From NCBI RefSeq assembly GCF_028368995.1, contig NZ_JAQNDL010000001.1, forward strand, positions 1,760,001-1,824,000: 64,000 bases of DNA. Reading direction: 5' to 3'. This DNA is from Nannocystis bainbridge. Its GTDB lineage: Bacteria > Myxococcota_A > Polyangia > Nannocystales > Nannocystaceae. Shown here one piece after another: positions 1 through 64,000 of this stretch (within the stretch, counting starts at the first letter, position 1; every line of letters begins with the position of its first letter). Below the pieces are notes generated by a model. The model had not been told where the DNA came from. It saw only the letters and a list, made by a program, of their open reading frames with translations, and ran no database searches. A program made the position numbers and the translations under genes.

Positions 1-90
1 GGTGCTGTCGGTGACGATGAGCTTGCCCTCGTGAACCAAGCTGCAGGGCTCCGGTGCGGCTGTCGTGGAGCCCGGCATCGTTTCAGACAT
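1..90 (-). CDS. 5' end of a CDS running off the left edge (MSETMPGSTTAAPEPCSLVHEGKLIVTDST...), product uncertain
   Basis: ATG at 90-88 and an open frame to position 1 with GC3-rich codons. 'KLIVTDST' loosely recalls citrate synthase N-termini but is too short to call. Confidence 0.4.
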   Translation of the reverse strand, partial: MSETMPGSTTAAPEPCSLVHEGKLIVTDST

Positions 91-242
91 GACTGAAGCA
101 TCGGCGGTCGAATTGTCGGCACCGCCGTCATCACGCGGCGGATCATCCCCGCACGCCGCCGAAAAGAGGGCGAAGATCATCACTACCCTCCTCGTCCAGG
201 AACCCCTCCGTAGGCGGCTCCGGCGGGGGCCAGGGCCGTGCT

Positions 243-1034
243 TCACAGCATGTCGCCTTCGGGCAGCTCGATCCCGTCGTCGCGGCTCGACTCGTCCATG
301 CGGCGGGCGCCTTCCAGCAGCAGCGCGGTGATCGAGCTGCCGATCTGGTCGCGCATCTCGACCGGCAGCGCGCGGAACTCGAACTGCCCGGCCGACCATT
401 GGAGGGCGTGGTAGACGGTATCGACGTGGCGGGCCTCCGGGCCCACGTCCATGAACGCGTCGACGACCCGGCCCTGGGTCAGGAACAGGCGGCAGCGCTC
501 CTGGGGGTGGTCGCGGTGCAGCACCAGCAGCCCGGTCTTGCGCTCCATCTCGAGCAGCACCAGCAGCGAGGCGACGCCGATGTCCTCGAGGTTGCCGTTG
601 AAGCCGCGGGCGCTGGTCGGGGTGACCTCGCGGACCTGCTCGCGGGCGGCGCCGTGGAGGTGCTGGCTGCGGCGCAGCACGCTGGCGACGCGGGCCGCCA
701 GCTCCTCGGGGCGGAACGGCTTGGGCAGGTAATCGTCGGCGCCGAGGCGGAAGCCCTGCAGCTTGTCCTCGGCCGAGTCGAGCGCGGTGAGGAAGATGAA
801 CGGGGTCAGGGCCAGGCGCGGGGTGGCCCGCACGCGGGTGACGAGGGTCCAGCCGCTCATGCCCGGCATCATGACGTCGGAGATGACGAGGTCCGGCGGG
901 TCGGCCATGGCCTTGGCGAGCGCGACGGTGCCGTCGCTGGCGGTCGTCAGCGCGTAGTCCTGGTCGCGCAGAGCCGCCAGGACGACTCGTTGAATCCACA
1001 GGTCGTCGTCGACGACCAAGATCTTGGCTGGCAT
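243..1034 (-). CDS. Response regulator, REC + DUF4388 (PATAN-like) domain
   Basis: KILVVDDD...DLVISDVMMPGMSG...FLTA...DYLPKPF receiver motifs; C-terminal GNLEDIGVASLLVLLEMERKTG...WSAGQFEF...LLLEGARRMDE is typical of DUF4388. Start at 1034 (MPAKIL); 1067 is an alternative. Confidence 0.9.
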   Translation of the reverse strand: MPAKILVVDDDLWIQRVVLAALRDQDYALTTASDGTVALAKAMADPPDLVISDVMMPGMSGWTLVTRVRATPRLALTPFIFLTALDSAEDKLQGFRLGADDYLPKPFRPEELAARVASVLRRSQHLHGAAREQVREVTPTSARGFNGNLEDIGVASLLVLLEMERKTGLLVLHRDHPQERCRLFLTQGRVVDAFMDVGPEARHVDTVYHALQWSAGQFEFRALPVEMRDQIGSSITALLLEGARRMDESSRDDGIELPEGDML

Positions 1035-1059
1035 GGCGGAGCTCCTGCTCGGTGGTTTG

Positions 1060-4000
1060 TCATGCATGCGGGACCCTGTCCGGGAGGCGCGCGCGGAGGG
1101 CCGTGATCGCGGCGCGCACGGCGACGGCGAGGTGGTCGATGTCGGCGCGCAGATCGGCCAGGGCCGCGCTGGCGCTGGCGGCCTCGACCCGCGCTGCCGT
1201 GGCGGCGATCGCGGCGAAGCCGGCGGTGGCGGCCGTGCCCTTGAGGGTGTGCGCGTGCAGCCGCAGCTGCGGTCGCGAGGCGTCGGCCAGAGCGGCGACG
1301 AGGCCCTCGCTCGAGCCGCGCAGCGAGTCGCCGAGCAAGCCGGATAGCTCGCGCAGCTCGTCGGCGTCGCTGCCGGCCATGGCGTGCAACTGGCTGAGGA
1401 CGCCGGCGAGCTCGTCGGCGGCGAGCTCGAGCCCGGGCGGCGGTGCCGCGGCGAGCTCGTCGGCGAGCCCGGGCCCGGACGTGGTGATTGGCGCGGCGAG
1501 CTCGTCGGCGCCGAGCCCCGGCCCGGACGTCGCCATGATGGCGGGCTCGTCAGCGAGTTCGGGCTCCCGCGCGCCGACCAAGCCGGCGCCCTCGAGGTGC
1601 CGCGCGAGCGCCCCCTCGAGCAGGTGCATCGGCAACGGCTTGGTCAACACCTCGGCCATGCCGGCGTCGAGGCAGCGCCGCGCGTCGGCGCCGGAGGCCG
1701 CGGCCGTGAGCCCGAGGATCGGGGTGCCGGCGTTGGGCGAGCCGCCGCCGCGGATCCGCCGGGTGGTCTCGATGCCGTCCATCTCCGGCATCTGATAGTC
1801 CATGAGGATGAGGTCGTAGACGGTGCCGGTGGTCTTCTCGAGCGCCTCGGCGCCGCTGCCCGCGACCTCGTGGCCGTAGCCGAGGTGGTCGAGCAAGTGG
1901 GTGGCGACGATCTGGTTGAAGGTGTTGTCCTCGACGACGAGGATCTTGCGCCGCGCCCTGGCGGCCCGCAGGCGCTCGTCGGGGCCGCCGTCGCCGCCCG
2001 GGCTGACGGGCGCGGCTTCGCCGAGGGCCCGGGCGAGCGCGGCCCGGACCTGGGCCCGCCGCAGCGGGGCGCCGAGGGCGACGTCGGCGTCGTCGCGCAG
2101 CCACGGGGCGACGGTGACGACGTCGGGCTGCTGGGCGGCGTCGTCGTCGGCGTCGACGAAGCGGATGGCGCGGCCGGAGGGCGCGCGGTCGCCCTCGTGG
2201 ACCTCGACGCCGTCGGCCCGCAGCAGCTCGCGCAGGGCCTCGCGCTGGCCGGCGCTGCGCAGCTGCACCCAGGCGATCACGGGCCGCTCGCGCGCGGGAC
2301 CCGGGGCCGCCGCGGCGACGGCGGGCAGCGGCAGCGCGACGCAGAACTCGGAGCCGCGGCCAGGCTCGCTGACGACTTCGATGCGGCCGCTCATCGCCTC
2401 ACTGAGGCGGCGGCAGATCGCCAGGCCGAGGCCGGTGCCGCCGAACCGCCGCGTGGTCGACGAGTCGACCTGCGAGAAGGCGTGGAACAGCCGGTGCTGC
2501 CGGTCGGCGGGGATGCCGATGCCGGTGTCGCGGACGCGGAATGTCAACATGTCCCCGGGGCCAGGTTCGCAGCGGAGCGCGACCTCGCCGCCGCGCGGGG
2601 TGAACTTGAGGGCGTTGGTGGCGAGGTTGAGGAGGATCTGGCGCAGGCGCGTGGCGTCGCCGAGGACCCCGGCGGGCACGTCGTGGGCGACGATCGCCGC
2701 GAGGTCGATGGCCTGCTCGCGGGCCATGCCGGCGACGATGTCGGCGACCTCCTCGACGCACTCGCGCGGCGAGAAGGCGGCGGTCTCGAGCTCGAGCTTG
2801 CCGGCCTCGATCTTCGAGAAGTCGAGGATGTCGTTGACGAGCGACAGCAGGATGTCGCCCGATTTCTTGATCGTCTGGGCGTAGGTGTGAGCCTGCGGCG
2901 GCAGGCCGCGCACGGTGACGAGCAGGCCGGCCATGCCGAGGATGCCGTTCAGCGGGGTCCGGATCTCGTGGCTCATGGTCGTCAAGAAGGATGACTTGGC
3001 GACGGTGGCGGCCTCGGCGACCTCCTTGGCGTGGCGCAGCTCGCGGGTGCGCTCGAGGACGCGGGCCTCGAGGGTGCGCGAGTACTCCTCGAGCACGCGC
3101 CGCTGCTCGCGGGCCTCGGCGACCAGGCGGGCGTTCTTCACCGAGATCGCGGCCTGGGCGGCGAGGACCTCGAGCACGCGCACGCTCTCGGCCGTGAAGG
3201 CGCCGGGCAAGGAGTTGTGCTCGACGTGGAGGGCGCCGGTCAGCTCGCCGTGCAGCAGGAACGGGACGCAGGCGGCCGCCCGGGTGCCGCGCAGGCGGAC
3301 CACCGGGTCGTCGCCGAAGCGCGGGTCGAGGGCGGCGTCGGCGACGATCACCGGGGCCCGGGTGCGCGCGGTGTATTGAATGATGGCCGCGGGCGGGTCG
3401 CCAGGGTCGCCGCCGAGCGGGCTCGGCTCGCACATGAATTGCTCGTCCTCGACGCCGCCGCGGGCCCACACGCGCCAGCCGTCGGGCTCGCGCCGCAGCA
3501 GCCACCCGCGCTCGGCCCCGGCGATGCGCACGGCGGTGGCCATGGTGGCGTCGACGATGCGCGCCTCGTCGAGCTCGCGGCTGATCGCCTGGCTGGCGCG
3601 GATGACCGCCAGCACGTCGATCGATTCGCCGGTCGCCGGGGCGGCCGTTCGGCGCAGCTCGGGCCAGGCGCCGGCGAGCCCGGCGACGATGGCGGTGGCG
3701 CCCCAGGCGGCGTGGCGATCGCTGGCCTCGCGGGCGTAGGCGGCGGCGACCCGCGAACGCCCGGCGGCGCCGTGGTGAGCGGCGGCGAGGCGACAGGCGA
3801 GGCCGGCCTCGTGGACGAAGCCGTGGGCGTTGGCGAGGTCGATCGCGCGGTCGTAGCCGCGGCTGGCCTCGTCGTCGGCGCCGCGGACCCGCGCCGCCTC
3901 GGCGCGCACGAGCGCGAGCTTGTGGGCGAAGGTCTCGGGCGCGGACCCGGCCCAGCGCACCAGCGGGGCGTCGCCTTCGAGCTCGACCGCCAGGTCGGCC

Positions 4001-7000
4001 GCGCCCGCGCCGGCCCGGCGCACGCCGAGGCGCGCGAGCAGGTCGTGAAAGCGATGCACGGCCGGGTAGAGGATGCCGACCACGCCGTCGAGGAATTCGT
4101 CGGCCGCGCGACTGCTGCGCCCGGCCGCCTCGGAGTCGCCGAAGTGGAGCGCCAGCATGGCCTCGAACATGTGCAGGCAGAACAGCAACATGCGGTAGTT
4201 GCTGGCGCGGAAGGCCGCGAGGGCGCGCTCGCGGTCGAGGACGGCGCCGTCGAGGCGGAGCGGGTCCTGGGCCTCGCCGCGCAGGTTGGCCGCGGTCTGC
4301 AGGGCGAGCGCGAGGTAGAAGTTGGCGAGGTCCTGACGGATCTTGCGCAGCTCGGCGGCGATCGGCTCGGCAGCGGCGAGCAGCTCGGGCAGCGGGGTGC
4401 CGCGCAGCAGGGTATAAATGCAGAACTCGGCGCCGCCGTAGCCGACGTACTCGTGAGCGCCGGTCTCGCGGCCGAGCTCGTAGGCGCGGCGCAGGGTGGC
4501 GATCGCCTGCGGCAGCGGCTCCTTCCACACCTGGATGTGCGAGCCGAACACCTTGATGACGCGGCAGCGGATCTGGAGGTCGTCGAAGCGGGCCGCGAGC
4601 CGCTGGGCCAGGCGACCAAAGGCGTGGCCGGCGTCGAGCTCGAGGGCGCTGCACAGCAGCAGGCCGTTGAGGCAGCAGCCATAGGCGATCGGGGCCGAGA
4701 CGCCGTGGCTGCGAGCGACTGCGATCATGGTGAGGATGATCGGCCGCAGCAGCTCGGGGCGAGTCCAGTAGGTCGGGCCGATGATGTCGCCGAGGACCTC
4801 GACGACGGCCGACAGCCGCGGGTCGACGAGGTCAGGCCGCTCGGCGAGGGCGTCGATCTCGGCCGGGGTGAAGCGGAGCTCCCGCTGCAGCCGCTCGGTC
4901 TCGCCGGCGAGCTCGGCGGCGGTGCGCGGCAAGGGGACGCCGAGGCGGTCGAGGATCGCCAGGGCGGTGTCGATGGCCCGCGGCATCTGATCGCTCTGGA
5001 TGGCGTAGAGGGCGATCTGCTGGCGGGCGACGCGGACGCGGCCGAGCAGGTCGGGGGCGCGGGCCAGGGCGACGGCGGCGAGGGCCTCGGCGCGGGCGTA
5101 GTCGCCGGTGGCGTAGCCGGCCTCGACGGCGGCGAGGTGAGCGTTCAGGGCCAGCTCGGGGTCGTCGCACCAGGCGGCCTCCCCGGCGGCCGCGACCGCG
5201 GCCTCGGCGTACACGCGGGCCGAGTCGTGAGCCGCGGCGGCGGCGGCCCGCAGCGCGGCCCGCAGCTCGAGGTGGGCGATCTGCCGCCGCTGGGCCGGGT
5301 CGAGCAGCGCGGGCAAACCGAGGCCGAGCTGGACGGCGACCTCGAACAGGCGCTCCTCGAGCGCACCCGGGCCGAGGCCGCGGTGCAGCGCGAGGCCGAT
5401 GCGCAGGTGCAGGGCCGGGCGCGCGTCGACCGGGATGCTGGCGAGCGCGGCCTGCTGCACGCGGTCGTGGATGAAGCGCACGCCGTCGTCGGTGGCGACC
5501 AGCAAGCCGGCGTCGACCAGCGGGGCCAGGGTGGCCTGCAGCGCGGCCGCGGTGAGGCCGAGGGCCCAGGCGAGGGCGTCGCTGCGCACGCGGCTGCCGA
5601 GGCAGGCGGCGACCTGCAGCAGCTCGCGCTCGTCGCCGCCGAGGTCGTCGAGGCGACCGTCGAGGAAGGCGACCACGTCGTCGCGGATGTCGACCGGCTG
5701 GACCGCGCCCTCGCGCCAGCGCCAGCGCTCGGCGTCGTCGTCCCAGCGGAGGGCGCCGCGCTGGGCGAACGAGCGCAGCAGCTGACCGGCGAAGAAGGGG
5801 TTGCCGCGGGTCTTCTCCCACAGCAGGGTGGCGAGCGGGGCGACGCGCTCGGGCTGGTCGCCGAGGGCGTCGGCGACCATGCGCTGCATCTGCGACGGAT
5901 CGAGCGGGCGGATCAGCAGCGCGGTGACCCGCGCGCCGGTGGCTTCGATCTGCGACAGGGCGATGCGCAGCGGGTGGTCGGCCTCGACATCGCCGCCGCG
6001 ATAGGCGCCGAGCAGCAGCAGGTGGTGGGTGCCCGGATCGGTGGCCAGGGCGCGCAGCAGCCGGAGCGAGCCGGAGTCGGCCCACTGGAGGTCGTCGAGG
6101 AACAGCGCGAGCGGCCGCCCGTCGTAGGTGAGCGCCTGCAGCAGGTGGATGAAGACGGCCTCGAAGCGGGCCTGGGCCTCGGCCGGCGGCAGGGTCGAGA
6201 CCGGCGGCTGGGGCCCGAGCACCAGCTCGAGCTCGGGCAGGACCTCGACGACGAGCTGCGCGTGAGGGCCGAGCGCCGCGGTCACCACGGTCCGCCAGTG
6301 ACCGACGAACGCGTCGCTCTGGGCCAGCAGACGCAGCACCGCGGGGCGCAGGGCCTGGATGTAGGCGTCGTACGGCTTGGCCTGGCGGGTCTGGTCGAAC
6401 TTGCCGGCGAAGAAGCGGCCGCCGAGCGCGTGCATGGCGGTGTGCAGGGCGTGCACGAGGGCGGTCTTGCCGACGCCGGCGGCGCCGCGCACCAGCACGA
6501 CCTCGGTGCCGCCGTGCACGGCCCGCTCGCCGGCCTGGCGCAGGGCGGCGACCTCGACGTCGCGGCCGTAGAGGCGATCGGGCAGGCTGAAGCGGCCGCC
6601 GCGGTCGCGCCGGCCGGGGATGAAGTCGACGAGCGGGGCGTCGCCGGTCAGCGCGGCCCGGATCCGCCGCAGGTCGTGGGCGACGCTGGCGGCCGAGGCG
6701 TAACGAGCGTCGGGTGACTTGGCCAGCAGCTTGAGCACGACCTGCGACAGCGCCGGCGGGACGTCGTCGGCGAGCCGCTCGGGGGCGATCGGGGCGCGGG
6801 CCATGTGGCCGTGCACGCGCTCGAGCAGGTCGTCGCTGGCGAACGGCGCGACGCCGGTGAGGAGCTGGTAGAGGCACGCGCCGAGGGCGTAGAGATCGGT
6901 GTGCGGGCCGATCACGAGGTCGGCGCGGCCGAGCTGCTCGGGCGCCGCGTGATCGACGGCGACGGGCAATGCGGCCACCGGCGCCCCGGGCTCGCGCAGC

Positions 7001-7416
7001 GCCGGCCCGCCGAGCAGGCGCACTTCGTCGTGCCCGGCGTCGGCGAAGATGTGCGGGGGCTGCAGCTCGAGGTGAAGCAGCCCGCGCGCGTGCAGCTCGC
7101 CGAGGATCTCGGCGACGCGCAGGCCGACGCGCACGACCGCCGACGCCGGCAGCGACGCGGTCGCCAGCGGGTCGAGGCCAAAATCGTCGTACTCGACCGC
7201 GGGCCGCGGCTCGCGGACCATCCGCCGCGGCTTCATGAACCCGGCCGGCAGCTGCTCGCCGAGCTCGACCTCGCGGGCCAGCGCGGCGACCAGCGACGCG
7301 TCGACCGGCACCCGCCACTCGCGACGCAAGACCGGGCGACCGCCCCGCACCCGCACGAGCCGCGAGGTCTCGCCCTCGAAGAGGGTGACCTCGACCGCTT
7401 CGCCGGCGCGGGACAT
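1060..7416 (-). CDS. Multidomain hybrid sensor: degenerate Ser/Thr kinase - AAA ATPase - TPR-like - GAF - HisKA/HATPase - REC - Hpt
   Basis: Walker A GAAGVGKT; Walker [11 protein letters not shown]; TRGNPFF; H-box [10 protein letters not shown]; [21 protein letters not shown]; REC VEDN...LILMDYQMP; Hpt HAHTLKG. Likely start MSRAGEAV at 7416; the ORF track extends to 7662. Confidence 0.92.
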
Positions 7417-7636
7417 GGCGTGAGGATATCCCCACGGCCGCGCCGCGGTCGCCCGAACGGCGAACTTCCCCCCGCATTTCGCATGCGGCAGCGCGGAGTC
7501 GAGCGCAGACAATGGCCATTCCAGCGGGCTCGACCGGCCGGCGATGGCGGTGGGGGTGCGACGGCGGGCACATCCTCGCACTGCGGAGACCGGCCGCCGG
7601 CAAGCCCTGCGCGCGGCCCAGGCCGTGGTGCCCGCA

Positions 7637-7653
7637 TTGGCGCAGGCACTGCC
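7637..7653 (+). promoter_or_regulatory. Candidate sigma54 (-24/-12) promoter
   Basis: TTGGCGCAGGCACTGCC fits GG-N10-GC with a TGGCRC core and is followed by an AT-rich tract (7660-7700). Confidence 0.4.
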
Positions 7654-8089
7654 GCCATTCACGAAAACATGTACTTACTTGCCCGAGTATGAACAATGCA
7701 CAATCCGACCGCGATTCGAGCCCGCGCTGCTCGCCGGCCCGAGGTCGTGCGCGTGGGATCTCCGACTCGCAGAAGATCGTCGGCGCGGCGTCGACCTCGC
7801 CGCGCGTGATGACCGCCGCGATCCCTCGACCCGGCGCGAGGAGGTTCTCTTTTCGACATGTCCCATGAGACATATCGCATCGCGGCCGACGAGGTCGGCG
7901 CCTGCCGAGGACCGCGGGCGAGCGAGGCCGATCTTCGTCGAGGTCCTCGCCAGCGCCACGAGCCGCGTGCTTCGAAGCGGCGCCGCGGGGCAGCGGAATT
8001 TACTCGGCCCTCTCCGTCCGCCGGCGTCGGCAGACGCGCGTTTCGGCGCCACCCGCGCATGATGCGCAGGAGCTGTGAAACGTTGTACC

Positions 8090-8311
8090 GTGGCACCCGT
8101 GACCCCGATTGAGCGGATTCGACAGCAGTTCCAGGACGCCCTCGAGAACCTCGAGGCGCACGCGGTCCTCGAGCGCCTGAAGCAGGACCTCCCGTCGCTC
8201 TCGCTGCGCGAGCTGGGCGAGATCCTCAAGAGCCCGATGGCCCGCTCGGTGGGCAGTCTGCCCGCCCGCGAGCTGCTGGCCGCCGCCGCCAACCCGCGCG
8301 CAAAGGCGTGA
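8090..8311 (+). CDS. Small helical hypothetical protein (about 73 aa)
   Basis: GTG at 8090; strong GC3 bias; amphipathic sequence IERIRQQFQDALENLEAHAVLERLKQDLPSLSLRELGEILKSP. Confidence 0.75.
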   Translation: MAPVTPIERIRQQFQDALENLEAHAVLERLKQDLPSLSLRELGEILKSPMARSVGSLPARELLAAAANPRAKA

Positions 8312-8491
8312 CCGCTGGCGTGAGCGCCGGCGAGTCACCGCGTCGGCCCTGATCCGCAGCGAACGGGCCCGCGCGCGAAGGCGTGACCGCCCGCGAGTCG
8401 CCGCGTCGGCCCTGACACGCAGCGAACGGGCCCGCGAGCTCGGCCTCCCGCTTCGCAGCGAACGGCCCGCGCGCCCCGCTTCGCAGCAAAC
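8303..8491. repeat. Intergenic direct repeats (63-bp period, 2 copies plus partial copies)
   Basis: GCGAGTC(A/G)CCGCGTCGGCCCTGA..CGCAGCGAACGGGCCCGCG at 8330 and 8393; shorter CGCAGCGAACGG and CGCAGCAAAC copies at about 8454 and 8482. Confidence 0.75.
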
Positions 8492-8569
8492 ACCGCTGCA
8501 CCTCCCCACCGGACTCGCGTGCCGCGGGGCGGCCGGCTTGATACGCTCGCCGGCGTTCCGGAGGGCAGC

Positions 8570-9940
8570 ATGGTGAATTTCGACATCGACGAGGCGACGG
8601 CGGGCGAGACGGCCCGCGCCGTCACTGAAGGCAAGATCTCCGCGCTCGAGGCCTGCGACGCCGCGATCGCCCGCATCGAGGCGCGTGACGGATCGGTCCA
8701 CGCCGTCGTCGTCCGCGACTTCGAGCGGGCGCGCGCCGCGGCCCAGGCGTTCGACGCCGCGGGCGACCGGCGCGCCTCGCCGCTGGCCGGCGTGCCGATC
8801 ACCGTCAAGGAGTCGCACGACGTCGCCGGCCTACCGACCACCTGGGGCTTCGCCCAGTTCGCCTCCCTGCCCGTCACCGCCGACTCGGTCGCCGTGGCGC
8901 GGCTCAAGGCCGCCGGCGCGATCGTCCTCGGCAAGACCAATGTCCCGGTGGCGCTCGGCGACTGGCAGGCCGCCAACCCGGTCTACGGCCGCACCCTCCA
9001 TCCGCACGACCCCTCGCGCACGCCTGGCGGCTCCTCGGGCGGTGCCGCCGCGGCGCTCGCCACACGCATGGTCCCGCTCGAGCTCGGCTCCGACATCGGC
9101 GGATCGATCCGCGTGCCGGCGCACCTGTGCGGCGTGTTCGGCCACAAGCCGACCTACGGGCTCGTGCCGATGCAGGGGCACGCTTTCCCGACCACCGACG
9201 GCGCCGAGTTCGACCTCGCCGTGCTCGGGCCGATGGCTCGCTGCGCCGCCGACCTCGCGCTCGCGCTCGACATCGTCGCCGGTCCGCTCCCCGGCTCCGC
9301 CTATCGCCTGGCGCTGCCGCCACCGCGCCACGCCAGCCTCGCCGAGCACCGCGTGCTCGTGCTCGACGCCCACCCGGTCGCCGGCACCGACGCCGCCGTG
9401 CGCGAGCCGATCGCCGCCCTCGCCGAGGCCCTGGCCGCCGCTGGCGCGCGCGTGCTCCGGCATCACGACGCCCTGCCCGACCTGACGCGGGCCCACGCCG
9501 ATTACCGCGACATGCTGCTGACCATCCTCTCGCGCGGCACCCCGAACGCCACCCCGGTCGACGCCCACGCGTGGATGAGCCTCAAGGACGCGCAGGCCCG
9601 CCTGGCGCGGCGCTGGCAGCGGCTGTTCGACGACATCGACGTCGTCCTGACCCCGCCGTTCGGCGTCACCGCCTTCGCCCACGACGACCGCCCCGACTGG
9701 GCGGACCGCCGCCTCGTGATCGACGGCGCCGAGACGCCGTACGGGGTGCAGATGGCGTGGCCGGGCCTGGCCACGTTCCCCGGCCTGCCGGCCACCGCCG
9801 CCCCGCTGGGCCTGTCGCGCGCGGGCCTGCCGACCGGCGTGCAAATCATCGGCGACCTGTTCGCCGACCGCACGACGATCGCCTTTGCAGGGCTGCTCGA
9901 GCAGGCCGGCCTGGCGACGGTGCCGAGGCCGCCGCGCTGA
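8570..9940 (+). CDS. Amidase (amidase-signature family)
   Basis: PITVKES, GKTNVP, PGGSSGG and GSDIGGSIRVPAHLCG signature motifs. Confidence 0.95.
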   Translation: MVNFDIDEATAGETARAVTEGKISALEACDAAIARIEARDGSVHAVVVRDFERARAAAQAFDAAGDRRASPLAGVPITVKESHDVAGLPTTWGFAQFASLPVTADSVAVARLKAAGAIVLGKTNVPVALGDWQAANPVYGRTLHPHDPSRTPGGSSGGAAAALATRMVPLELGSDIGGSIRVPAHLCGVFGHKPTYGLVPMQGHAFPTTDGAEFDLAVLGPMARCAADLALALDIVAGPLPGSAYRLALPPPRHASLAEHRVLVLDAHPVAGTDAAVREPIAALAEALAAAGARVLRHHDALPDLTRAHADYRDMLLTILSRGTPNATPVDAHAWMSLKDAQARLARRWQRLFDDIDVVLTPPFGVTAFAHDDRPDWADRRLVIDGAETPYGVQMAWPGLATFPGLPATAAPLGLSRAGLPTGVQIIGDLFADRTTIAFAGLLEQAGLATVPRPPR

Positions 9941-9960
9941 CGCGGGCCCGCTTCAGCGCA

Positions 9961-10767
9961 TCATTCCCGCCACCAGATCGGCTCGACGTGCGGCGCATCG
10001 CCGAGCAGCACCGCCCCCGGGTCTGCTTCGCCGAACAGCGCCCCCAGCTGCGACGAGTACGCGCGCACCGCCGCACTCGCGCGCGGGTCGGGCTCGGCGA
10101 ACACCTGCACCTCGCGGCGCAGCCCCAGGCGCGGCTGCGTCGGCGCCGACAGCATCGCCGCCAGCGGGGCCAGGCACGCCTCGCGCTCGCTCGCCGGCAG
10201 GTACGCCCGCATGAACGCGCTCACACGCGCCGACGCCAGGAACTCCTCCGCCGGCGCGGGCGCCACCGGCTCGCCGTCGACCGCCGCGCCGATCTGCCGC
10301 AGCCGGGCCCGCACCGCGTGGCGCACCAGCGCGTACGGGCGGTCCTCATAAAAACCGACGCGCCCCGCCATCCCCACGTGCGCCGCGTGGACCGCCCGGT
10401 GATCGACGTGCTCGCCGACCCCGAGCGGCAACAGCACCGTCTCCGGTCGCACGCGCATCACCACCGCCGCGATCACCCGCGCCACCTCGGCTGCATCGGC
10501 CGCCTCGACCTCGCCGAGCACCAGCGCGCGGAAGCTCCGCGGCACGCCCAGGCGCTCGGGCGCGTCGCGCAGGCCCACATGCAAAAACTCCGCGCCGAGC
10601 AGCGACGTCGCCGCGACGTCCTCGGCCCGCCGCGTCGCGTGGTCCGCGTCGCCCTCGCTGAACACCGTCGCCACGATCACCCGCTCGCTCCGGGCCCGCG
10701 CCGCCAACCACGCCGGCAAGGAAAGCACCGCGTCGTCGAGGTGCGGCGAGATCACCAACGCCGTCAC
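9961..10767 (-). CDS. PIG-L/LmbE family deacetylase
   Basis: VISPHLDDAVLS, RRAED, GEHVDH, FYEDRPY and AYSSQ motifs; GAGGAG RBS before the GTG at 10767. Confidence 0.9.
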   Translation of the reverse strand: MTALVISPHLDDAVLSLPAWLAARARSERVIVATVFSEGDADHATRRAEDVAATSLLGAEFLHVGLRDAPERLGVPRSFRALVLGEVEAADAAEVARVIAAVVMRVRPETVLLPLGVGEHVDHRAVHAAHVGMAGRVGFYEDRPYALVRHAVRARLRQIGAAVDGEPVAPAPAEEFLASARVSAFMRAYLPASEREACLAPLAAMLSAPTQPRLGLRREVQVFAEPDPRASAAVRAYSSQLGALFGEADPGAVLLGDAPHVEPIWWRE

Positions 10768-10849
10768 GGATCGCTCCTCGGCCGCGCCGCACCGAATGTC
10801 ATCACGGTCTCGTTTCGCGGTGCCACGATTCGCACTCTCCGCTCGACGC

Positions 10850-11055
10850 CTCACCGATTCGCATCACCCGGCCATCGACGCGCGGCGCCTCGATTCGCAC
10901 CATCACCCGGTCAGTGACGCGCGGCGCCTTGAGCCCCGTCACGCGGTCAGCGACGCGCGGCGCCTCGAGCACCATCACCCCGTCAGCGACGCGCGGCGCC
11001 TTGAGCACCATCACCCCGTCAGCGACGCGCGCTACCTCGACTCGCAAGATCACGC
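10850..11055. repeat. Tandem repeat array, about 36-bp unit, 5-6 copies, intergenic inside the biosynthetic cluster
   Basis: GACGCGCGGCGCCT(C/T)GAGCACCATCACCC(C/G)GTCAGC-like units start at 10877, 10916, 10952, 10988 and 11024 (spacings 39, 36, 36, 36); no unique spacers. Confidence 0.85.
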
Positions 11056-11103
11056 CCCCGCCCCTCGCCGAATCGCCCGTCCCCGATGCGCATCCTCGAA
11101 TCT

Positions 11104-11868
11104 TCACCCCTGCACCAGCGCCCCGCCGACCCCGAACCCGAGCGTCAGCACCAGCGTCACTCCTGGCGCCACCCCGGCCTCCGCCACTCCGATCGCGGCC
11201 AGCTCCGCGTCGTTGACCAGCAGCGTCGGCACCCCGACCAGCCCTGCCGCCGCCAGGAACGCCTCGACGATCGGCTCGCCCGCGTACCACGGATACGAGC
11301 ACGTCCCGAGCGCCCCCTCCGGCGAAATCTCGCAGGGCAGCGCCATCACGATCCGCTCGCACCCTCCCGCTGCCATCTCCCGCAGCCCGGCCGCCACGAA
11401 TCCGATCAGGGCCGTCCGCCCGGCACCTTCGACCGGCCGCCCGCTGATCGGGATCGCCGTCAGATCGCGCGGAGAGCTCCAGCGTCGGCCGTCGCTGGCG
11501 ACGATCTTCAGCCGGCTCTGCCCGAGGTCGACCACCAGCCCCTGCGCGCCGGCCAGCACCGCCAGACCGCCCTGCTCCGCGCACCGCTCCGGCGCCGCCG
11601 CGACCGCGGCCGGTACTTGCGAGCTGTCCCAGCGGACATGTCCCGAAGCACCGCCGGCCAGCACGACCCGGTCGATCCTGCGGCACAGCGGCGGCAGCGG
11701 CGTCGCCGACTCGCAGGCCGCCTCGCCGGCGATCAGCGCCTCGACCGCCCGCGCCAGCGCCCGCCCGTAGCTCGCGTCGCGCGGCGCCGCGTACAGCGGC
11801 GCGCCGTCGACCACCAGGTCCCACAGCTCGACCGGCGTCACCCGGGGATCTCGGTGGCGAGCGAGCAT
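11104..11868 (-). CDS. ROK-family sugar kinase-like protein, apparently circularly permuted
   Basis: LVVDLGQS, ALPC, LVNDAELAAIG and LTLGFGVGGALV motifs; GAGGAG RBS before ATG 11868; start overlaps the upstream GT2 gene. Confidence 0.8.
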   Translation of the reverse strand: MLARHRDPRVTPVELWDLVVDGAPLYAAPRDASYGRALARAVEALIAGEAACESATPLPPLCRRIDRVVLAGGASGHVRWDSSQVPAAVAAAPERCAEQGGLAVLAGAQGLVVDLGQSRLKIVASDGRRWSSPRDLTAIPISGRPVEGAGRTALIGFVAAGLREMAAGGCERIVMALPCEISPEGALGTCSYPWYAGEPIVEAFLAAAGLVGVPTLLVNDAELAAIGVAEAGVAPGVTLVLTLGFGVGGALVQG

Positions 11869-12800
11869 TTGGTCTCCTCGACCGGCGGCCAGGCCGGACA
11901 TGTCCTTCGCGACATGTGTTGATAATACCAGCGCTCGACGTGATACCCGATCTTGCACGCCGCGAGCGCCAGCTGAAATTCATGATAGGCGATCCGGTCG
12001 GCCAGCGGCGCCGCGGCCAGCCGGTCGGGGCGCCGCGCGCCGAAGCGCCGGTGCGCCGCGTCGAGCTCGGGGAACAGCGCGCTGCACCGCTCGAGCTCCA
12101 TGCGCATGCGCCGGTAATAACGGTACATCCCGCGCAGCGTCTCCGGCGCCCGGAAATATACGCACCCCTCCGCGGTCTCGGCCAGCGCCTGCGGCCCGTG
12201 CTCGCCGACGATCCGGCGCGAGAGATAGATGTCGTCGACGCGCATGCCGGCCGCGAAGTCGTAGAAGCGGTCACGCGGCAGGCCACCGATCCGCCCCGCC
12301 AGCTCGGCCCGCGTCGGCACGTCCCAGCCGCGGATCGCAAAGCACTTGCCGTTGAACCACGTGCGCTGCGACGAGAACCCGCGCTCGCGGTTGTACACGT
12401 GCAGCGCCCGCGCCAGCCGCCCGCGCGCCACCGGCGGCAGCGGCACGCGCGGCGGCCAGGCGACCACCAGCTCCGGCCGCGCCAGCATCGAGCGCACCAG
12501 CGCCGCCAGGGTCGGCGGCGTCACCAGCACGTCGGCGTCGACGAAGATCTGGAACGGCCCCGGCCGCAGCCCCGCGCGCTGTGCCTCGACCTTGCCGCCG
12601 CTGGCCCGCCGCGTCGCCACCCCGCGCGCGACGGCGACCGCCTCGGTGCCGTCGCTGCAGTCGTCGAGCACGACCTCGAGCTCGCAGCGAATCCCCTGCT
12701 GCGCGGCGTGACGCGCCGACACCAACAAGGCGTCGAGGCACGGCCCGAGCGCCCGCTCCTCGTTCTTGGCCGCGACGGTCACGGGGATCACGTGCGACAT
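11838..12800 (-). CDS. Glycosyltransferase family 2
   Basis: VTVAAKNEERALGPCL, VVLDDCSDGT, FVDADV (DXD). Real start MSHVIP at 12800 overlaps the GT1 stop. Confidence 0.88.
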   Translation of the reverse strand: MSHVIPVTVAAKNEERALGPCLDALLVSARHAAQQGIRCELEVVLDDCSDGTEAVAVARGVATRRASGGKVEAQRAGLRPGPFQIFVDADVLVTPPTLAALVRSMLARPELVVAWPPRVPLPPVARGRLARALHVYNRERGFSSQRTWFNGKCFAIRGWDVPTRAELAGRIGGLPRDRFYDFAAGMRVDDIYLSRRIVGEHGPQALAETAEGCVYFRAPETLRGMYRYYRRMRMELERCSALFPELDAAHRRFGARRPDRLAAAPLADRIAYHEFQLALAACKIGYHVERWYYQHMSRRTCPAWPPVEETKCSLATEIPG

Positions 12801-13960
12801 AATGCCAACACCGCCTCGGCGGCCGCGCGGGCGCCCCCCGCAGCGTAATAGCTGTCCGCGATGCGCCGCGCCTGCTGACGCGGCGCACCGTCGCCGCACA
12901 GCGCCGCCAGGTGGCGCCGGACCTCGTCGACATCGGCGCGCGCGAGGTCGCAGGCGACGCCGGCCCCGGCCTCGGCGACGAAGCGGGCGTTGTGCGGCTG
13001 GTCGTTGCAGATCGGCGCAATCAACAGCGGCACGCCGTGGGCCAGCGCCTCCATCACCGAGTTGGCGCCGCCATGGCTGACGAGCGCGCGGGCGCGGCTC
13101 AGCAGCGCCAGCTGCGGCGCGTACGCGACCAGCTGGACATCCGGCGGCGCGGCGAACGTGCGGGCCAGCTCGCCCATCGCCAGCACCAGCTGCCACGGCT
13201 GACCGCGCGAGGCCGCGATCACCACCTCGAACATGCGCGGTTGATGCCAGATCTGGCTGCCGAGCGCCATCAGCACCAGCGGCCGCGGATCGAGCCCTGG
13301 CACCTCGACCTCGTCGCCGCGCGCCGCGATCGGCAGCGATCCGCCCGCGAGCAGCACGTCCGCGACCTCGCGACCGAGCAGCGCGGGCGTCGTCCACGCG
13401 ACATTGAGCCACGGCGAGAGACAATCACTGACGCGGAACCGCGGCACCGGCACACCGTACCCCGCGAACAGCTCGGCCCGCGGCAGCGCCGAGGTCGTGG
13501 CGACCAGCTCGCTGTGCCACGAATCCGGGACCACGGGGTTGAGCGACGTCGACAGCCCCGCCCACGGCAGGTTGGCGCGCGCGGCCACGATCGGCGCCGC
13601 GTAGGCCATCGGGTCGGCGACGATCACATCGGGCCGGAACTCGCCCACCACTCGCGTCAATTGCTCGACCTCGGCCGGCACCGTGTCCACCAGCATCGCG
13701 GCGATCCACGCGCGCAGTCGTTCGGGGTCCGCGACCAGCGCGGCGAACTCCGCCCCGCGATTGGCCTCGGGCGGCGGCGCTCCGCTCGCGCCGACGAACA
13801 CGCGCTCGGGCGCGAACCCGGCCCGCGTCAGCGGCTCGCGCAGGTCGCACGGCGAGTAAAAGCCGACGGTGTGACCGCGCCGCGCCAGCTCCTGCGCCGG
13901 CCCGATGAACGGGTGCACGTGGCCCTTCTCGGCGAGCACGACGAACAGCGCGCGGGTCAT
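12788..13960 (-). CDS. Glycosyltransferase family 1 (MGT/UGT-like, GT-B fold)
   Basis: N-terminal EKGHVHP; C-terminal YAPQLALL...VSHGGANSVMEALAHGVP...DQPHNA (UDP-sugar binding). Start overlaps the AsnB stop (ATGA). Confidence 0.92.
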   Translation of the reverse strand: MTRALFVVLAEKGHVHPFIGPAQELARRGHTVGFYSPCDLREPLTRAGFAPERVFVGASGAPPPEANRGAEFAALVADPERLRAWIAAMLVDTVPAEVEQLTRVVGEFRPDVIVADPMAYAAPIVAARANLPWAGLSTSLNPVVPDSWHSELVATTSALPRAELFAGYGVPVPRFRVSDCLSPWLNVAWTTPALLGREVADVLLAGGSLPIAARGDEVEVPGLDPRPLVLMALGSQIWHQPRMFEVVIAASRGQPWQLVLAMGELARTFAAPPDVQLVAYAPQLALLSRARALVSHGGANSVMEALAHGVPLLIAPICNDQPHNARFVAEAGAGVACDLARADVDEVRRHLAALCGDGAPRQQARRIADSYYAAGGARAAAEAVLALCRT

Positions 13961-15702
13961 GGGATCCCGTGATGATGCCCGAAGTGGCACAGGCCGATGA
14001 TGCGAAACAGGGCCGCCCGCTCCCACTCGATCAGCCGCCGCTGCGGCGCCAGCAGCGGCGCCAGTGCGGCCACATCGACCCGCGCTCGCACCAGCTCCGG
14101 CGGGTCCGCCAGCAGCCGCGACGCTTCGCTCTGAAGCACCCCCGCGGCCCCCTGATCCTTCGGCAGCGCCGACTTGCGGCGTGCGCGGATCTCCTCCGGC
14201 ACCACCCCGCGGAGCGCCGCGCGCAGCACCGCCTTCTCGACCCCGCCCGCGAGCCCCGACGCTGGCGGCACCGCGGCCGCCAGCGCCAGCAGCTCGCGAT
14301 CGGCGAACGGCACCCGCGCCTCGAGCCCCGCGCGCATCGTGTGCACGTCGCCGTTGTGCAGCAGCCGCGGCAACCACCGCTCGACGATCAGCGCCGTCGT
14401 GCCCGCGATGCGCTGCGCCGGCGAATCACTCGGTCGCATCCACGCCCGGTAGCGCTCCGTGAACGTCGCCAGCGGATCTGCCAGCACCTCGCGGCGCACC
14501 GGCACCTGGCCGAAGCGGCGCAAGATCGCCGCCGGGCTGGCCGTCGCCGCCGCGTCGAGCAGGAAGTGATAGCCGAAGTGCGTCTCGTCGGCCGCGTCGC
14601 CGACCAGCACCGCCTTGACCGTCCCGGCCGCCGCGCGCGCGAGCCGGTCCTGCGCGACCTCCTGCTCCCACGCCGGCAGCGCGTCGTTGTGCCGGGCGAT
14701 GCGCTCGAGGTCCGCGGCCAGCTCGCTGCGCGGCGCCTGCACCCGCATCAGCGACAGCCCGCTGGCCGCCGCCGCCCGGGTCGCGAACGGAGAATCATCG
14801 GACACGACGATGGTCGAATGATCATAGTCGAACCCGGCCATGCCCTCGAACGCGATCGTATAGGCCGGCGGCGGCTCCGGCAGCGCCGCGGCGGCGAACG
14901 CCGCGATCGCGCTCGAGTCGAGCCCGCCGCTGAGGAACACCCCGATCGGCGCCTCGGCCACGCAGGCCCGCTCGACCGCGCGCTGCAGCGCCGATCGAAG
15001 TGCCTCCGGCGCCGGCGCCTCGCCGTCCGCCGCGACCTCGAAGCGAAAGTAGCGCCGCGCCGTCGCGCCCTCGCGCGAGACCTCGAGCGTGTGGCCCGGC
15101 TGCAGGTATTCGACGCCTTCGAACATCGAAGTCGCCACCCCGCTGAAGCACGGAGCGATCAGGTACTCGAGCACCGCGTCATCGTCCGCGCGCACCGGCG
15201 AATCACGGCAGTGCGCCACCGCGTGCGCCTCCGAGGCGAACACCAGCTCGACCCCGTCCCACGCGTAGGCCAGCGGCTTGACCCCGAGTGGGTCGCGGGC
15301 CAAAAACCCGCAGCGGCGCGCGTGGTCCCACACGAAGAACGCGAACATCCCGTTGAACCGGCGCACGCACGCCGGGCCCCACGCGGCGAAGGCCGCCAGC
15401 ACCGTCTCGGCGTCGCAGCGGGTGCGGAACGGGTACGAGAGCTCCGCGCGCAGCGCGGTATGATCATAGACCTCGCCGTTGAACACGATCGAGAACCGAC
15501 CGTCGGGCGTGGTCATCGGCTGGGCGCCGCCCTCGCGATCGAGCAGCGCCAGCCGGGTGTGCTGAAGCACGCAATACGGGTCGACGAGCTCGCCCTCACC
15601 GTCGGGGCCGCGGTGGCGCAGCCGCTCGCGCATGACCCGGGCGCGAGCCAGCTGCGCCGCCGCCCCGCCGTCGAAGCGCACGATCCCCGCTATGCCGCAC
15701 AC
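13957..15702 (-). CDS. asnB: Asparagine synthase-like glutamine-dependent amidotransferase
   Basis: Start (M)CGIAG with Ntn Cys; HRGPD, FNGEVY, RDPLGVKPL, LSGGLDSS, GDAADE and RVPF motifs. The context suggests a tailoring amidotransferase rather than housekeeping AsnB. Confidence 0.9.
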   Translation of the reverse strand: MCGIAGIVRFDGGAAAQLARARVMRERLRHRGPDGEGELVDPYCVLQHTRLALLDREGGAQPMTTPDGRFSIVFNGEVYDHTALRAELSYPFRTRCDAETVLAAFAAWGPACVRRFNGMFAFFVWDHARRCGFLARDPLGVKPLAYAWDGVELVFASEAHAVAHCRDSPVRADDDAVLEYLIAPCFSGVATSMFEGVEYLQPGHTLEVSREGATARRYFRFEVAADGEAPAPEALRSALQRAVERACVAEAPIGVFLSGGLDSSAIAAFAAAALPEPPPAYTIAFEGMAGFDYDHSTIVVSDDSPFATRAAAASGLSLMRVQAPRSELAADLERIARHNDALPAWEQEVAQDRLARAAAGTVKAVLVGDAADETHFGYHFLLDAAATASPAAILRRFGQVPVRREVLADPLATFTERYRAWMRPSDSPAQRIAGTTALIVERWLPRLLHNGDVHTMRAGLEARVPFADRELLALAAAVPPASGLAGGVEKAVLRAALRGVVPEEIRARRKSALPKDQGAAGVLQSEASRLLADPPELVRARVDVAALAPLLAPQRRLIEWERAALFRIIGLCHFGHHHGIP

Positions 15703-16639
15703 GACACGATCAACCCGGGAAAGCGCCGCGACAGCAGCGCGAGCGTGGTCCAGCCGACGCGCCCGCGATCGCTCGAGAGGTCGGGCTCGCGGCCGAGCGC
15801 CTGCGCCAGGGCGGCGACCCGCGGGCCGTCCCACAGCGGCGACAGATCGATCGGCGGGGCGAAGCGCGGCTGCTTGGGCCGGCGCGCGATCGCCTCGGGG
15901 ACCCCGAGTTCGACCGCCAGGCGCCGCAGCGCGTGCTTGTGCGGATCCTCGGCGACGTGGCGCGCGACCGCCTCGGCGAGGAACGGCGCGCCCGGCTCGA
16001 GCCCGGCCGCGCGAGCCAGGGCGCCGACGATCGGCAGGTAATCGGCGCCCGAGGTGCCGCGGAACACCTCGTCGGCGCCGTCGCCGGTGACGAGCACGTC
16101 GTGGCCGTCGGCGCGCACGGCCCGCGCCAGCAGCCACCGACTGACCGGGTGCAGGTTGTAGAGCGGAGCCTCGCAGGCCGCGATCACCTGCGGCAGCGCC
16201 TCCACGTAATCCGCCGCGGTCACACGAATCACCCGCAAGGGCAGCCCCAGGGCCCCGGCGACCGCGCGCGCCTCGGCCTCCTCGCTGTATCCGGGCAGCT
16301 CGGGCGCCAATGTGTAGACCGTCGCACGCGCCCCGAGCAGGCCCGCGAGCGCGGCCGAGTCGACGCCGCCGCTCAGCGCCAGCGCGACCCGCCCCGCCGG
16401 CAACGCATCGAGGGCGCCAGCGAGCAGCGAATGCAGCGATCCGGGCGGGCCGCGGTGATGCACCCCGCGCAGCCACGGCGGCAGCACCAGGCGCGCGCCG
16501 GCGATGCAGGTCGAGCCGTCGGCCGTGACCTCGCCGAACGCCGCTCGCACGCCGTGCGCATCGAGGCTCACCGCGGCGCCGCCGACCAGGCCGACCAGCG
16601 ACGCTCCCCGCCGGCCCCGCCATTCATAGCAGTGCGCCG

Positions 16640-16643
<4 letters not shown>
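15690..16643 (-). CDS. AsnB synthetase-domain-only protein (ATP-dependent amide ligase-like)
   Basis: LSGGVDS, TGDGADEVF, PFL, K..LR and RRPK motifs; no N-terminal Cys-Gly-Ile glutaminase domain. Start overlaps the radical SAM stop (ATGA). Confidence 0.85.
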
Positions 16644-17860
<1,217 letters not shown>

Positions 17861-17996
17861 CCCGGGCAGGGTAGCCGGCCGGCCCGCCCCCGCTCAAGGC
17901 CAGCCGCGCCGCGCGGTTCCGCCGCCCGCGACTTCGACGCGCGAGCGTCGCCCGCACGACCTCCCCATTCGTGCGACCCGGGCCAATGACGGGACT

Positions 17997-20666
17997 TCAG
18001 CGCCTTCGCCCCGCGACCTCGGCGACCAGCTCCATCAGCGCCTGGGCGTCGATCGGCTTGCCGATGTGGGCCTGGAACCCGGCCTGCAGCGCCGAGACCC
18101 GGTCCAGCTCGCGCGTGTAGGCCGTGAGCGCGATCGCAGGCAGCGCCCCGCCCTGCTCGCGGGGCCGCGCTCGCAGCGTGCGCATCAGCTGCAGCCCGTC
18201 CTGCTCCGGCATGCCGATGTCCGAGATCATCACCGCGAACCCGCCCGCGGCGGCCGCGGCCAGCGCAGCGGAGGCGGAGGCCACCGCCGTCACCGTCGCG
18301 CCGCCGAGCTCGAGCACCCGCTGCAGCAGCTCGCGCGAGTCGGCCTCGTCCTCGACCAGCAGGCAGCGCAGGCCGGCCAGCGGGCGCGGCGGAGCGGTCT
18401 TCTCGACCTGCGGCAGCGCCTCGCGCGAGCCGGCCGTGGCCAGCGGGAGCTGGACCGTGAACGTCGCCCCGCGCCCCTCGCCCTCGCTCTGGCCGTGGAC
18501 CTGGCCGCCGTGCAGCTCGACCAGCTTGCGCACGATCGCCAGCCCGAGCCCGAGGCCTTGCGAGCGCCGGTTCATGCCCGCGTCGGCCTGGCGGAACGCG
18601 TCGAACAGGAACGGCACGAACGCCGGCGCGAGGCCCTGGCCGGTGTCGCGGACCGTGACCACCGCGTCGTCGCCGACGCGTCGCAGGTCGACGTGGATCG
18701 TCCCGCCCTTGGGCGTGAACTTCACGGCGTTGGTGACCAGGTTGCCGGCGATCTGGCGCAGCCGCGTCTCGTCGCCGAGCACCGGCAGCGGCGCGTCGGC
18801 GAACGTGCGCACGAGCTGCAGCTCCTTGGCGCGGATCGCCAGCGCGGCGGTCTCCAGCGCCGCCCCCACCGCGGCCCGCAGGTCGAGCTCGGCGACCTCG
18901 AGCGTCAGCTTGCCGCTGGCCATGCGCGACACGTCGAGCAGGTCGTCGACGATCTGGGTCTGCAGCTGGGCGTTGCGGGCGATGACCTCGATCACGTGCG
19001 GCACCTGCACCGCCGGCACGAACCCCTCCTGCATCATCTGCGCCCAGCCCGAGATCACGTTGAGCGGCGCCCGCAGCTCGTGGCTGACCGTGGCGATGAA
19101 GTTGTCCTTGGCGCGGTCGGTGTCGAGCAGCCGTTGATTGAGGGTCCGCAGCTCCGAGGCCCGCTGGCGCACCCCACCGAGCAGCACCCGGCGCAGGCTC
19201 GACGCGGCCTCGATGTGCGCCGCCTGCCACGGCAAGCTGCGCCCGCGGACCGTCTCGCGCCACAGCGCGAACGAGCCGCGCGGGCTCAGCCGCGGCGGCC
19301 CGTCGCCGCTCGCCCCGACCGCGGTCTTCGCCGGGCCGCCGGCCCAATCGATGGTCTGCTCGGTCGAGGGGCGGAACCACAGGATGTACTCGCCCAGCGC
19401 CCGCGACACGGCGACTGCCAACAACCCCGCCGGCTGGCCGGCGAATCCGACCGAGCCCGGGAACCGCACCGCCAGCCGATCGGTGACGACCACGTCGTCG
19501 CTCGCCGTGCGCAGCCACGCCACCAGCGCCGCGACCTCGTCCGCGCCCGGGCACTCGCCGACGCAGCGGAAGCCCTCCTCGAGCACCACCGCCGCCCCGG
19601 TCGCCCCGACCAGCTCGAGCAGCGCCGGCGTGCCCAGCCCGTCGAGCATCTCCGCGTGCGTCACCACCGACTGCACGATCGCCGCCTCCTGGACCTGGGC
19701 GCGCCGCGCCTGCTCGGCCTCGTCGGCGCGCTCCAGCACGCTCAATTGCCACGACAGCGCCTGGGCCAGGAATTCGGCGGTCTCGCGGATCTGGAATGGC
19801 ACCACCCGCGGCCCGCTGTAATGATGGCAGGCGATCAGCCCCGCCAGCGCGCCGTCGACCAGCAGCGAGATCGACATCGACGCCGTCACGCCCATGTTGC
19901 GCAGGTACTCGATGTGGATCGGCGACACGCTGCGCAGCACGCCGTGGCTGAGGTCGAGCGGCGCCCCGCTCGCCGGGTCGAGCGGCGGCAGCAGCGGCAC
20001 CGGTCGGTAGTCGACGTCGCCGATCAGCCGCAGCCAGTTGATGGTGTAGAGCCGGCGCGCCTGCGCGGGGATGTCGGAGGCCGGATAGTGCTGCCCGAGG
20101 AACGGCTCGAGGTCGGCGCGCCGGTCCTCGGCCACGACCTCGCCGTTCCACTCGGGGTCGAAGCGATAGACCATCACGCGGTCGAAGCCGGTGATCGCCC
20201 GGACCTCGGCGGCGGCGATCGAAGTCAGCGCGGCGACATCGCGCGCCGCCTGCAGGCGCAGCACGCTGGCGCGCAGCCGCGGATCGAAGGCCGGGGCCGG
20301 GGCGGCGGCCCCAGGGGCGCTCGCGCGCGGCTCGAGCTCGACGACGAGGACGTCGCCCACGCGGTGGAGCACGGCCTCGAAGCTGCGACCGGAGCGCGCC
20401 GTCAGCGGCAGCGGGTTGTGCTCGCGCAGCGCCTCCGAGGCGGCCGCGGCCCGCAGACGGTCCGCGCTGCCCGGCTCGAACAGCGCCAGCGCCGAGGCCC
20501 CGCGCGCCGCCTGGGCCGTCACCGCGAGGTGCTCGCCGACGTTGGCGCTGACCTGCTGGACCACCAGCTCCGCGCCGCGGCAGGCCAGCAGCACGCCGTG
20601 CGGCTGAATCGCCCCCGGGATGTGGATCGGCTCGCTAGCGCAGGTGTCGAGGGTGACCGGCTCCAT
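17997..20666 (-). CDS. bphP: Bacteriophytochrome, PAS-GAF-PHY-HisKA-HATPase-REC hybrid
   Basis: N-terminal bilin Cys in TCASEPIHIPGAIQPHG; GFDRVMVY, HYPASDIP, SPIH, ACHH, WAG, PRGSF; H-box SHELRAPL; C-terminal REC. Confidence 0.96.
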   Translation of the reverse strand: MEPVTLDTCASEPIHIPGAIQPHGVLLACRGAELVVQQVSANVGEHLAVTAQAARGASALALFEPGSADRLRAAAASEALREHNPLPLTARSGRSFEAVLHRVGDVLVVELEPRASAPGAAAPAPAFDPRLRASVLRLQAARDVAALTSIAAAEVRAITGFDRVMVYRFDPEWNGEVVAEDRRADLEPFLGQHYPASDIPAQARRLYTINWLRLIGDVDYRPVPLLPPLDPASGAPLDLSHGVLRSVSPIHIEYLRNMGVTASMSISLLVDGALAGLIACHHYSGPRVVPFQIRETAEFLAQALSWQLSVLERADEAEQARRAQVQEAAIVQSVVTHAEMLDGLGTPALLELVGATGAAVVLEEGFRCVGECPGADEVAALVAWLRTASDDVVVTDRLAVRFPGSVGFAGQPAGLLAVAVSRALGEYILWFRPSTEQTIDWAGGPAKTAVGASGDGPPRLSPRGSFALWRETVRGRSLPWQAAHIEAASSLRRVLLGGVRQRASELRTLNQRLLDTDRAKDNFIATVSHELRAPLNVISGWAQMMQEGFVPAVQVPHVIEVIARNAQLQTQIVDDLLDVSRMASGKLTLEVAELDLRAAVGAALETAALAIRAKELQLVRTFADAPLPVLGDETRLRQIAGNLVTNAVKFTPKGGTIHVDLRRVGDDAVVTVRDTGQGLAPAFVPFLFDAFRQADAGMNRRSQGLGLGLAIVRKLVELHGGQVHGQSEGEGRGATFTVQLPLATAGSREALPQVEKTAPPRPLAGLRCLLVEDEADSRELLQRVLELGGATVTAVASASAALAAAAAGGFAVMISDIGMPEQDGLQLMRTLRARPREQGGALPAIALTAYTRELDRVSALQAGFQAHIGKPIDAQALMELVAEVAGRRR

Positions 20667-20673
20667 GCGCGCG

Positions 20674-21234
20674 CTAGCGTATCGCTCCCGCTGCCGTGAA
20701 TGCAGCGGTAAAGCGCGCGAACGCGGCGGCGGCAGCGCGGCACACGGCCACGACTTGCGCTTCGCTCAGCGCCTCGTCGTGCTCCGCGAGCCCGACGAGG
20801 AAGGCCTTCCAGGCCGCCGCGGTGCCCTCGCCGCGCAACCGCAAGTATCGCGTGGGCGCCGCCGGCCCGAGCGCGGCCTCCACCTCGCGCGCCAGCACCA
20901 TCCCGCCGAGCGTCGAGCCGGCGAGCACGTAGCTCCAACCGAGAGCCTGCTCGCGGGTGGCGTCGATCGGCGCCGCGTCGTCTTCGGCCCCCGCGACAGC
21001 ACCGAGCGCGGCGAGGTCGGCGAGCAGGCACTCGCGCCGCGTCGGCTCGCCCGGCGCCGGGAACCACGCCAGCATCGCCGCCTCGAGCGGCGCCACCGCG
21101 GCCAGGCTGCCGCGCAGGAACGCGACGTAGCGATCGCGGGTGATCGCGCTGGCCGACATGGCCAGGGCAGCGTCGAGCTGCCGGTGATGTTCGTGCGTCT
21201 CGCTGCGCAGCGCGGTCAGGAGTCGTCCGGGCAA
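20674..21234 (-). CDS. bphO: Biliverdin-producing heme oxygenase
   Basis: LRSETHEHHRQLD and GWSYVLAGSTLGG motifs; lies 7 bp upstream of bphP. TTG start uncertain. Confidence 0.88.
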   Translation of the reverse strand: MPGRLLTALRSETHEHHRQLDAALAMSASAITRDRYVAFLRGSLAAVAPLEAAMLAWFPAPGEPTRRECLLADLAALGAVAGAEDDAAPIDATREQALGWSYVLAGSTLGGMVLAREVEAALGPAAPTRYLRLRGEGTAAAWKAFLVGLAEHDEALSEAQVVAVCRAAAAAFARFTAAFTAAGAIR

Positions 21235-21440
21235 GCGCTATCACCCTACCACGACCGATCCGTCGGCCATCGATCGCCGATCGCCGACCTCGCGCGGTTT
21301 CACACGCCTCCACCACGCAGCAGCGACGTCGCCCTTTCACGCGCGCCGCCTCGTGACCCGCGCGCCGCGAAGCCGCCGACCGTCTCTGATAGAGTGGCTC
21401 TCTGCGCCCGCGTGAGCGCGCCGCCGAGGACCGCCGCAGC

Positions 21441-22463
21441 ATGCCCGACGCCGCACGAATTGGTGATATGCACGCCTGCCCCAAGGTCGAGCCCGGGCCC
21501 GTCCCGCACGTCGGCGGACCGATCCTCAGCGGCAGCGCCAACGTCATCATCGGCTACTCGCCGGCCGCCCGGGTCGGCGACAGCATCGTCTGCTTCCCCG
21601 TCGGTCCGGCCGACAGCGTCCAGGACGGCTCGCCGACGGTGCTCATCAATTTCCGCGACGCCGCGCGCAAGACCGACCCCTCGTCCCACGGCGGCCAGGT
21701 CACCGCCGGCTGTCCCACGGTCATCATCGGTGGTTCACCGCAGAGCATGGCCATGTTCACCGCGGCTCGCCGCGCCACCCCGTTCTGTGAGGAGTGCGAG
21801 CGGCGGCGGCGCGAGATGGACGACCGCGACGACTCGGCCGAGATCGAGACCGACACCGTCACCCTCGTCGACGACGAGCCCCCGGTCGGCGCGCTCCTCG
21901 GCGCTGCCCTGTCCGCCGCCGACGGCTTCACCCCGCAGGAGCTCGCCGTTCAGCCCGATCAGGCCGACGGCCTCGACGACCTGCGCCGGTCCGCCCGCTA
22001 CGCCGTCGCCTATCAGTTCTACGCCGCGCACGGCGGCGACAAGCTCAAGCCGAGCCGGATCTGGTCGCACATCGGCGGCATCGACATCTCGCAGCCCGTC
22101 GAGGTCGTCGACATCGCCGGTCGCACCCTCTACCAGCGCGGGGTCCCCGGCGCCGGCACCGGCCAGTACTTCGCGCTCGACCCCGCCGTCGCGCCCGAGC
22201 AGCTCGGCGTCTCGGAGCAGGTCTACCCGCTCGTCGACGGTGAGCCCACCCCGCCACCTGTCCCACGGGACAGGCGCGTGATCGCCTTCGACGACGAGGT
22301 CCCCGCGCTCGGCCTCAAGAGCACCGCCGCCGCGATCACCGACACCTGGTCGATGCCGCCGACGATCGACGACCCCGGCCAGATCGTCCCCTGCGACGGG
22401 GGCGGCACCCAGCTCATGGTCCCCAAGGTCTTCCACGCCGGCGCCAGCCTGGTGCTCCCGTAG
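21441..22463 (+). CDS. PAAR protein with a C-terminal Tse6/Tne1 (Ntox46)-like NAD(P)+ glycohydrolase toxin
   Basis: PAAR repeats DAARIGD, PAARVGD, DAARKTD; linker PFCEEC; toxin motifs SHIGGIDISQPVEVV, KSTAAAITDTWS and GGGTQ. Confidence 0.85.
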   Translation: MPDAARIGDMHACPKVEPGPVPHVGGPILSGSANVIIGYSPAARVGDSIVCFPVGPADSVQDGSPTVLINFRDAARKTDPSSHGGQVTAGCPTVIIGGSPQSMAMFTAARRATPFCEECERRRREMDDRDDSAEIETDTVTLVDDEPPVGALLGAALSAADGFTPQELAVQPDQADGLDDLRRSARYAVAYQFYAAHGGDKLKPSRIWSHIGGIDISQPVEVVDIAGRTLYQRGVPGAGTGQYFALDPAVAPEQLGVSEQVYPLVDGEPTPPPVPRDRRVIAFDDEVPALGLKSTAAAITDTWSMPPTIDDPGQIVPCDGGGTQLMVPKVFHAGASLVLP

Positions 22464-22473
22464 GATCCTCGCC

Positions 22474-23589
22474 ATGGCCGACACGATGCGGATCCTGTCG
22501 CGCGACGCCTTCGCCGAGGTATTGCGCGAGGCCCAGCAGCGCGCCCGCGAGCTCGACCCCTCGCGCTGGCCGCTGCTGCGCCAGGTCGACGCGCAGCTCG
22601 AGTTCATGGCCCGCACCACCGCCGACGGCCGCGTGCCGTACCCCGAGGAGCGCGCGCGCACGACCGTCGGCCCGCTCGCCGCGCGGGAGCTCGAGTCGAT
22701 CGACCCCGAGTTCGCCGACCAGCTCGAGGAGCTCGACTACACCTTCCACCGCTACCCGCTGCTGCCGAAGGGCCCGCCGCTGCGGCGCCGCGGCATCTTG
22801 CAGGTGTGGACCGGCCGCGACGCGTTCCGCAAGTTGATCCTCGAGCACGGCGAGCCGCGCACCGTCGGCACCGCGCGCGCCGATTTCGTGGTCCACGCCG
22901 ACGCCGCCGGCTCGCCGCAATTCCAGATCGTGTGGGACGGCGTCTGCGCCCACGTGCGGGCCCACGACCCGCACCAGCTCACGATCGACGGCGCGCCCGG
23001 GTGGTACGGCGAGCTGGCCAACCGCGGGTGGGTCAAGGCCGGCGCCACCACCTTCCGCTTCCTCGTCGAGGACCGCACCCCGCCGCGCTCGCCCGCCGCG
23101 CCCACGCCCGCCAGCGCCGCCGCGCTCGAACAGCTGCGCCGCCGTCGCGACGCCGGCGACCTCTACGCCGTCATCGACGCCGCTCGCTCCGACCGCGCCC
23201 TCGTGCTGCTCGACGAGAGCGTCGACCCCCACGCCTCGCTCTACGACGGCGAACCGGGCCGCGCCCTCGACGACGTCGCCCCCTACCTCGTCCAGTTCCG
23301 CCGCGACTCCGGCCTGCTCGATCGCCTCGTCACCGAGGGCTGGGGCGACGCCTGGGGCATCTTCCTCGAGAGCAGCGCCGAGTTCGAGGCCGTGCGCCGC
23401 CACCTGCGCCAGTTCCTGGTCGTCAAGGGCGAGGGTCAGTCACGCCGCTTGTTCTTCCGCTTCTACGACCCGAGAGTCATGCGCACCACCGCCGAGGTCC
23501 TCACCGCCGAGCAGCGCGCCGAGCTGCTGCAGGACCTCGGCTGCATCCTCTACGAGGACGAAGACGGCGGCCTCCGCGAGCTGCGCTGA
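22474..23589 (+). CDS. Tsi6-like immunity domain - degenerate FHA - DUF4123 (T6SS effector chaperone) fusion
   Basis: N-terminal LLRQVDAQLEFM...TVGPLAARELESIDPEFADQL (Tsi6-like); central beta-rich FHA-like segment ending VKAGATTFRF; C-terminal LYAVIDAAR...SLYDG...APYLV...WGIF...FFRFYDPRV (DUF4123). Confidence 0.85.
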   Translation: MADTMRILSRDAFAEVLREAQQRARELDPSRWPLLRQVDAQLEFMARTTADGRVPYPEERARTTVGPLAARELESIDPEFADQLEELDYTFHRYPLLPKGPPLRRRGILQVWTGRDAFRKLILEHGEPRTVGTARADFVVHADAAGSPQFQIVWDGVCAHVRAHDPHQLTIDGAPGWYGELANRGWVKAGATTFRFLVEDRTPPRSPAAPTPASAAALEQLRRRRDAGDLYAVIDAARSDRALVLLDESVDPHASLYDGEPGRALDDVAPYLVQFRRDSGLLDRLVTEGWGDAWGIFLESSAEFEAVRRHLRQFLVVKGEGQSRRLFFRFYDPRVMRTTAEVLTAEQRAELLQDLGCILYEDEDGGLRELR

Positions 23590-23598
23590 CCGCCGCGC

Positions 23599-24399
23599 TC
23601 ACTTCGGGCGGTTGGTGCACTCGGCCACCTTGAACACGACCTTGGTCGTGTTGAAGTGCGTCTTCCGGCTCTCTCTCGAATCGGTGTAGTAGTTGACGAC
23701 GTCGGTGATAGCGTCGACGTGCGCGCCGGTGTCGCCGAGGTCGGACTTCTCGTTGAGCTTCTTCCAGCGCCAGTACGCCATCGCCGACAGCATCCCGCCC
23801 TTTGGCTCGAGCGTCTGCTCGACGTTCGCCACGATGTCGAGCCCGTTGCCGGGGTAGCGGGCGTTCATCTGGTTCTGCACGTTCTGATAGATCTCCTTGC
23901 CCGTGATCTGGATGTACCCGCGCCCGCGGTACAGCCAGCCCTCCCCGCTCTCGATGCTGCCGTTGCCGTTGCGCTTGCCGTAGGCCCGGTTGGCGATCGC
24001 CTCCTGGTCGGCGGGGTGATCGTCGTTCCTGCCGTACAGCGCCGCCTCCGCCGGGTTGTCGCGGAAGTAATTGAACTTCTCCTTCAGCACCGACTCCTTG
24101 TAGTTCAGGTTCTCCGTCAGCGCGTTGATCGACGCCCCGACCTCTTGCCGGATCTGGGCGAAGAAGTGGGCCTTGCGCAGGCAGCGGTTGAGCTCGAACT
24201 TCTCGAACGCGCTGTTGAAGGCGTCCATCACCGCGGTGATCTTGGCCGACGAGGCGCTGGGGAAGATCGCCGTCATCTGCTCCTGCGTCACCTTCGCGCA
24301 GCAGCGCGGGCAATCGCCCACGCACGCGCCGACCGGCGAGTTGACCGGGCTCGCGCCGGACCCCGTGTTGAGATCGCTAAGTCCCTGCCGGTGCGCCAT
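23599..24399 (-). CDS. GH19 (lysozyme/chitinase-like) hydrolase, probable T6SS cargo effector
   Basis: AHFFAQIRQE, ENLNY, GNG...GWLYRGRGYIQITGK and ITDVVN motifs; last gene of the vgrG operon; no signal peptide. Confidence 0.88.
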   Translation of the reverse strand: MAHRQGLSDLNTGSGASPVNSPVGACVGDCPRCCAKVTQEQMTAIFPSASSAKITAVMDAFNSAFEKFELNRCLRKAHFFAQIRQEVGASINALTENLNYKESVLKEKFNYFRDNPAEAALYGRNDDHPADQEAIANRAYGKRNGNGSIESGEGWLYRGRGYIQITGKEIYQNVQNQMNARYPGNGLDIVANVEQTLEPKGGMLSAMAYWRWKKLNEKSDLGDTGAHVDAITDVVNYYTDSRESRKTHFNTTKVVFKVAECTNRPK

Positions 24400-24401
24400 G
24401 C

Positions 24402-25172
24402 TCAGCTCCTCCTCGGCAGGTCACCCAGCACGTGCTTCAGCCAGGTGACCGCCTTCTTCTCGAGCCGGACCGGCCACCTCGCCGGCTCTGGCGCCAGGCC
24501 GTCGCGGATGGTGTTGGCGATCCACGGATACAGCGGATCGTCGGCGCAGCCGTGGCCGAACGCGAACATCAGCACGCTCATCAGCGCCTCGCCGCGGGCG
24601 CTCGGCGACTTGAGGCCACGCGCCGCCTCGACCCCTTCGGCGATCAGGCTCGTCAGCGCCTGCTCCCCGATGTAAGCCGCCTTCTCCGGGTACACCGCCG
24701 CAAACTGGCGCGCCAGCTCGCCGACGATCTGCGCCGGCGGGTACTCGAGCGGCTGCTCCGCAAATTGCAGGATCCGCCGCAGCGCCGCGAACGTGAAGTC
24801 GTCGTCCGGCCCGGCCACCTGCCGCCGGTACTCCGTCACCCGGTCATGGATGCGCCCGGCTCGCTGCATCTGCGGATCGTCGGTCGCCGTCGTCAGCAGC
24901 TCGTGAAACCACGGGTACTGCGGATCGGTGTCGAAGCGGCTGCCGAACAGCAGCATCAATTCGAGGTACATGCGCACCGGCCCGCGCAGGTCGAAGCCGT
25001 GGCGCTCGGCCGCCTGCATGCCCTGCTGCACGACCACCAGCATCTGCGCCTCGCCCAGCGTCTTGAACAGCGGCGGCGAGAAGGCGGCCAGGTGGGCCAC
25101 CATCTCGATCTCGAAGGCGCGCCGCGGCGGCTCGCGGAAGCGCGCCAGTTGGTCCTTGCCGATCGTCAGCAT
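24402..25172 (-). CDS. Helical hypothetical protein, probable T6SS adaptor/co-chaperone
   Basis: Starts MLTIGKDQLARF; internal duplication (LMLLFGSRFDTDPQYPW / LMFAFGHGCADDPLYPW); lies between vgrG and the effector. Confidence 0.75.
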   Translation of the reverse strand: MLTIGKDQLARFREPPRRAFEIEMVAHLAAFSPPLFKTLGEAQMLVVVQQGMQAAERHGFDLRGPVRMYLELMLLFGSRFDTDPQYPWFHELLTTATDDPQMQRAGRIHDRVTEYRRQVAGPDDDFTFAALRRILQFAEQPLEYPPAQIVGELARQFAAVYPEKAAYIGEQALTSLIAEGVEAARGLKSPSARGEALMSVLMFAFGHGCADDPLYPWIANTIRDGLAPEPARWPVRLEKKAVTWLKHVLGDLPRRS

Positions 25173-25194
25173 CGTGTCCGTCCCTGACGCTGGC

Positions 25195-27342
25195 TCACTT
25201 CGACCCGCGCTCCGACTCGATCGCGCTGAGCGGCAGGGCGTCCTTCGCGTCGGCCGCCGTCCGCGGATCGGCCGCGGCCCCGCGCACCGGTGAGCCCGCG
25301 CTGTTGATATAGACCATGCTGCCCTTGATGTAGATCCCGCCGGCGTCGATGGTGATGAACCCGCCCGGGCCCTGGATCGTCAGCGCCTCGCCGGCGTCGA
25401 GCACGATCCTGCTGGCCTTGAAGTGGACCTCGTCGCCGGCCTCGACCGCCAGACGACCGGCGATGCGGGCCTGCTCGTTGCCGCCGACGATGCGCGACAC
25501 CGAGTCGTCGACCTTCTCGAGCAGGCTCTTGCGCACGTGCGCGTGGCTGTCGCCGTCGACCAGCTCGAGCTTGTCGCTGCGCACGTGCAGGTCGACGCGC
25601 CCCGGGGCATCGATGCCGCCGACCAGCAGCTGCACGTCGCCGCCGAGGTGCGCCGTGGTGTGGCGGTGCACCTTGAGGTGATGGTCGTGATAGAGCTGGA
25701 CCAGGCTGTCGCCGGCCTTGCCCTGCTCGTCGCTGCCGACCGTCACGTGCGAGTGGCGGAACACCGTCGAGAACGCGTCGTTGTTGACGCGCACGTCGAT
25801 GTTGCGCTCCGCGTGCAGGAAGATCTGCTCGTCGTTCTTCTTGTCCTCGAAGCGCAGCTCGTTGTAGCCGCCGCCGCCGATCGAGCTGTCCGACTTGATC
25901 GTGCTGCGCGTCTTGTGCTCCGGCAGCGTGTACGGCGTCTCGTTCATGCCGTGGTAGATGCGCCCGGTGATGATCGGCCGGTCCGGGTCGCCCTCGATGA
26001 AGTCGACCAGCACCTCGTGACCGATGCGCGGCAGGAACATCGTGCCCCAGCCGTGCCCCGCCCACGCCTGGCTGACGCGGACCCAGCAGGTGCTGCGCTC
26101 GTCGTGCTCGCCCTCGCGGTCCCAGTGGAATTGCACGCGCACCCGGCCGTGCTCGTCGGTGTGGATCTCCTCGCCGTCGGGCCCGACGACGGTCGCCGTC
26201 TGCACCCCGCGCACCGCCGGCCGCGGCGTGACCCGGGCCGGCCGGAACGGCACCTTCAGCTCGGTCGCCGTGAAGCTGTTATGATAGGACATCTCGCCGC
26301 TGGCGTCGTGCAGCAGCGCCTGCGGCTGCTCGCCCTTGTGCTCGACGCGGAGCAGGCGATATTCGCCGTTGAGCTCCTCGTGCGGGTGCCCGACCAGGGT
26401 CATCACCGCCCCCGCGACCAGCCGCGGGCAGTCGCTGGCGCCGACGGCCTGCCGGCGGGTGGCCTGGTGCGCCTCGAGGCGGATCCGCGCCATCGCCTGG
26501 CCCTGGTGCGGCCCGCCCCGCCCCGGGTACTGATATTCGCCGGGGTAGTCGTATTGCTCGAGCTCGGGGTTCTGCTTGGCCGCCTCCTTGACCTCCATCG
26601 ATTGGTCGGGCCGGTGGAGGTTCAGGTCGCGCAGGGTGACCTTGCCGGTCCGCACGCGGCTGCCGATCTGCAGCTCCTTCACGTGCTCGCGGTCCTGGAT
26701 CAGGTTGTTGGGCCGGTTGAACCACACCGTCGCGGTCCCGGGGATCGGGCCGTGGGCCCCGACGTGGTCGGCCATCACCCACACGTGCCGATTCGCCTCG
26801 TGCTCGAAGAAATAGAAGATGCCGTCCTCTTCGAGCAGCCGGCTGACGAACGCCAGGTCGCTCTCGCGGTACTGCACGCAGTAGTTGCGCGGCGCGTACG
26901 TCCCGGTCAACGAGAAGCGGAACCAATCGCGCGGCAGGCCGGCCTTCGTCAGCACCTCGCCGACGATCTGCTCCGTGGTCTTGTCCTGGAAGATCCGGCA
27001 GTCGTGGCGGTGCTGCAGCCGGTGCGCCCACGGCTCGACGATCAGCGCGTATCGCTGGAGATAGCGGGTCTCGCCGATGTACTCCGCCTCGCACACCACC
27101 CCGTGGATCACCCGCTCGACGTCGAGGCCCTGGATCGTCAGCAGCGCCGGCTGACCGACGAACGTCTCGGGGTCGATGTGCGAGGCGCTGGCGACCTCGA
27201 CCGAGAAGCGGAACAGCTCGGAGATGGACTCCTGCCCGGTGAATCGCACCACCTGCAGCGGCAGGTCCGCCACGTCCAGGGTGAACACGGAAAGGTCTCC
27301 GAGCGACCCGGAGCCGGACGACACGAGATCGGGCTGGTTCAT
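25195..27342 (-). CDS. vgrG: Type VI secretion spike protein VgrG
   Basis: RIFQDK, YCVQYRESDLAFVSRLLEEDGIFYFF, QTATVVG, TDEHGRVRVQFHWDR, PRIGHEVLVDFIEGDPDRP, NELRFED; DUF2345-like C-terminus. Likely start MNQPDL at 27342. Confidence 0.96.
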   Translation of the reverse strand: MNQPDLVSSGSGSLGDLSVFTLDVADLPLQVVRFTGQESISELFRFSVEVASASHIDPETFVGQPALLTIQGLDVERVIHGVVCEAEYIGETRYLQRYALIVEPWAHRLQHRHDCRIFQDKTTEQIVGEVLTKAGLPRDWFRFSLTGTYAPRNYCVQYRESDLAFVSRLLEEDGIFYFFEHEANRHVWVMADHVGAHGPIPGTATVWFNRPNNLIQDREHVKELQIGSRVRTGKVTLRDLNLHRPDQSMEVKEAAKQNPELEQYDYPGEYQYPGRGGPHQGQAMARIRLEAHQATRRQAVGASDCPRLVAGAVMTLVGHPHEELNGEYRLLRVEHKGEQPQALLHDASGEMSYHNSFTATELKVPFRPARVTPRPAVRGVQTATVVGPDGEEIHTDEHGRVRVQFHWDREGEHDERSTCWVRVSQAWAGHGWGTMFLPRIGHEVLVDFIEGDPDRPIITGRIYHGMNETPYTLPEHKTRSTIKSDSSIGGGGYNELRFEDKKNDEQIFLHAERNIDVRVNNDAFSTVFRHSHVTVGSDEQGKAGDSLVQLYHDHHLKVHRHTTAHLGGDVQLLVGGIDAPGRVDLHVRSDKLELVDGDSHAHVRKSLLEKVDDSVSRIVGGNEQARIAGRLAVEAGDEVHFKASRIVLDAGEALTIQGPGGFITIDAGGIYIKGSMVYINSAGSPVRGAAADPRTAADAKDALPLSAIESERGSK

Positions 27343-27993
27343 GAGATGGAGGCCGTTTGACCGCTTCTGGGCATGATTTGCACGCAGGGGGTGCTGCGTC
27401 AACGCGTCTTTGCGCGCGCCCGCGGCCGCGATGCCCGCGAGCTCGCGGAGGTCAGCGCCGACGCCACGCGGCCACGCACGGGCGCGACGGGCACGGGTGG
27501 GCAATCATGGGTGCTCGCGGGGCCCGCTGCGAAGCTCGCTGCGCGACGACGCCGCGGCAATGTGCGAACCACGGGTCGGCCATGACGACCCCGCGGGCAG
27601 CCTCGCCCCGTCGCGATCGCAGAGGTCCGTGCGCGGCGCAGCGGCCGCGACGCAGCCCGAACCGCCTGGAAGCCGTCCTGGGGCCGCCCCGGGGCCCCCT
27701 GGTGGCGCCACCCAGGAGCGAATCCACAGGGCCCTCGATCTCGGCGTGCCCATGGCTCGCGGCAGTCATGCCACGCCGCGTCACCCGGCAGCGGCGCCCT
27801 CGTGGTGCTCACAATCCCGCTGCAGGCATTGCCCGCTGTGGTCATGCCATTGCCGCGTGCGAGCGACCCCTCGTACCTCGACTGTCCGAGCACGCATTGC
27901 AGTGCGGGAATCATCCCCCCTCTGCTTGCGCAGAGCGGCGAAACTCGCACGATCGGGCTAGGCGCGCGCCTGCGCCGATCGTAAGATTCGCGG

Positions 27994-29535
27994 ATGCGCG
28001 CATCGAGCCCCGCCTCCTGGATCGCCGTCCTCTCGCTCGTGGCCGCCTGCACCGACGACGCCACTACCACCACCGCCACCCCGACGACCACCGGCGGCGC
28101 GATCGGCAGCAGCACTACCACCACCGGCACCAGCGAGGGCCAGGACACGACCACGGGGACCACCGCGGCCACCACCGCCACCAGCGGCGGCGAAGACCCG
28201 ACCACCTCCGGCACCACCGTCGCTGGCACCACCAGCGGCGGCGTCGATGACAGCACCACCGGCTTCGACGACAGCACCAGCACTGGCGAGCCCGAGGAGC
28301 CGCTGCTGCCCGGCTGCGGCGACACCCCGCCCGCCGACTTCGACGCCGTGCCGAGCGCCCCTGCCGACGGTGCCACGATCGCCGGCGCGACCACCGAGCT
28401 CGCCGTCACCCTCAGCGGCCAGATCCTCGCCGACGCCACCGCCAAGTTTCACCTCCGCGAGGTCCACGAGCTCAGCGACGACGACGACTTCACGATCGTC
28501 ATCATGCCGGACACGCAGAACTACACCCAGTTCCCCGGCAACTTCCCTCAGTACCAGGACCAGACCAAATGGGTGTGGGAGCACCGCAACACCGACCGCA
28601 TCGTCGCCGTGCTGCACAACGGCGACGTCGTCCAGCACGGCAACCAGATCGAGCTCGAGTGGCAGCGCGCCCAGACCGCGATGACGACCCTCGAGACCGA
28701 GAAGCCCAACTTCCCCGACGGCATCCCCTACGGCATCGCCGTCGGCAACCATGACAACGGCGCCCACGCCCACGACAACAAGCCCTTCGGCACGGGCCTC
28801 TTCAACAAGTATTTCGGCGTCAAGCGGTTCGAGAAGCGCGGCTACTACGGCGGCCACTACGGCAGCAAGAACGACAACAACTGGATCGTCGTCCAGGCCG
28901 GCAACCTCGAGGTCGTGATGGTCAGCCTCGAATACCGCGGCGACCTCGGCCAGGACCCCGATGTCCTCCAGTGGGCCCGCGGCGTCTTCAAGGACCACCC
29001 GCACGCGCTCGGCATCGTCAACTCCCACCATATCGTCCGCGCCGACGGCGGCTTCTCCGGCGAGGGCAAGCAGATCTACGAGGCGATGAAGACCGTCGAC
29101 AACGTCCAGTTGATGACGAGCGGCCACATCAAGGAGTTCCGCAACCGCCGCACCGACAATCACAAGGGCCACGTCATCCACTCGATGCTGGCCGACTACC
29201 AGGACCTCATCATCGGCGCCGAGGACTGCGCCGGCGGCTGCGGCTACATGCGCCTGTGGCGGTTCTCGCCGAAGAAGAACCAGCTCAAGGTCGAGACCTT
29301 CTCGCCGACGCTCAACAAGTCGATGACCGGACCGAAGGAGCAGTTCACCCTCACGGTCGACCTCTCCGCGGCCACCGGCGTGTTCGAGCTGAAGGGCTCG
29401 ATCAGCGGCCCCGGCCCCGCCCTCGCCTTCGCGGCCGAGGGCCTCAAGCCCGGCACCAGCTACGAGTGGTACGCCGTCGTCAACGAGTGCGGCGCGAAGG
29501 TCAAGACGCCGGTCCAGACCTTCAAGGTGCAGTGA
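27994..29535 (+). CDS. Lipoprotein with a Thr-rich stalk and a calcineurin-like metallophosphoesterase domain
   Basis: Lipobox LVAAC; Thr-rich linker; MPDTQ, HNGDVV, GNHD, NSHH and SGH metal motifs. Confidence 0.9.
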   Translation: MRASSPASWIAVLSLVAACTDDATTTTATPTTTGGAIGSSTTTTGTSEGQDTTTGTTAATTATSGGEDPTTSGTTVAGTTSGGVDDSTTGFDDSTSTGEPEEPLLPGCGDTPPADFDAVPSAPADGATIAGATTELAVTLSGQILADATAKFHLREVHELSDDDDFTIVIMPDTQNYTQFPGNFPQYQDQTKWVWEHRNTDRIVAVLHNGDVVQHGNQIELEWQRAQTAMTTLETEKPNFPDGIPYGIAVGNHDNGAHAHDNKPFGTGLFNKYFGVKRFEKRGYYGGHYGSKNDNNWIVVQAGNLEVVMVSLEYRGDLGQDPDVLQWARGVFKDHPHALGIVNSHHIVRADGGFSGEGKQIYEAMKTVDNVQLMTSGHIKEFRNRRTDNHKGHVIHSMLADYQDLIIGAEDCAGGCGYMRLWRFSPKKNQLKVETFSPTLNKSMTGPKEQFTLTVDLSAATGVFELKGSISGPGPALAFAAEGLKPGTSYEWYAVVNECGAKVKTPVQTFKVQ

Positions 29536-29623
29536 CGCATGGCGCGCGCGCGCTGAGCCTGGTCACGCCCCGCCGACCCTCCGCGGGCCCGGCCGGGGCC
29601 ACGGGGCTGCTACCGTGCCGCCC

Positions 29624-30598
29624 ATGCCCATGCAAGCGAAGCTGGTCCGAACGGTGCCGGAGCTCGAAGGCACGTTGCCCCTGAGCAGGACCGCGCGAGG
29701 ACCCCACCTCTCGCTCAAGGACGGCACGCTCACGGCGTGGGACCAGGACCTGCAGCCCCTCCGCCGCTCGCCCACCGGCTTGCCCCCCGAAGCGAAGCTG
29801 CTCGACGCGCGGCCCGATCTGAGCGCGCTCGCGGCCGCGATCGACGGTGGTTTATGCATCGTCGCGGACACCCTGCGCCCGGACCCCGCCGTCATCGCGG
29901 TGGCCGCGGACTCCGCCACATTCATCACACCGAATCGCCTCATTGTCACCGCGCCCGGCGCCCCCGCCGGGGGCCGCTCCTTCTCGGAGTTCCACCGCGT
30001 GCTGCTGATGGACCTGGAGGGGCTCGTGCTCGACGAACGACGCGTCGAGGCCGACGCCGCGTGGGCGCACGCCCTCGTGCACCCGACCGAGCCAGCGGTC
30101 CTCTGCGACTTCATCATGGGCCAGGACGGCAACGTGCTCACGGTGATCCGCGCCGAGGGTGACGCGCTGACGGTCCGTGAGGTGTTCCCCGCCGAGGCGT
30201 TCGTGAACCGGGGATTCAGCCCCGACGGCACCCGGGTGCTGCTGCCGCCTTATCCCAGCGATCCGGGGCGCGCGGTGGTCGCGACGTGGCCGCAGCTCGA
30301 CATCGCCGCGCGCCTCGAGGTGGCAGACGACCTGCCGGAGGTGCAGATGGGCATCGACGTGTGGGGCGGCTTCCTCGACGACCACCACGTGCTGCTCCTG
30401 GCGACCGAGCAGGGCCCCATCGTCGCCGCCTCCGACCTCCGCGAAGCTGCGCTGGTCCCCCTGGTGGGCTTCGACGCGGTGAGCGACAGCGAGGGATTCA
30501 TCGAGCTCGCCGCCCCGCTGGCCCCCGACCGCTTCGCGGCCGTCGTGTGGCACCACGGGACCCGGCAGACGACCGTCTGGCGCCTGGAGCGGGTCTAA
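29624..30598 (+). CDS. Hypothetical protein (beta-rich, possibly propeller)
   Basis: GC3-biased ORF with FSPDG and TTVWRL beta-propeller-like elements; exact start (29615/29624/29630) uncertain. Confidence 0.65.
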   Translation: MPMQAKLVRTVPELEGTLPLSRTARGPHLSLKDGTLTAWDQDLQPLRRSPTGLPPEAKLLDARPDLSALAAAIDGGLCIVADTLRPDPAVIAVAADSATFITPNRLIVTAPGAPAGGRSFSEFHRVLLMDLEGLVLDERRVEADAAWAHALVHPTEPAVLCDFIMGQDGNVLTVIRAEGDALTVREVFPAEAFVNRGFSPDGTRVLLPPYPSDPGRAVVATWPQLDIAARLEVADDLPEVQMGIDVWGGFLDDHHVLLLATEQGPIVAASDLREAALVPLVGFDAVSDSEGFIELAAPLAPDRFAAVVWHHGTRQTTVWRLERV

Positions 30599-30646
30599 AA
30601 AAGCAGCGCACCGCGGCTCGATCCGCGAAGCGCCGATTGAGGCCGT

Positions 30647-33121
30647 CTACCTCGCTTTGCCCCCGCGGCGCAGCGCCTCGTAGCGGTCCTCGTCGACGAA
30701 CTGCCCCCACAGCTCCTGCTTGCGCTTGCCCGCCAGCGAGAACGCCAGCACCAGCAAACGCTCGCGCTCCGCCGTCGAAGTGCGCGCGATGAGCTCGTCG
30801 AAGTAATGCCCACAGTCCTCGAGGTCCAGCTTCTGCTCGCACGCCACCAGGCTGCGCACCGCCGCCTCGTGCAGCGCCGGCGTGCGCGCCACCAGCGGCA
30901 GCGTGCGCACGAACGGCGGCAGCTTGGCCGGCGCCGCGTCTGCCAGCGCCCGGGCCAGCACCGCCTCGCGCCGCGCTGCTGGCAGCTTCTCGATCGCCGC
31001 CTCCAGCGCCGGCAGCACCTCTTTCTGGAAGAACTGGTCCGCGTGCCCATAACCGCCGAGGATCGGGTCACGCCATTGCTCGCCCCAGCCGTGAAACTGC
31101 AGCGCCTGATCGATCGGCTCGGGCCACGCCTCCGCCCGGGCCAGCGCGTACACCAGCGCCATGCGCAGCTCCATCTCTGCCGGCTTCTCCTTGGCCGGCA
31201 CCGCCTTCCACGCCGCGTACAGCGGCCCTGTCGCCGCCTCCCCCACCAGCGCCGCCCCGTACGGCAGCAGGAGCGCCTCCGGCTGCTTCTTCGCCCGCAC
31301 CGCGGCCACCACCGCTCGCATCACCTCGTCGTCGAACAGCCCGGCGATCAGCGCCGAATCGTTCTCCCCGCGCACGCGCCCCAGCAGCGCTCGCCTGGCG
31401 CGGTCGCGCGGCAGCAGGCGCAGCAGCTCGATGTAATGCCGGGTCCTGCGCAGCCCCAGGCCCTCGGGCGTGCCCCACGTCGCCCGGTCCCGCCCCAGTC
31501 GCCCGTAGCCGTCGAGCATCCACCTGTCCTTCAGAACACCTTCCACGAGCGGCTCGGGCAGCGGCTCGCCCTGACGGCCCGCCGCGAGCAACGCCGGCAG
31601 CGCGCTGCGCTGCGGCAGCGAATCGTCCTCGTCCTCCGCCTCGCCTTGCGCCCACCTCAGCAGCTCCTCGGCCGTGGCGAATCGCAGCAGGTCCTCCGGG
31701 TCCGTCGCATAGTGGCCCATCAGCGCCCGCCGCTGCGCCGGCGAGGCGATGTCCAGGGCCGGCACGATCTGCGCGAACGACCCCGGCCCACGCGATCCCG
31801 CCCGCGGCGACAATACGAACCACAGCAGCGCCTCTTGCCATTCGTCGCGCCCCGTGAACAGCTCCACATATTGCAGCAGCTCGGGCCCGAAGCGCCCGTC
31901 GACGAGCGGCAGCGACACGTCGTCGCGCCATTCTCCCTCGACCGCCCGCGCCACGTAGCGACCCGACAGGCCCCCGCCCACACGCTCCACCCCGAAGCCC
32001 TCGCGCAAGAACGCGAACGCGAGGCGCGCTGCCATGTTGCCCGAGAACTCCAGCGTCCGCATCCCGCGGCGGCGCATCACTGCATTGACCCCGTCGCGCT
32101 GCCAGGCCGGCAGCCCCGCGAATCCGGGGTCTCGCGTCAGCGTCGCCAGCCCCTCGGCGCCCAGCCGCACCACGATCTCGTCGAGGTGCTTCGGCCACCC
32201 CGGGAACAGCGTCTGGGTCGACTCCTCCTCATATTCACGCTCGCGCAGCGGTCGGCTGGCCAGCCCGCGAATGTCCGCGTCCGCGAGCTCGCGGTACCCC
32301 GCCGGCAACCCCGGCGCATCGACCCGCGAGAACAGCCGCAGCACCTCGCGCGCCGACAGCGACAGCTGCTCGTCCTCCACCCCCTCGGTGAGGTTCGCTA
32401 GCAGCGACCGCTTCACCGCCGGCGCCACCTTCTTTTGCGAGAGCCAGCCGTTGGCCCACAGCTCCCACAGGAGCCCGAACGTCACGCGACGCACCTCGTC
32501 GCTGTCCGCCAGCAACGGCTCGACCGCCGCCTCGAGCAGCTGCATCTGGCCGTACGCGTCCTCTTCTTTCACCAGACTCGCCGCCAGCCGCTTGCGGTCG
32601 AGCCTCGCCAGCCGCTCGTCCGGGGCCACGAACGCCGACACCGCGTCGCTCGCCTCCGTCTGGGAAGTCGTGGCAGGCTTCTCCGCCTTCGCCTTCGTCA
32701 CTGCGGTCTCCGCCGCCGCCGCGACCCCAGGCTTCGCCGCCTTCGCAGCGACCTTCGCCGGCTTCTTCGCCACCTTCGCAGGCTCGGCCTTTGCAACCTT
32801 CGCCGGCTCGGCCTTCGCTACCTTCGCCGGCGTCTTCGCCACCTTCGCAGGCTCGGCCTTCGCTACCTTCGCCGCCTTCGCAGGCTCGGCCTTCGCTTTC
32901 TTCTTCTTCGCCCCGGCCCCCGCCTCCGCGTAGCCCTTCTCCAGCTTCTCGGCCACCAGCGCCTCGGCGGCCGCCTTCGCTGCCGCCCGGGAGCCGTGCT
33001 CCTTCACCTTCGTCTGCCCCGCCGTCCCGACCCGACCGAAGCGGACCTTCGTCGCCTCGCCCTCGACGGCGATCTCCCAGAACTTGTCCGAATTTCCGTC
33101 CTGAAACGTGAACGAGCGCAT
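30647..33121 (-). CDS. WGR-domain protein with an Ala/Lys-rich repeat linker
   Basis: MRSFTFQDGNSDKFWEI...VRFGRVGTAGQ...EKLEKGY (WGR domain), followed by (AKVAKAEP)n and a long helical domain. Confidence 0.88.
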   Translation of the reverse strand: MRSFTFQDGNSDKFWEIAVEGEATKVRFGRVGTAGQTKVKEHGSRAAAKAAAEALVAEKLEKGYAEAGAGAKKKKAKAEPAKAAKVAKAEPAKVAKTPAKVAKAEPAKVAKAEPAKVAKKPAKVAAKAAKPGVAAAAETAVTKAKAEKPATTSQTEASDAVSAFVAPDERLARLDRKRLAASLVKEEDAYGQMQLLEAAVEPLLADSDEVRRVTFGLLWELWANGWLSQKKVAPAVKRSLLANLTEGVEDEQLSLSAREVLRLFSRVDAPGLPAGYRELADADIRGLASRPLREREYEEESTQTLFPGWPKHLDEIVVRLGAEGLATLTRDPGFAGLPAWQRDGVNAVMRRRGMRTLEFSGNMAARLAFAFLREGFGVERVGGGLSGRYVARAVEGEWRDDVSLPLVDGRFGPELLQYVELFTGRDEWQEALLWFVLSPRAGSRGPGSFAQIVPALDIASPAQRRALMGHYATDPEDLLRFATAEELLRWAQGEAEDEDDSLPQRSALPALLAAGRQGEPLPEPLVEGVLKDRWMLDGYGRLGRDRATWGTPEGLGLRRTRHYIELLRLLPRDRARRALLGRVRGENDSALIAGLFDDEVMRAVVAAVRAKKQPEALLLPYGAALVGEAATGPLYAAWKAVPAKEKPAEMELRMALVYALARAEAWPEPIDQALQFHGWGEQWRDPILGGYGHADQFFQKEVLPALEAAIEKLPAARREAVLARALADAAPAKLPPFVRTLPLVARTPALHEAAVRSLVACEQKLDLEDCGHYFDELIARTSTAERERLLVLAFSLAGKRKQELWGQFVDEDRYEALRRGGKAR
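32720..32900 (-). repeat. Coding repeats of about 21-24 nt (AKVAKAEP/AKVAKTP)
   Basis: ACCTTCGC(A/C)GGCTCGGCCTT repeated on the + strand. Confidence 0.75.
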
Positions 33122-33536
33122 CGATCCTCTCCTCTACCGCGGGCCAGAGTGTGTCTTGCTACCTGCTGCGAGATCGGCTGTCAATCGACCCGCAGCGCCC
33201 CAAAAACCTAGCGATCGCGGCGGCGCCACCGGGACCCGTGCGAGCACAGGACGCCCCCTCGTTTCGCCACAAGCGCAAACGGCGCACTCGCAAATCACCA
33301 ACCTCCGGCTCACCCCGTCCACGAGGCCCCGCCACGGCACCCGGGGCGCATCGTGCCCTCCGCTCCGCAGATCTGACAGCGCCGTCATCCACCCGGCATG
33401 GCGCAATACACATAGTACCGACACCCACCGACACAAACCATCGAGCCCCGTGACGACCGCGTCACGGGCCCGTCTCGAATCGACGCACATGCAGGGGCCT
33501 TGGACGGCGCCGCGCGGCTTCTATACCCTCCCCGGC

Positions 33537-35030
33537 ATGTCGAAGCTCGCCCCCCGCCTCGGTGTCCTCGTCCTCCTCCTCCCCGCCTGCACCGACGATT
33601 CCTCCGCACTCACCGCCGCCACGACCGCGGTGCTCACCACCGTCGGCGCCACCCAGACCACCACCTCGACCACCACCGGGGACCCGACCACCGGCGAGCC
33701 GACCACCGCTGTCACCACCGACGAGCCCACCACCGACGTGGGCACCACCACCACCTCGTCGACCACCGACGTCAGCACCGACACCACTGACGGCACCACG
33801 GCCGCCGCCGAATCGTGCAAGGACGGCCTGCAGAACGGCGACGAGACCGACATCGATTGCGGCGGCGCGGCCTGCCCGGCCTGCCCCGACGGCGACGCCT
33901 GCGTCCTCGACGACGATTGCGCCGGCCATAGCTGCATCGACGGCTCCTGCGGCCCCGTGCCTGCCACCTGCGACGACGAGCTTCAAAACGGCGACGAGAC
34001 CGACCTCGACTGCGGCGGCCCCGACTGTCCTGCCTGCGGTGAATCGCAGGCCTGCGCCGTCGACCTCGACTGCGCCACCCAGACCTGCATCGACGGCATC
34101 TGCCAGGCACCCACTTGCAGCGACGATCTCACCAACGGTGACGAGACCGACGTCGACTGCGGCGGCCCCGAGTGCGATCCGTGCGGCGCCGCCCTCGACT
34201 GCCTGATCGCCACCGACTGTCAGAGCGGCGTCTGCCTCGACGGTCAATGCGCGATCCCCCTTTGCAACGACGGCGCCAAGAACGGCGACGAGACCGACCT
34301 CGACTGCGGCGGCAAGTCCTGCAGCCCCTGCGCTGACGGCCTCGCCTGCAAGCTCGACGCCGACTGCCTCAAAAAAGACTGTGAGGCTGGCATCTGCGTC
34401 GGCCCCACTTGCAACGACGGCGTCAAGAACGGCGGCGAGACCGGCATCGACTGCGGCGGCCCCGACTGCGGCCCGTGCATGGCCGGCGTCGGCCTCGTCA
34501 TCAACGAGGTCGACTACGACCAGCCCGGCAGCGACAACGCCGAGTTCATCGAGATCCTCAACACCTCCGGCGCCCCGATCGACCTCGGCAACCACGCCGT
34601 CGTGCTCGTCAACGGCGCCACCAACACCACCTACGCCACCATCAACCTGGCCGGCAGCATCAACCCGGGCCAGTACCTCGTGCTCGCCAACGCCAACTTC
34701 GCCGTGCCCGCTCCGGCCCTCAAGGTCACCATCAGCAACGGCATCATTCAGAACGGCGGCAGCGACCCAGACGGCATCGCCCTCATCGACAAGACCGCCA
34801 AGAAGCTGGTCGACGCCCTCTCGTACGACGGCCCGATCACCGCGGTCAACATCGCCGGCATCGGCGTCGTCAGCCTGGTCGAGGGCATGGCCTTGCCGGC
34901 CAGCGTGATCGACGACGCCGCCGGCGCCGGCTCCCTGGTCCGCCTGCCCAACGGCAAGGACAGCAACAACGCCGCCAGCGACTGGAAGTTCACCAAGAAC
35001 ATCACCCCCGCCGCGGCCAACCTGCCCTGA
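33537..35030 (+). CDS. Lipoprotein with five Cys-rich CxDxxxNGxETxxDCGG repeats and a C-terminal lamin-tail (LTD)-like domain
   Basis: Lipobox LLPAC; Thr stalk; 5 repeats; LVINEVDYD...EFIEILN...TP C-terminal domain. Confidence 0.88.
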   Translation: MSKLAPRLGVLVLLLPACTDDSSALTAATTAVLTTVGATQTTTSTTTGDPTTGEPTTAVTTDEPTTDVGTTTTSSTTDVSTDTTDGTTAAAESCKDGLQNGDETDIDCGGAACPACPDGDACVLDDDCAGHSCIDGSCGPVPATCDDELQNGDETDLDCGGPDCPACGESQACAVDLDCATQTCIDGICQAPTCSDDLTNGDETDVDCGGPECDPCGAALDCLIATDCQSGVCLDGQCAIPLCNDGAKNGDETDLDCGGKSCSPCADGLACKLDADCLKKDCEAGICVGPTCNDGVKNGGETGIDCGGPDCGPCMAGVGLVINEVDYDQPGSDNAEFIEILNTSGAPIDLGNHAVVLVNGATNTTYATINLAGSINPGQYLVLANANFAVPAPALKVTISNGIIQNGGSDPDGIALIDKTAKKLVDALSYDGPITAVNIAGIGVVSLVEGMALPASVIDDAAGAGSLVRLPNGKDSNNAASDWKFTKNITPAAANLP

Positions 35031-35129
35031 TAGCGTCGAACCTCCGCGGCGCGCCCGATTGCATTCATCGCAGGGCGCGCTGCCGACATTCACCTCGATC
35101 GCGGCACCGCGATTCCCCGAGAGGGGTCC

Positions 35130-35163
35130 CCCGAGGGCGTACAGGCCACAATCAGCCCTCGGG
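35130..35163. terminator. Hairpin between convergent genes (possible terminator)
   Basis: CCCGAGGGC-N16-GCCCTCGGG perfect 9-bp stem, 14 nt past the ADYC gene stop; no U-tract. Confidence 0.35.
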
Positions 35164-35177
35164 CCGGGCGCGAGGAT

Positions 35178-36116
35178 CTATGGGATGCGCGTGATGAACA
35201 GCGCGTCTGGCAGCGTCGCGAATGTCGCCCCCTCCGGGCAGATCGGGACCTCCTTCTTGTCGAGGCAATCGATGTCCTCGAGCCGGCCCTTGCCGCGGCA
35301 GACCAGCCCGTCATGGCCCCACGCGGCCTCCACCGGGCTCTTGAAGTATTGCTCGGTGGCGCCGTGGATCCACCACACGTCCTCGAGCACCAGCTCCACC
35401 CCGGCCTGCGTGTGCGGTGTCCCGTCATAGCAATAATCGGCGCGGATCACCCGAATGGCCGTCTCGAACAGCCCCAGATCGCCCGTCGTGCGCGCCAAAT
35501 CATAATACCCGAGCTCGGCCGCCTTGCCGGTCGCCCCGGTGTCGCACGCCAGGTAGAGCGTGCCCGGGGCGGCCGACACCTCGCCGGTGCTCTCGTCGAT
35601 GGTGAGCCCCGACAGCACCCGCGCGCTGCCCGGCTCGTTGGCGGCGTCGGGGCAATTCGGCACCTCGACGTCGCCCTGGTGGTGATAGAAGCGGTAGCGC
35701 GGCACCCCGTCGGCCTCGAAGGCGTCGATCAGGAACATCGTCCGATTCACCATCCCCATGTTGAAGCCGATCGACCACGCCGAGCCGAGCAGCGCGGCGC
35801 CGCGGCGCGTCTCGCCGAACCCGTCGACCCCGATCAGCTCGCCGGTGTCCTCCACCAGCCCCGCCAGATCCTCCTCGTCCGCGAGCGCGACGCGGTCGAG
35901 CCGCACGCCCATGTGCGGCACGCCGAGCGACGGCACCAGCTCGGAGAACTCGTGCTCGTCGAGCACGTGGGTGTTGAACACGGTGCCGCCGCCCGAGTTG
36001 CCGCCGGTCAGCAGCACGCGCAGCTCGGCGGCTTCGTCTTCGGGGGCACAGGCGGTCCACAGCAGGGACGCGAGGAGGGGGCCGACAGGGGTCCAGAGCG
36101 GCAAGGCAGGTCGCAT
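35178..36116 (-). CDS. ADYC-domain lipoprotein
   Basis: Lipobox LWTAC; LAC..GATGK...LGY, IRVIRADYCYDG..HT..G and EAAW...G.VC motifs. Confidence 0.85.
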   Translation of the reverse strand: MRPALPLWTPVGPLLASLLWTACAPEDEAAELRVLLTGGNSGGGTVFNTHVLDEHEFSELVPSLGVPHMGVRLDRVALADEEDLAGLVEDTGELIGVDGFGETRRGAALLGSAWSIGFNMGMVNRTMFLIDAFEADGVPRYRFYHHQGDVEVPNCPDAANEPGSARVLSGLTIDESTGEVSAAPGTLYLACDTGATGKAAELGYYDLARTTGDLGLFETAIRVIRADYCYDGTPHTQAGVELVLEDVWWIHGATEQYFKSPVEAAWGHDGLVCRGKGRLEDIDCLDKKEVPICPEGATFATLPDALFITRIP

Positions 36117-36206
36117 GCCCGGCGCCTCTGCAAATCTCGGGCCCGATCGGGGGCGCGCGACCGCGCCCGTTTGCAGCGCTGCCGACACGCCGTTAGCCTC
36201 CCGCCT

Positions 36207-39200
36207 GTGACCCGCGAGCCCCCCGCGCCGGCCCCGGCGTCCTCGCCACGACCGGTCCCCGCATCCCTCGTCGACGCCGCGTCCTCGCCCGCCACCGCCG
36301 CCTTCGAGGACCCCGCCCGCGTCACCGCCTCCTCGCCACGGCTCGTCACTGCCCCCTTCGTCGACGCCCCGTCCTCACCACCGCCCGCCACCGCGCCCTT
36401 CGTCGACGCCGCGTCCACGCCCACCGCCTCCTTCGTCGACAGCGCCCTCCCGCGGCCCATCACCGCCGCCCTCGACGAGCCCTCGCGGATCACCGTCGCC
36501 CCGGGCCACGCCCTCGCCAGCGATGTGGAGCGGCTCGGCGCCGCGCCGGTGCGGCTCGGTCGCTTCACCGTGCTGGAGCGGCTCGGCGCCGGCGGCATGG
36601 GCGTCGTCTACGCCGCCTACGACGAGCTGCTCGACCGCAAGGTCGCGCTCAAGCTGCTGCACCACGCGGGCGGCCGCGGCGACGATCGCCTGCTGCGCGA
36701 GGCCCAGGCGATGGCTCGCCTCTCGCACCCCAACATCGTCTCCGTGTTCGAGGTCGTCGGCCTCGGCGCCCAGCACTTCATCGCCATGGAGTTCGTGCGC
36801 GGCCAGAGCCTCGACGCCTGGCTGGCCGCCGCCGCGCGCCCCTGGCAGGACGTGCTCCCGGTCCTGCTCGCGGCCGGGCGCGGGCTCGCGGCGGCGCACC
36901 GGGCCGGCATCGTCCACCGCGACTACAAGCCGCACAACACCCTCGTCGGCGTCGACGGCAGCGTGAAGGTCGCCGACTTCGGGCTCGCGCGCGCCTTCGA
37001 GACCGGCGACACCGACCCCACGCCGCCCGCGGCCTCGCCCGGGCGCCGGCTGCTGGACGTCGCGCTCACCCGCGCCGGGGCGGTCCTCGGCACGCCGGCG
37101 TACATGGCCCCCGAGCAGCACGCCGGCCTGGCCTGCGACGAGCGCAGCGACCAGTTCAGCTTCTGCGTCACCGCCTACGAGGCGCTCTACGGCGCCCCGC
37201 CGTTCCCCCGCAGCTCGCTGGCGGCCCTGCGCGCGGCGATCGATCGCGGCGAGGTCGAACCGGCCCCGCCCGGCTCCGCCGTGCCTGCGTGGCTGCGGCG
37301 CGCCGTGGTGCGCGGCCTCGCCCCCGACCCCGCCCGCCGCCACGCCTCGATGGACGCCCTGCTGGCCGCGCTGGCGGGCGACCCGGCCGCCGCCCGCCGC
37401 CGCCGCCTCCAGATCGGCCTGTTCGGCGCCGGCCTGGGCCTGCTCGGGCTGCTCGGTGGGTGGTTCTTCGCCGCCGCCGGGCCGCAGGCCTGCCCCGACG
37501 GCGCGGCCGCCCTGCATGGCGTGTGGGACGACGCCCGCCGCGACCGGCTCGGCGCCGCCATCCTCGGCCTGCGCCAGCCGTTCGCCCCGGCCACCTGGGC
37601 CCACCTCGAGGCCCGCCTGGGCGCCTACGCCGGCGAGTGGGCCGCCATGCACGACGACGCCTGCCAGGCCCACCGCGCCGGCCGCCAGTCCGACACCCAG
37701 TACGACCTGCGCATGCGCTGCCTCGAGCTGCGCCGCACCGACCTGGCCGCCCTCACCGGCGTGCTCGCCGAGGTCGACGCCGCCTCGCTGTCCGGGGCCG
37801 CCCTCGCCGCCGACGCCCTGCCGCCGATCGCCGCCTGCGGCGACCTCGAGGGCCTGCTCGCCGACCCCCTGCGGCCGCCGCGGGACCCCGCCCTCGCCGC
37901 CGCCGTGGCCCGCTTCCAGGCCGGCCTCGCCCACGTGCGCGCGCTCGAGAGCACCGGCCTCTACGAGCGCGCCGTGCTGGCCGCCGACGCCCTCGCGCCC
38001 GCCGCGGCCGCCACCGGCCACCGCCCGTTCGGCGCCGAGCTGGCGCTGTCACGCGGCCGCGCCCTCCTCGCCAGCGACCCCGCGGCCGCCGACGAGGCCC
38101 TCACCACCGCCTTCCGCGAGGGCCTGCGCAGCGGCCACGACCGCGTCGCCACCGAGGCCCTGGCCCGGCGCCTGTTCGTGCGCGGCTACCGGTTCGGCCG
38201 CCCCGAAGCCGCCGCCGCCGATCACGAGGTCGCCCTCGCCCTGCTCGATCGCATCGGCGATCGCGGGGCCCTGCGCGGCGAGCTGCTCAACAACGCCGGC
38301 GCCGTCGCGCTCGGCCAGGGCGCGTGGGCCCGCGCCGAGGCCTTGCTGGTCGCCGCCGTCGCCGCCAAGACCGCCGCGCTCGGCCCCGACGCCGGTGAGC
38401 TGGTCTACACCCTCGCCAACCTCGGCACCCTGCGCAACGACCTCTATCGCACCGGCGCGGCCACCCAGGCCCTGCAGGCCGCCCTGGCGATCGGCGAGCG
38501 GGCCTTCGGCGCGGCCCACCCGACCACCCTGCTGGTGCGCGCCAACCTCGGCATGGCCCAGCTCAAGCACCGCCGCCTCGCCGACGCCGAGTCGACCCTC
38601 CTGGCCGTGCGCGCCGCCGCCGAGGCTCGCCCCGACCCCGACCACGCCGCCCTGGCCTTCGTCGAGCAGCAGCTGGCGTGGCTGGCCCTCGTGCGCCGCC
38701 GCCCGGCCGTCGCCCGCGACCACCTCGCCCTCGCCGAGACCCTGCTGCTCGGCCGCGACGACCCGCTCGCGCTCGCCAACATCGCCGCGCTCGCGGCCCA
38801 CGCCGCCGCCCTGCTCGGCGACCGCGACGCCACCTGGCAGCACCACGCCCGCGCCGAGGCCCTGCTGACCCAGGCCCTGCCGCCCGACCACGCCCGCCGC
38901 CGCGACCTCGAGTGCGACCGCGCCGAGCTCGAGCTGACGCTCGGCCGCCCCGCCGAGGCCCTGGCCAGCGCGCGAGCCACCGCCCACGCCCTGGCCCGCG
39001 CGCCGAGCCAGGCCCTCCTGCTGGCCCGCGCCCACGAGCTCGAGGCGCGCGCCTGCCAGGCCCTCGGCCGCGCCGACGAGGCCCTGCTCGCCAGCGAGGC
39101 CGCCGTCGCCGTGCTCGCCGAGGTCGTCGCCGAGGACAACCCGCGCACCGCCGGGGCCCTGGCGCAGCTCGGCGTCAGCGAGGCCGCCGCGGGCCGCCCC

Positions 39201-39422
39201 GAGCAGGCCCGCGCCCACCTGGAGCGCGCCGAGCAGATCTACGTCGCCGCCGCCGACCCCGACCTGCCGGCGCTGGCCCGGCTCCGCTTCGACCGCGCCA
39301 GGCTCGTCGCCGACCCGTCCCAGGCCCGCCAGCTGGCCGAGACCGCCCTCGCCACGCTCGCCTCGGCCGACAATCACGAAGCCGAAGCCGAAGCCGTCCG
39401 CACCTGGCTCGCAACCCACTGA
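36207..39422 (+). CDS. Membrane Ser/Thr protein kinase with a C-terminal TPR region
   Basis: [36 protein letters not shown]; TM segment [19 protein letters not shown]; TPR-like helices. Start uncertain (GTG 36207); repetitive N-terminus (PFVDAASSP). Confidence 0.92.
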
Positions 39423-39429
39423 CTCGCTC

Positions 39430-39630
39430 CACGCGATCGCTCCGCGCCCGCTCCGCGTCCCGTCCGACGCGAATCACTCCGCGAGCGCATCAGCGAACGA
39501 CCTCGCATCCTCGGTCCTCGCCGCATCACTCGCGCGATCGCTCCGCATCACCGAACGACTCGCGCCCTCGGTCCTCGCTGCGTCACTCGGGCCATCGCTC
39601 CGCATCACCGAGTGACCCGCGCATCACCCG
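39430..39630. repeat. Intergenic tandem repeats, 57-58-bp period, about 3 copies
   Basis: GCATCA(C/G)CGAACGAC..CCTCGGTCCTCGC.GC.TCACTCG...ATCGCTCC units start at 39487, 39545 and 39602 (last one partial). Confidence 0.75.
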
Positions 39631-39743
39631 GGCGCTCGCCGGTTGTCGTCCGCGCCGCCACGCCCCCGCCTCGCGCGTCGACCGGCCGACCACAACCTGC
39701 TCGCAAACCGAGGGAGCAGCCCCCGCCGCCCCTTCGCCGCGCG

Positions 39744-39759
39744 TGGCACGGGCGCTGCA
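39744..39759 (+). promoter_or_regulatory. Candidate sigma54 promoter
   Basis: TGGCACGGGCGCTGCA matches TGGCACG-N4-(T/C)TGCA, 25 nt upstream of ATG 39785. Confidence 0.65.
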
Positions 39760-39784
39760 CTGGCGGTCCGCGAGAGCCCAACCC

Positions 39785-42121
39785 ATGCATCCTCGATCTT
39801 CGCGTCTCATCACCACCGTCAGCCTCGCCGTCGTCGCCGCCTGCGACCCCGAGCACGCCCCGGAGCCGGCTCCTACCGCGCGTGAAGCCTTCCTCACCGC
39901 CACCCCCGGCCTCGACTGCCTCGACGACCTCAAGCTGCGCCTGCACCACGACGACGGCACCGTCGACGTCACCAGCGACCTCGAGCTCGGCCTCGGTGAG
40001 CTCGCCCGCCCGCGCGACCTCGTCGAGCTCTCCTTCACCGTCACCCCCGCCTGCGCCGCCGATCACCGCCGCCTCACCCTCGCCGCCTACACCACGCAGG
40101 GCATCGGCCTCGGCCTCAACCCCGCCTATCCGCCGACCGCCTTCGACGTCCACACCACCCGCCTCGGCGGCGGCGACGGCTACCTCCTGCGCGCGCGCCT
40201 GCCGGACTGCCACTACGAGCTCGACCTCGCCTTCGGCGAGCCCATCGATGTCCAGCGCACGTACAAGGACACCTACGCCGCCGAGTCGCGGCTGATCTTC
40301 TCCGCCATCGGCGGCGACGAAAATTGTGACGAGGCCCCGCTCGCCGTCGATCGCTTCGATCCGGTCGAAGCCGGCTGGGGCGACGCGCCCGTGTCGGCCC
40401 ATTTCGGCTGGCGGCTCGACGCCGATCCCGCAGCCCAGCTGCGCTGCGAGCTCGACCTCGACGGCGACGGTCAGCCCGACCAGATCCTCGAGCCCTGCGA
40501 CCACACCACGGAGCTGATCAAGACCGCCGCGCTACCGCAGTGGACCTACGGCGTCGGCAAGCACCAGCCCGAGCTCGTCGTCACCGACGGTCAGCGGCGG
40601 GCCTGGGCCGGCACCGACATCTACGCCAACCACCTCGACTACAAGCCCGAAGTCCGGTTCCTCGAGGACCGGCCCGATTTCCTCGGCGCCGACATCACCG
40701 TCGCGCCTGCGCCCGACCTCAGCACGGTCGTCCTCCACTTCAAGGACGCCGGCACCCTCCCCGACGTCACCCCGGGCGAGATCGTCGTCGGTCACGGCGG
40801 CCCGCGCGGCTACATGCTGCGCGTCGAAGGCGTCACGATCGTCGACGCCGACCTCGAGCTCACCGGCCTCCCGGTCGGCCTCGACGATGTCCTCGCCGGC
40901 GGCTTCTTCGGCGCGCGCGACCTGCAGATCGACACCTCCCAGGCCCGCTGCGTCGAGGAGCCCTGCCCCGACGAGATCGTCCCCGCGCTCGACTTCCCCG
41001 CCAGCCTCGACGAGCCCGCGCCCGCCAAGCTCGCGCTCGACCAGGTCGTTCACCAGACCGAGCCCGCGCCCAACGGCCCCAAGTTCGTGTTCAAGGTCAC
41101 CGAAAACGGCGAGCTGCACCTCCAGCCCGGCCTCGAGATCGAGCGCTTCGAGCTCGACGTCGGCTTCTTCAGCATCCCCCACGCCGACCTCGCCATCGCG
41201 CCGGCGCTCGACATCACCATCGTCGTCAAGGCCGCGCTCACCCACTCGCTGGCGTTCGGCGAGATTTACCTCGGCACCTTGCCGCTCGCCGTCCCGCTGT
41301 CGGTCATGTTGCAGCCCGAGCTGCAGCTCGCCGCCGCCCTCAAGTTCACCGGCACGCTTCAGGCCCGCGGCCGCGCCAGCGCCGTCAAGGATCACACCGG
41401 CTGGCGCACCGACCTCGAGACCAACGTCGGCGGCTTCCTCGACACCTTCGGCGCCGCCATCGGCCCCGAAGTCCGGGCCACCTTGCTCGCCAAATTCGTC
41501 CTGACGCTCGGCTTCCTCGACGGCCCTTACATCGCCCCGCTGGCCAGCGTCGGCCTGCGCCACACCCTCGGCCACTCCCAGTGCGACACCTGCAACCAGG
41601 CCTTCTGGGAGGGCGGCGCCGAGTTCGGGTGGAGAGCGTTCGGCGCGGCGCTGTTCGATCCGATCAAGGTCATCCTCGCCGCCGGCGAGATCTGGAAGGA
41701 GTGCAACCCCACCTTCTGCGAGCCGCTCACCGGCGGCCCCGTCATCGTCAGCCCGCGCGACGGCGTCCTCCTCGATTGTCAGCAGTACCCACGCTTCAAG
41801 TTCCGGGCGCCCGGGGCCGCCACCACCGAGGACGTGAACAGCCCGCACCAGTTCATCATCGCCATCGAGGCCGACCACCAGATCCACGGCCCCTACGAGT
41901 ACGAGATCGACACCGCCTTCCGCGGCGGCCAGCCCGAATGGGACATCCAGTGCGTCCCGATCGGCGACGAAGGCTGGGGCGAGTGCACCTACACGCCGGC
42001 CGACAACCCGTGCCACCTCCACTCCGGTTCGAACTGGTCGAATCATTCGTGGCGCGTCACGGCCCACGTCCCGCCCGCCAGCGGCAGCCCCACCGCCAGC
42101 GCCACCTACGACGTGCCCTGA
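39785..42121 (+). CDS. Large multidomain lipoprotein of unknown function
   Basis: MHPRSSRLITTVSLAVVAAC lipobox; GC3 bias; beta-rich domains with paired Cys. Confidence 0.8.
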   Translation: MHPRSSRLITTVSLAVVAACDPEHAPEPAPTAREAFLTATPGLDCLDDLKLRLHHDDGTVDVTSDLELGLGELARPRDLVELSFTVTPACAADHRRLTLAAYTTQGIGLGLNPAYPPTAFDVHTTRLGGGDGYLLRARLPDCHYELDLAFGEPIDVQRTYKDTYAAESRLIFSAIGGDENCDEAPLAVDRFDPVEAGWGDAPVSAHFGWRLDADPAAQLRCELDLDGDGQPDQILEPCDHTTELIKTAALPQWTYGVGKHQPELVVTDGQRRAWAGTDIYANHLDYKPEVRFLEDRPDFLGADITVAPAPDLSTVVLHFKDAGTLPDVTPGEIVVGHGGPRGYMLRVEGVTIVDADLELTGLPVGLDDVLAGGFFGARDLQIDTSQARCVEEPCPDEIVPALDFPASLDEPAPAKLALDQVVHQTEPAPNGPKFVFKVTENGELHLQPGLEIERFELDVGFFSIPHADLAIAPALDITIVVKAALTHSLAFGEIYLGTLPLAVPLSVMLQPELQLAAALKFTGTLQARGRASAVKDHTGWRTDLETNVGGFLDTFGAAIGPEVRATLLAKFVLTLGFLDGPYIAPLASVGLRHTLGHSQCDTCNQAFWEGGAEFGWRAFGAALFDPIKVILAAGEIWKECNPTFCEPLTGGPVIVSPRDGVLLDCQQYPRFKFRAPGAATTEDVNSPHQFIIAIEADHQIHGPYEYEIDTAFRGGQPEWDIQCVPIGDEGWGECTYTPADNPCHLHSGSNWSNHSWRVTAHVPPASGSPTASATYDVP

Positions 42122-42139
42122 ACTCGCAGCAATGCCCGA

Positions 42140-42520
42140 CCGCGCCGCCTCGTCCTCTACCGCCTCGACGCTACCCGCATGCACGCGGCCTGGAGAGCCT
42201 ACTGCGACGCGGGGATCGACTACCTCCGCAAGCGCGTCTTCCCCTGGAACGCCAAGTTCATCGAGGCCAAGGGCCAACGGCGAGGCCGACAACATGAACC
42301 TCGAGGGCTTCTTTGGCAGCGCCGTGTACTACGGGGTCGGCTAGGGCCGTCCTGGCCAGCTCGCCCGTGGCTGGATCGACGACGGCGTAGTAGGTGCCCG
42401 GTCCGCGGCCAGCGAGGTTCGGATCGACCTTGGTGACAACCGTCTCGCGGAGTACGCCGCGGACGATGACGGTGCGATCGGAGAGCGCGTAGACGCCGTG
42501 GACATCGGCGCGAGCCGGTC
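42140..42520. pseudogene. Two convergent gene fragments joined near 42345
   Basis: + strand: RRLVLYRLD..WRAYCDAGIDYLRKRVFPWNAKFIEAK, frameshifting to ANGEADNMNLEGFFGSAVYYGVG*. - strand: VHGVYALSDRTVIVRGVLRE...GTYYAVVDPATGEL. Both have coding-like GC3 but no proper starts. Confidence 0.4.
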
Positions 42521-42737
42521 CCGCGGAGCAGCCTGCCCGGGGGGCGGTTCGGCCGGGGTTTTTTCCAGCGTTGGCGCTGACGGCGGACGGCGCGTCTCCT
42601 GCGCCCAGGCGCGCCGCGTCCGGGCGACGATGCGGCGGGCGGGAGTTGCTCCCTGCGCCCGCCGCCCGGCAGGAGCGCGGGCTCGCCCATCGCCGGAGTT
42701 TGGTCCATACGATCCGGGCCTGCACGCCCGTGTGCCC

Positions 42738-44066
42738 ATGGCCGATCTTTCCGACTCCACCTCCGGCGAGCGCGCGACCGAACCGCCGCTGTTCCTGGCG
42801 CTGACGCGGCTGCTCGCGCTGCCGGTCACGTCGGTCCGCGAAACCCTCGTCGAGGCCTGCGAGGTCGTAGCCTCGGTGATCGAGACCGATAAGGTGGACG
42901 CGTTCCTGCACGACGCCGCCCGCGATTCGCTGGTGGCGCTCGGGACCAATGATTCGCCGATGTCCCGCCTCCAGCGTGCTCTCGGCCTCGATTACATGCC
43001 GCTCAGCAACGGGGGCCGCGCCGCCGAGGTGTTCCAGACCGGCAAGCGCCACCTGTGCGACGACGTGCAGGCCGACCCCGGCGAGCTGCAGGGGATCAAG
43101 GAGGGGCTCAAGGTGCAGTCGTCGATCGCCGTGCCCATCGAGGTGCAAGGCAAGCGCCGCGGGGTGCTGATGGTGGCGGCCGCGACCCGAAACAAGTACC
43201 GCTGGAGCGACCTCGAGTTCCTGGCCGCCGTGGCCCACTGGGTCGGGGTGGTGACGCACCGCGCCGAGCTGGTCGAGGAGGCCACCCGCGTGGCCGCCGA
43301 GCGCGCGCGCCAGCGGACGGCCGAGGAGCTGGTCGCGGTCGTGGCGCACGACCTGCGCAACCTGATCACGCCGCTGGCCGCGCGGCTGGACGTGCTGACG
43401 GTGCGGGCGGAGGCAGAGGCGCGCGCGCCCGACGTCGACGAGCTGAGCAAGGCGAGCCGCGGGGTCGAGCGGCTGGCGCGGGTGCTGTCCAATCTCCTCA
43501 GCGTCGAGCGGATCGAGCGCGGCCTGTTCGACCTCCGGCTGCAGCTCGTCGACCTCGTCGAGCTCACCCGCGGCACCGCCGCGCTGTTCGCCACCGGCGG
43601 GCGGAGGATCGAGATCGAGGCGCCGCCGCAGGTGCTGGCGCGGGCCGACCCCGACGCGATGCGGCAGGCGCTCGAGAACCTGCTGCACAATGCGTCCTCC
43701 CACTCCCCCGAGGGGGCGGGGCTGTCGCTGACGATCCGCCGCGACCGCTTCGACGGCGCCAACTGGAGCCTCGTCCGCATCCGCGACTTCGGGCCCGGCA
43801 TCCCCGCCGAGCTCCTGCCGACGCTGTTCGACCGCTTCGCCCTCGGACCGAAGTCGTCCGGCCTCGGCCTCGGCCTCTACCTGGCCCGCAGCATCGTCCA
43901 GGCGCACGGCGGCACGCTGGTGGTCGAGCACGCGGACGGGCCCGGCGCCTGCTTTCGCCTGGCGCTGCCGATGTACGAGCCGACCGTCGGCGAGTCCGCC
44001 GAGGCGACGTGCGGTGGGCGCGAGGGCCGGCGCGAGGGCGACGGCGGGCCGGCTTCGCACACATGA
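42738..44066 (+). CDS. GAF-domain sensor histidine kinase (orphan)
   Basis: GAF (SSIAVPIEVQGKRRGVL), H-box AHDLRN, ENLLHNA, DFGPG, GLGLGL. Confidence 0.92.
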   Translation: MADLSDSTSGERATEPPLFLALTRLLALPVTSVRETLVEACEVVASVIETDKVDAFLHDAARDSLVALGTNDSPMSRLQRALGLDYMPLSNGGRAAEVFQTGKRHLCDDVQADPGELQGIKEGLKVQSSIAVPIEVQGKRRGVLMVAAATRNKYRWSDLEFLAAVAHWVGVVTHRAELVEEATRVAAERARQRTAEELVAVVAHDLRNLITPLAARLDVLTVRAEAEARAPDVDELSKASRGVERLARVLSNLLSVERIERGLFDLRLQLVDLVELTRGTAALFATGGRRIEIEAPPQVLARADPDAMRQALENLLHNASSHSPEGAGLSLTIRRDRFDGANWSLVRIRDFGPGIPAELLPTLFDRFALGPKSSGLGLGLYLARSIVQAHGGTLVVEHADGPGACFRLALPMYEPTVGESAEATCGGREGRREGDGGPASHT

Positions 44067-44081
44067 GAGGAGGCTGGCCGG

Positions 44082-44441
44082 GTGTCCATCGCCGTAAATA
44101 CCGATGACGACGGCTCCGGGGTCGGTCTCGTCACCGTCGACGAGGCGGTGGTCGCCGAGTTGAGGTTCGCCGAAGGATCGGCGGCCTGGGAGACAGCGGA
44201 CTTCTCGGCCCTCGGTCCTGCGCAGGCGCAGGCGGTCGCCGCCAGTATCGTGCAGGTCTGGCATGAAGACGCGGTCATCGAGGCGGCGCTGATCGGCGCT
44301 GCGCGTGGCGTCGGATCGTGGGAGCGCCGGTCACTCGGACCCGAGCAAGGGTCGCTCCCACCGAGCTCGCGGTCCGGAAGCTCGACGAACCGGTCACCAT
44401 CGGGCACACGCGCCGCTGAACCGCCGACGAGGCGGGCGTGA
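44082..44441 (+). CDS. Small hypothetical protein or fragment
   Basis: GAGGAGG RBS and GTG; the first ~80 aa look coding, the tail is degenerate. Confidence 0.35.
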   Translation: MSIAVNTDDDGSGVGLVTVDEAVVAELRFAEGSAAWETADFSALGPAQAQAVAASIVQVWHEDAVIEAALIGAARGVGSWERRSLGPEQGSLPPSSRSGSSTNRSPSGTRAAEPPTRRA

Positions 44442-44475
44442 CAGCGCTCGTCGGCCGGGGTAGGCTTGACGGGCC

Positions 44476-45579
44476 ATGCGTCGTCTCGCCCCCGCCGCTG
44501 CCCTCGCGCTCGCCTGCGGGACAGACAGCCCGCCGGCGTTCTCGACGGGCCCGGGCGTGACCTCCGTGGCGCACACCTCGACCAGCTCGGGCAGCACGAC
44601 GACGTCGACCTCGACGTCGAGCTCGACCAGCGGCGGCGCCGAGGACAGCGCCGCCGCGAGCAGCTCGGGCGCGGCGTCGACGTTCGACATGCAGCTGCCG
44701 CCCGACCTCGGCGACCCGACGCCCGCGGGCTGCAAGGGCAAGATCGATTTCGTGTTCGCGATCTCTGCCCTCGGGACGATGAAGACCGAGCAGGACCAAC
44801 TGGTCGCCAGCCTGCCCGGCTTCATGGAGACGATCGCCGACGACTTCGCCGGCTTCGACGCGCACGTCGTCTCGATCAACACCGACGGCTCATGGCGGGG
44901 CACTCAGTGCGAGTCGCCCGACTTCTGCCTGAATATCGGCAACTGCGGTCAGCACGCGCTCAACTACGAGTGCGGCAAGTACGTCGAGCAGGTCTGGACT
45001 TGCGACAAGACCCTGGGCGCCGGACTCATCTTCAACGCCGGGGCCTACGCCTACAACAAGCCCTGCGACCTCTACGGCGGGAACCGCTACATCATCGACG
45101 GGGAGCCGGATCCGGTCGAAGCGTTCAAGTGCATCACGCAAGTGGGCACGTTTGGCAAGGATCCGCCCCTCGCCGACTCGCTCGTCGCAGCGCTGTCACC
45201 CGAGCTCAACGGGCCCGCGGGCTGCAACGCGGGTTTTCTGCGACCCGACGCGCTCCTGGTCTTCGTGTTCATCATGGACAACGAGGACGACGAGTCGATC
45301 CTGAGCCCGAAGAAGGCCCATGACGCCATCGTTGCGGCGAAGGGTGGCGACGAGGACGCCGTGGTCGCGCTCGCCATCGTGCCGCAACTGCTTCTCGACG
45401 AGCCTGTCCCGGGATGCACCTACAACGAGCCTCCCGGGCCGCAGCACCTCACCGACGTGATCGAGCTGTTCCCATACAACGACCAAGGCGACGTGTGCGC
45501 GGACGAGTATTCGACGTTCTTCAACGGCGCCGCCGCGAGCCTCGTTCACGAGGCGTGTAACAGCTTTATCCCGCAGTGA
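44476..45579 (+). CDS. Cys-rich lipoprotein with a vWA-like domain (myxobacterial family)
   Basis: Lipobox ALAC; Ser/Thr stalk; GCKGKIDFVFAIS...EQDQL, CNAGFLRPDALLVFVFIMDNED. Confidence 0.82.
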   Translation: MRRLAPAAALALACGTDSPPAFSTGPGVTSVAHTSTSSGSTTTSTSTSSSTSGGAEDSAAASSSGAASTFDMQLPPDLGDPTPAGCKGKIDFVFAISALGTMKTEQDQLVASLPGFMETIADDFAGFDAHVVSINTDGSWRGTQCESPDFCLNIGNCGQHALNYECGKYVEQVWTCDKTLGAGLIFNAGAYAYNKPCDLYGGNRYIIDGEPDPVEAFKCITQVGTFGKDPPLADSLVAALSPELNGPAGCNAGFLRPDALLVFVFIMDNEDDESILSPKKAHDAIVAAKGGDEDAVVALAIVPQLLLDEPVPGCTYNEPPGPQHLTDVIELFPYNDQGDVCADEYSTFFNGAAASLVHEACNSFIPQ

Positions 45580-45612
45580 GCGCCCAGCGGGCGAAGCGCG
45601 ACCGGGCGGCGT

Positions 45613-47271
45613 TCACCGGGCGACGCGCGACGCCCGGGCCTGGCGCACGCCGCCGAGCGTTCGCTCGCCGATCAGGTACACCTGCTCGTAAGCGTCGAGG
45701 GCGAGCCCGTGCGCGGCCGAGGGCTCGGTCCCGATGATGAAATGATCGAAGTTGAGGCCGGGGAGCTCGCGGCCGTAGAGCGCGCCGCGAAGGCCGTCGC
45801 CGACATCCACGACGCCAGCGAACAGGAGCGCGCCGTGAGCGGTCCATGCGACGCCCGTCCCGTACGCGACCGATGCCGGCAGCTCGCTCGTGTAGTACGT
45901 CCTCTTGCTGCCGTCGAACGCCTGCACGGTGATCCGCTGCATGCTGCCGTCGTCGATGCTCTCGGAGCCGGTGACGACGACGCCGCCGTCGGGGTGCTGT
46001 CCACCCGCGAGGAACATGCTGTGGCGCCACACGTTCACCGACTCGGCAACCGCCGCCGGGCCGAGCTCCGCGCCGGTGTTCACGTCGAGGCGCACCACTA
46101 TGCCGCGGCTCCTCTCCTTGTTGAGTAGCCCGTCGTGTTTCCCCGTGCTCGCGCCGACCACCCACGCGACGCCGTCGGCGACGACGACGTCGAACGCGAG
46201 ATCGTCGAAAGTGTGCTTGAGGTCCGCCTGTCCCTCGGGGAAGTAGTCCCACAGCTTCGCGCTCGCCGTGGCCACGTCCTCGCCGCTCATCCGCCAGTAC
46301 ACGACGTCCATGTCACCGAGGCCCGATCCGCCGAACCCCACCGCGAAGAAGCCGCCGTCGTCGGTCACGCCGATGCCCCGCACCGTGGCGCCGGGCTCGG
46401 TCGGCGCCTCGATGCCGGTCGCGTGGCCGTCGGCGTCGAGCAGGACGATCCGCGGCTGCCACTTCTTGTTCGGGTTCACGACGTTCATCGCCACCCACAT
46501 CCACCCGTCGGCCCGCACCGCGATCGCGTCCGCCGAGCCCTCGCGCGTGTCGAGAACGATCGTCCCCTCGGCCCACATCTCGCCGCCGTTGGCCGCCGAG
46601 CGCTTGCGGATCGCCGGCTTCATCACGCCCTCGACCTCCACCGCGCCGACCTCGATCAAGTCGCCCTCGGCAGTGGCGGCCGCCCGTCGCGTCGTCGAGG
46701 CCGGCGGGGCGAGCACCGCCCAGGCTTGCCCGCCGGGCGCCGGCGTCGACACCGTGAACGGCACCGGCGGCCAGCTGGCGGCGAGCGGCCCGTGGGTCGC
46801 GCTCACCTCGACCACGTGGTCGCCGTTGTCGACGGAGCCGTAGCACGGCGCGAGGCCCAGCCAGACGCCGCCGCCCTGATCCTCGAACGGCTGCAGCTCG
46901 ACCCCGTCGAGCGTCGCGCGCACGGCCGTCGCGTGCTCGGCGTGCACTGTCACCGTGACCGGCCCAGCGAGGTGAACCGAGGCGGGCACATCGACGGACA
47001 GGATTTGCGGCAGCAGCAGCTCGCCGTCGACCGCGGTGGTCGGGCCCGCCTCGCCGGAGCTCGAGACCTCACCGGTGGCGGTCGCCTCGGAGCTGCCCGT
47101 CCATGGAGCGGTCGTGTCCTCGACGCCGGTGGTCCCCGTCGTCCCGCTGCCCTCGCTACCTGTCCCCATGGACATCTGAGCGTCGTGGGCCAGGAACGCA
47201 GCGTAATTCGGCGCATCACGACATGAAGCCAGCGCGAGCAGGACGACGACCAGGGCCGATTGGCGAGCCAT
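45613..47271 (-). CDS. Lipoprotein with an Ig-like and a beta-propeller-like region
   Basis: MARQSALVVVLLALASC lipobox; Thr/Ser stalk; repeated xAxxxDG..VxG strands. Confidence 0.82.
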   Translation of the reverse strand: MARQSALVVVLLALASCRDAPNYAAFLAHDAQMSMGTGSEGSGTTGTTGVEDTTAPWTGSSEATATGEVSSSGEAGPTTAVDGELLLPQILSVDVPASVHLAGPVTVTVHAEHATAVRATLDGVELQPFEDQGGGVWLGLAPCYGSVDNGDHVVEVSATHGPLAASWPPVPFTVSTPAPGGQAWAVLAPPASTTRRAAATAEGDLIEVGAVEVEGVMKPAIRKRSAANGGEMWAEGTIVLDTREGSADAIAVRADGWMWVAMNVVNPNKKWQPRIVLLDADGHATGIEAPTEPGATVRGIGVTDDGGFFAVGFGGSGLGDMDVVYWRMSGEDVATASAKLWDYFPEGQADLKHTFDDLAFDVVVADGVAWVVGASTGKHDGLLNKERSRGIVVRLDVNTGAELGPAAVAESVNVWRHSMFLAGGQHPDGGVVVTGSESIDDGSMQRITVQAFDGSKRTYYTSELPASVAYGTGVAWTAHGALLFAGVVDVGDGLRGALYGRELPGLNFDHFIIGTEPSAAHGLALDAYEQVYLIGERTLGGVRQARASRVAR

Positions 47272-47272
47272 A

Positions 47273-47570
47273 TCAGAAGGCATACACGACTCCAGCGCCG
47301 CAGGCGCGAACTCGCGCCCGTGAGGCCGCGCGCGGCCTCACGATGAGCACAGCCAAACTTGTAAGCAGGATTACACCTCCGACGATACCGATGGCCATCG
47401 CGGTCCCGTCGAGTCGGCGATAGCGGTTGTTCGCATCCTCGACCGCCGCCACCTCGCCGGGCATGAACTCGCGGCCCACTGCGTTCGCGTCGATCGTGGC
47501 GATCACCTCGTTGGCGCGAGCGCGGCCCGCGAGTGCGCCGGCCATCCAGCCCCGCATACCCAGGCCCACG
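47273..47570 (-). pseudogene. 3' remnant of a membrane-anchored (TPR/PEGA-type) gene
   Basis: Hydrophobic helix AMAIGIVGGVILLTSLAVLIV and terminal strand GAGVVYAF*; the stop lies 1 nt before the lipoprotein ATG; the 5' part is missing. Confidence 0.5.
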
Positions 47571-47630
47571 GCGCCCTCGCAGCGCCTCGTCCCTCCGGCG
47601 AGGCGGCCGCGTCGAGCCGCGATCGATGCG

Positions 47631-48992
<1,362 letters not shown>

Positions 48993-49270
48993 CGCCTACG
49001 CCTACGCTCAAACGCCGGCGAGGGCAACGAGGCGCCCCCCGGCCCGGCCCGTGCACGGCCCCGCCACCGCGAACGCCCGCCCGCGGACGGCCGCGCCACA
49101 AGCCCGGCGCCCGGCCGCGACCTGTCCCTTTCGCCATGTCGCCCGCCCGCGCCGAAGTGCTGGTCCTCACGGGTCGCAGCGCGGGCGCGAAGGCGACCCA
49201 TGGCGCGCGCGGTGGCGCAGCGCGCCGCGACGTCAGGGCACCCGCGCCCGCACGAGGATCGGCGCCGCCC

Positions 49271-50254
49271 TCACGACTTCGGCGCGAACAGCTCGCCGCT
49301 GAAGCGGCCGCGATCGTGCGCCTGCTCGAGGTTCGAGATCGGGCCGAGCGGGACGATGCGCGTCGGGTTCACCTGCGGGTGGCTGCGATAATAATGCTCC
49401 TTGATGTGATCGAGCCGGCACAGCGCGGCCACCCCGGGCAATTGATAGAGGTCGCGCAGGTAATTGGAGAGCTGCGGGTAATCGACGATCCGCCGCAGGT
49501 TGCACTTGAAGTGCCCGTGGTAGACCGGGTCGAAGCGCAGCAGCGTGGTGAACATGCAGAGGTCGGCCTCGGTCACGACCTCGCCGCACAGGAAGCGCTG
49601 GCCTGCGAGCACGCCCTCCCAGTGATCGAGCGCCGCGAACAGCTCGCGCACCGCCGCCTCGTACGCGGCCTGCTCGGTGGCGAAGCCGGCCCGGTACACC
49701 CCGTTGTTGATCGGCCCGTAGATCTTCTCGATCGTGCGATCGATGCTGCGCTGCAGCGGCCGCGGATAGAGCGTGATGGGCCGGGTGTGCAGCGCCGCGA
49801 ACTCGACGTCGAGCATGCGCAAGATCTCGCGCGACTCGTTGCACACGATCGTCGCGCGCTCGCGGTCCCACAGCACCGGCACCGTGGTGCGACCGCTGAA
49901 GCCCGGGTCGGCCCGCAGGTAGATCGAGCGCAAGAAGCGGGCCCCGAAGATCGGGTCGGGCACGCAGCCGTCGCGGTCGGTGAAGGCCCAGCCGTCGTCA
50001 CCCATGAACGGATCGACCACCGAGATCGAGATCGTTTCCTCGAGGCCGAGCAGCCCGCGCGCCAGCAGGGTCCGGTGGGCCCACGGGCACGCGTGGGCGA
50101 CGTAGAGGTGGTAGCGACCGGCGAGCGCCGGGAAGCCCGAGCTGCCGTCGGCCGTCACGCGCTCGCGGAACTGCGACTCCTGGCGCACGAAGTTGCCGGC
50201 CTCGTCCGGCTCGTACCACTTCGTCGTCCACACCCCGTCGATGAGCATGCCCAT
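49271..50254 (-). CDS. yqjG: Glutathionyl-hydroquinone reductase (GST omega-like, YqjG/ECM4)
   Basis: RYHLYVAHACPWAHR, TVPVLWD, NESREI, INNGVYRAGFA, RFDPVYHGHFKCN, HIKEHYYRSH..NPTRIVP. Confidence 0.93.
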   Translation of the reverse strand: MGMLIDGVWTTKWYEPDEAGNFVRQESQFRERVTADGSSGFPALAGRYHLYVAHACPWAHRTLLARGLLGLEETISISVVDPFMGDDGWAFTDRDGCVPDPIFGARFLRSIYLRADPGFSGRTTVPVLWDRERATIVCNESREILRMLDVEFAALHTRPITLYPRPLQRSIDRTIEKIYGPINNGVYRAGFATEQAAYEAAVRELFAALDHWEGVLAGQRFLCGEVVTEADLCMFTTLLRFDPVYHGHFKCNLRRIVDYPQLSNYLRDLYQLPGVAALCRLDHIKEHYYRSHPQVNPTRIVPLGPISNLEQAHDRGRFSGELFAPKS

Positions 50255-50349
50255 GGCTCCGGTCCTCCGCGGCGACAACCATGATCGAAAACGCCGGCCG
50301 GGCCACCGCCGCCAGCACGCCCCCGGGAGCCCGAATCCGGGTTCGGCGG

Positions 50350-51078
50350 TCAACCCCCGTCGAGCTGCTGCAGGGCCATCGAGTACAGCTCGCTCTCGGT
50401 GAGCTGAGCGAAGCGCGCGAGCGACTTGAGCTGACCCTCCAGCTGCGGCAGCAGCAGCATCGCCGCGATCATCGTCAGCTTCCTGAGCCCGTCATCGCGC
50501 GCCGCCATCCCGGCGGCGAGCAGGCCGAGCTGGTGCAGCGCGTTGCGCACGGGCGCATAGCTGAAGGCGCCCGCGTGCTCGCGGATCCACGCGCGGATGG
50601 CCTCGATCGCCGGGGTCAGATCCTGGTCGCGGCCGAGGACCTCGATGGCGCCGTGGATCGAGACCGGCCCCTGAAAGAACGTGCGCAGCAGGTCCCGCTG
50701 GCCGCGCAGCGACGCGTAGGCGTTCTGGATCACGTAGTCGGGCGTGCGCACCACCAGCGCCCCCGGGACCGCGACCAGGCTCGCCTCGCCCGCGATGACG
50801 ACCCCGAACTCCTGGGCGACCCGCTCGATCTCCGGCTTGCAGCGCGGACGCTCGCGGTACAGCTCGACGAACAGCGTCTCGTCGAGCATGCCGTTGCGCT
50901 CGAGCGTCATGGTGACGCCGTGCGCCAGCAGTTCGGCGGTGACGACCTCGGGCGGGATCTGGTTGGCGATCTGTCGCCCGCCCCACTCGGCGATGAATTT
51001 GCGCAGTTGCGGCGGCTCGAACAGCTCGAGCAAGAGCGACTGGATCAGCTTGAGTTTCTCGGCGGCGAATTTCAGCAT
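50350..51078 (-). CDS. Hypothetical protein with an N-terminal effector-associated/Death-like helical domain
   Basis: LLLELFEPPQLRKFI...IANQIP...LERNGMLDETLFVELYRERPRCKPEIERVA; helical C-terminal region. Confidence 0.7.
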   Translation of the reverse strand: MLKFAAEKLKLIQSLLLELFEPPQLRKFIAEWGGRQIANQIPPEVVTAELLAHGVTMTLERNGMLDETLFVELYRERPRCKPEIERVAQEFGVVIAGEASLVAVPGALVVRTPDYVIQNAYASLRGQRDLLRTFFQGPVSIHGAIEVLGRDQDLTPAIEAIRAWIREHAGAFSYAPVRNALHQLGLLAAGMAARDDGLRKLTMIAAMLLLPQLEGQLKSLARFAQLTESELYSMALQQLDGG

Positions 51079-51456
51079 GGCTACGAGCGTGGTGCGCCGC
51101 GGACCGGCGGACGATCACCTCGTAGTGCGTGACCCAGCTCCGCTGCCGGCCATCGGCCCCGATCATGACCGCGGGTCTGCTGGCGCTCCGCCCGATTGGC
51201 TGCGCCCTCGCTCCGCTCGTCGGCGACATAACCGCCGCGCGGACGAGTGAGTCGGCCGCGATCGTTGACCTGTCCTTCGAGACATCTCCTATCAACGACG
51301 ATCGTATCACGCTGAGCGTGAGGACCGGCGACGTTCGGCTGAACCCGCAACCGCTCGCCTCGACCGCCAGGGTCCTCGCAACGCGAGGACCGCGTCGAGC
51401 GGCACGCACCGCGATCGCCCGCCACGGGGCGCGCGAGCGCCCCGCTCGCATGACGA

Positions 51457-51585
51457 TCATTGGAACATGCCGAAGTTGCCGAGCACGATCCACAAGAGGA
51501 TGAAGATCAGGACGGTGCCAATGACACCACCGCCGAGCTTCCAAGCCCCAACACCCGCGACTGCACCTCGAAGAAGTTTGCTCAT
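51457..51585 (-). CDS. 42-aa small membrane protein
   Basis: MSKLLRGAVAGVGAWKLGGGVIGTVLIFILLWIVLGNFGMFQ: Gly-rich helix plus one TM helix. Confidence 0.7.
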   Translation of the reverse strand: MSKLLRGAVAGVGAWKLGGGVIGTVLIFILLWIVLGNFGMFQ

Positions 51586-51942
51586 CGTGATACCGGCATG
51601 GTCGGTTTTTGCTCGCGCGCCAGTGCGCGAAGTGCGTCCCGCGGTCGGCTCGATCACGACGGTCGCCGGGGGCTGCTCCGCGTCGTCGCATCGACGGCGC
51701 CGACCGACCCTCGCCGCGCATCGCGGAACGCCGATCTTCGGCCGCTCCCCTGTTCGTTGTTCTGTCGAGGTCGTTGGATGCGACGGGCCCGAAGGCCGGG
51801 CTTGACGCTTCGCCTGCGGCCCGGGGTCAGGTTGGTGGGGGTGCGACAGGAGCGCACTCCCGCGGAGGCGACAGCGCATGCGCCGAGCGACACTGCGGTC
51901 GGCCCGCCGCCTTGTTCGCGCGGGTCAACGGCTCGCGCCGCT

Positions 51943-52548
51943 TCAGTCCGCCGGGTGGTAGACGATCTCGTCCCACACGAGCTCGCCCGTGGCGGCGTCG
52001 ATCGTGCCGCCGTGGGCCAGCTGCTGCATGTCGAACGCCTCGATGACGCCATCGACGCACGTATAGGTGCCCTGCAGGCCGTAGTCCGAGAGCTGGTGAT
52101 CGAACGTGTCGGCCGTGAACTTCAGCTTCCACGGGCACATCTCGAGCCCGTTGGGCCCCTTGCCGCACTCGAGCTCCTCGTCGCTGAGGAACAGCTTGCC
52201 GACCAGGAACGAGCAATCGTCCACCGGCGCGCCCGTCGAGCTCGAGGAGCCCTCGGTGGTATCGACGGGGCCGGTGCTGGTGCTCTCCGTCGGGTCGGTG
52301 GTGCCGGGGGCCTCGGTGGTGGTGCTGGTGGTGGTGCTGGTGCTGGTCGGCTCGCTCGTGCCGGTCGTGCTGGTCGTCTCGCTCGTGCCGGTGGGGCTGG
52401 TCGAGTCCGTCGAGTCCGTCGACGCGCTCGAGTCCGTCGACGCGCTCGAGTCCGTCGCCTCGGTGGTCGTCGTCGAGTCGGTGCCCTGCACCTGCGGGGA
52501 GCAGGCCAGATGGGCGCAAATCAAGGCAAAGCAAGGCAAGAAACGCAT
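51943..52548 (-). CDS. Small lipoprotein with a Ser/Thr-rich stalk
   Basis: Lipobox HLAC; STDSSA repeats; C-terminal domain with 4 Cys. Confidence 0.82.
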   Translation of the reverse strand: MRFLPCFALICAHLACSPQVQGTDSTTTTEATDSSASTDSSASTDSTDSTSPTGTSETTSTTGTSEPTSTSTTTSTTTEAPGTTDPTESTSTGPVDTTEGSSSSTGAPVDDCSFLVGKLFLSDEELECGKGPNGLEMCPWKLKFTADTFDHQLSDYGLQGTYTCVDGVIEAFDMQQLAHGGTIDAATGELVWDEIVYHPAD

Positions 52549-52937
52549 ACGCGGAGCCTACGAGAGGCCGCGGGTGGCGTCGAGCGCGTGGTGCCCGCGA
52601 GCGGCGAACCGGCTGGCTCGCCGCTGGTCGTGCGGGGCGAAAACGCCAGGGTCCGCCGTCGCCGCCCGATCGAGGCCGCATCACGACGACGCCGCCGGGC
52701 TGGCGCGAAGGACAGCCCGCGCGTCTCGCCTTGAGGTCGCGCCGGTGCCAGCGTACCGTGCTCTCGGGCCGCCGCGAACAGGGCCCGCAACATGGTCGAC
52801 GGGAGAAGCCGAGGACGAGCTGCCGGGCCGGCGTGGGCACGCCGGGCGCGGAGCATGAGCGTGCGGCTCCGGCCCCGCGCGCCCGGCTCCGTCGCGCTCG
52901 CTCGCCTCGCAGGCGCGACCGGCCACGGGAGGACTGC

Positions 52938-54056
52938 ATGAAGACATTCGGCAAACAGGCAGCAGGCCAGCGGCTCGAGCGGATGCGGGCGTCGCCGCGC
53001 TGGGATGGTCACGCCTTCAAAAATCTGCACCCGGTGCTGCCCGATCTGAAGACTGGCGGCATGCCGGGCATCGGCGAGTTGCTGTGCGGCCCGCGGCGCT
53101 TCCCCGGGGCCCCGCTCCCGTCCGTCGATCCACGCGCCGCCTGGTCGCGGCGGCCGGACACGGGCCTGCGCGCCACCTGGCTCGGTCACTCGACGGTCTT
53201 GCTCGAGATCGGCGGCGTCCGGATCTTGACCGACCCGGTGTGGGGCGAGCGCGCCTCGCCGCTCGGCTTCGCCGGCCCGAAGCGGTTCCAGCCGATCCCC
53301 GTGCCGCTCGCCGCGCTCGCCGACGTCGACCTCGTGCTCATCACCCACGATCATTACGATCACCTCGACTATTCGACGATTCAGGGCCTCGTGCGCGCCG
53401 CGGTGCCGTTCGTCACCAGCCTCGGCGTCGGCGCCCACCTCGAGGCCTGGGGCATCCCCGCTGCGCGGATCACCGAGCTCGATTGGTGGGAGAGCGCGCG
53501 TGTGCCCGGCAGCGACGTCGTCGTCACCGCCACCCCCTCGCAGCATTTCTCCGGTCGCAGCCTCGGCGCGCGCAACACCACCTTGTGGTCCGGCTTCGCC
53601 GTGCGCAGCGATCGCCACGCCCTGTTCTTCAGCGGCGACACTGGCCTGACCACCGAATACAGCGACATCCGCGAGCGCCTCGGCCCCTTCGACCTCGTCA
53701 TGCTCGAGGTCGGCGCCTTTCACCCTGGCTGGGGCGACATCCACCTCGGCCCCGAGCGCGCCCTCGCGGCCCATGAGCTGCTCGGCGGCGGCCTGTTCTT
53801 GCCGGTCCACTGGGGCACCTTCAGCCTCGCCACCCACGCCTGGGACGACCCCGCGGAGCAGCTCGTGGCCCGCGCCCCCCGGCTTGGCGTCCACCTGGCG
53901 ATGCCTCGCCTCGGCGAGCCCTTCGAGCCGGCCCGCGTCGGCGACGTCGAGCCGTGGTGGCGAGCCAGCGCCGCTGGCGAACGCAGCGAGGCCCCCGCGG
54001 ACGCGCCCGAAGTCTCCGCCGAGGACGCCGCCGCGCTGCCCTGGCCCCTCGATTGA
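52938..54056 (+). CDS. MBL-fold metallo-hydrolase (NAPE-PLD/RomA-like)
   Basis: WLGHST, LTDPVW, THDHYDHLD, PSQHFSGR, FSGDTG, PVHWGTF. Confidence 0.93.
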   Translation: MKTFGKQAAGQRLERMRASPRWDGHAFKNLHPVLPDLKTGGMPGIGELLCGPRRFPGAPLPSVDPRAAWSRRPDTGLRATWLGHSTVLLEIGGVRILTDPVWGERASPLGFAGPKRFQPIPVPLAALADVDLVLITHDHYDHLDYSTIQGLVRAAVPFVTSLGVGAHLEAWGIPAARITELDWWESARVPGSDVVVTATPSQHFSGRSLGARNTTLWSGFAVRSDRHALFFSGDTGLTTEYSDIRERLGPFDLVMLEVGAFHPGWGDIHLGPERALAAHELLGGGLFLPVHWGTFSLATHAWDDPAEQLVARAPRLGVHLAMPRLGEPFEPARVGDVEPWWRASAAGERSEAPADAPEVSAEDAAALPWPLD

Positions 54057-54098
54057 GGGCCAAGACCACGACGCGACGGCGCCGGCGATGGCTCATCC

Positions 54099-55568
54099 TC
54101 AGCCCGGCGGCGGCGGCGGCGGCGGCTTGTCGAAGCAGACGCCGATCTCGAGGATCATGTAGAGCAGCACCAACTCCTGCGGGTTCAGCCCCGGGTGATT
54201 GTCGCTCGAGTTCTCGAAGGTGCTGTACATCATCCGGCCGCAGCCGTACTGCCCGGTGATCGCCATCGGCCGGATCATCTGCGGGTTCGAGCAGCTCCCG
54301 CACGGGCCCTCGACCCACGTGTGGTGGCCGACGTCGATGTCCTTGCCCTCCATGTCCTGGACGATGACCGGCGAGATCGTATCGATGCCCGAGTAGTTGA
54401 GCCGCGTCAGGATGCCGGGCAGGTTGTTCAGCGTCGGGTTGCCGCCACCGATGTCCTTGAGCGCCGGCGGCAGCGCCTGCAACCAGGCCAGCATCTCCGG
54501 GTCGACCACCAGGCCGTTGGAGTCGTAGGCCGGCTGGATGTCCGGCATCGCCGGCGCGTGGAACTCCTGGTAATCGGGGAACGGCGCCTCGATGTACTCG
54601 TTCGAGTGGTCGGTCGCGTACCACTTGCCGCCCGCGGCCACGTAGGCCTTCACGTTCTCGCGGCGCGAGTCCGGCACGTTCGGCGCGCCGACCCAGAACT
54701 TCGTCGTCGCGCAGGGCACGAAGATGATGTGGTACTTGTTCATCTCCGTCAGGTTCTCGAGGAACGTCGGCGAGTCGTCGTTCACGAGCGTGAAGCTCTC
54801 GGTCCCCGGGATCAGCGCGCCGGTCCCGTCGACCTGGCCCATGCCGAACTTGGCCAGCACGTTCTTCACCTTGTCCGGATCGGTGTCGTAGACCGCGATG
54901 CGCGGGATCCACATCCCCGCGTCCGGATTCCACTGCCCGGGCAGGTGGGTCTGCTCGACGGGCAGCGCCGTCTCGCCGGGCGCGACCGCCAGATCGATCA
55001 CGCGCAGGAACTGCCCCTTCTGCATCACCAGCTTCTGGTTCGGCCCCGAGACCGCGGGCAGCGAGAAGCTCCCGTCGGGCCCCGTGAAGGTGTTCGGCGT
55101 GTCGCAGGCGAGCTTGACGCACTCGGAGCAGAACACGCCGTCGACCGGCGGCTCCACGGGCCCGTCGGTGACGTAGACCAGCGCCCCGGAGATCGGGAGC
55201 TGCAGGTTCGGCGCGTAGACGGTGCCCGTGAGGTTGGCGTCGGGCGTGAAGCTGCAGCCGTCGGTGTCGATGCCGCCGAGGTCGCCGCCGCCGATGTCGA
55301 ACTTGGGCCCGCCGGGCCCGCCCGTGGTGACCGCTTCGGTGGTGGTGGTGAGCGTGTCCTCGCCGGGGCCGGTCGAGGTCGTCGAGGTGCTCGTCGGGGC
55401 CCCCGTCGAGGTGCCGGTCGAGGTGCCGTCCGACAGCGTGCCCGGCAGCGTGGTCAGGGTCCCCGGGGAGCTCGCCTGCGTCGCGGTCTGCCCGGCGCCG
55501 TCGTCGGAGCAGCCCGAAGCGAGCGCCGAGACCAGCGAGAGCGCCCACCAGGACGTGGCAGCGAACAT
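54099..55568 (-). CDS. Lipoprotein with a carboxypeptidase-regulatory-like domain and an alpha/beta domain
   Basis: Lipobox ASGC; Thr stalk; GTVYAPN..LPISGALVYV, QKGQF, GRMMYSTF, LNPQELVLLYMILE. Start at 55568 or 55595. Confidence 0.82.
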   Translation of the reverse strand: MFAATSWWALSLVSALASGCSDDGAGQTATQASSPGTLTTLPGTLSDGTSTGTSTGAPTSTSTTSTGPGEDTLTTTTEAVTTGGPGGPKFDIGGGDLGGIDTDGCSFTPDANLTGTVYAPNLQLPISGALVYVTDGPVEPPVDGVFCSECVKLACDTPNTFTGPDGSFSLPAVSGPNQKLVMQKGQFLRVIDLAVAPGETALPVEQTHLPGQWNPDAGMWIPRIAVYDTDPDKVKNVLAKFGMGQVDGTGALIPGTESFTLVNDDSPTFLENLTEMNKYHIIFVPCATTKFWVGAPNVPDSRRENVKAYVAAGGKWYATDHSNEYIEAPFPDYQEFHAPAMPDIQPAYDSNGLVVDPEMLAWLQALPPALKDIGGGNPTLNNLPGILTRLNYSGIDTISPVIVQDMEGKDIDVGHHTWVEGPCGSCSNPQMIRPMAITGQYGCGRMMYSTFENSSDNHPGLNPQELVLLYMILEIGVCFDKPPPPPPPG

Positions 55569-55987
55569 GCGAGGCCGATCGTCGAATCGATGCACCGCAG
55601 CACCTTACACCGGGCTGCGCTTCAGAGTCCAGGGCCCCAACCGCGACGACCTCGCCAGGGCCCGGGGCCGCGGCACCGGGCCCGCGGAGAGAGGTCACGC
55701 TTGCCCGTGCAAGCACGACGCAGATTGCGGCGACCAGGACTCCTCATGGCCTGACCTTTCGGACATGTGACTTCACCGTCAGGCCGCACGCGGGCGCCTC
55801 GCGGCGAGCCGCCGCCCGGGGCCCGATCCAGCATGACCTCGGGGACAGGTTCGGAGCCGCGGTCCCGCGGCACCCGTATCCCGGCAGCTCTCATGGAAGG
55901 CGGCCCGACGAGACGGTCACCGCCACGGGCGGCGCGAGCGCCGGCCCTCGAGGCCAGGTCCCGAGAGCCACGCGCAGCGCCCCGGTC

Positions 55988-56608
55988 TCACTGGGGCGCG
56001 CCCGCGGCGATCCAGTCGTAGATCCGCCGGGCATCGGCGTCTCCCAGACCCGGTGAACCCAGCGGCATCTTCGCCCCGCACATCTCCCCATCATCGAGGG
56101 CGGAAGGTCGGACCCGCAGCCACAGCACGCTCTCCTCCGGCGCGCCAGGGACCACCCGCACGCTCATGCCGCACGACGCCTGCGACGCCGCCGCCCCGAC
56201 CAGGTTGGTGTACGCAGTGGCCTCGTCGAGCAGCTCCGGGTCGTGGGCCATGCCGCCGTGACAATAGTTGGAGAGGCACCCCTGCGCCGCGAAGATCGTC
56301 GCGTGGATCTCGCTGAAGGTCGGCGCCGCCACGCCGGTCTCGCTGGTCTCACTCGCCGTCGTCGAGGACGACGCTTCGGTCGTCCCGCCGTCGCCGCTCG
56401 AATCGCCGGTCGGCGCCCCGGTCTCGCTGGCGTCCTGGCTCGAACCACTGCCGGGCTGCCCGCTGGAGTCGCCGCTGGAGGAGCCCGGCTCCGTCGATCC
56501 GTCGCTCGTCGTCACGGACGGCTCCGGGCCGCCGCAAGCGACGAGCACGGTGAAGGCCAGCGCGCCGGCCCGGCAATGGGCAGAGATCGACAAATGACGG
56601 TAGTGCAT
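55988..56608 (-). CDS. Lipoprotein with an atypical heme-c-like CX4CH motif
   Basis: Lipobox LVAC; PTFSEIH...GCLSNYCHGG...VVPGAPEES...KMP...WIAAGA. Confidence 0.75.
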   Translation of the reverse strand: MHYRHLSISAHCRAGALAFTVLVACGGPEPSVTTSDGSTEPGSSSGDSSGQPGSGSSQDASETGAPTGDSSGDGGTTEASSSTTASETSETGVAAPTFSEIHATIFAAQGCLSNYCHGGMAHDPELLDEATAYTNLVGAAASQASCGMSVRVVPGAPEESVLWLRVRPSALDDGEMCGAKMPLGSPGLGDADARRIYDWIAAGAPQ

Positions 56609-56689
56609 GGAAGGTGCTCTCACGATCATCGTAGGGGCCGCGCCGGGCGCCGACAATTCGTAAGTTCTTCACACCGCTGTATGGCCGGG

Positions 56690-58975
56690 CTATTCGCCGC
56701 CGACGAGCGCGAGCACGTGGACGCGCCCGCTCTGCTCGCCGACCAGCGCCCCCGCGCCGTCGGGCCGCACCGCCCCGGAGCCGATCTTCGCGTCGCCGAC
56801 GAACCGCGCCAGCAGGCGCCCAGACTCGAGCTCGACCAGCCGCGCGCTGCCGTCGGCGACGATCGACGCCCGCCGCCCGTCCAGCGTCACGCTGAGCGCC
56901 AGCAAGGAGGGCTCGCTGTCGCCGTCGTCGAGCGCGACCGACAGCTCGCGCACGAGCTCCCCGCGGACCACGTCGAACTCGCGCAGCGCCACCCGACCGT
57001 CCTCGACGCACCCCGCCAGCACCCGCTCGTCCGTCGTCTTCACCACCTGCATCTCCCCCTGCTGCGTCGCCGTCAGCACGTGGAGCGGCCGCGCCTCCGG
57101 CAGCGCCAGCACCTGCACGACGCCGCCGTCCACCGCCACCGCCAGCCGCCCCGCGTCCGCCAGCAGCAGCCGGTCGAAGCTCGAAGTCCCGCTCGCCTGG
57201 TGCTCCGCCAGCTTGATCCGCCGCTCGAAGTCCCACACCTGCAGCGACCCGGCCCTGTTCATCCCGAATGTGGTCACCACCACCAGCCGCTCGTCGGGCG
57301 TCAGCTCGAGGCCGGTGACCTGCATCGACGACCCGGCGAACAGCTCCGGCGCCCCGCCGCGCTGCACGTCCCAGATCGCCAGCTCGCGGTTGACCGCGCC
57401 GGTCAGCACGCGCGCCCCGTCGCGCAGCGGCACCAGATGCTTGAACCAGTACTCCTCCTCCATCGCCGTCACCCGCTCGCCGCTCGCGACGTCCCACGAC
57501 CACAGGTGCCCGCGCGACGAAGTCACCACCATGCGCGACCCATCGGGCGTGAAGCACACCGCCGACAGCAGCGCCACGTCGTGGTGGAACGCCCGCACGT
57601 GCGCCCCCGTCGCGACGTCCCACAGGTGCACGATCCCGTCGCTCGAGTGCGTCGCGCAGCGCCACCCGCCCGGCGCCGGCGTCACCTCCGGGCTCCACCC
57701 GCTGTGCCGGGGGAACTCCGGGGCCTGCAGCGCCGCCTCGACGTCCCACACCCGCAGCGAATGATCGCTGCCGCCCGACACCAGCGTGCGCGCGTCGGGC
57801 GAGAACCCGACCGCCGTCACCGATCCCTCGTGCCCGTACAGCGTCGCCCGCGGCGTCCCGTCGGGCGCGAGCAGCCGCACCGTCGACGACGCCGTCGCCA
57901 CCAGCTCCGGCGCCACCGCGACGTCCTCGATCGGCCACACGTGCTCTCCGCCGCGAGCTACCTGCCCCCCCGTCGATGGGTCCCAGCGCACCAGCTCGTC
58001 CTCGGCGCTGTAAAGCCCGCCGTCCGGCCCCTCCCACATGCGATTGGGGAAGTGCTTGTGCCCGACCCCGCTGTCGTTGTTGCGCGACAGCGTCAACCCC
58101 ATCACCTCGCCGCGGTACCCGGAAGACCCGTCGAACAGCGTCGCCACCCGCTCGCCCGTCGTCACGTCCCACACCGCCAGCAAGTTGTCGGTCGACGCCG
58201 CCGCCACCCGCGTCCCGTCCCCCAGCAACGCCAGCGCCGTGATCGCCTTGCGGTGCCCCTCGATCACCCGCACCTGCGCCCCGCTCGCGAGGTCCCACAC
58301 GCGGATCGTCCCATCGTTCGAGCCCGACACCACCTGCCCCGCCGCGTTCGCCAGGGCCCGCCGCACGTACCGCGTGTGCCCGCGCAGCCGGGTGATCAGC
58401 AGCCAGTCGGCCGTGTTCCACACCCCGATCGTGCCATCGTCCGACGCCGTCAGCAGCCGGTCGCCGGCCGGCGTCAGCGCCATCGCGTTGACCGTCGCCT
58501 GATGCCCGAGCAGCTCGCCGAGCAGCTCTCCGGTCGGCAGGTCCCAGCACAGCACGCGCCCGTCCTCGCCGCTCGAGAGCAGCGTGCGACCGTCCGCCGC
58601 CACCAACACCGCGCGCACCTCCTCGGTGTGCCCGATCAGCGTCGCCCGCAGCGGGCTGCGCGGCGGCTCCAGGCTCGCCGCCAGCGGCTTCAACCATGCC
58701 CCCGCGCGCCCCGTGAAGAACTCAGGCGGCAAAGCGCCGCCGAGCCGCCCCGCCAGGTGCGCCGCGAGCTGCCCCGAATCACGCCTCAGCGCGTCCGCCG
58801 AGCGCTCGATCGCATCGGCCAGCAGCGCCTCGCCGACGGCTCGCAGCTCGTTTGCCAGCCCGACCGCCCCGAGCTCGCCGAGCCGCCGCTCGAGCGCCGC
58901 GAGGGTGAGCGGCGCGCCGCGCCCCGCGTCGGTGGAATTGCCTGGTGCGCGCGACCCGTCGGACCCCTGGACCAT
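56690..58975 (-). CDS. WD40-repeat protein (about two propellers)
   Basis: Many GH...SGSxDGTxRVWD repeats; short N-terminal helical segment. Confidence 0.93.
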   Translation of the reverse strand: MVQGSDGSRAPGNSTDAGRGAPLTLAALERRLGELGAVGLANELRAVGEALLADAIERSADALRRDSGQLAAHLAGRLGGALPPEFFTGRAGAWLKPLAASLEPPRSPLRATLIGHTEEVRAVLVAADGRTLLSSGEDGRVLCWDLPTGELLGELLGHQATVNAMALTPAGDRLLTASDDGTIGVWNTADWLLITRLRGHTRYVRRALANAAGQVVSGSNDGTIRVWDLASGAQVRVIEGHRKAITALALLGDGTRVAAASTDNLLAVWDVTTGERVATLFDGSSGYRGEVMGLTLSRNNDSGVGHKHFPNRMWEGPDGGLYSAEDELVRWDPSTGGQVARGGEHVWPIEDVAVAPELVATASSTVRLLAPDGTPRATLYGHEGSVTAVGFSPDARTLVSGGSDHSLRVWDVEAALQAPEFPRHSGWSPEVTPAPGGWRCATHSSDGIVHLWDVATGAHVRAFHHDVALLSAVCFTPDGSRMVVTSSRGHLWSWDVASGERVTAMEEEYWFKHLVPLRDGARVLTGAVNRELAIWDVQRGGAPELFAGSSMQVTGLELTPDERLVVVTTFGMNRAGSLQVWDFERRIKLAEHQASGTSSFDRLLLADAGRLAVAVDGGVVQVLALPEARPLHVLTATQQGEMQVVKTTDERVLAGCVEDGRVALREFDVVRGELVRELSVALDDGDSEPSLLALSVTLDGRRASIVADGSARLVELESGRLLARFVGDAKIGSGAVRPDGAGALVGEQSGRVHVLALVGGE

Positions 58976-59144
58976 CCCACGCTTATCGCGAGCCTTCGCC
59001 GCGCTCGCCACTCAATTGCGACCCTCGGCGATTACGGGACCCGCCCCGGCCCCGGCGAAACACACACGACCCGCCACGGTGCGACAGACTCTGGGCGCAC
59101 CGGACAGCGAAGCAACACAGGTTCGAATGTTCACGGCGATCCTC

Positions 59145-59390
59145 CTATTTACAGTCGATTACACACGACCAGAACGACAGCGTATTCGGATAGCAGCCGC
59201 ACGCGGGCGGGCTCGGAGGCTCGTCGCAGTAATGCCACCAGGGCTCGACCTTGCGCCCGCGCTCCCCGTGGCCGTGTCCCGGCAGCTCCCGCACCCGTGA
59301 TCGGCGGGGGCATCGTCGTTGCTGCCGTTGCTGCACACGCCGAGGCCCGGGTCGGCCTCGCCGACGGGCGGCGCCTGCCCGATACCTATG
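59145..59390 (-). pseudogene. Possible frameshifted Cys-rich peptide gene
   Basis: PVGEADPGLGVCSNGSNDDAPADHGCGSC in one frame continues as PGHGHGERGRKVEPWWHYCDEPPSPPACGCYPNTLSFWSCVIDCK* after a 1-nt shift near 59281. Confidence 0.35.
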
Positions 59391-59619
59391 CTGAGCGAGT
59401 TGCGCAGGCGGAAGACCTCGCTCCGACCCCACGGCTCAGCTCGCCGCGCTCGCGCCCCGGCCCCGACACGCGCAGCACGTCGATCGCCGCTCCACGCGGC
59501 CGCAGCGGCGCCCGTGAGGCAGGCGCGACTTCGGCCCACGCGAGTCATCACGAAGGATGCGCCCGATCGACGCCACGAAGCAGCGCGCTGCGATCATTCG
59601 ATACACACCGAGCTCGCCG

Positions 59620-60435
59620 ATGCCACGCGCCCTCTCGATCGTGCGGACCTCCGTCGCTGGCCGCTCCACCCGTTACCGGCAGATCGAGCCCACCGCCGGC
59701 GACCGCCCGCTCCTGCTGGTTCACGGCCTCGCCTGCTCCAGCGACGCCTTCTTGCCGACGCTCGAGCACCTCGCCGAAGCTCCGCGCGGCGGCCTCGTGC
59801 TCGCGGCCGACATGCCCGGTTATGGCGAGTCCGAGGGCCCGCGGCAGGCCCTGGGCATGGCCTCCCTGGGCGAGTGGCAGGCTCGCTTCCTCGACGCCGT
59901 CGCGGTCGAGCGCGCCCACGTCGTCGCCAACTCGATGGGCTGTCAGGTCGCGCTCGCCCTGGCCCGGCAATTCCCGGAGCGCGTGGCCTCGCTGACGCTG
60001 ATCGGGCCGACGACCGGCGACCAGTTGGAGTCGCCGCTGCGCTACGCGCTCGGGCTCGTCGCGGACTCCGTGTTCGAATCGGCGGCCTACAACCTCACGC
60101 TGATGCGAATGACGGCCCAGATGGGCGCGCGCCGGTACCTGGCGAGCGCGCGCGAGATGCTGCGCGATCACCCGATCGCGCTCGCGCAATCGGTGCAATG
60201 CCCCGTGCTGGTGCTCCGCGGTCGACGCGACTGGATCATCCCCGACCGGGTGGCCATGCGCCTGGCCGAAGCCTTGCCCCGGGGGCAGTTCTCGCACGTG
60301 TCACGGGTCGCGCACGCGATCCAGTTCGATCGGCCGGTCGAGCTGTGCGAGCGGCTGTCGGCCTTCATCGCCGAGGTCGAGGCTTCGAGCGCGGACCCGG
60401 AGCTCGAGGAGACCGGCAAGACCGGCCACGGCTGA
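59620..60435 (+). CDS. Alpha/beta-fold hydrolase
   Basis: LLVHGL, DMPGYGES, ANSMG nucleophile elbow, GRRD, AH. Start at 59557 or 59620. Confidence 0.9.
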   Translation: MPRALSIVRTSVAGRSTRYRQIEPTAGDRPLLLVHGLACSSDAFLPTLEHLAEAPRGGLVLAADMPGYGESEGPRQALGMASLGEWQARFLDAVAVERAHVVANSMGCQVALALARQFPERVASLTLIGPTTGDQLESPLRYALGLVADSVFESAAYNLTLMRMTAQMGARRYLASAREMLRDHPIALAQSVQCPVLVLRGRRDWIIPDRVAMRLAEALPRGQFSHVSRVAHAIQFDRPVELCERLSAFIAEVEASSADPELEETGKTGHG

Positions 60436-60699
60436 AACGGCGCCGCGAACGAGGCCGTCACGAGCGTGGACGCGCGTCATGCGCGAGCGTGCGGCGCGGA
60501 GGCTGGCTCGCCGTGACGGTCCTGCTCATTCGGCGAAGCGAAGCTCCCATGAACGACGGGGCCCGGTCCGATTCGCGGCGGATCCACCGCCGCGGCGATG
60601 AGGCTCGCGCCTGCGATGCGCAGGAGGGTCACGACGCGCGCCGCTGTCGCTGGCTCGCCGCGGCTTGACGTCCGCTGCCGCCGGCGGGACAGCTACGGC

Positions 60700-61302
60700 A
60701 TGAAGGACGCACCCTTGCTCGACCTCGTGCTCGCCCGCCGCAGCGCCCCCGTCTTGAACGACCCGGGCCCGACCCATGCCGAGCTCGCGCGCATCCTCGC
60801 GGCCGCGGGCACGGTGCCCGACCACGGCTCGCTGCGCCCCTACCGATTCGTGGTGGTCGAGGGCGAAGGGCGGGCGGCCTTCGGCGACGCGCTGGCCCAG
60901 ACCGCGGCCGAGCGCCGGCCCGACATGCCGGCCACGGGCCTCGAGAAGATCCGCGCCAAGGCCTTCCGCTCGCCGACCCTGATCGCCCTGATCGCCTCGC
61001 CGCGCAACGACAAGATCGAGCGCTGGGAGCAGCACGCCACCGCCGCCTGCGCCGGTTATGCGGTGGTCCTCGCCGCCCACGCGCTCGGCATCGGCGCCAA
61101 CTGGAAGAGCGTGCCGTTCACCCGCGGCGCCGCGCTGACCCGCGTGCTCGGCCTCGAGGCGGGCGAGGACATGTTCGGGTGGATCCACCTCGGCCGCGCC
61201 AGCGACGACACGGCCCCGGCCCCGCGCGCGCCGCTGGTGCTCGCCGATGTCGCCACCGTGCTCGACGGCAGCGGCGCGCGGCGGGCCTTCGACGCCTCGT
61301 GA
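60700..61302 (+). CDS. Nitroreductase (YdjA-like)
   Basis: RRS, VPDHGSLRPYRF, AHALGIGANW, GWIHLG. Confidence 0.9.
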   Translation: MKDAPLLDLVLARRSAPVLNDPGPTHAELARILAAAGTVPDHGSLRPYRFVVVEGEGRAAFGDALAQTAAERRPDMPATGLEKIRAKAFRSPTLIALIASPRNDKIERWEQHATAACAGYAVVLAAHALGIGANWKSVPFTRGAALTRVLGLEAGEDMFGWIHLGRASDDTAPAPRAPLVLADVATVLDGSGARRAFDAS

Positions 61303-61321
61303 TCGGCGCGCGTCGTCGGGC

Positions 61322-62170
61322 TCAGCGCGGGAAATCGGTCGACACCGACACCGCGCGCCAGGCCGCCAGCTCCTCGGCCACGAACGCGTGCTTCGCCTCG
61401 ATGGCCGCGACCGTATCGCTGCCGAGCGGCAGGCGCAGCGGCGGGTGCTCGGCGCGGGACAGCTCGACCACCGCGCGAGCGAGGCGCACCGGGTCGCCGG
61501 GCTGCTGGAGGCTGACCGACTTCGCCATCGCGCGCACCTTGCCCGCCGTCTCCGCGTAGTCGGCGATGCTCGGATCGGTCTCGACCACCGACTGCGGCTC
61601 GAGGAACTCGGTGCGGAAGTACCCGGGCTCGACGATCGTGACAGCGACCCCGAGCGGCGCCAGCTCGGCGTGCAGCGCCTCCGAGAGGCCCTCGACCGCG
61701 AATTTCGTCGAGCAGTAGACCCCGAAGCCCTGGCCCGATCGGTAGCCGCCGACCGACGACAGGTTGATGACGTGCCCCGAGCGCTGCTTGCGGAGCGTCG
61801 GCAGCACCGCGCGCGTGACCGCCAGCAACCCGAAGACATTGGTCTCGTAGAGCCGCCGCACGTCCTCGCCCGAGGTCTCCTCGACCGCGCCGATCAGCCC
61901 GTAACCCGCGTTGTTGACGAGCACGTCGATGCGCCCGAAGCGAGCCAGCGCCGCCTCGACCGCGGCCGCGACCGACTGCTCGCTCGTCACGTCGAGCGCG
62001 ACGGGCAACAGCGACGCGGAGCTGCCGAGCCGCTCGGTGACTCGCCTGGGGTCCCGCGCGGTCGCCACGACCTCGTCCCCCGCCGCCAGCGCGGCAGCCG
62101 CGATCTCCGCGCCGATGCCCCGCGATGCCCCCGTGATGAACCAAACTTGCTTCGATGGCTTCGTGATCAT
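61322..62170 (-). CDS. Short-chain dehydrogenase/reductase
   Basis: TGASRGIG, NNAG, YCSTK, EPGYFRT. Confidence 0.95.
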   Translation of the reverse strand: MITKPSKQVWFITGASRGIGAEIAAAALAAGDEVVATARDPRRVTERLGSSASLLPVALDVTSEQSVAAAVEAALARFGRIDVLVNNAGYGLIGAVEETSGEDVRRLYETNVFGLLAVTRAVLPTLRKQRSGHVINLSSVGGYRSGQGFGVYCSTKFAVEGLSEALHAELAPLGVAVTIVEPGYFRTEFLEPQSVVETDPSIADYAETAGKVRAMAKSVSLQQPGDPVRLARAVVELSRAEHPPLRLPLGSDTVAAIEAKHAFVAEELAAWRAVSVSTDFPR

Positions 62171-62335
62171 GATGAAGTTCCTTCTGGACGAGGAGACCTT
62201 AGCGCCGGCGATCGTGAAGAGTAACGCGCCCACGATGGAAGGTTCGTGAAGCTGGGATTCACAATCGAGCCGCGGGTCTTCGCGCTCGCGCGGCGCCGCC
62301 TCGTCGCACGGCTGCCCGTCCACGTTGCGCATCCT

Positions 62336-62351
62336 GGGCATTGCCCTTGCG
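62336..62351 (+). promoter_or_regulatory. Weak candidate sigma54 promoter
   Basis: GGGCATTGCCCTTGCG (GG-N10-GC, TTGC) about 290 nt upstream of the ABC transporter. Confidence 0.3.
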
Positions 62352-62637
62352 CGCCCCTCTTGAGGAAATTTTGCTCTCCTCCGCCCCTTGTCGGCCGCGG
62401 GTCCTGACGCATCATCCATCCACCGCTCCAGCGAGAGCGAGCGCGCCAGGTATCACATACGAGAGAGGAGCTCGGTGCGCGCCCGACGATGATAGGAACC
62501 CCTGCCGAGCGAGCGCCCGGACAGGAGCATCGACATTACGGGCGCGCCGCTGGCTCGGCTCCGCGGGGCCCTGAATGGACCAGACTGGAGCGTTTCATGC
62601 GATTCGCCGCGAGGCTCGCTCTTCGCACAGGGCCGAT

Positions 62638-64000
62638 ATGGCGACTCCTCTCCTCACGGCGGCCGCCGATCCGCATGACCACGCCCGCGCGGCCGATGCG
62701 AACGCCGCAGGCTCGCCGCTCCTCCGGCTGCTGGGATACGTCGGGCCGCACCGCAAATACGCCGCCCTGACGATCTGCTTCGGCGTGCTGGGCTTCGCCC
62801 TCTCGTTCGTGTACCCGTGGCTCATCGGCTCGGCCGTCGACGTGATCGTCGCGCCGCCCGACCCGGCGTTCCCGCTCGCGGCGCGCGTGGCGACCCTGCG
62901 GCGATTGACCGAGTTCGCCGCGCTGACGGCCATCGGCCACGCCGTCGTCGTCTACGGCCGCGGCCACTTCAACATCCGCCTCGGCTACGGGATCGTCGCC
63001 GACATCCGCCGCGAGCTGTTCGACCACCTGCAGAAGCTCAGCCTCCTCTTCTTCACCCGCGAGCGCACCGGGGCGATCCTCGCCCGCGTCGTCCACGACG
63101 TCCACGAGGCGGCCTCGCTGATCTACATGGGCCTCATCGTCGCCGCCCTCGACGCCGTGCAGCTGGCGATCGCGGTCGCGCTGCTGCTCGCTATCAGCTG
63201 GAAGCTGACCCTCGCCTGCCTGCTGCTGTTCCCGCTCTACATCCTCGTGTTCGCGGTGATGAACCCGCGGGTCCAGCGAGCCAGCGAACGCATGCACGGT
63301 CAGCTGACCCGGATCTCCGGCAACCTCGTCGAACAAATCTCGGGCCAGGCGCTCATCAAGACCTACACAGCCGAGCGGCGCGAGGCCCGGCGCTTCGCCG
63401 AGCAGGTCGCGCGCCACGAGGGCCTGGTCGTGGCGCAGAGCCACGAGGGCCACCTCGTCGCCTCCTTCGGCCAGCTCCTCGTCGACGTCGGCACGACCCT
63501 CGTCCTCGGCTACGGCGGCTGGCTCGCGCTCCACGGCGAGATGACCGCGGGCACCATGACCCGCTTCCTCGGCTATCTGCTCATCCTGTTCGGCCCGGTC
63601 CGGCGCTTCGCCGAGCTCAACATCGTCTATCAGACCAGCATCTCGGCGATGCGCCGGGTGTTCCGCATGCTCGAGGTCCAGCCGTGCGTCGTCGAGCCGG
63701 CCCGGCCGCACCGGGTCGCGCCGCAGCGGGGCCACGTCCGCTTCGAGGACGTCAGCTTCCGCTACCGGCAGGACTGCGACGAGTCGCGCGTGGGCCTGGA
63801 CGACGACCGCGACACCTCGACCGCGAGCCTCGCCCGCGACGCTCCTTGCGTGCTCGACCACGTCACGCTCGAGGCCCGCCCGGGCGAGCTCATCGCCGTC
63901 GTCGGCCCGTCCGGCGCCGGCAAGACGACCCTGCTGTCGCTGCTGCCGCGGCTCTACGACGTCACCTCCGGGCGCGTGCTGATCGATGGGGTGGACGTGC
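62638..64000 (+). CDS. ABC exporter, fused TMD + ATPase (MsbA-like), truncated by the window edge
   Basis: TM helices; [11 protein letters not shown]...RTG; FEDVSFRY; Walker A GPSGAGKT near 63904. Absent from the ORF track because it has no stop in the window. Confidence 0.92.

Follow-up and report, generated by a model that had tools for sequence, protein, structure and literature searches.

Introduction

The Tse6 toxin of Pseudomonas aeruginosa possesses transmembrane segments and depends on the EagT6 chaperone. In the Tse6-Tsi6 system, the Ntox46 toxin is borne by a PAAR protein and is directly followed by a Tsi6-family sequence, the immunity protein Tsi6 being a stand-alone polypeptide of about 95 aa.

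Other elements of the locus presented here are known from the DUF4123 adaptors. According to PMC11582642, the DUF4123 N-lobe binds a VgrG helix-turn-helix bearing a Cys pair. Tap6 and Tap14, described in the same text, and Tap3 with Tke5 (PDB 9r8g) have the same fold with both lobes, and these Tap adaptors are single proteins that bind the VgrG C-terminus. TecT, as presented in PMC11582642, consists of the N-lobe only and binds the C-terminal extension of its PAAR, and co-TecT binds the effector. PMC7714669 reports that DUF4123 proteins carry FHA more often than any other additional domain; FHA-DUF4123 proteins represent 1.1% of them, and the paper assigns them no role.

The window analysed here is a stretch of 64,000 nucleotides from the genome of Nannocystis bainbridge. 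It contains, directly behind a PAAR-Ntox46 toxin gene, a single ORF in which elements of these systems are joined.

Results

The fusion ORF

The ORF 22474..23589 (+ strand) starts with an ATG at 22474, stops at 23589 and contains no internal stop. Its product of 371 aa is composed of a Tsi6-like domain, a degenerate FHA domain and a DUF4123 N-lobe, which agrees with the three domains in one ORF of the preliminary description; the Tsi6 and DUF4123 parts are recognized by Pfam, the FHA part by fold and alignment. The toxin gene is separated from the fusion ORF by 10 bp, with no other small gene between them. The AlphaFold2 model of the protein has a pLDDT of 93.6 and a pTM of 0.89. A phmmer search of the PDB sequences with the protein as query (P0001) gave zero matches at E<=1.

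The ORF 22474-23589 is a real and conserved fusion, and not the result of chance or of an assembly artefact. Tsi6 and DUF4123 are found in a single protein in 76 of the 118 database relatives. An open frame next to the toxin gene is preserved in 17/17 genomic loci from 7 Nannocystis-type genomes, counts that are not independent because closely related genomes are among those compared and a genome may contribute several loci. The stop or frameshift between the domains, which the preliminary description had named as the observation that would speak against its reading, is found in none of these loci. The overlapping soil-metagenome contigs, which are short and none of which covers the whole ORF, contain nothing that breaks the frame; in the single paired -1/+1 change, whose members are 4 nt apart, the frame is preserved. 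Among DNA sequencing runs, the best for the region come from soil metagenomes and contain no more than 0.48 of the sampled words, and no RNA sequencing run containing the region is among the runs listed. In comparisons of three orthologues, the dN/dS of the individual domains ranges from 0.14 to 0.52, and the DUF4123 part has the highest value of the three domains in 2/3 comparisons (0.27-0.52).

The novelty that had been suggested for this architecture stands in part. A literature search, whose scope ended short of the domain lists in Figure S2 and Table S2 of PMC7714669, found no paper describing the triple fusion, whereas the proteins already bear a name in NCBI, the automatic 'immunity protein Tsi6 family protein'.

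The PAAR-Ntox46 toxin and its extension

The toxin gene (21441..22463, + strand) encodes a protein of 340 aa consisting of PAAR, a conserved extension, a linker and a Tse6-like domain of the NADase family. Pfam locates the PAAR_motif at aa 19-85 (71.5 bits) and Ntox46 at aa 191-326 (45.4 bits; 22011..22418, + strand). The protein matches the Tse6 structure 4zv0_A with an E-value of 7.5e-8, which becomes 2.2e-8 with the toxin part alone; the latter also matches the Tse6 structure 4zv4_C (E about 8e-8), and its alignment with Tse6 contains conserved blocks. The upstream PAAR-toxin announced by the preliminary description is thus borne out by both Pfam scores and by the Tse6 structures, and the locus shares with Tse6-Tsi6 the succession of a PAAR-borne Ntox46 toxin and a Tsi6-family sequence.

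Immediately C-terminal to the PAAR domain, adaptor-adjacent PAAR proteins, including this toxin, contain an extension with the motif AAxxGxPFCEEC (here aa 99-125, ...SPQSMAMFTAARRATPFCEECERRRREM; 21735..21815, + strand). In the alignment of 33 adaptor-adjacent PAAR proteins (alignment A2), C116 is invariant and Q101, A108, P114, F115 and C119 reach a conservation of at least 90%. The extension is present in 6/6 adaptor-linked PAARs of this genome versus 0/3 other PAARs. The motif has its strict form, P[FLY]CxxC, in 7/7 of the fused loci, 23/42 of the FHA-type loci and 3/10 of the DUF4123-only loci, and a same-strand PAAR gene lies upstream in 7/7 of the fused loci and 41/47 of the FHA-type ones. 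The example of TecT and PAAR4 makes this extension, by analogy, the likely docking site of the DUF4123 N-lobe.

The Tsi6-like domain

The Tsi6-like domain (22516..22743, + strand; aa 15-90) is helical and extends over aa 11-108 in the model. The Tsi6 similarity claimed for the N-terminus in the preliminary description is confirmed by PF18660, which gives 35.1 bits for a Pfam cut-off of 26.9, and 38.8 bits with the N-terminal 101 aa alone; a whole-genome family scan also places the domain at these coordinates. The three paralogues in the genome score 35.2, 27.2 and 21.1 bits, the last of which is below the cut-off. The superposition on the Tsi6 fold (4zuy_A) covers 93/96 residues with a Z of 11.7, an rmsd of 4.3 and 19% identity, but this Z lies in the range of chance helical-bundle matches, so that the fold match only supplements the Pfam match. 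The profile match of the fusion family to 4zuy_A is weak (E 0.015). The members of the Tsi6 family are small and stand-alone; here, the domain forms the N-terminal third of a larger protein.

The 11-Mb genome contains four Ntox46 and four Tsi6 matches, all of them paired, with every Tsi6 inside a fusion ORF and the toxin gene directly upstream of the fusion in 4/4 loci; the whole-genome family scan revealed no stand-alone Tsi6. In Minicystis rosea and a further genome, G100, it is stand-alone relatives that occupy the immunity position. In the 17 toxin-fusion pairs, the domain-wise identities show no co-variation specific to Tsi6 and Ntox46, all domains being intercorrelated (rho 0.33-0.80). 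The N-terminal domain would act as an immunity domain, a role that is well supported, albeit indirectly, because the Tsi6 match exceeds the cut-off, the toxin is upstream of the fusion in 17/17 loci and the genome pairs four toxins with four Tsi6 domains in the absence of a stand-alone copy.

The FHA-fold domain

The middle domain (22780..23073, + strand; aa 103-200) is assigned by fold and profile, the segment aa 96-230 having no Pfam family even at E<=10. It is homologous by alignment to the FHA domains of FHA-DUF4123 proteins, and relatives at 40-48% identity match PF00498 or PF16697. The family profile, which includes canonical members, matches the solved FHA domain 3po8_A with an E-value of 1.9e-9. 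In the model, residues 103-200 adopt the eleven-stranded beta-sandwich of FHA domains and superimpose on them with Z values of 12-14 and an rmsd of 2.0-2.5 over about 93 residues; the Foldseek FHA matches have TM values of 0.74-0.80 (by target).

The phosphothreonine-binding residues are missing from this domain. At the places of the Arg of GR, of the Ser and His of SxxH and of the Asn/Gly-Thr loop, the protein contains Thr, Gly, Gln and Gln-Leu, respectively. The degeneracy seen in the preliminary description is therefore correct as to the loss of these residues, and is to be amended in one position: the aligned replacement of the SxxH histidine is Gln149 and not Phe. Of the 79 proteins bearing the N-terminal domain, 2 retain the Arg of GR, 1 the Ser of SxxH, 51 the His, 0 the Gly and 1 the Thr; of the 37 proteins without it, 35 retain the Arg, 27 the Ser, 32 the Gly and 25 the Thr. 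The FHA-DUF4123 proteins have the same FHA and N-lobe core, 40-52% identical to the fusion, but unlike it they keep GR, SxxH and GT and have no Tsi6 domain. Deprived of its phosphothreonine pocket, the FHA domain of the fusion would probably serve as a rigid spacer or as a protein-protein surface.

The DUF4123 N-lobe and a candidate split C-lobe

The DUF4123 part (23128..23589, + strand; aa 219-371) is matched by PF13503 at aa 230-349 with 112.8 bits over profile positions 1-118 of 119; NCBIfam Tla1 gives 58.5 bits on the fusion protein, under its cut-off of 200. Superimposed on Tap3 (9r8g_B), it covers residues 13-182 of 290 with a Z of 14.8 and 146 aligned residues. This corresponds to the N-lobe of Tap3 only, and the protein ends where the C-lobe would start, so the fusion is devoid of an effector-binding C-lobe of its own. 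The DUF4123 domain considered complete in the preliminary description is complete as a Pfam domain, but of the two lobes of an adaptor it represents the N-lobe alone. In the 79 fused proteins, DUF4123 is of full length and contains invariant residues, e.g. D235, R238, F328, R329, Y331, D332 and P333.

The effector-binding lobe of the adaptor may be encoded by a separate gene, 24402..25172, located on the strand opposite to the fusion gene (- strand). Its product, a helical protein of 256 aa, is a co-TecT-like candidate for the split C-lobe. It has no family in Pfam or NCBIfam, belongs to unnamed clusters only in the ESM Atlas, and is a tandem of two copies of a unit of roughly 100 aa (AlphaFold2 pLDDT 87.6). 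In a fold search of 48,161 chains, Tap3 (9r8g_B) alone reached Z>=8: residues 5-115 match its residues 199-302, in the C-lobe, with a Z of 12.8, a value in the chance range for helical bundles that is rescued only by the gap to the next chain (5.9) and by the gene context. Both lobes are found in one ORF in a Polyangium MAG (L043:3850-5139), and relatives of the 256-aa protein directly follow DUF4123 genes in several phyla. The family occurs in Myxococcota, Acidobacteriota, Planctomycetota and one Rhodanobacter MAG. In N. bainbridge, 4/4 fusion loci have a unit of this family no farther than about 6 kb away, and such loci number just 6 over the 11 Mb of the genome. Direct succession of adaptor and C-lobe gene is limited to 4/7 of the fused and 20/47 of the FHA-type loci; behind related adaptors that neighbour small PAARs come a C-lobe gene and then a separate effector.

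As described in PMC11582642, the TecT/co-TecT/PAAR4/TseT system shares with this locus an N-lobe-only DUF4123 protein, a separate effector-binding lobe, an extended PAAR and a separate effector, and the unfused relatives repeat the TecT-type succession of PAAR, adaptor, C-lobe, effector and immunity genes. The division of the adaptor between an N-lobe-only protein and a separate C-lobe protein is suggested here by the fold, by the loci and by the one-ORF form of the Polyangium MAG; the likeness of the 256-aa protein to co-TecT comes from the fold match to the Tap3 C-lobe. The locus differs from TecT in that the N-lobe is preceded by an FHA domain and, within this clade, by an N-terminal immunity domain, in that the PAAR is itself toxin-bearing and in that the C-lobe protein is a tandem duplicate. 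Compared with the Tap adaptors of that account, the lobes would be distributed over two proteins here, and the Cys pair is on the PAAR and absent from the VgrG C-terminus.

The convergent operon and its genome

The VgrG spike gene (25195..27504, - strand; Phage_GPD 302.7 bits, TIGR03361 629 bits) is convergent with the toxin-fusion pair. It lies on the other strand at 1.6 kb from the fusion ORF, whose direct upstream neighbour is the PAAR gene, and the C-terminus of VgrG contains no Cys-pair motif. The relatives of VgrG align from aa 51-54, and its true start may be later than annotated here. The gene of the 256-aa protein sits between VgrG and the gene of a GH19/endolysin-like lytic enzyme of 266 aa (23599..24399, - strand). 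This enzyme has no Pfam or NCBIfam match; it matches the 'putative lytic enzyme' PDB 9eoi_A with an E-value of 4.8e-18, as well as several endolysins, and no immunity gene adjoins it. As its gene comes behind those of VgrG and the C-lobe, the enzyme is likely to be the cargo effector.

The genome carries three TssC genes, which indicates that type VI secretion is present, and two Eag/DcrB-family matches only, both distant from the fusion loci. Between 20600 and 27900, the promoter scan gave one promoter-like site, within the VgrG frame, and no terminator-like site was found by a scan that is little informative in a 74% G+C genome.

Origin of the fusion

In Minicystis rosea, the PAAR-toxin, a Tsi6 of 94 aa (Pfam 34.7 bits) and FHA-DUF4123 follow one another as separate genes, and the junction of the last two consists of a TGA, 8 nt and an ATG. 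A Polyangiaceae MAG contains the order PAAR-Ntox46, a relative of 111 aa, adaptor. The same gene order exists with other toxins and immunities, among them Zeta_toxin, Imm72 and further ones without a named family. In a quick tree, a branch with an SH-aLRT of 98 has all 78 fused rows on the same side, and the two unfused Tsi6-adjacent adaptors fall outside it. The best explanation offered by these sequences is that the fusion would have joined two neighbouring genes of an ancestral type VI secretion operon, the order of which would have been VgrG - PAAR-toxin - immunity - FHA-DUF4123 adaptor.

Discussion

The model we propose, to which we give slightly better than an even chance, combines in one protein the immunity to a toxin and a hub, located at the PAAR tip, for the recruitment of a second effector. 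The Tsi6-like domain would bind and block the Ntox46 domain and would be the only immunity of the producer, as homology, synteny and gene counts suggest. The DUF4123 N-lobe would most likely dock on the AAxxGxPFCEEC extension of the same toxin, by analogy and from their co-occurrence, and the separate 256-aa lobe would probably hold the GH19-like lytic enzyme encoded at 23599-24399. The place of the fusion would be the PAAR tip of the VgrG spike, with one end gripping the NADase and the other recruiting the second effector. A loading role of the DUF4123 part is plausible. As to the cargo, a second effector on the PAAR tip is more likely than the PAAR-borne NADase, since the latter attaches itself through its PAAR. 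Several observations weigh against the model: the co-variation is not specific to Tsi6 and Ntox46, the C-lobe gene directly follows the adaptor in part of the loci only and is here on the opposite strand, both helical parts have Z values in the chance range, the Tsi6 profile match is weak and one paralogue scores under the Pfam cut-off, the lytic enzyme has no immunity gene beside it, and the dN/dS of DUF4123 goes up to 0.52.

A rival that follows the main idea of the preliminary description is that the fusion serves the upstream PAAR-NADase only, with no second cargo. Tsi6 would replace the effector-binding lobe, the DUF4123 lobe would be on the PAAR extension or on VgrG, and the toxin domain would be pinned inactive to the spike until firing. 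Such a self-loading clamp accounts for a toxin-fusion pair that is the sole invariant unit of the 17 loci, for a variable following gene, which encodes a Peptidase_M15_3 or a PAD protein or is missing from that strand, and for a fusion without its own C-lobe; in addition, two loci of this genome, E and F, end a VgrG - PAAR-toxin - immunity operon with an unfused adaptor and no effector after it. We nevertheless consider it unlikely: the PAAR-fused toxin is already attached to VgrG via its PAAR, the C-lobe gene accompanies each of the four fusion loci at close range despite its rarity in the genome, and the related adaptors by small PAARs precede a C-lobe gene and a separate effector. The opposite simplification, in which the FHA-DUF4123 tail would be the non-working passenger of an accidental read-through and immunity the only function, is improbable. 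The loss of a single stop codon would suffice for the fusion, the FHA ligand-binding residues are lost and the DUF4123 part has the highest dN/dS in most comparisons, but dN/dS is below 1 in every comparison, the 79 fused proteins retain a full-length DUF4123 with its invariant residues, several paralogues per genome retain the tail and the structure model is confident throughout.

It is very improbable, on the other hand, that the protein is an adaptor only, whose Tsi6-like domain would grip the toxin for loading and leave the protection to another gene. The distance of the Tsi6 match, with its low identity in the fold alignment and one paralogue below the Pfam cut-off, would fit this proposal; however, the genome has no further Tsi6 match, the 10 bp behind the toxin leave no place for a small gene, and stand-alone relatives are in the immunity position in Minicystis and genome G100. 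Finally, the probability that two genes were united by faulty sequencing or assembly is negligible. Some copies in a related genome, G303, appear split across two frames, but the open frame recurs in 7 genomes, with 17 loci in all, and in 76 proteins of diverse origin in the databases, and the overlapping soil-metagenome contigs do not break it. With these database fusions and loci, the artefact is refuted for practical purposes.

The hub model also lends itself to a reading that we advance tentatively and think possible rather than probable, in which immunity would be built into the spike-loading machinery itself. The fusion would form a two-point clamp on the PAAR-toxin, with the DUF4123 lobe on the PFCEEC extension and the Tsi6 domain on the NADase. 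It would ride the loaded spike, would have to be stripped off at firing and would also recruit the second effector. In the unfused relatives, the intact FHA pocket would tie the loading to a phosphorylated partner; a covalent link to immunity that replaces this phospho-switch would account for a decay of the pocket that set in only after the fusion.

In conclusion, the locus defines a proposed docking motif on PAAR proteins, AAxxGxPFCEEC, and assigns an unannotated and widespread family, that of the 256-aa protein, as the candidate detached C-lobe of DUF4123 adaptors. It also provides a natural experiment on the FHA domain, whose pocket is intact in the free adaptors and decayed in the fused ones. 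Furthermore, the immunity-adaptor fusion constitutes a 'Rosetta stone' link, which argues that the immunity proteins of PAAR-toxins may be part of the spike complex before firing. If so, the fusion would offer a handle on the release of immunity proteins at firing, in the setting of bacterial competition among soil myxobacteria.

Results

The ORF at 22474-23589 (+) encodes a protein of 371 aa and holds no internal stop. Pfam places a Tsi6 domain at aa 15-90 (35.1 bits against a cut-off of 26.9) and a DUF4123 domain at aa 230-349 (112.8 bits), and returns no family for the middle part, even at E ≤ 10. AlphaFold2, given 73 relatives, modelled the protein with high confidence (pLDDT 93.6, pTM 0.89), and a fold search of 48,161 PDB representatives with this model matched three separate parts: aa 11-108 resemble Tsi6 (4zuy_A; Z 11.7, rmsd 4.3), aa 103-200 many FHA domains (Z 12-14), which are also the top Foldseek matches, and aa 219-371 the adaptor Tap3 (9r8g_B; Z 14.8). 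The Tsi6-like, FHA-like and DUF4123 domains of the preliminary description are therefore all real. The dN/dS values of 0.14-0.52 obtained for all three domains from three orthologues indicate purifying selection, which counts against a dead passenger domain.

Most of the ORFs listed for the window are shadows, owing to its G+C content of about 74%. The fusion ORF is followed by the genes of a 266-aa protein (23599-24399, -), a 256-aa protein (24402-25172, -) and a VgrG (25195-27504, -). The neighbours at 13957-20666 and 27994-33121 seem unrelated to secretion: asparagine synthase-like, radical SAM, metallophosphoesterase and WGR-domain proteins and a bacteriophytochrome histidine kinase (17997-20666, -).

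The gene directly upstream (21441-22463, +) had been described as a PAAR-toxin, and Pfam agrees (PAAR at aa 19-85, Ntox46 at aa 191-326), as does a match to the solved toxin domain of Tse6 (E ~1e-8). The best solved relative of its PAAR domain (21441-21737, +) is SalCis10 (9rce_c, E 1.5e-23), listed above 8gra_J (2.8e-9), a named type VI secretion PAAR. The genome (11.05 Mb, 5 contigs) carries four full-length copies of the fusion, 65-66% identical, each directly after a PAAR-Ntox46 gene, and a whole-genome family scan gave exactly four Ntox46 and four Tsi6 matches, all within these pairs, and no stand-alone Tsi6. All 17 fused loci compared (four from this genome, 13 from others) have a toxin homologue immediately upstream in the same orientation. 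The fusion protein occurs in 7 of the 11 genomes of the genus, including all five with a completeness of 90% or more. The N. bainbridge genome holds three TssC genes, which shows that it has type VI secretion. The Ntox46 and Tsi6 counts, the pairing and the synteny are strong circumstantial evidence that the fused Tsi6 domain would be the only candidate immunity for four toxins of the NADase family. In one related genome (G303), several fusion copies are either cut short (a 186-aa ORF; L032:7001-7561) or spread over two frames; pseudogenisation or indel errors in a long-read assembly may be the cause.

The fusion arose from neighbouring genes. Among 118 database relatives, 76 combine Tsi6 with DUF4123 and 31 combine FHA or Yop-YscD_cpl with DUF4123 without Tsi6; these relatives without Tsi6 measure ~300 aa and share 34-52% identity. 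In N. bainbridge itself two shorter adaptors close operons of the order VgrG, PAAR-toxin, immunity-like gene, adaptor, one of the immunity-like genes scoring for Imm71/Imm72. Across 80 related loci, all from named genomes, the same arrangement recurs with other toxins: PAAR-Zeta_toxin, a 279-aa gene and the adaptor, or PAAR with an unknown toxin, a gene of 142-169 aa and the adaptor. The unfused state of the module itself is found in two loci. In Minicystis rosea (L040), a PAAR-toxin (5693-6694) is followed by a Tsi6 of 94 aa (6699-6983; Pfam 34.7 bits, 34% identity to the Tsi6 domain of the fusion) and by an FHA-DUF4123 gene starting at 6992, the last two being separated by TGA and 8 nt, nothing more. 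In a Polyangiaceae MAG (L044), PAAR-Ntox46 precedes a 111-aa relative (37% identical) and the adaptor. The FHA-DUF4123 core was also placed in a quick maximum-likelihood tree of 128 rows, rooted at the midpoint and built without P0114, P0120 and any row whose core falls below 230 aa. In this tree 78/78 fused rows fall on the same side of one branch (SH-aLRT 98), with both unfused loci outside that group, which is consistent with a single fusion event. Two Polyangium MAGs (L043:3041-3931 and L045) carry a 296-aa ORF that has no Pfam match and ends in a Tsi6-like stretch. It opens in frame with a 123-aa PAAR, immediately behind the stop codon of that gene, and could represent either a disrupted PAAR-toxin plus immunity or a further fusion.

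The FHA domain had been called degenerate, and residue counts in an alignment of the fusion protein with the 118 relatives uphold this. Between the 79 proteins with the N-terminal domain and the 37 without it, the Arg of GR is kept in 2 versus 35, the Ser and His of SxxH in 1 versus 27 and 51 versus 33, and the Gly and Thr of the (N)GT loop in 0 versus 32 and 1 versus 25, respectively. The two "unfused" exceptions for the Arg (P0080, P0082) are fused-family fragments whose N-terminus is cut off, and the two fused proteins that keep it (P0085, P0086) are the most distant members among the fused proteins, P0086 still obtaining a Pfam FHA score. The FHA is degenerate solely in the fused clade. 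Two of the four pairs of toxin and fusion genes have large divergent ORFs upstream of them (L008:9267-11414, +; L009:9479-12319, +), with weak protein-kinase matches mostly under the Pfam cut-offs; these ORFs are of note because the fusion protein has an FHA domain, and may be there by chance in a kinase-rich genome.

The fusion matches only residues 13-182 of the 290 of Tap3, and ends there. The 256-aa protein, for which Pfam, NCBIfam and ESM Atlas hold no family, yields a model (pLDDT 87.6) that superimposes on the C-lobe of Tap3 (residues 199-302; Z 12.8 over 104 residues, rmsd 2.9), Tap3 being the sole chain of the 48,161 with Z ≥ 8 (next 5.9). As modelled, the two proteins display the anatomy of a split adaptor. 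Relatives of the 256-aa protein follow the adaptor gene directly in Myxococcota, Acidobacteriota, Planctomycetota and a Rhodanobacter MAG, and a Polyangium MAG joins C-lobe unit and N-lobe in one ORF (L043:3850-5139). This unannotated helical family, which has the fold of the DUF4123 C-lobe and is conserved across the four groups (other members at L063:7997-8761, L074:7097-7891, L095:1635-2429, L094:7549-8313 and L070:8738-9499), is built on a ~100-aa unit with a GSxFDTDPQxPW motif, often tandemly duplicated. Searched with a profile of the unit, 4/7 fused, 20/47 FHA-type (FHA-DUF4123 without Tsi6) and 7/25 DUF4123-only loci have one starting no more than 450 bp past the adaptor gene, in the same orientation, and 7/7, 30/47 and 10/25, respectively, have one anywhere in the locus. 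In the N. bainbridge genome the unit occurs at six loci, and 4/4 fusion loci have a copy within ~6 kb.

Upstream of the adaptor, 7/7 fused and 41/47 FHA-type loci carry a PAAR gene in the same orientation, and these adaptor-linked PAAR proteins share a motif, Q..L..AA..G.PFCEEC, directly after the PAAR domain. In an alignment of 33 of them, numbered by the toxin of the window, C116 is invariant, and conservation at Q101, A108, P114, F115 and C119 is 90% or higher. Small PAARs end straight after the motif; PAAR-toxins continue with a linker and the toxin. The strict motif is found in 7/7 fused, 23/42 FHA-type and 3/10 DUF4123-only loci, most of the others still having AAxxGxPF; in N. bainbridge, PFCE(E/K)C is present in 6/6 adaptor-linked PAARs versus 0/3 other PAARs. 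The VgrG of the window has no such Cys motif at its C-terminus.

For the 266-aa protein, encoded after the C-lobe gene, the PDB matches include 9eoi_A (E 4.8e-18), a solved structure named "putative lytic enzyme", as well as several endolysins; this GH19/endolysin-like protein has no Pfam match and no adjoining immunity gene. The G+C of its first codon positions (0.56) is below that of its neighbours. What follows the C-lobe unit differs among relatives (~600-aa proteins then ~280-aa partners, a DUF4329 protein, a GH18 protein). In Nannocystis sp. RBIL2 the unit forms an N-terminal extension of a protein-arginine deiminase (L031:8248-11001; PAD_M and PAD, 917 aa in all), an unusual type VI effector candidate. 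A module that recognises effectors would be expected to show such a pattern. In N. bainbridge, the ORFs of the C-lobe unit and of the PAD part overlap but are read in different frames (L007:4731-7109, -; L007:6590-7369, -), which may reflect a frameshift or an assembly error. An orphan module of the same genome (contig C1:2049516-2052276, -), ~11 kb from an unfused adaptor, comprises a C-lobe unit followed by homologues of the ~600-aa and 286-aa proteins found after adaptors in Polyangiaceae loci.

Discussion

Parts of this system are familiar. Proteins of the fusion family already bear automated database names, FHA-DUF4123 proteins were tallied in a survey (PMC7714669), and split DUF4123 adaptors are known (PMC11582642). 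According to the latter paper, the conserved N-lobe recognises a helix-turn-helix, bearing a Cys pair, at the VgrG C-terminus, and the variable C-lobe binds the effector; in TecT and co-TecT the lobes are divided between two proteins, TecT binding the C-terminal extension of its own PAAR and co-TecT the effector. In the titles, abstracts and passages that our literature search covered, we found no description of an immunity-adaptor fusion.

In the model we propose, the Tsi6 domain of the fusion would neutralise the toxin, and the FHA domain would by now play a structural role. TecT and PAAR4 offer an analogy for the adaptor part: the N-lobe probably docks on the PAAR extension inside the toxin encoded just upstream, and the 256-aa protein would bring the lytic enzyme, the likely cargo.
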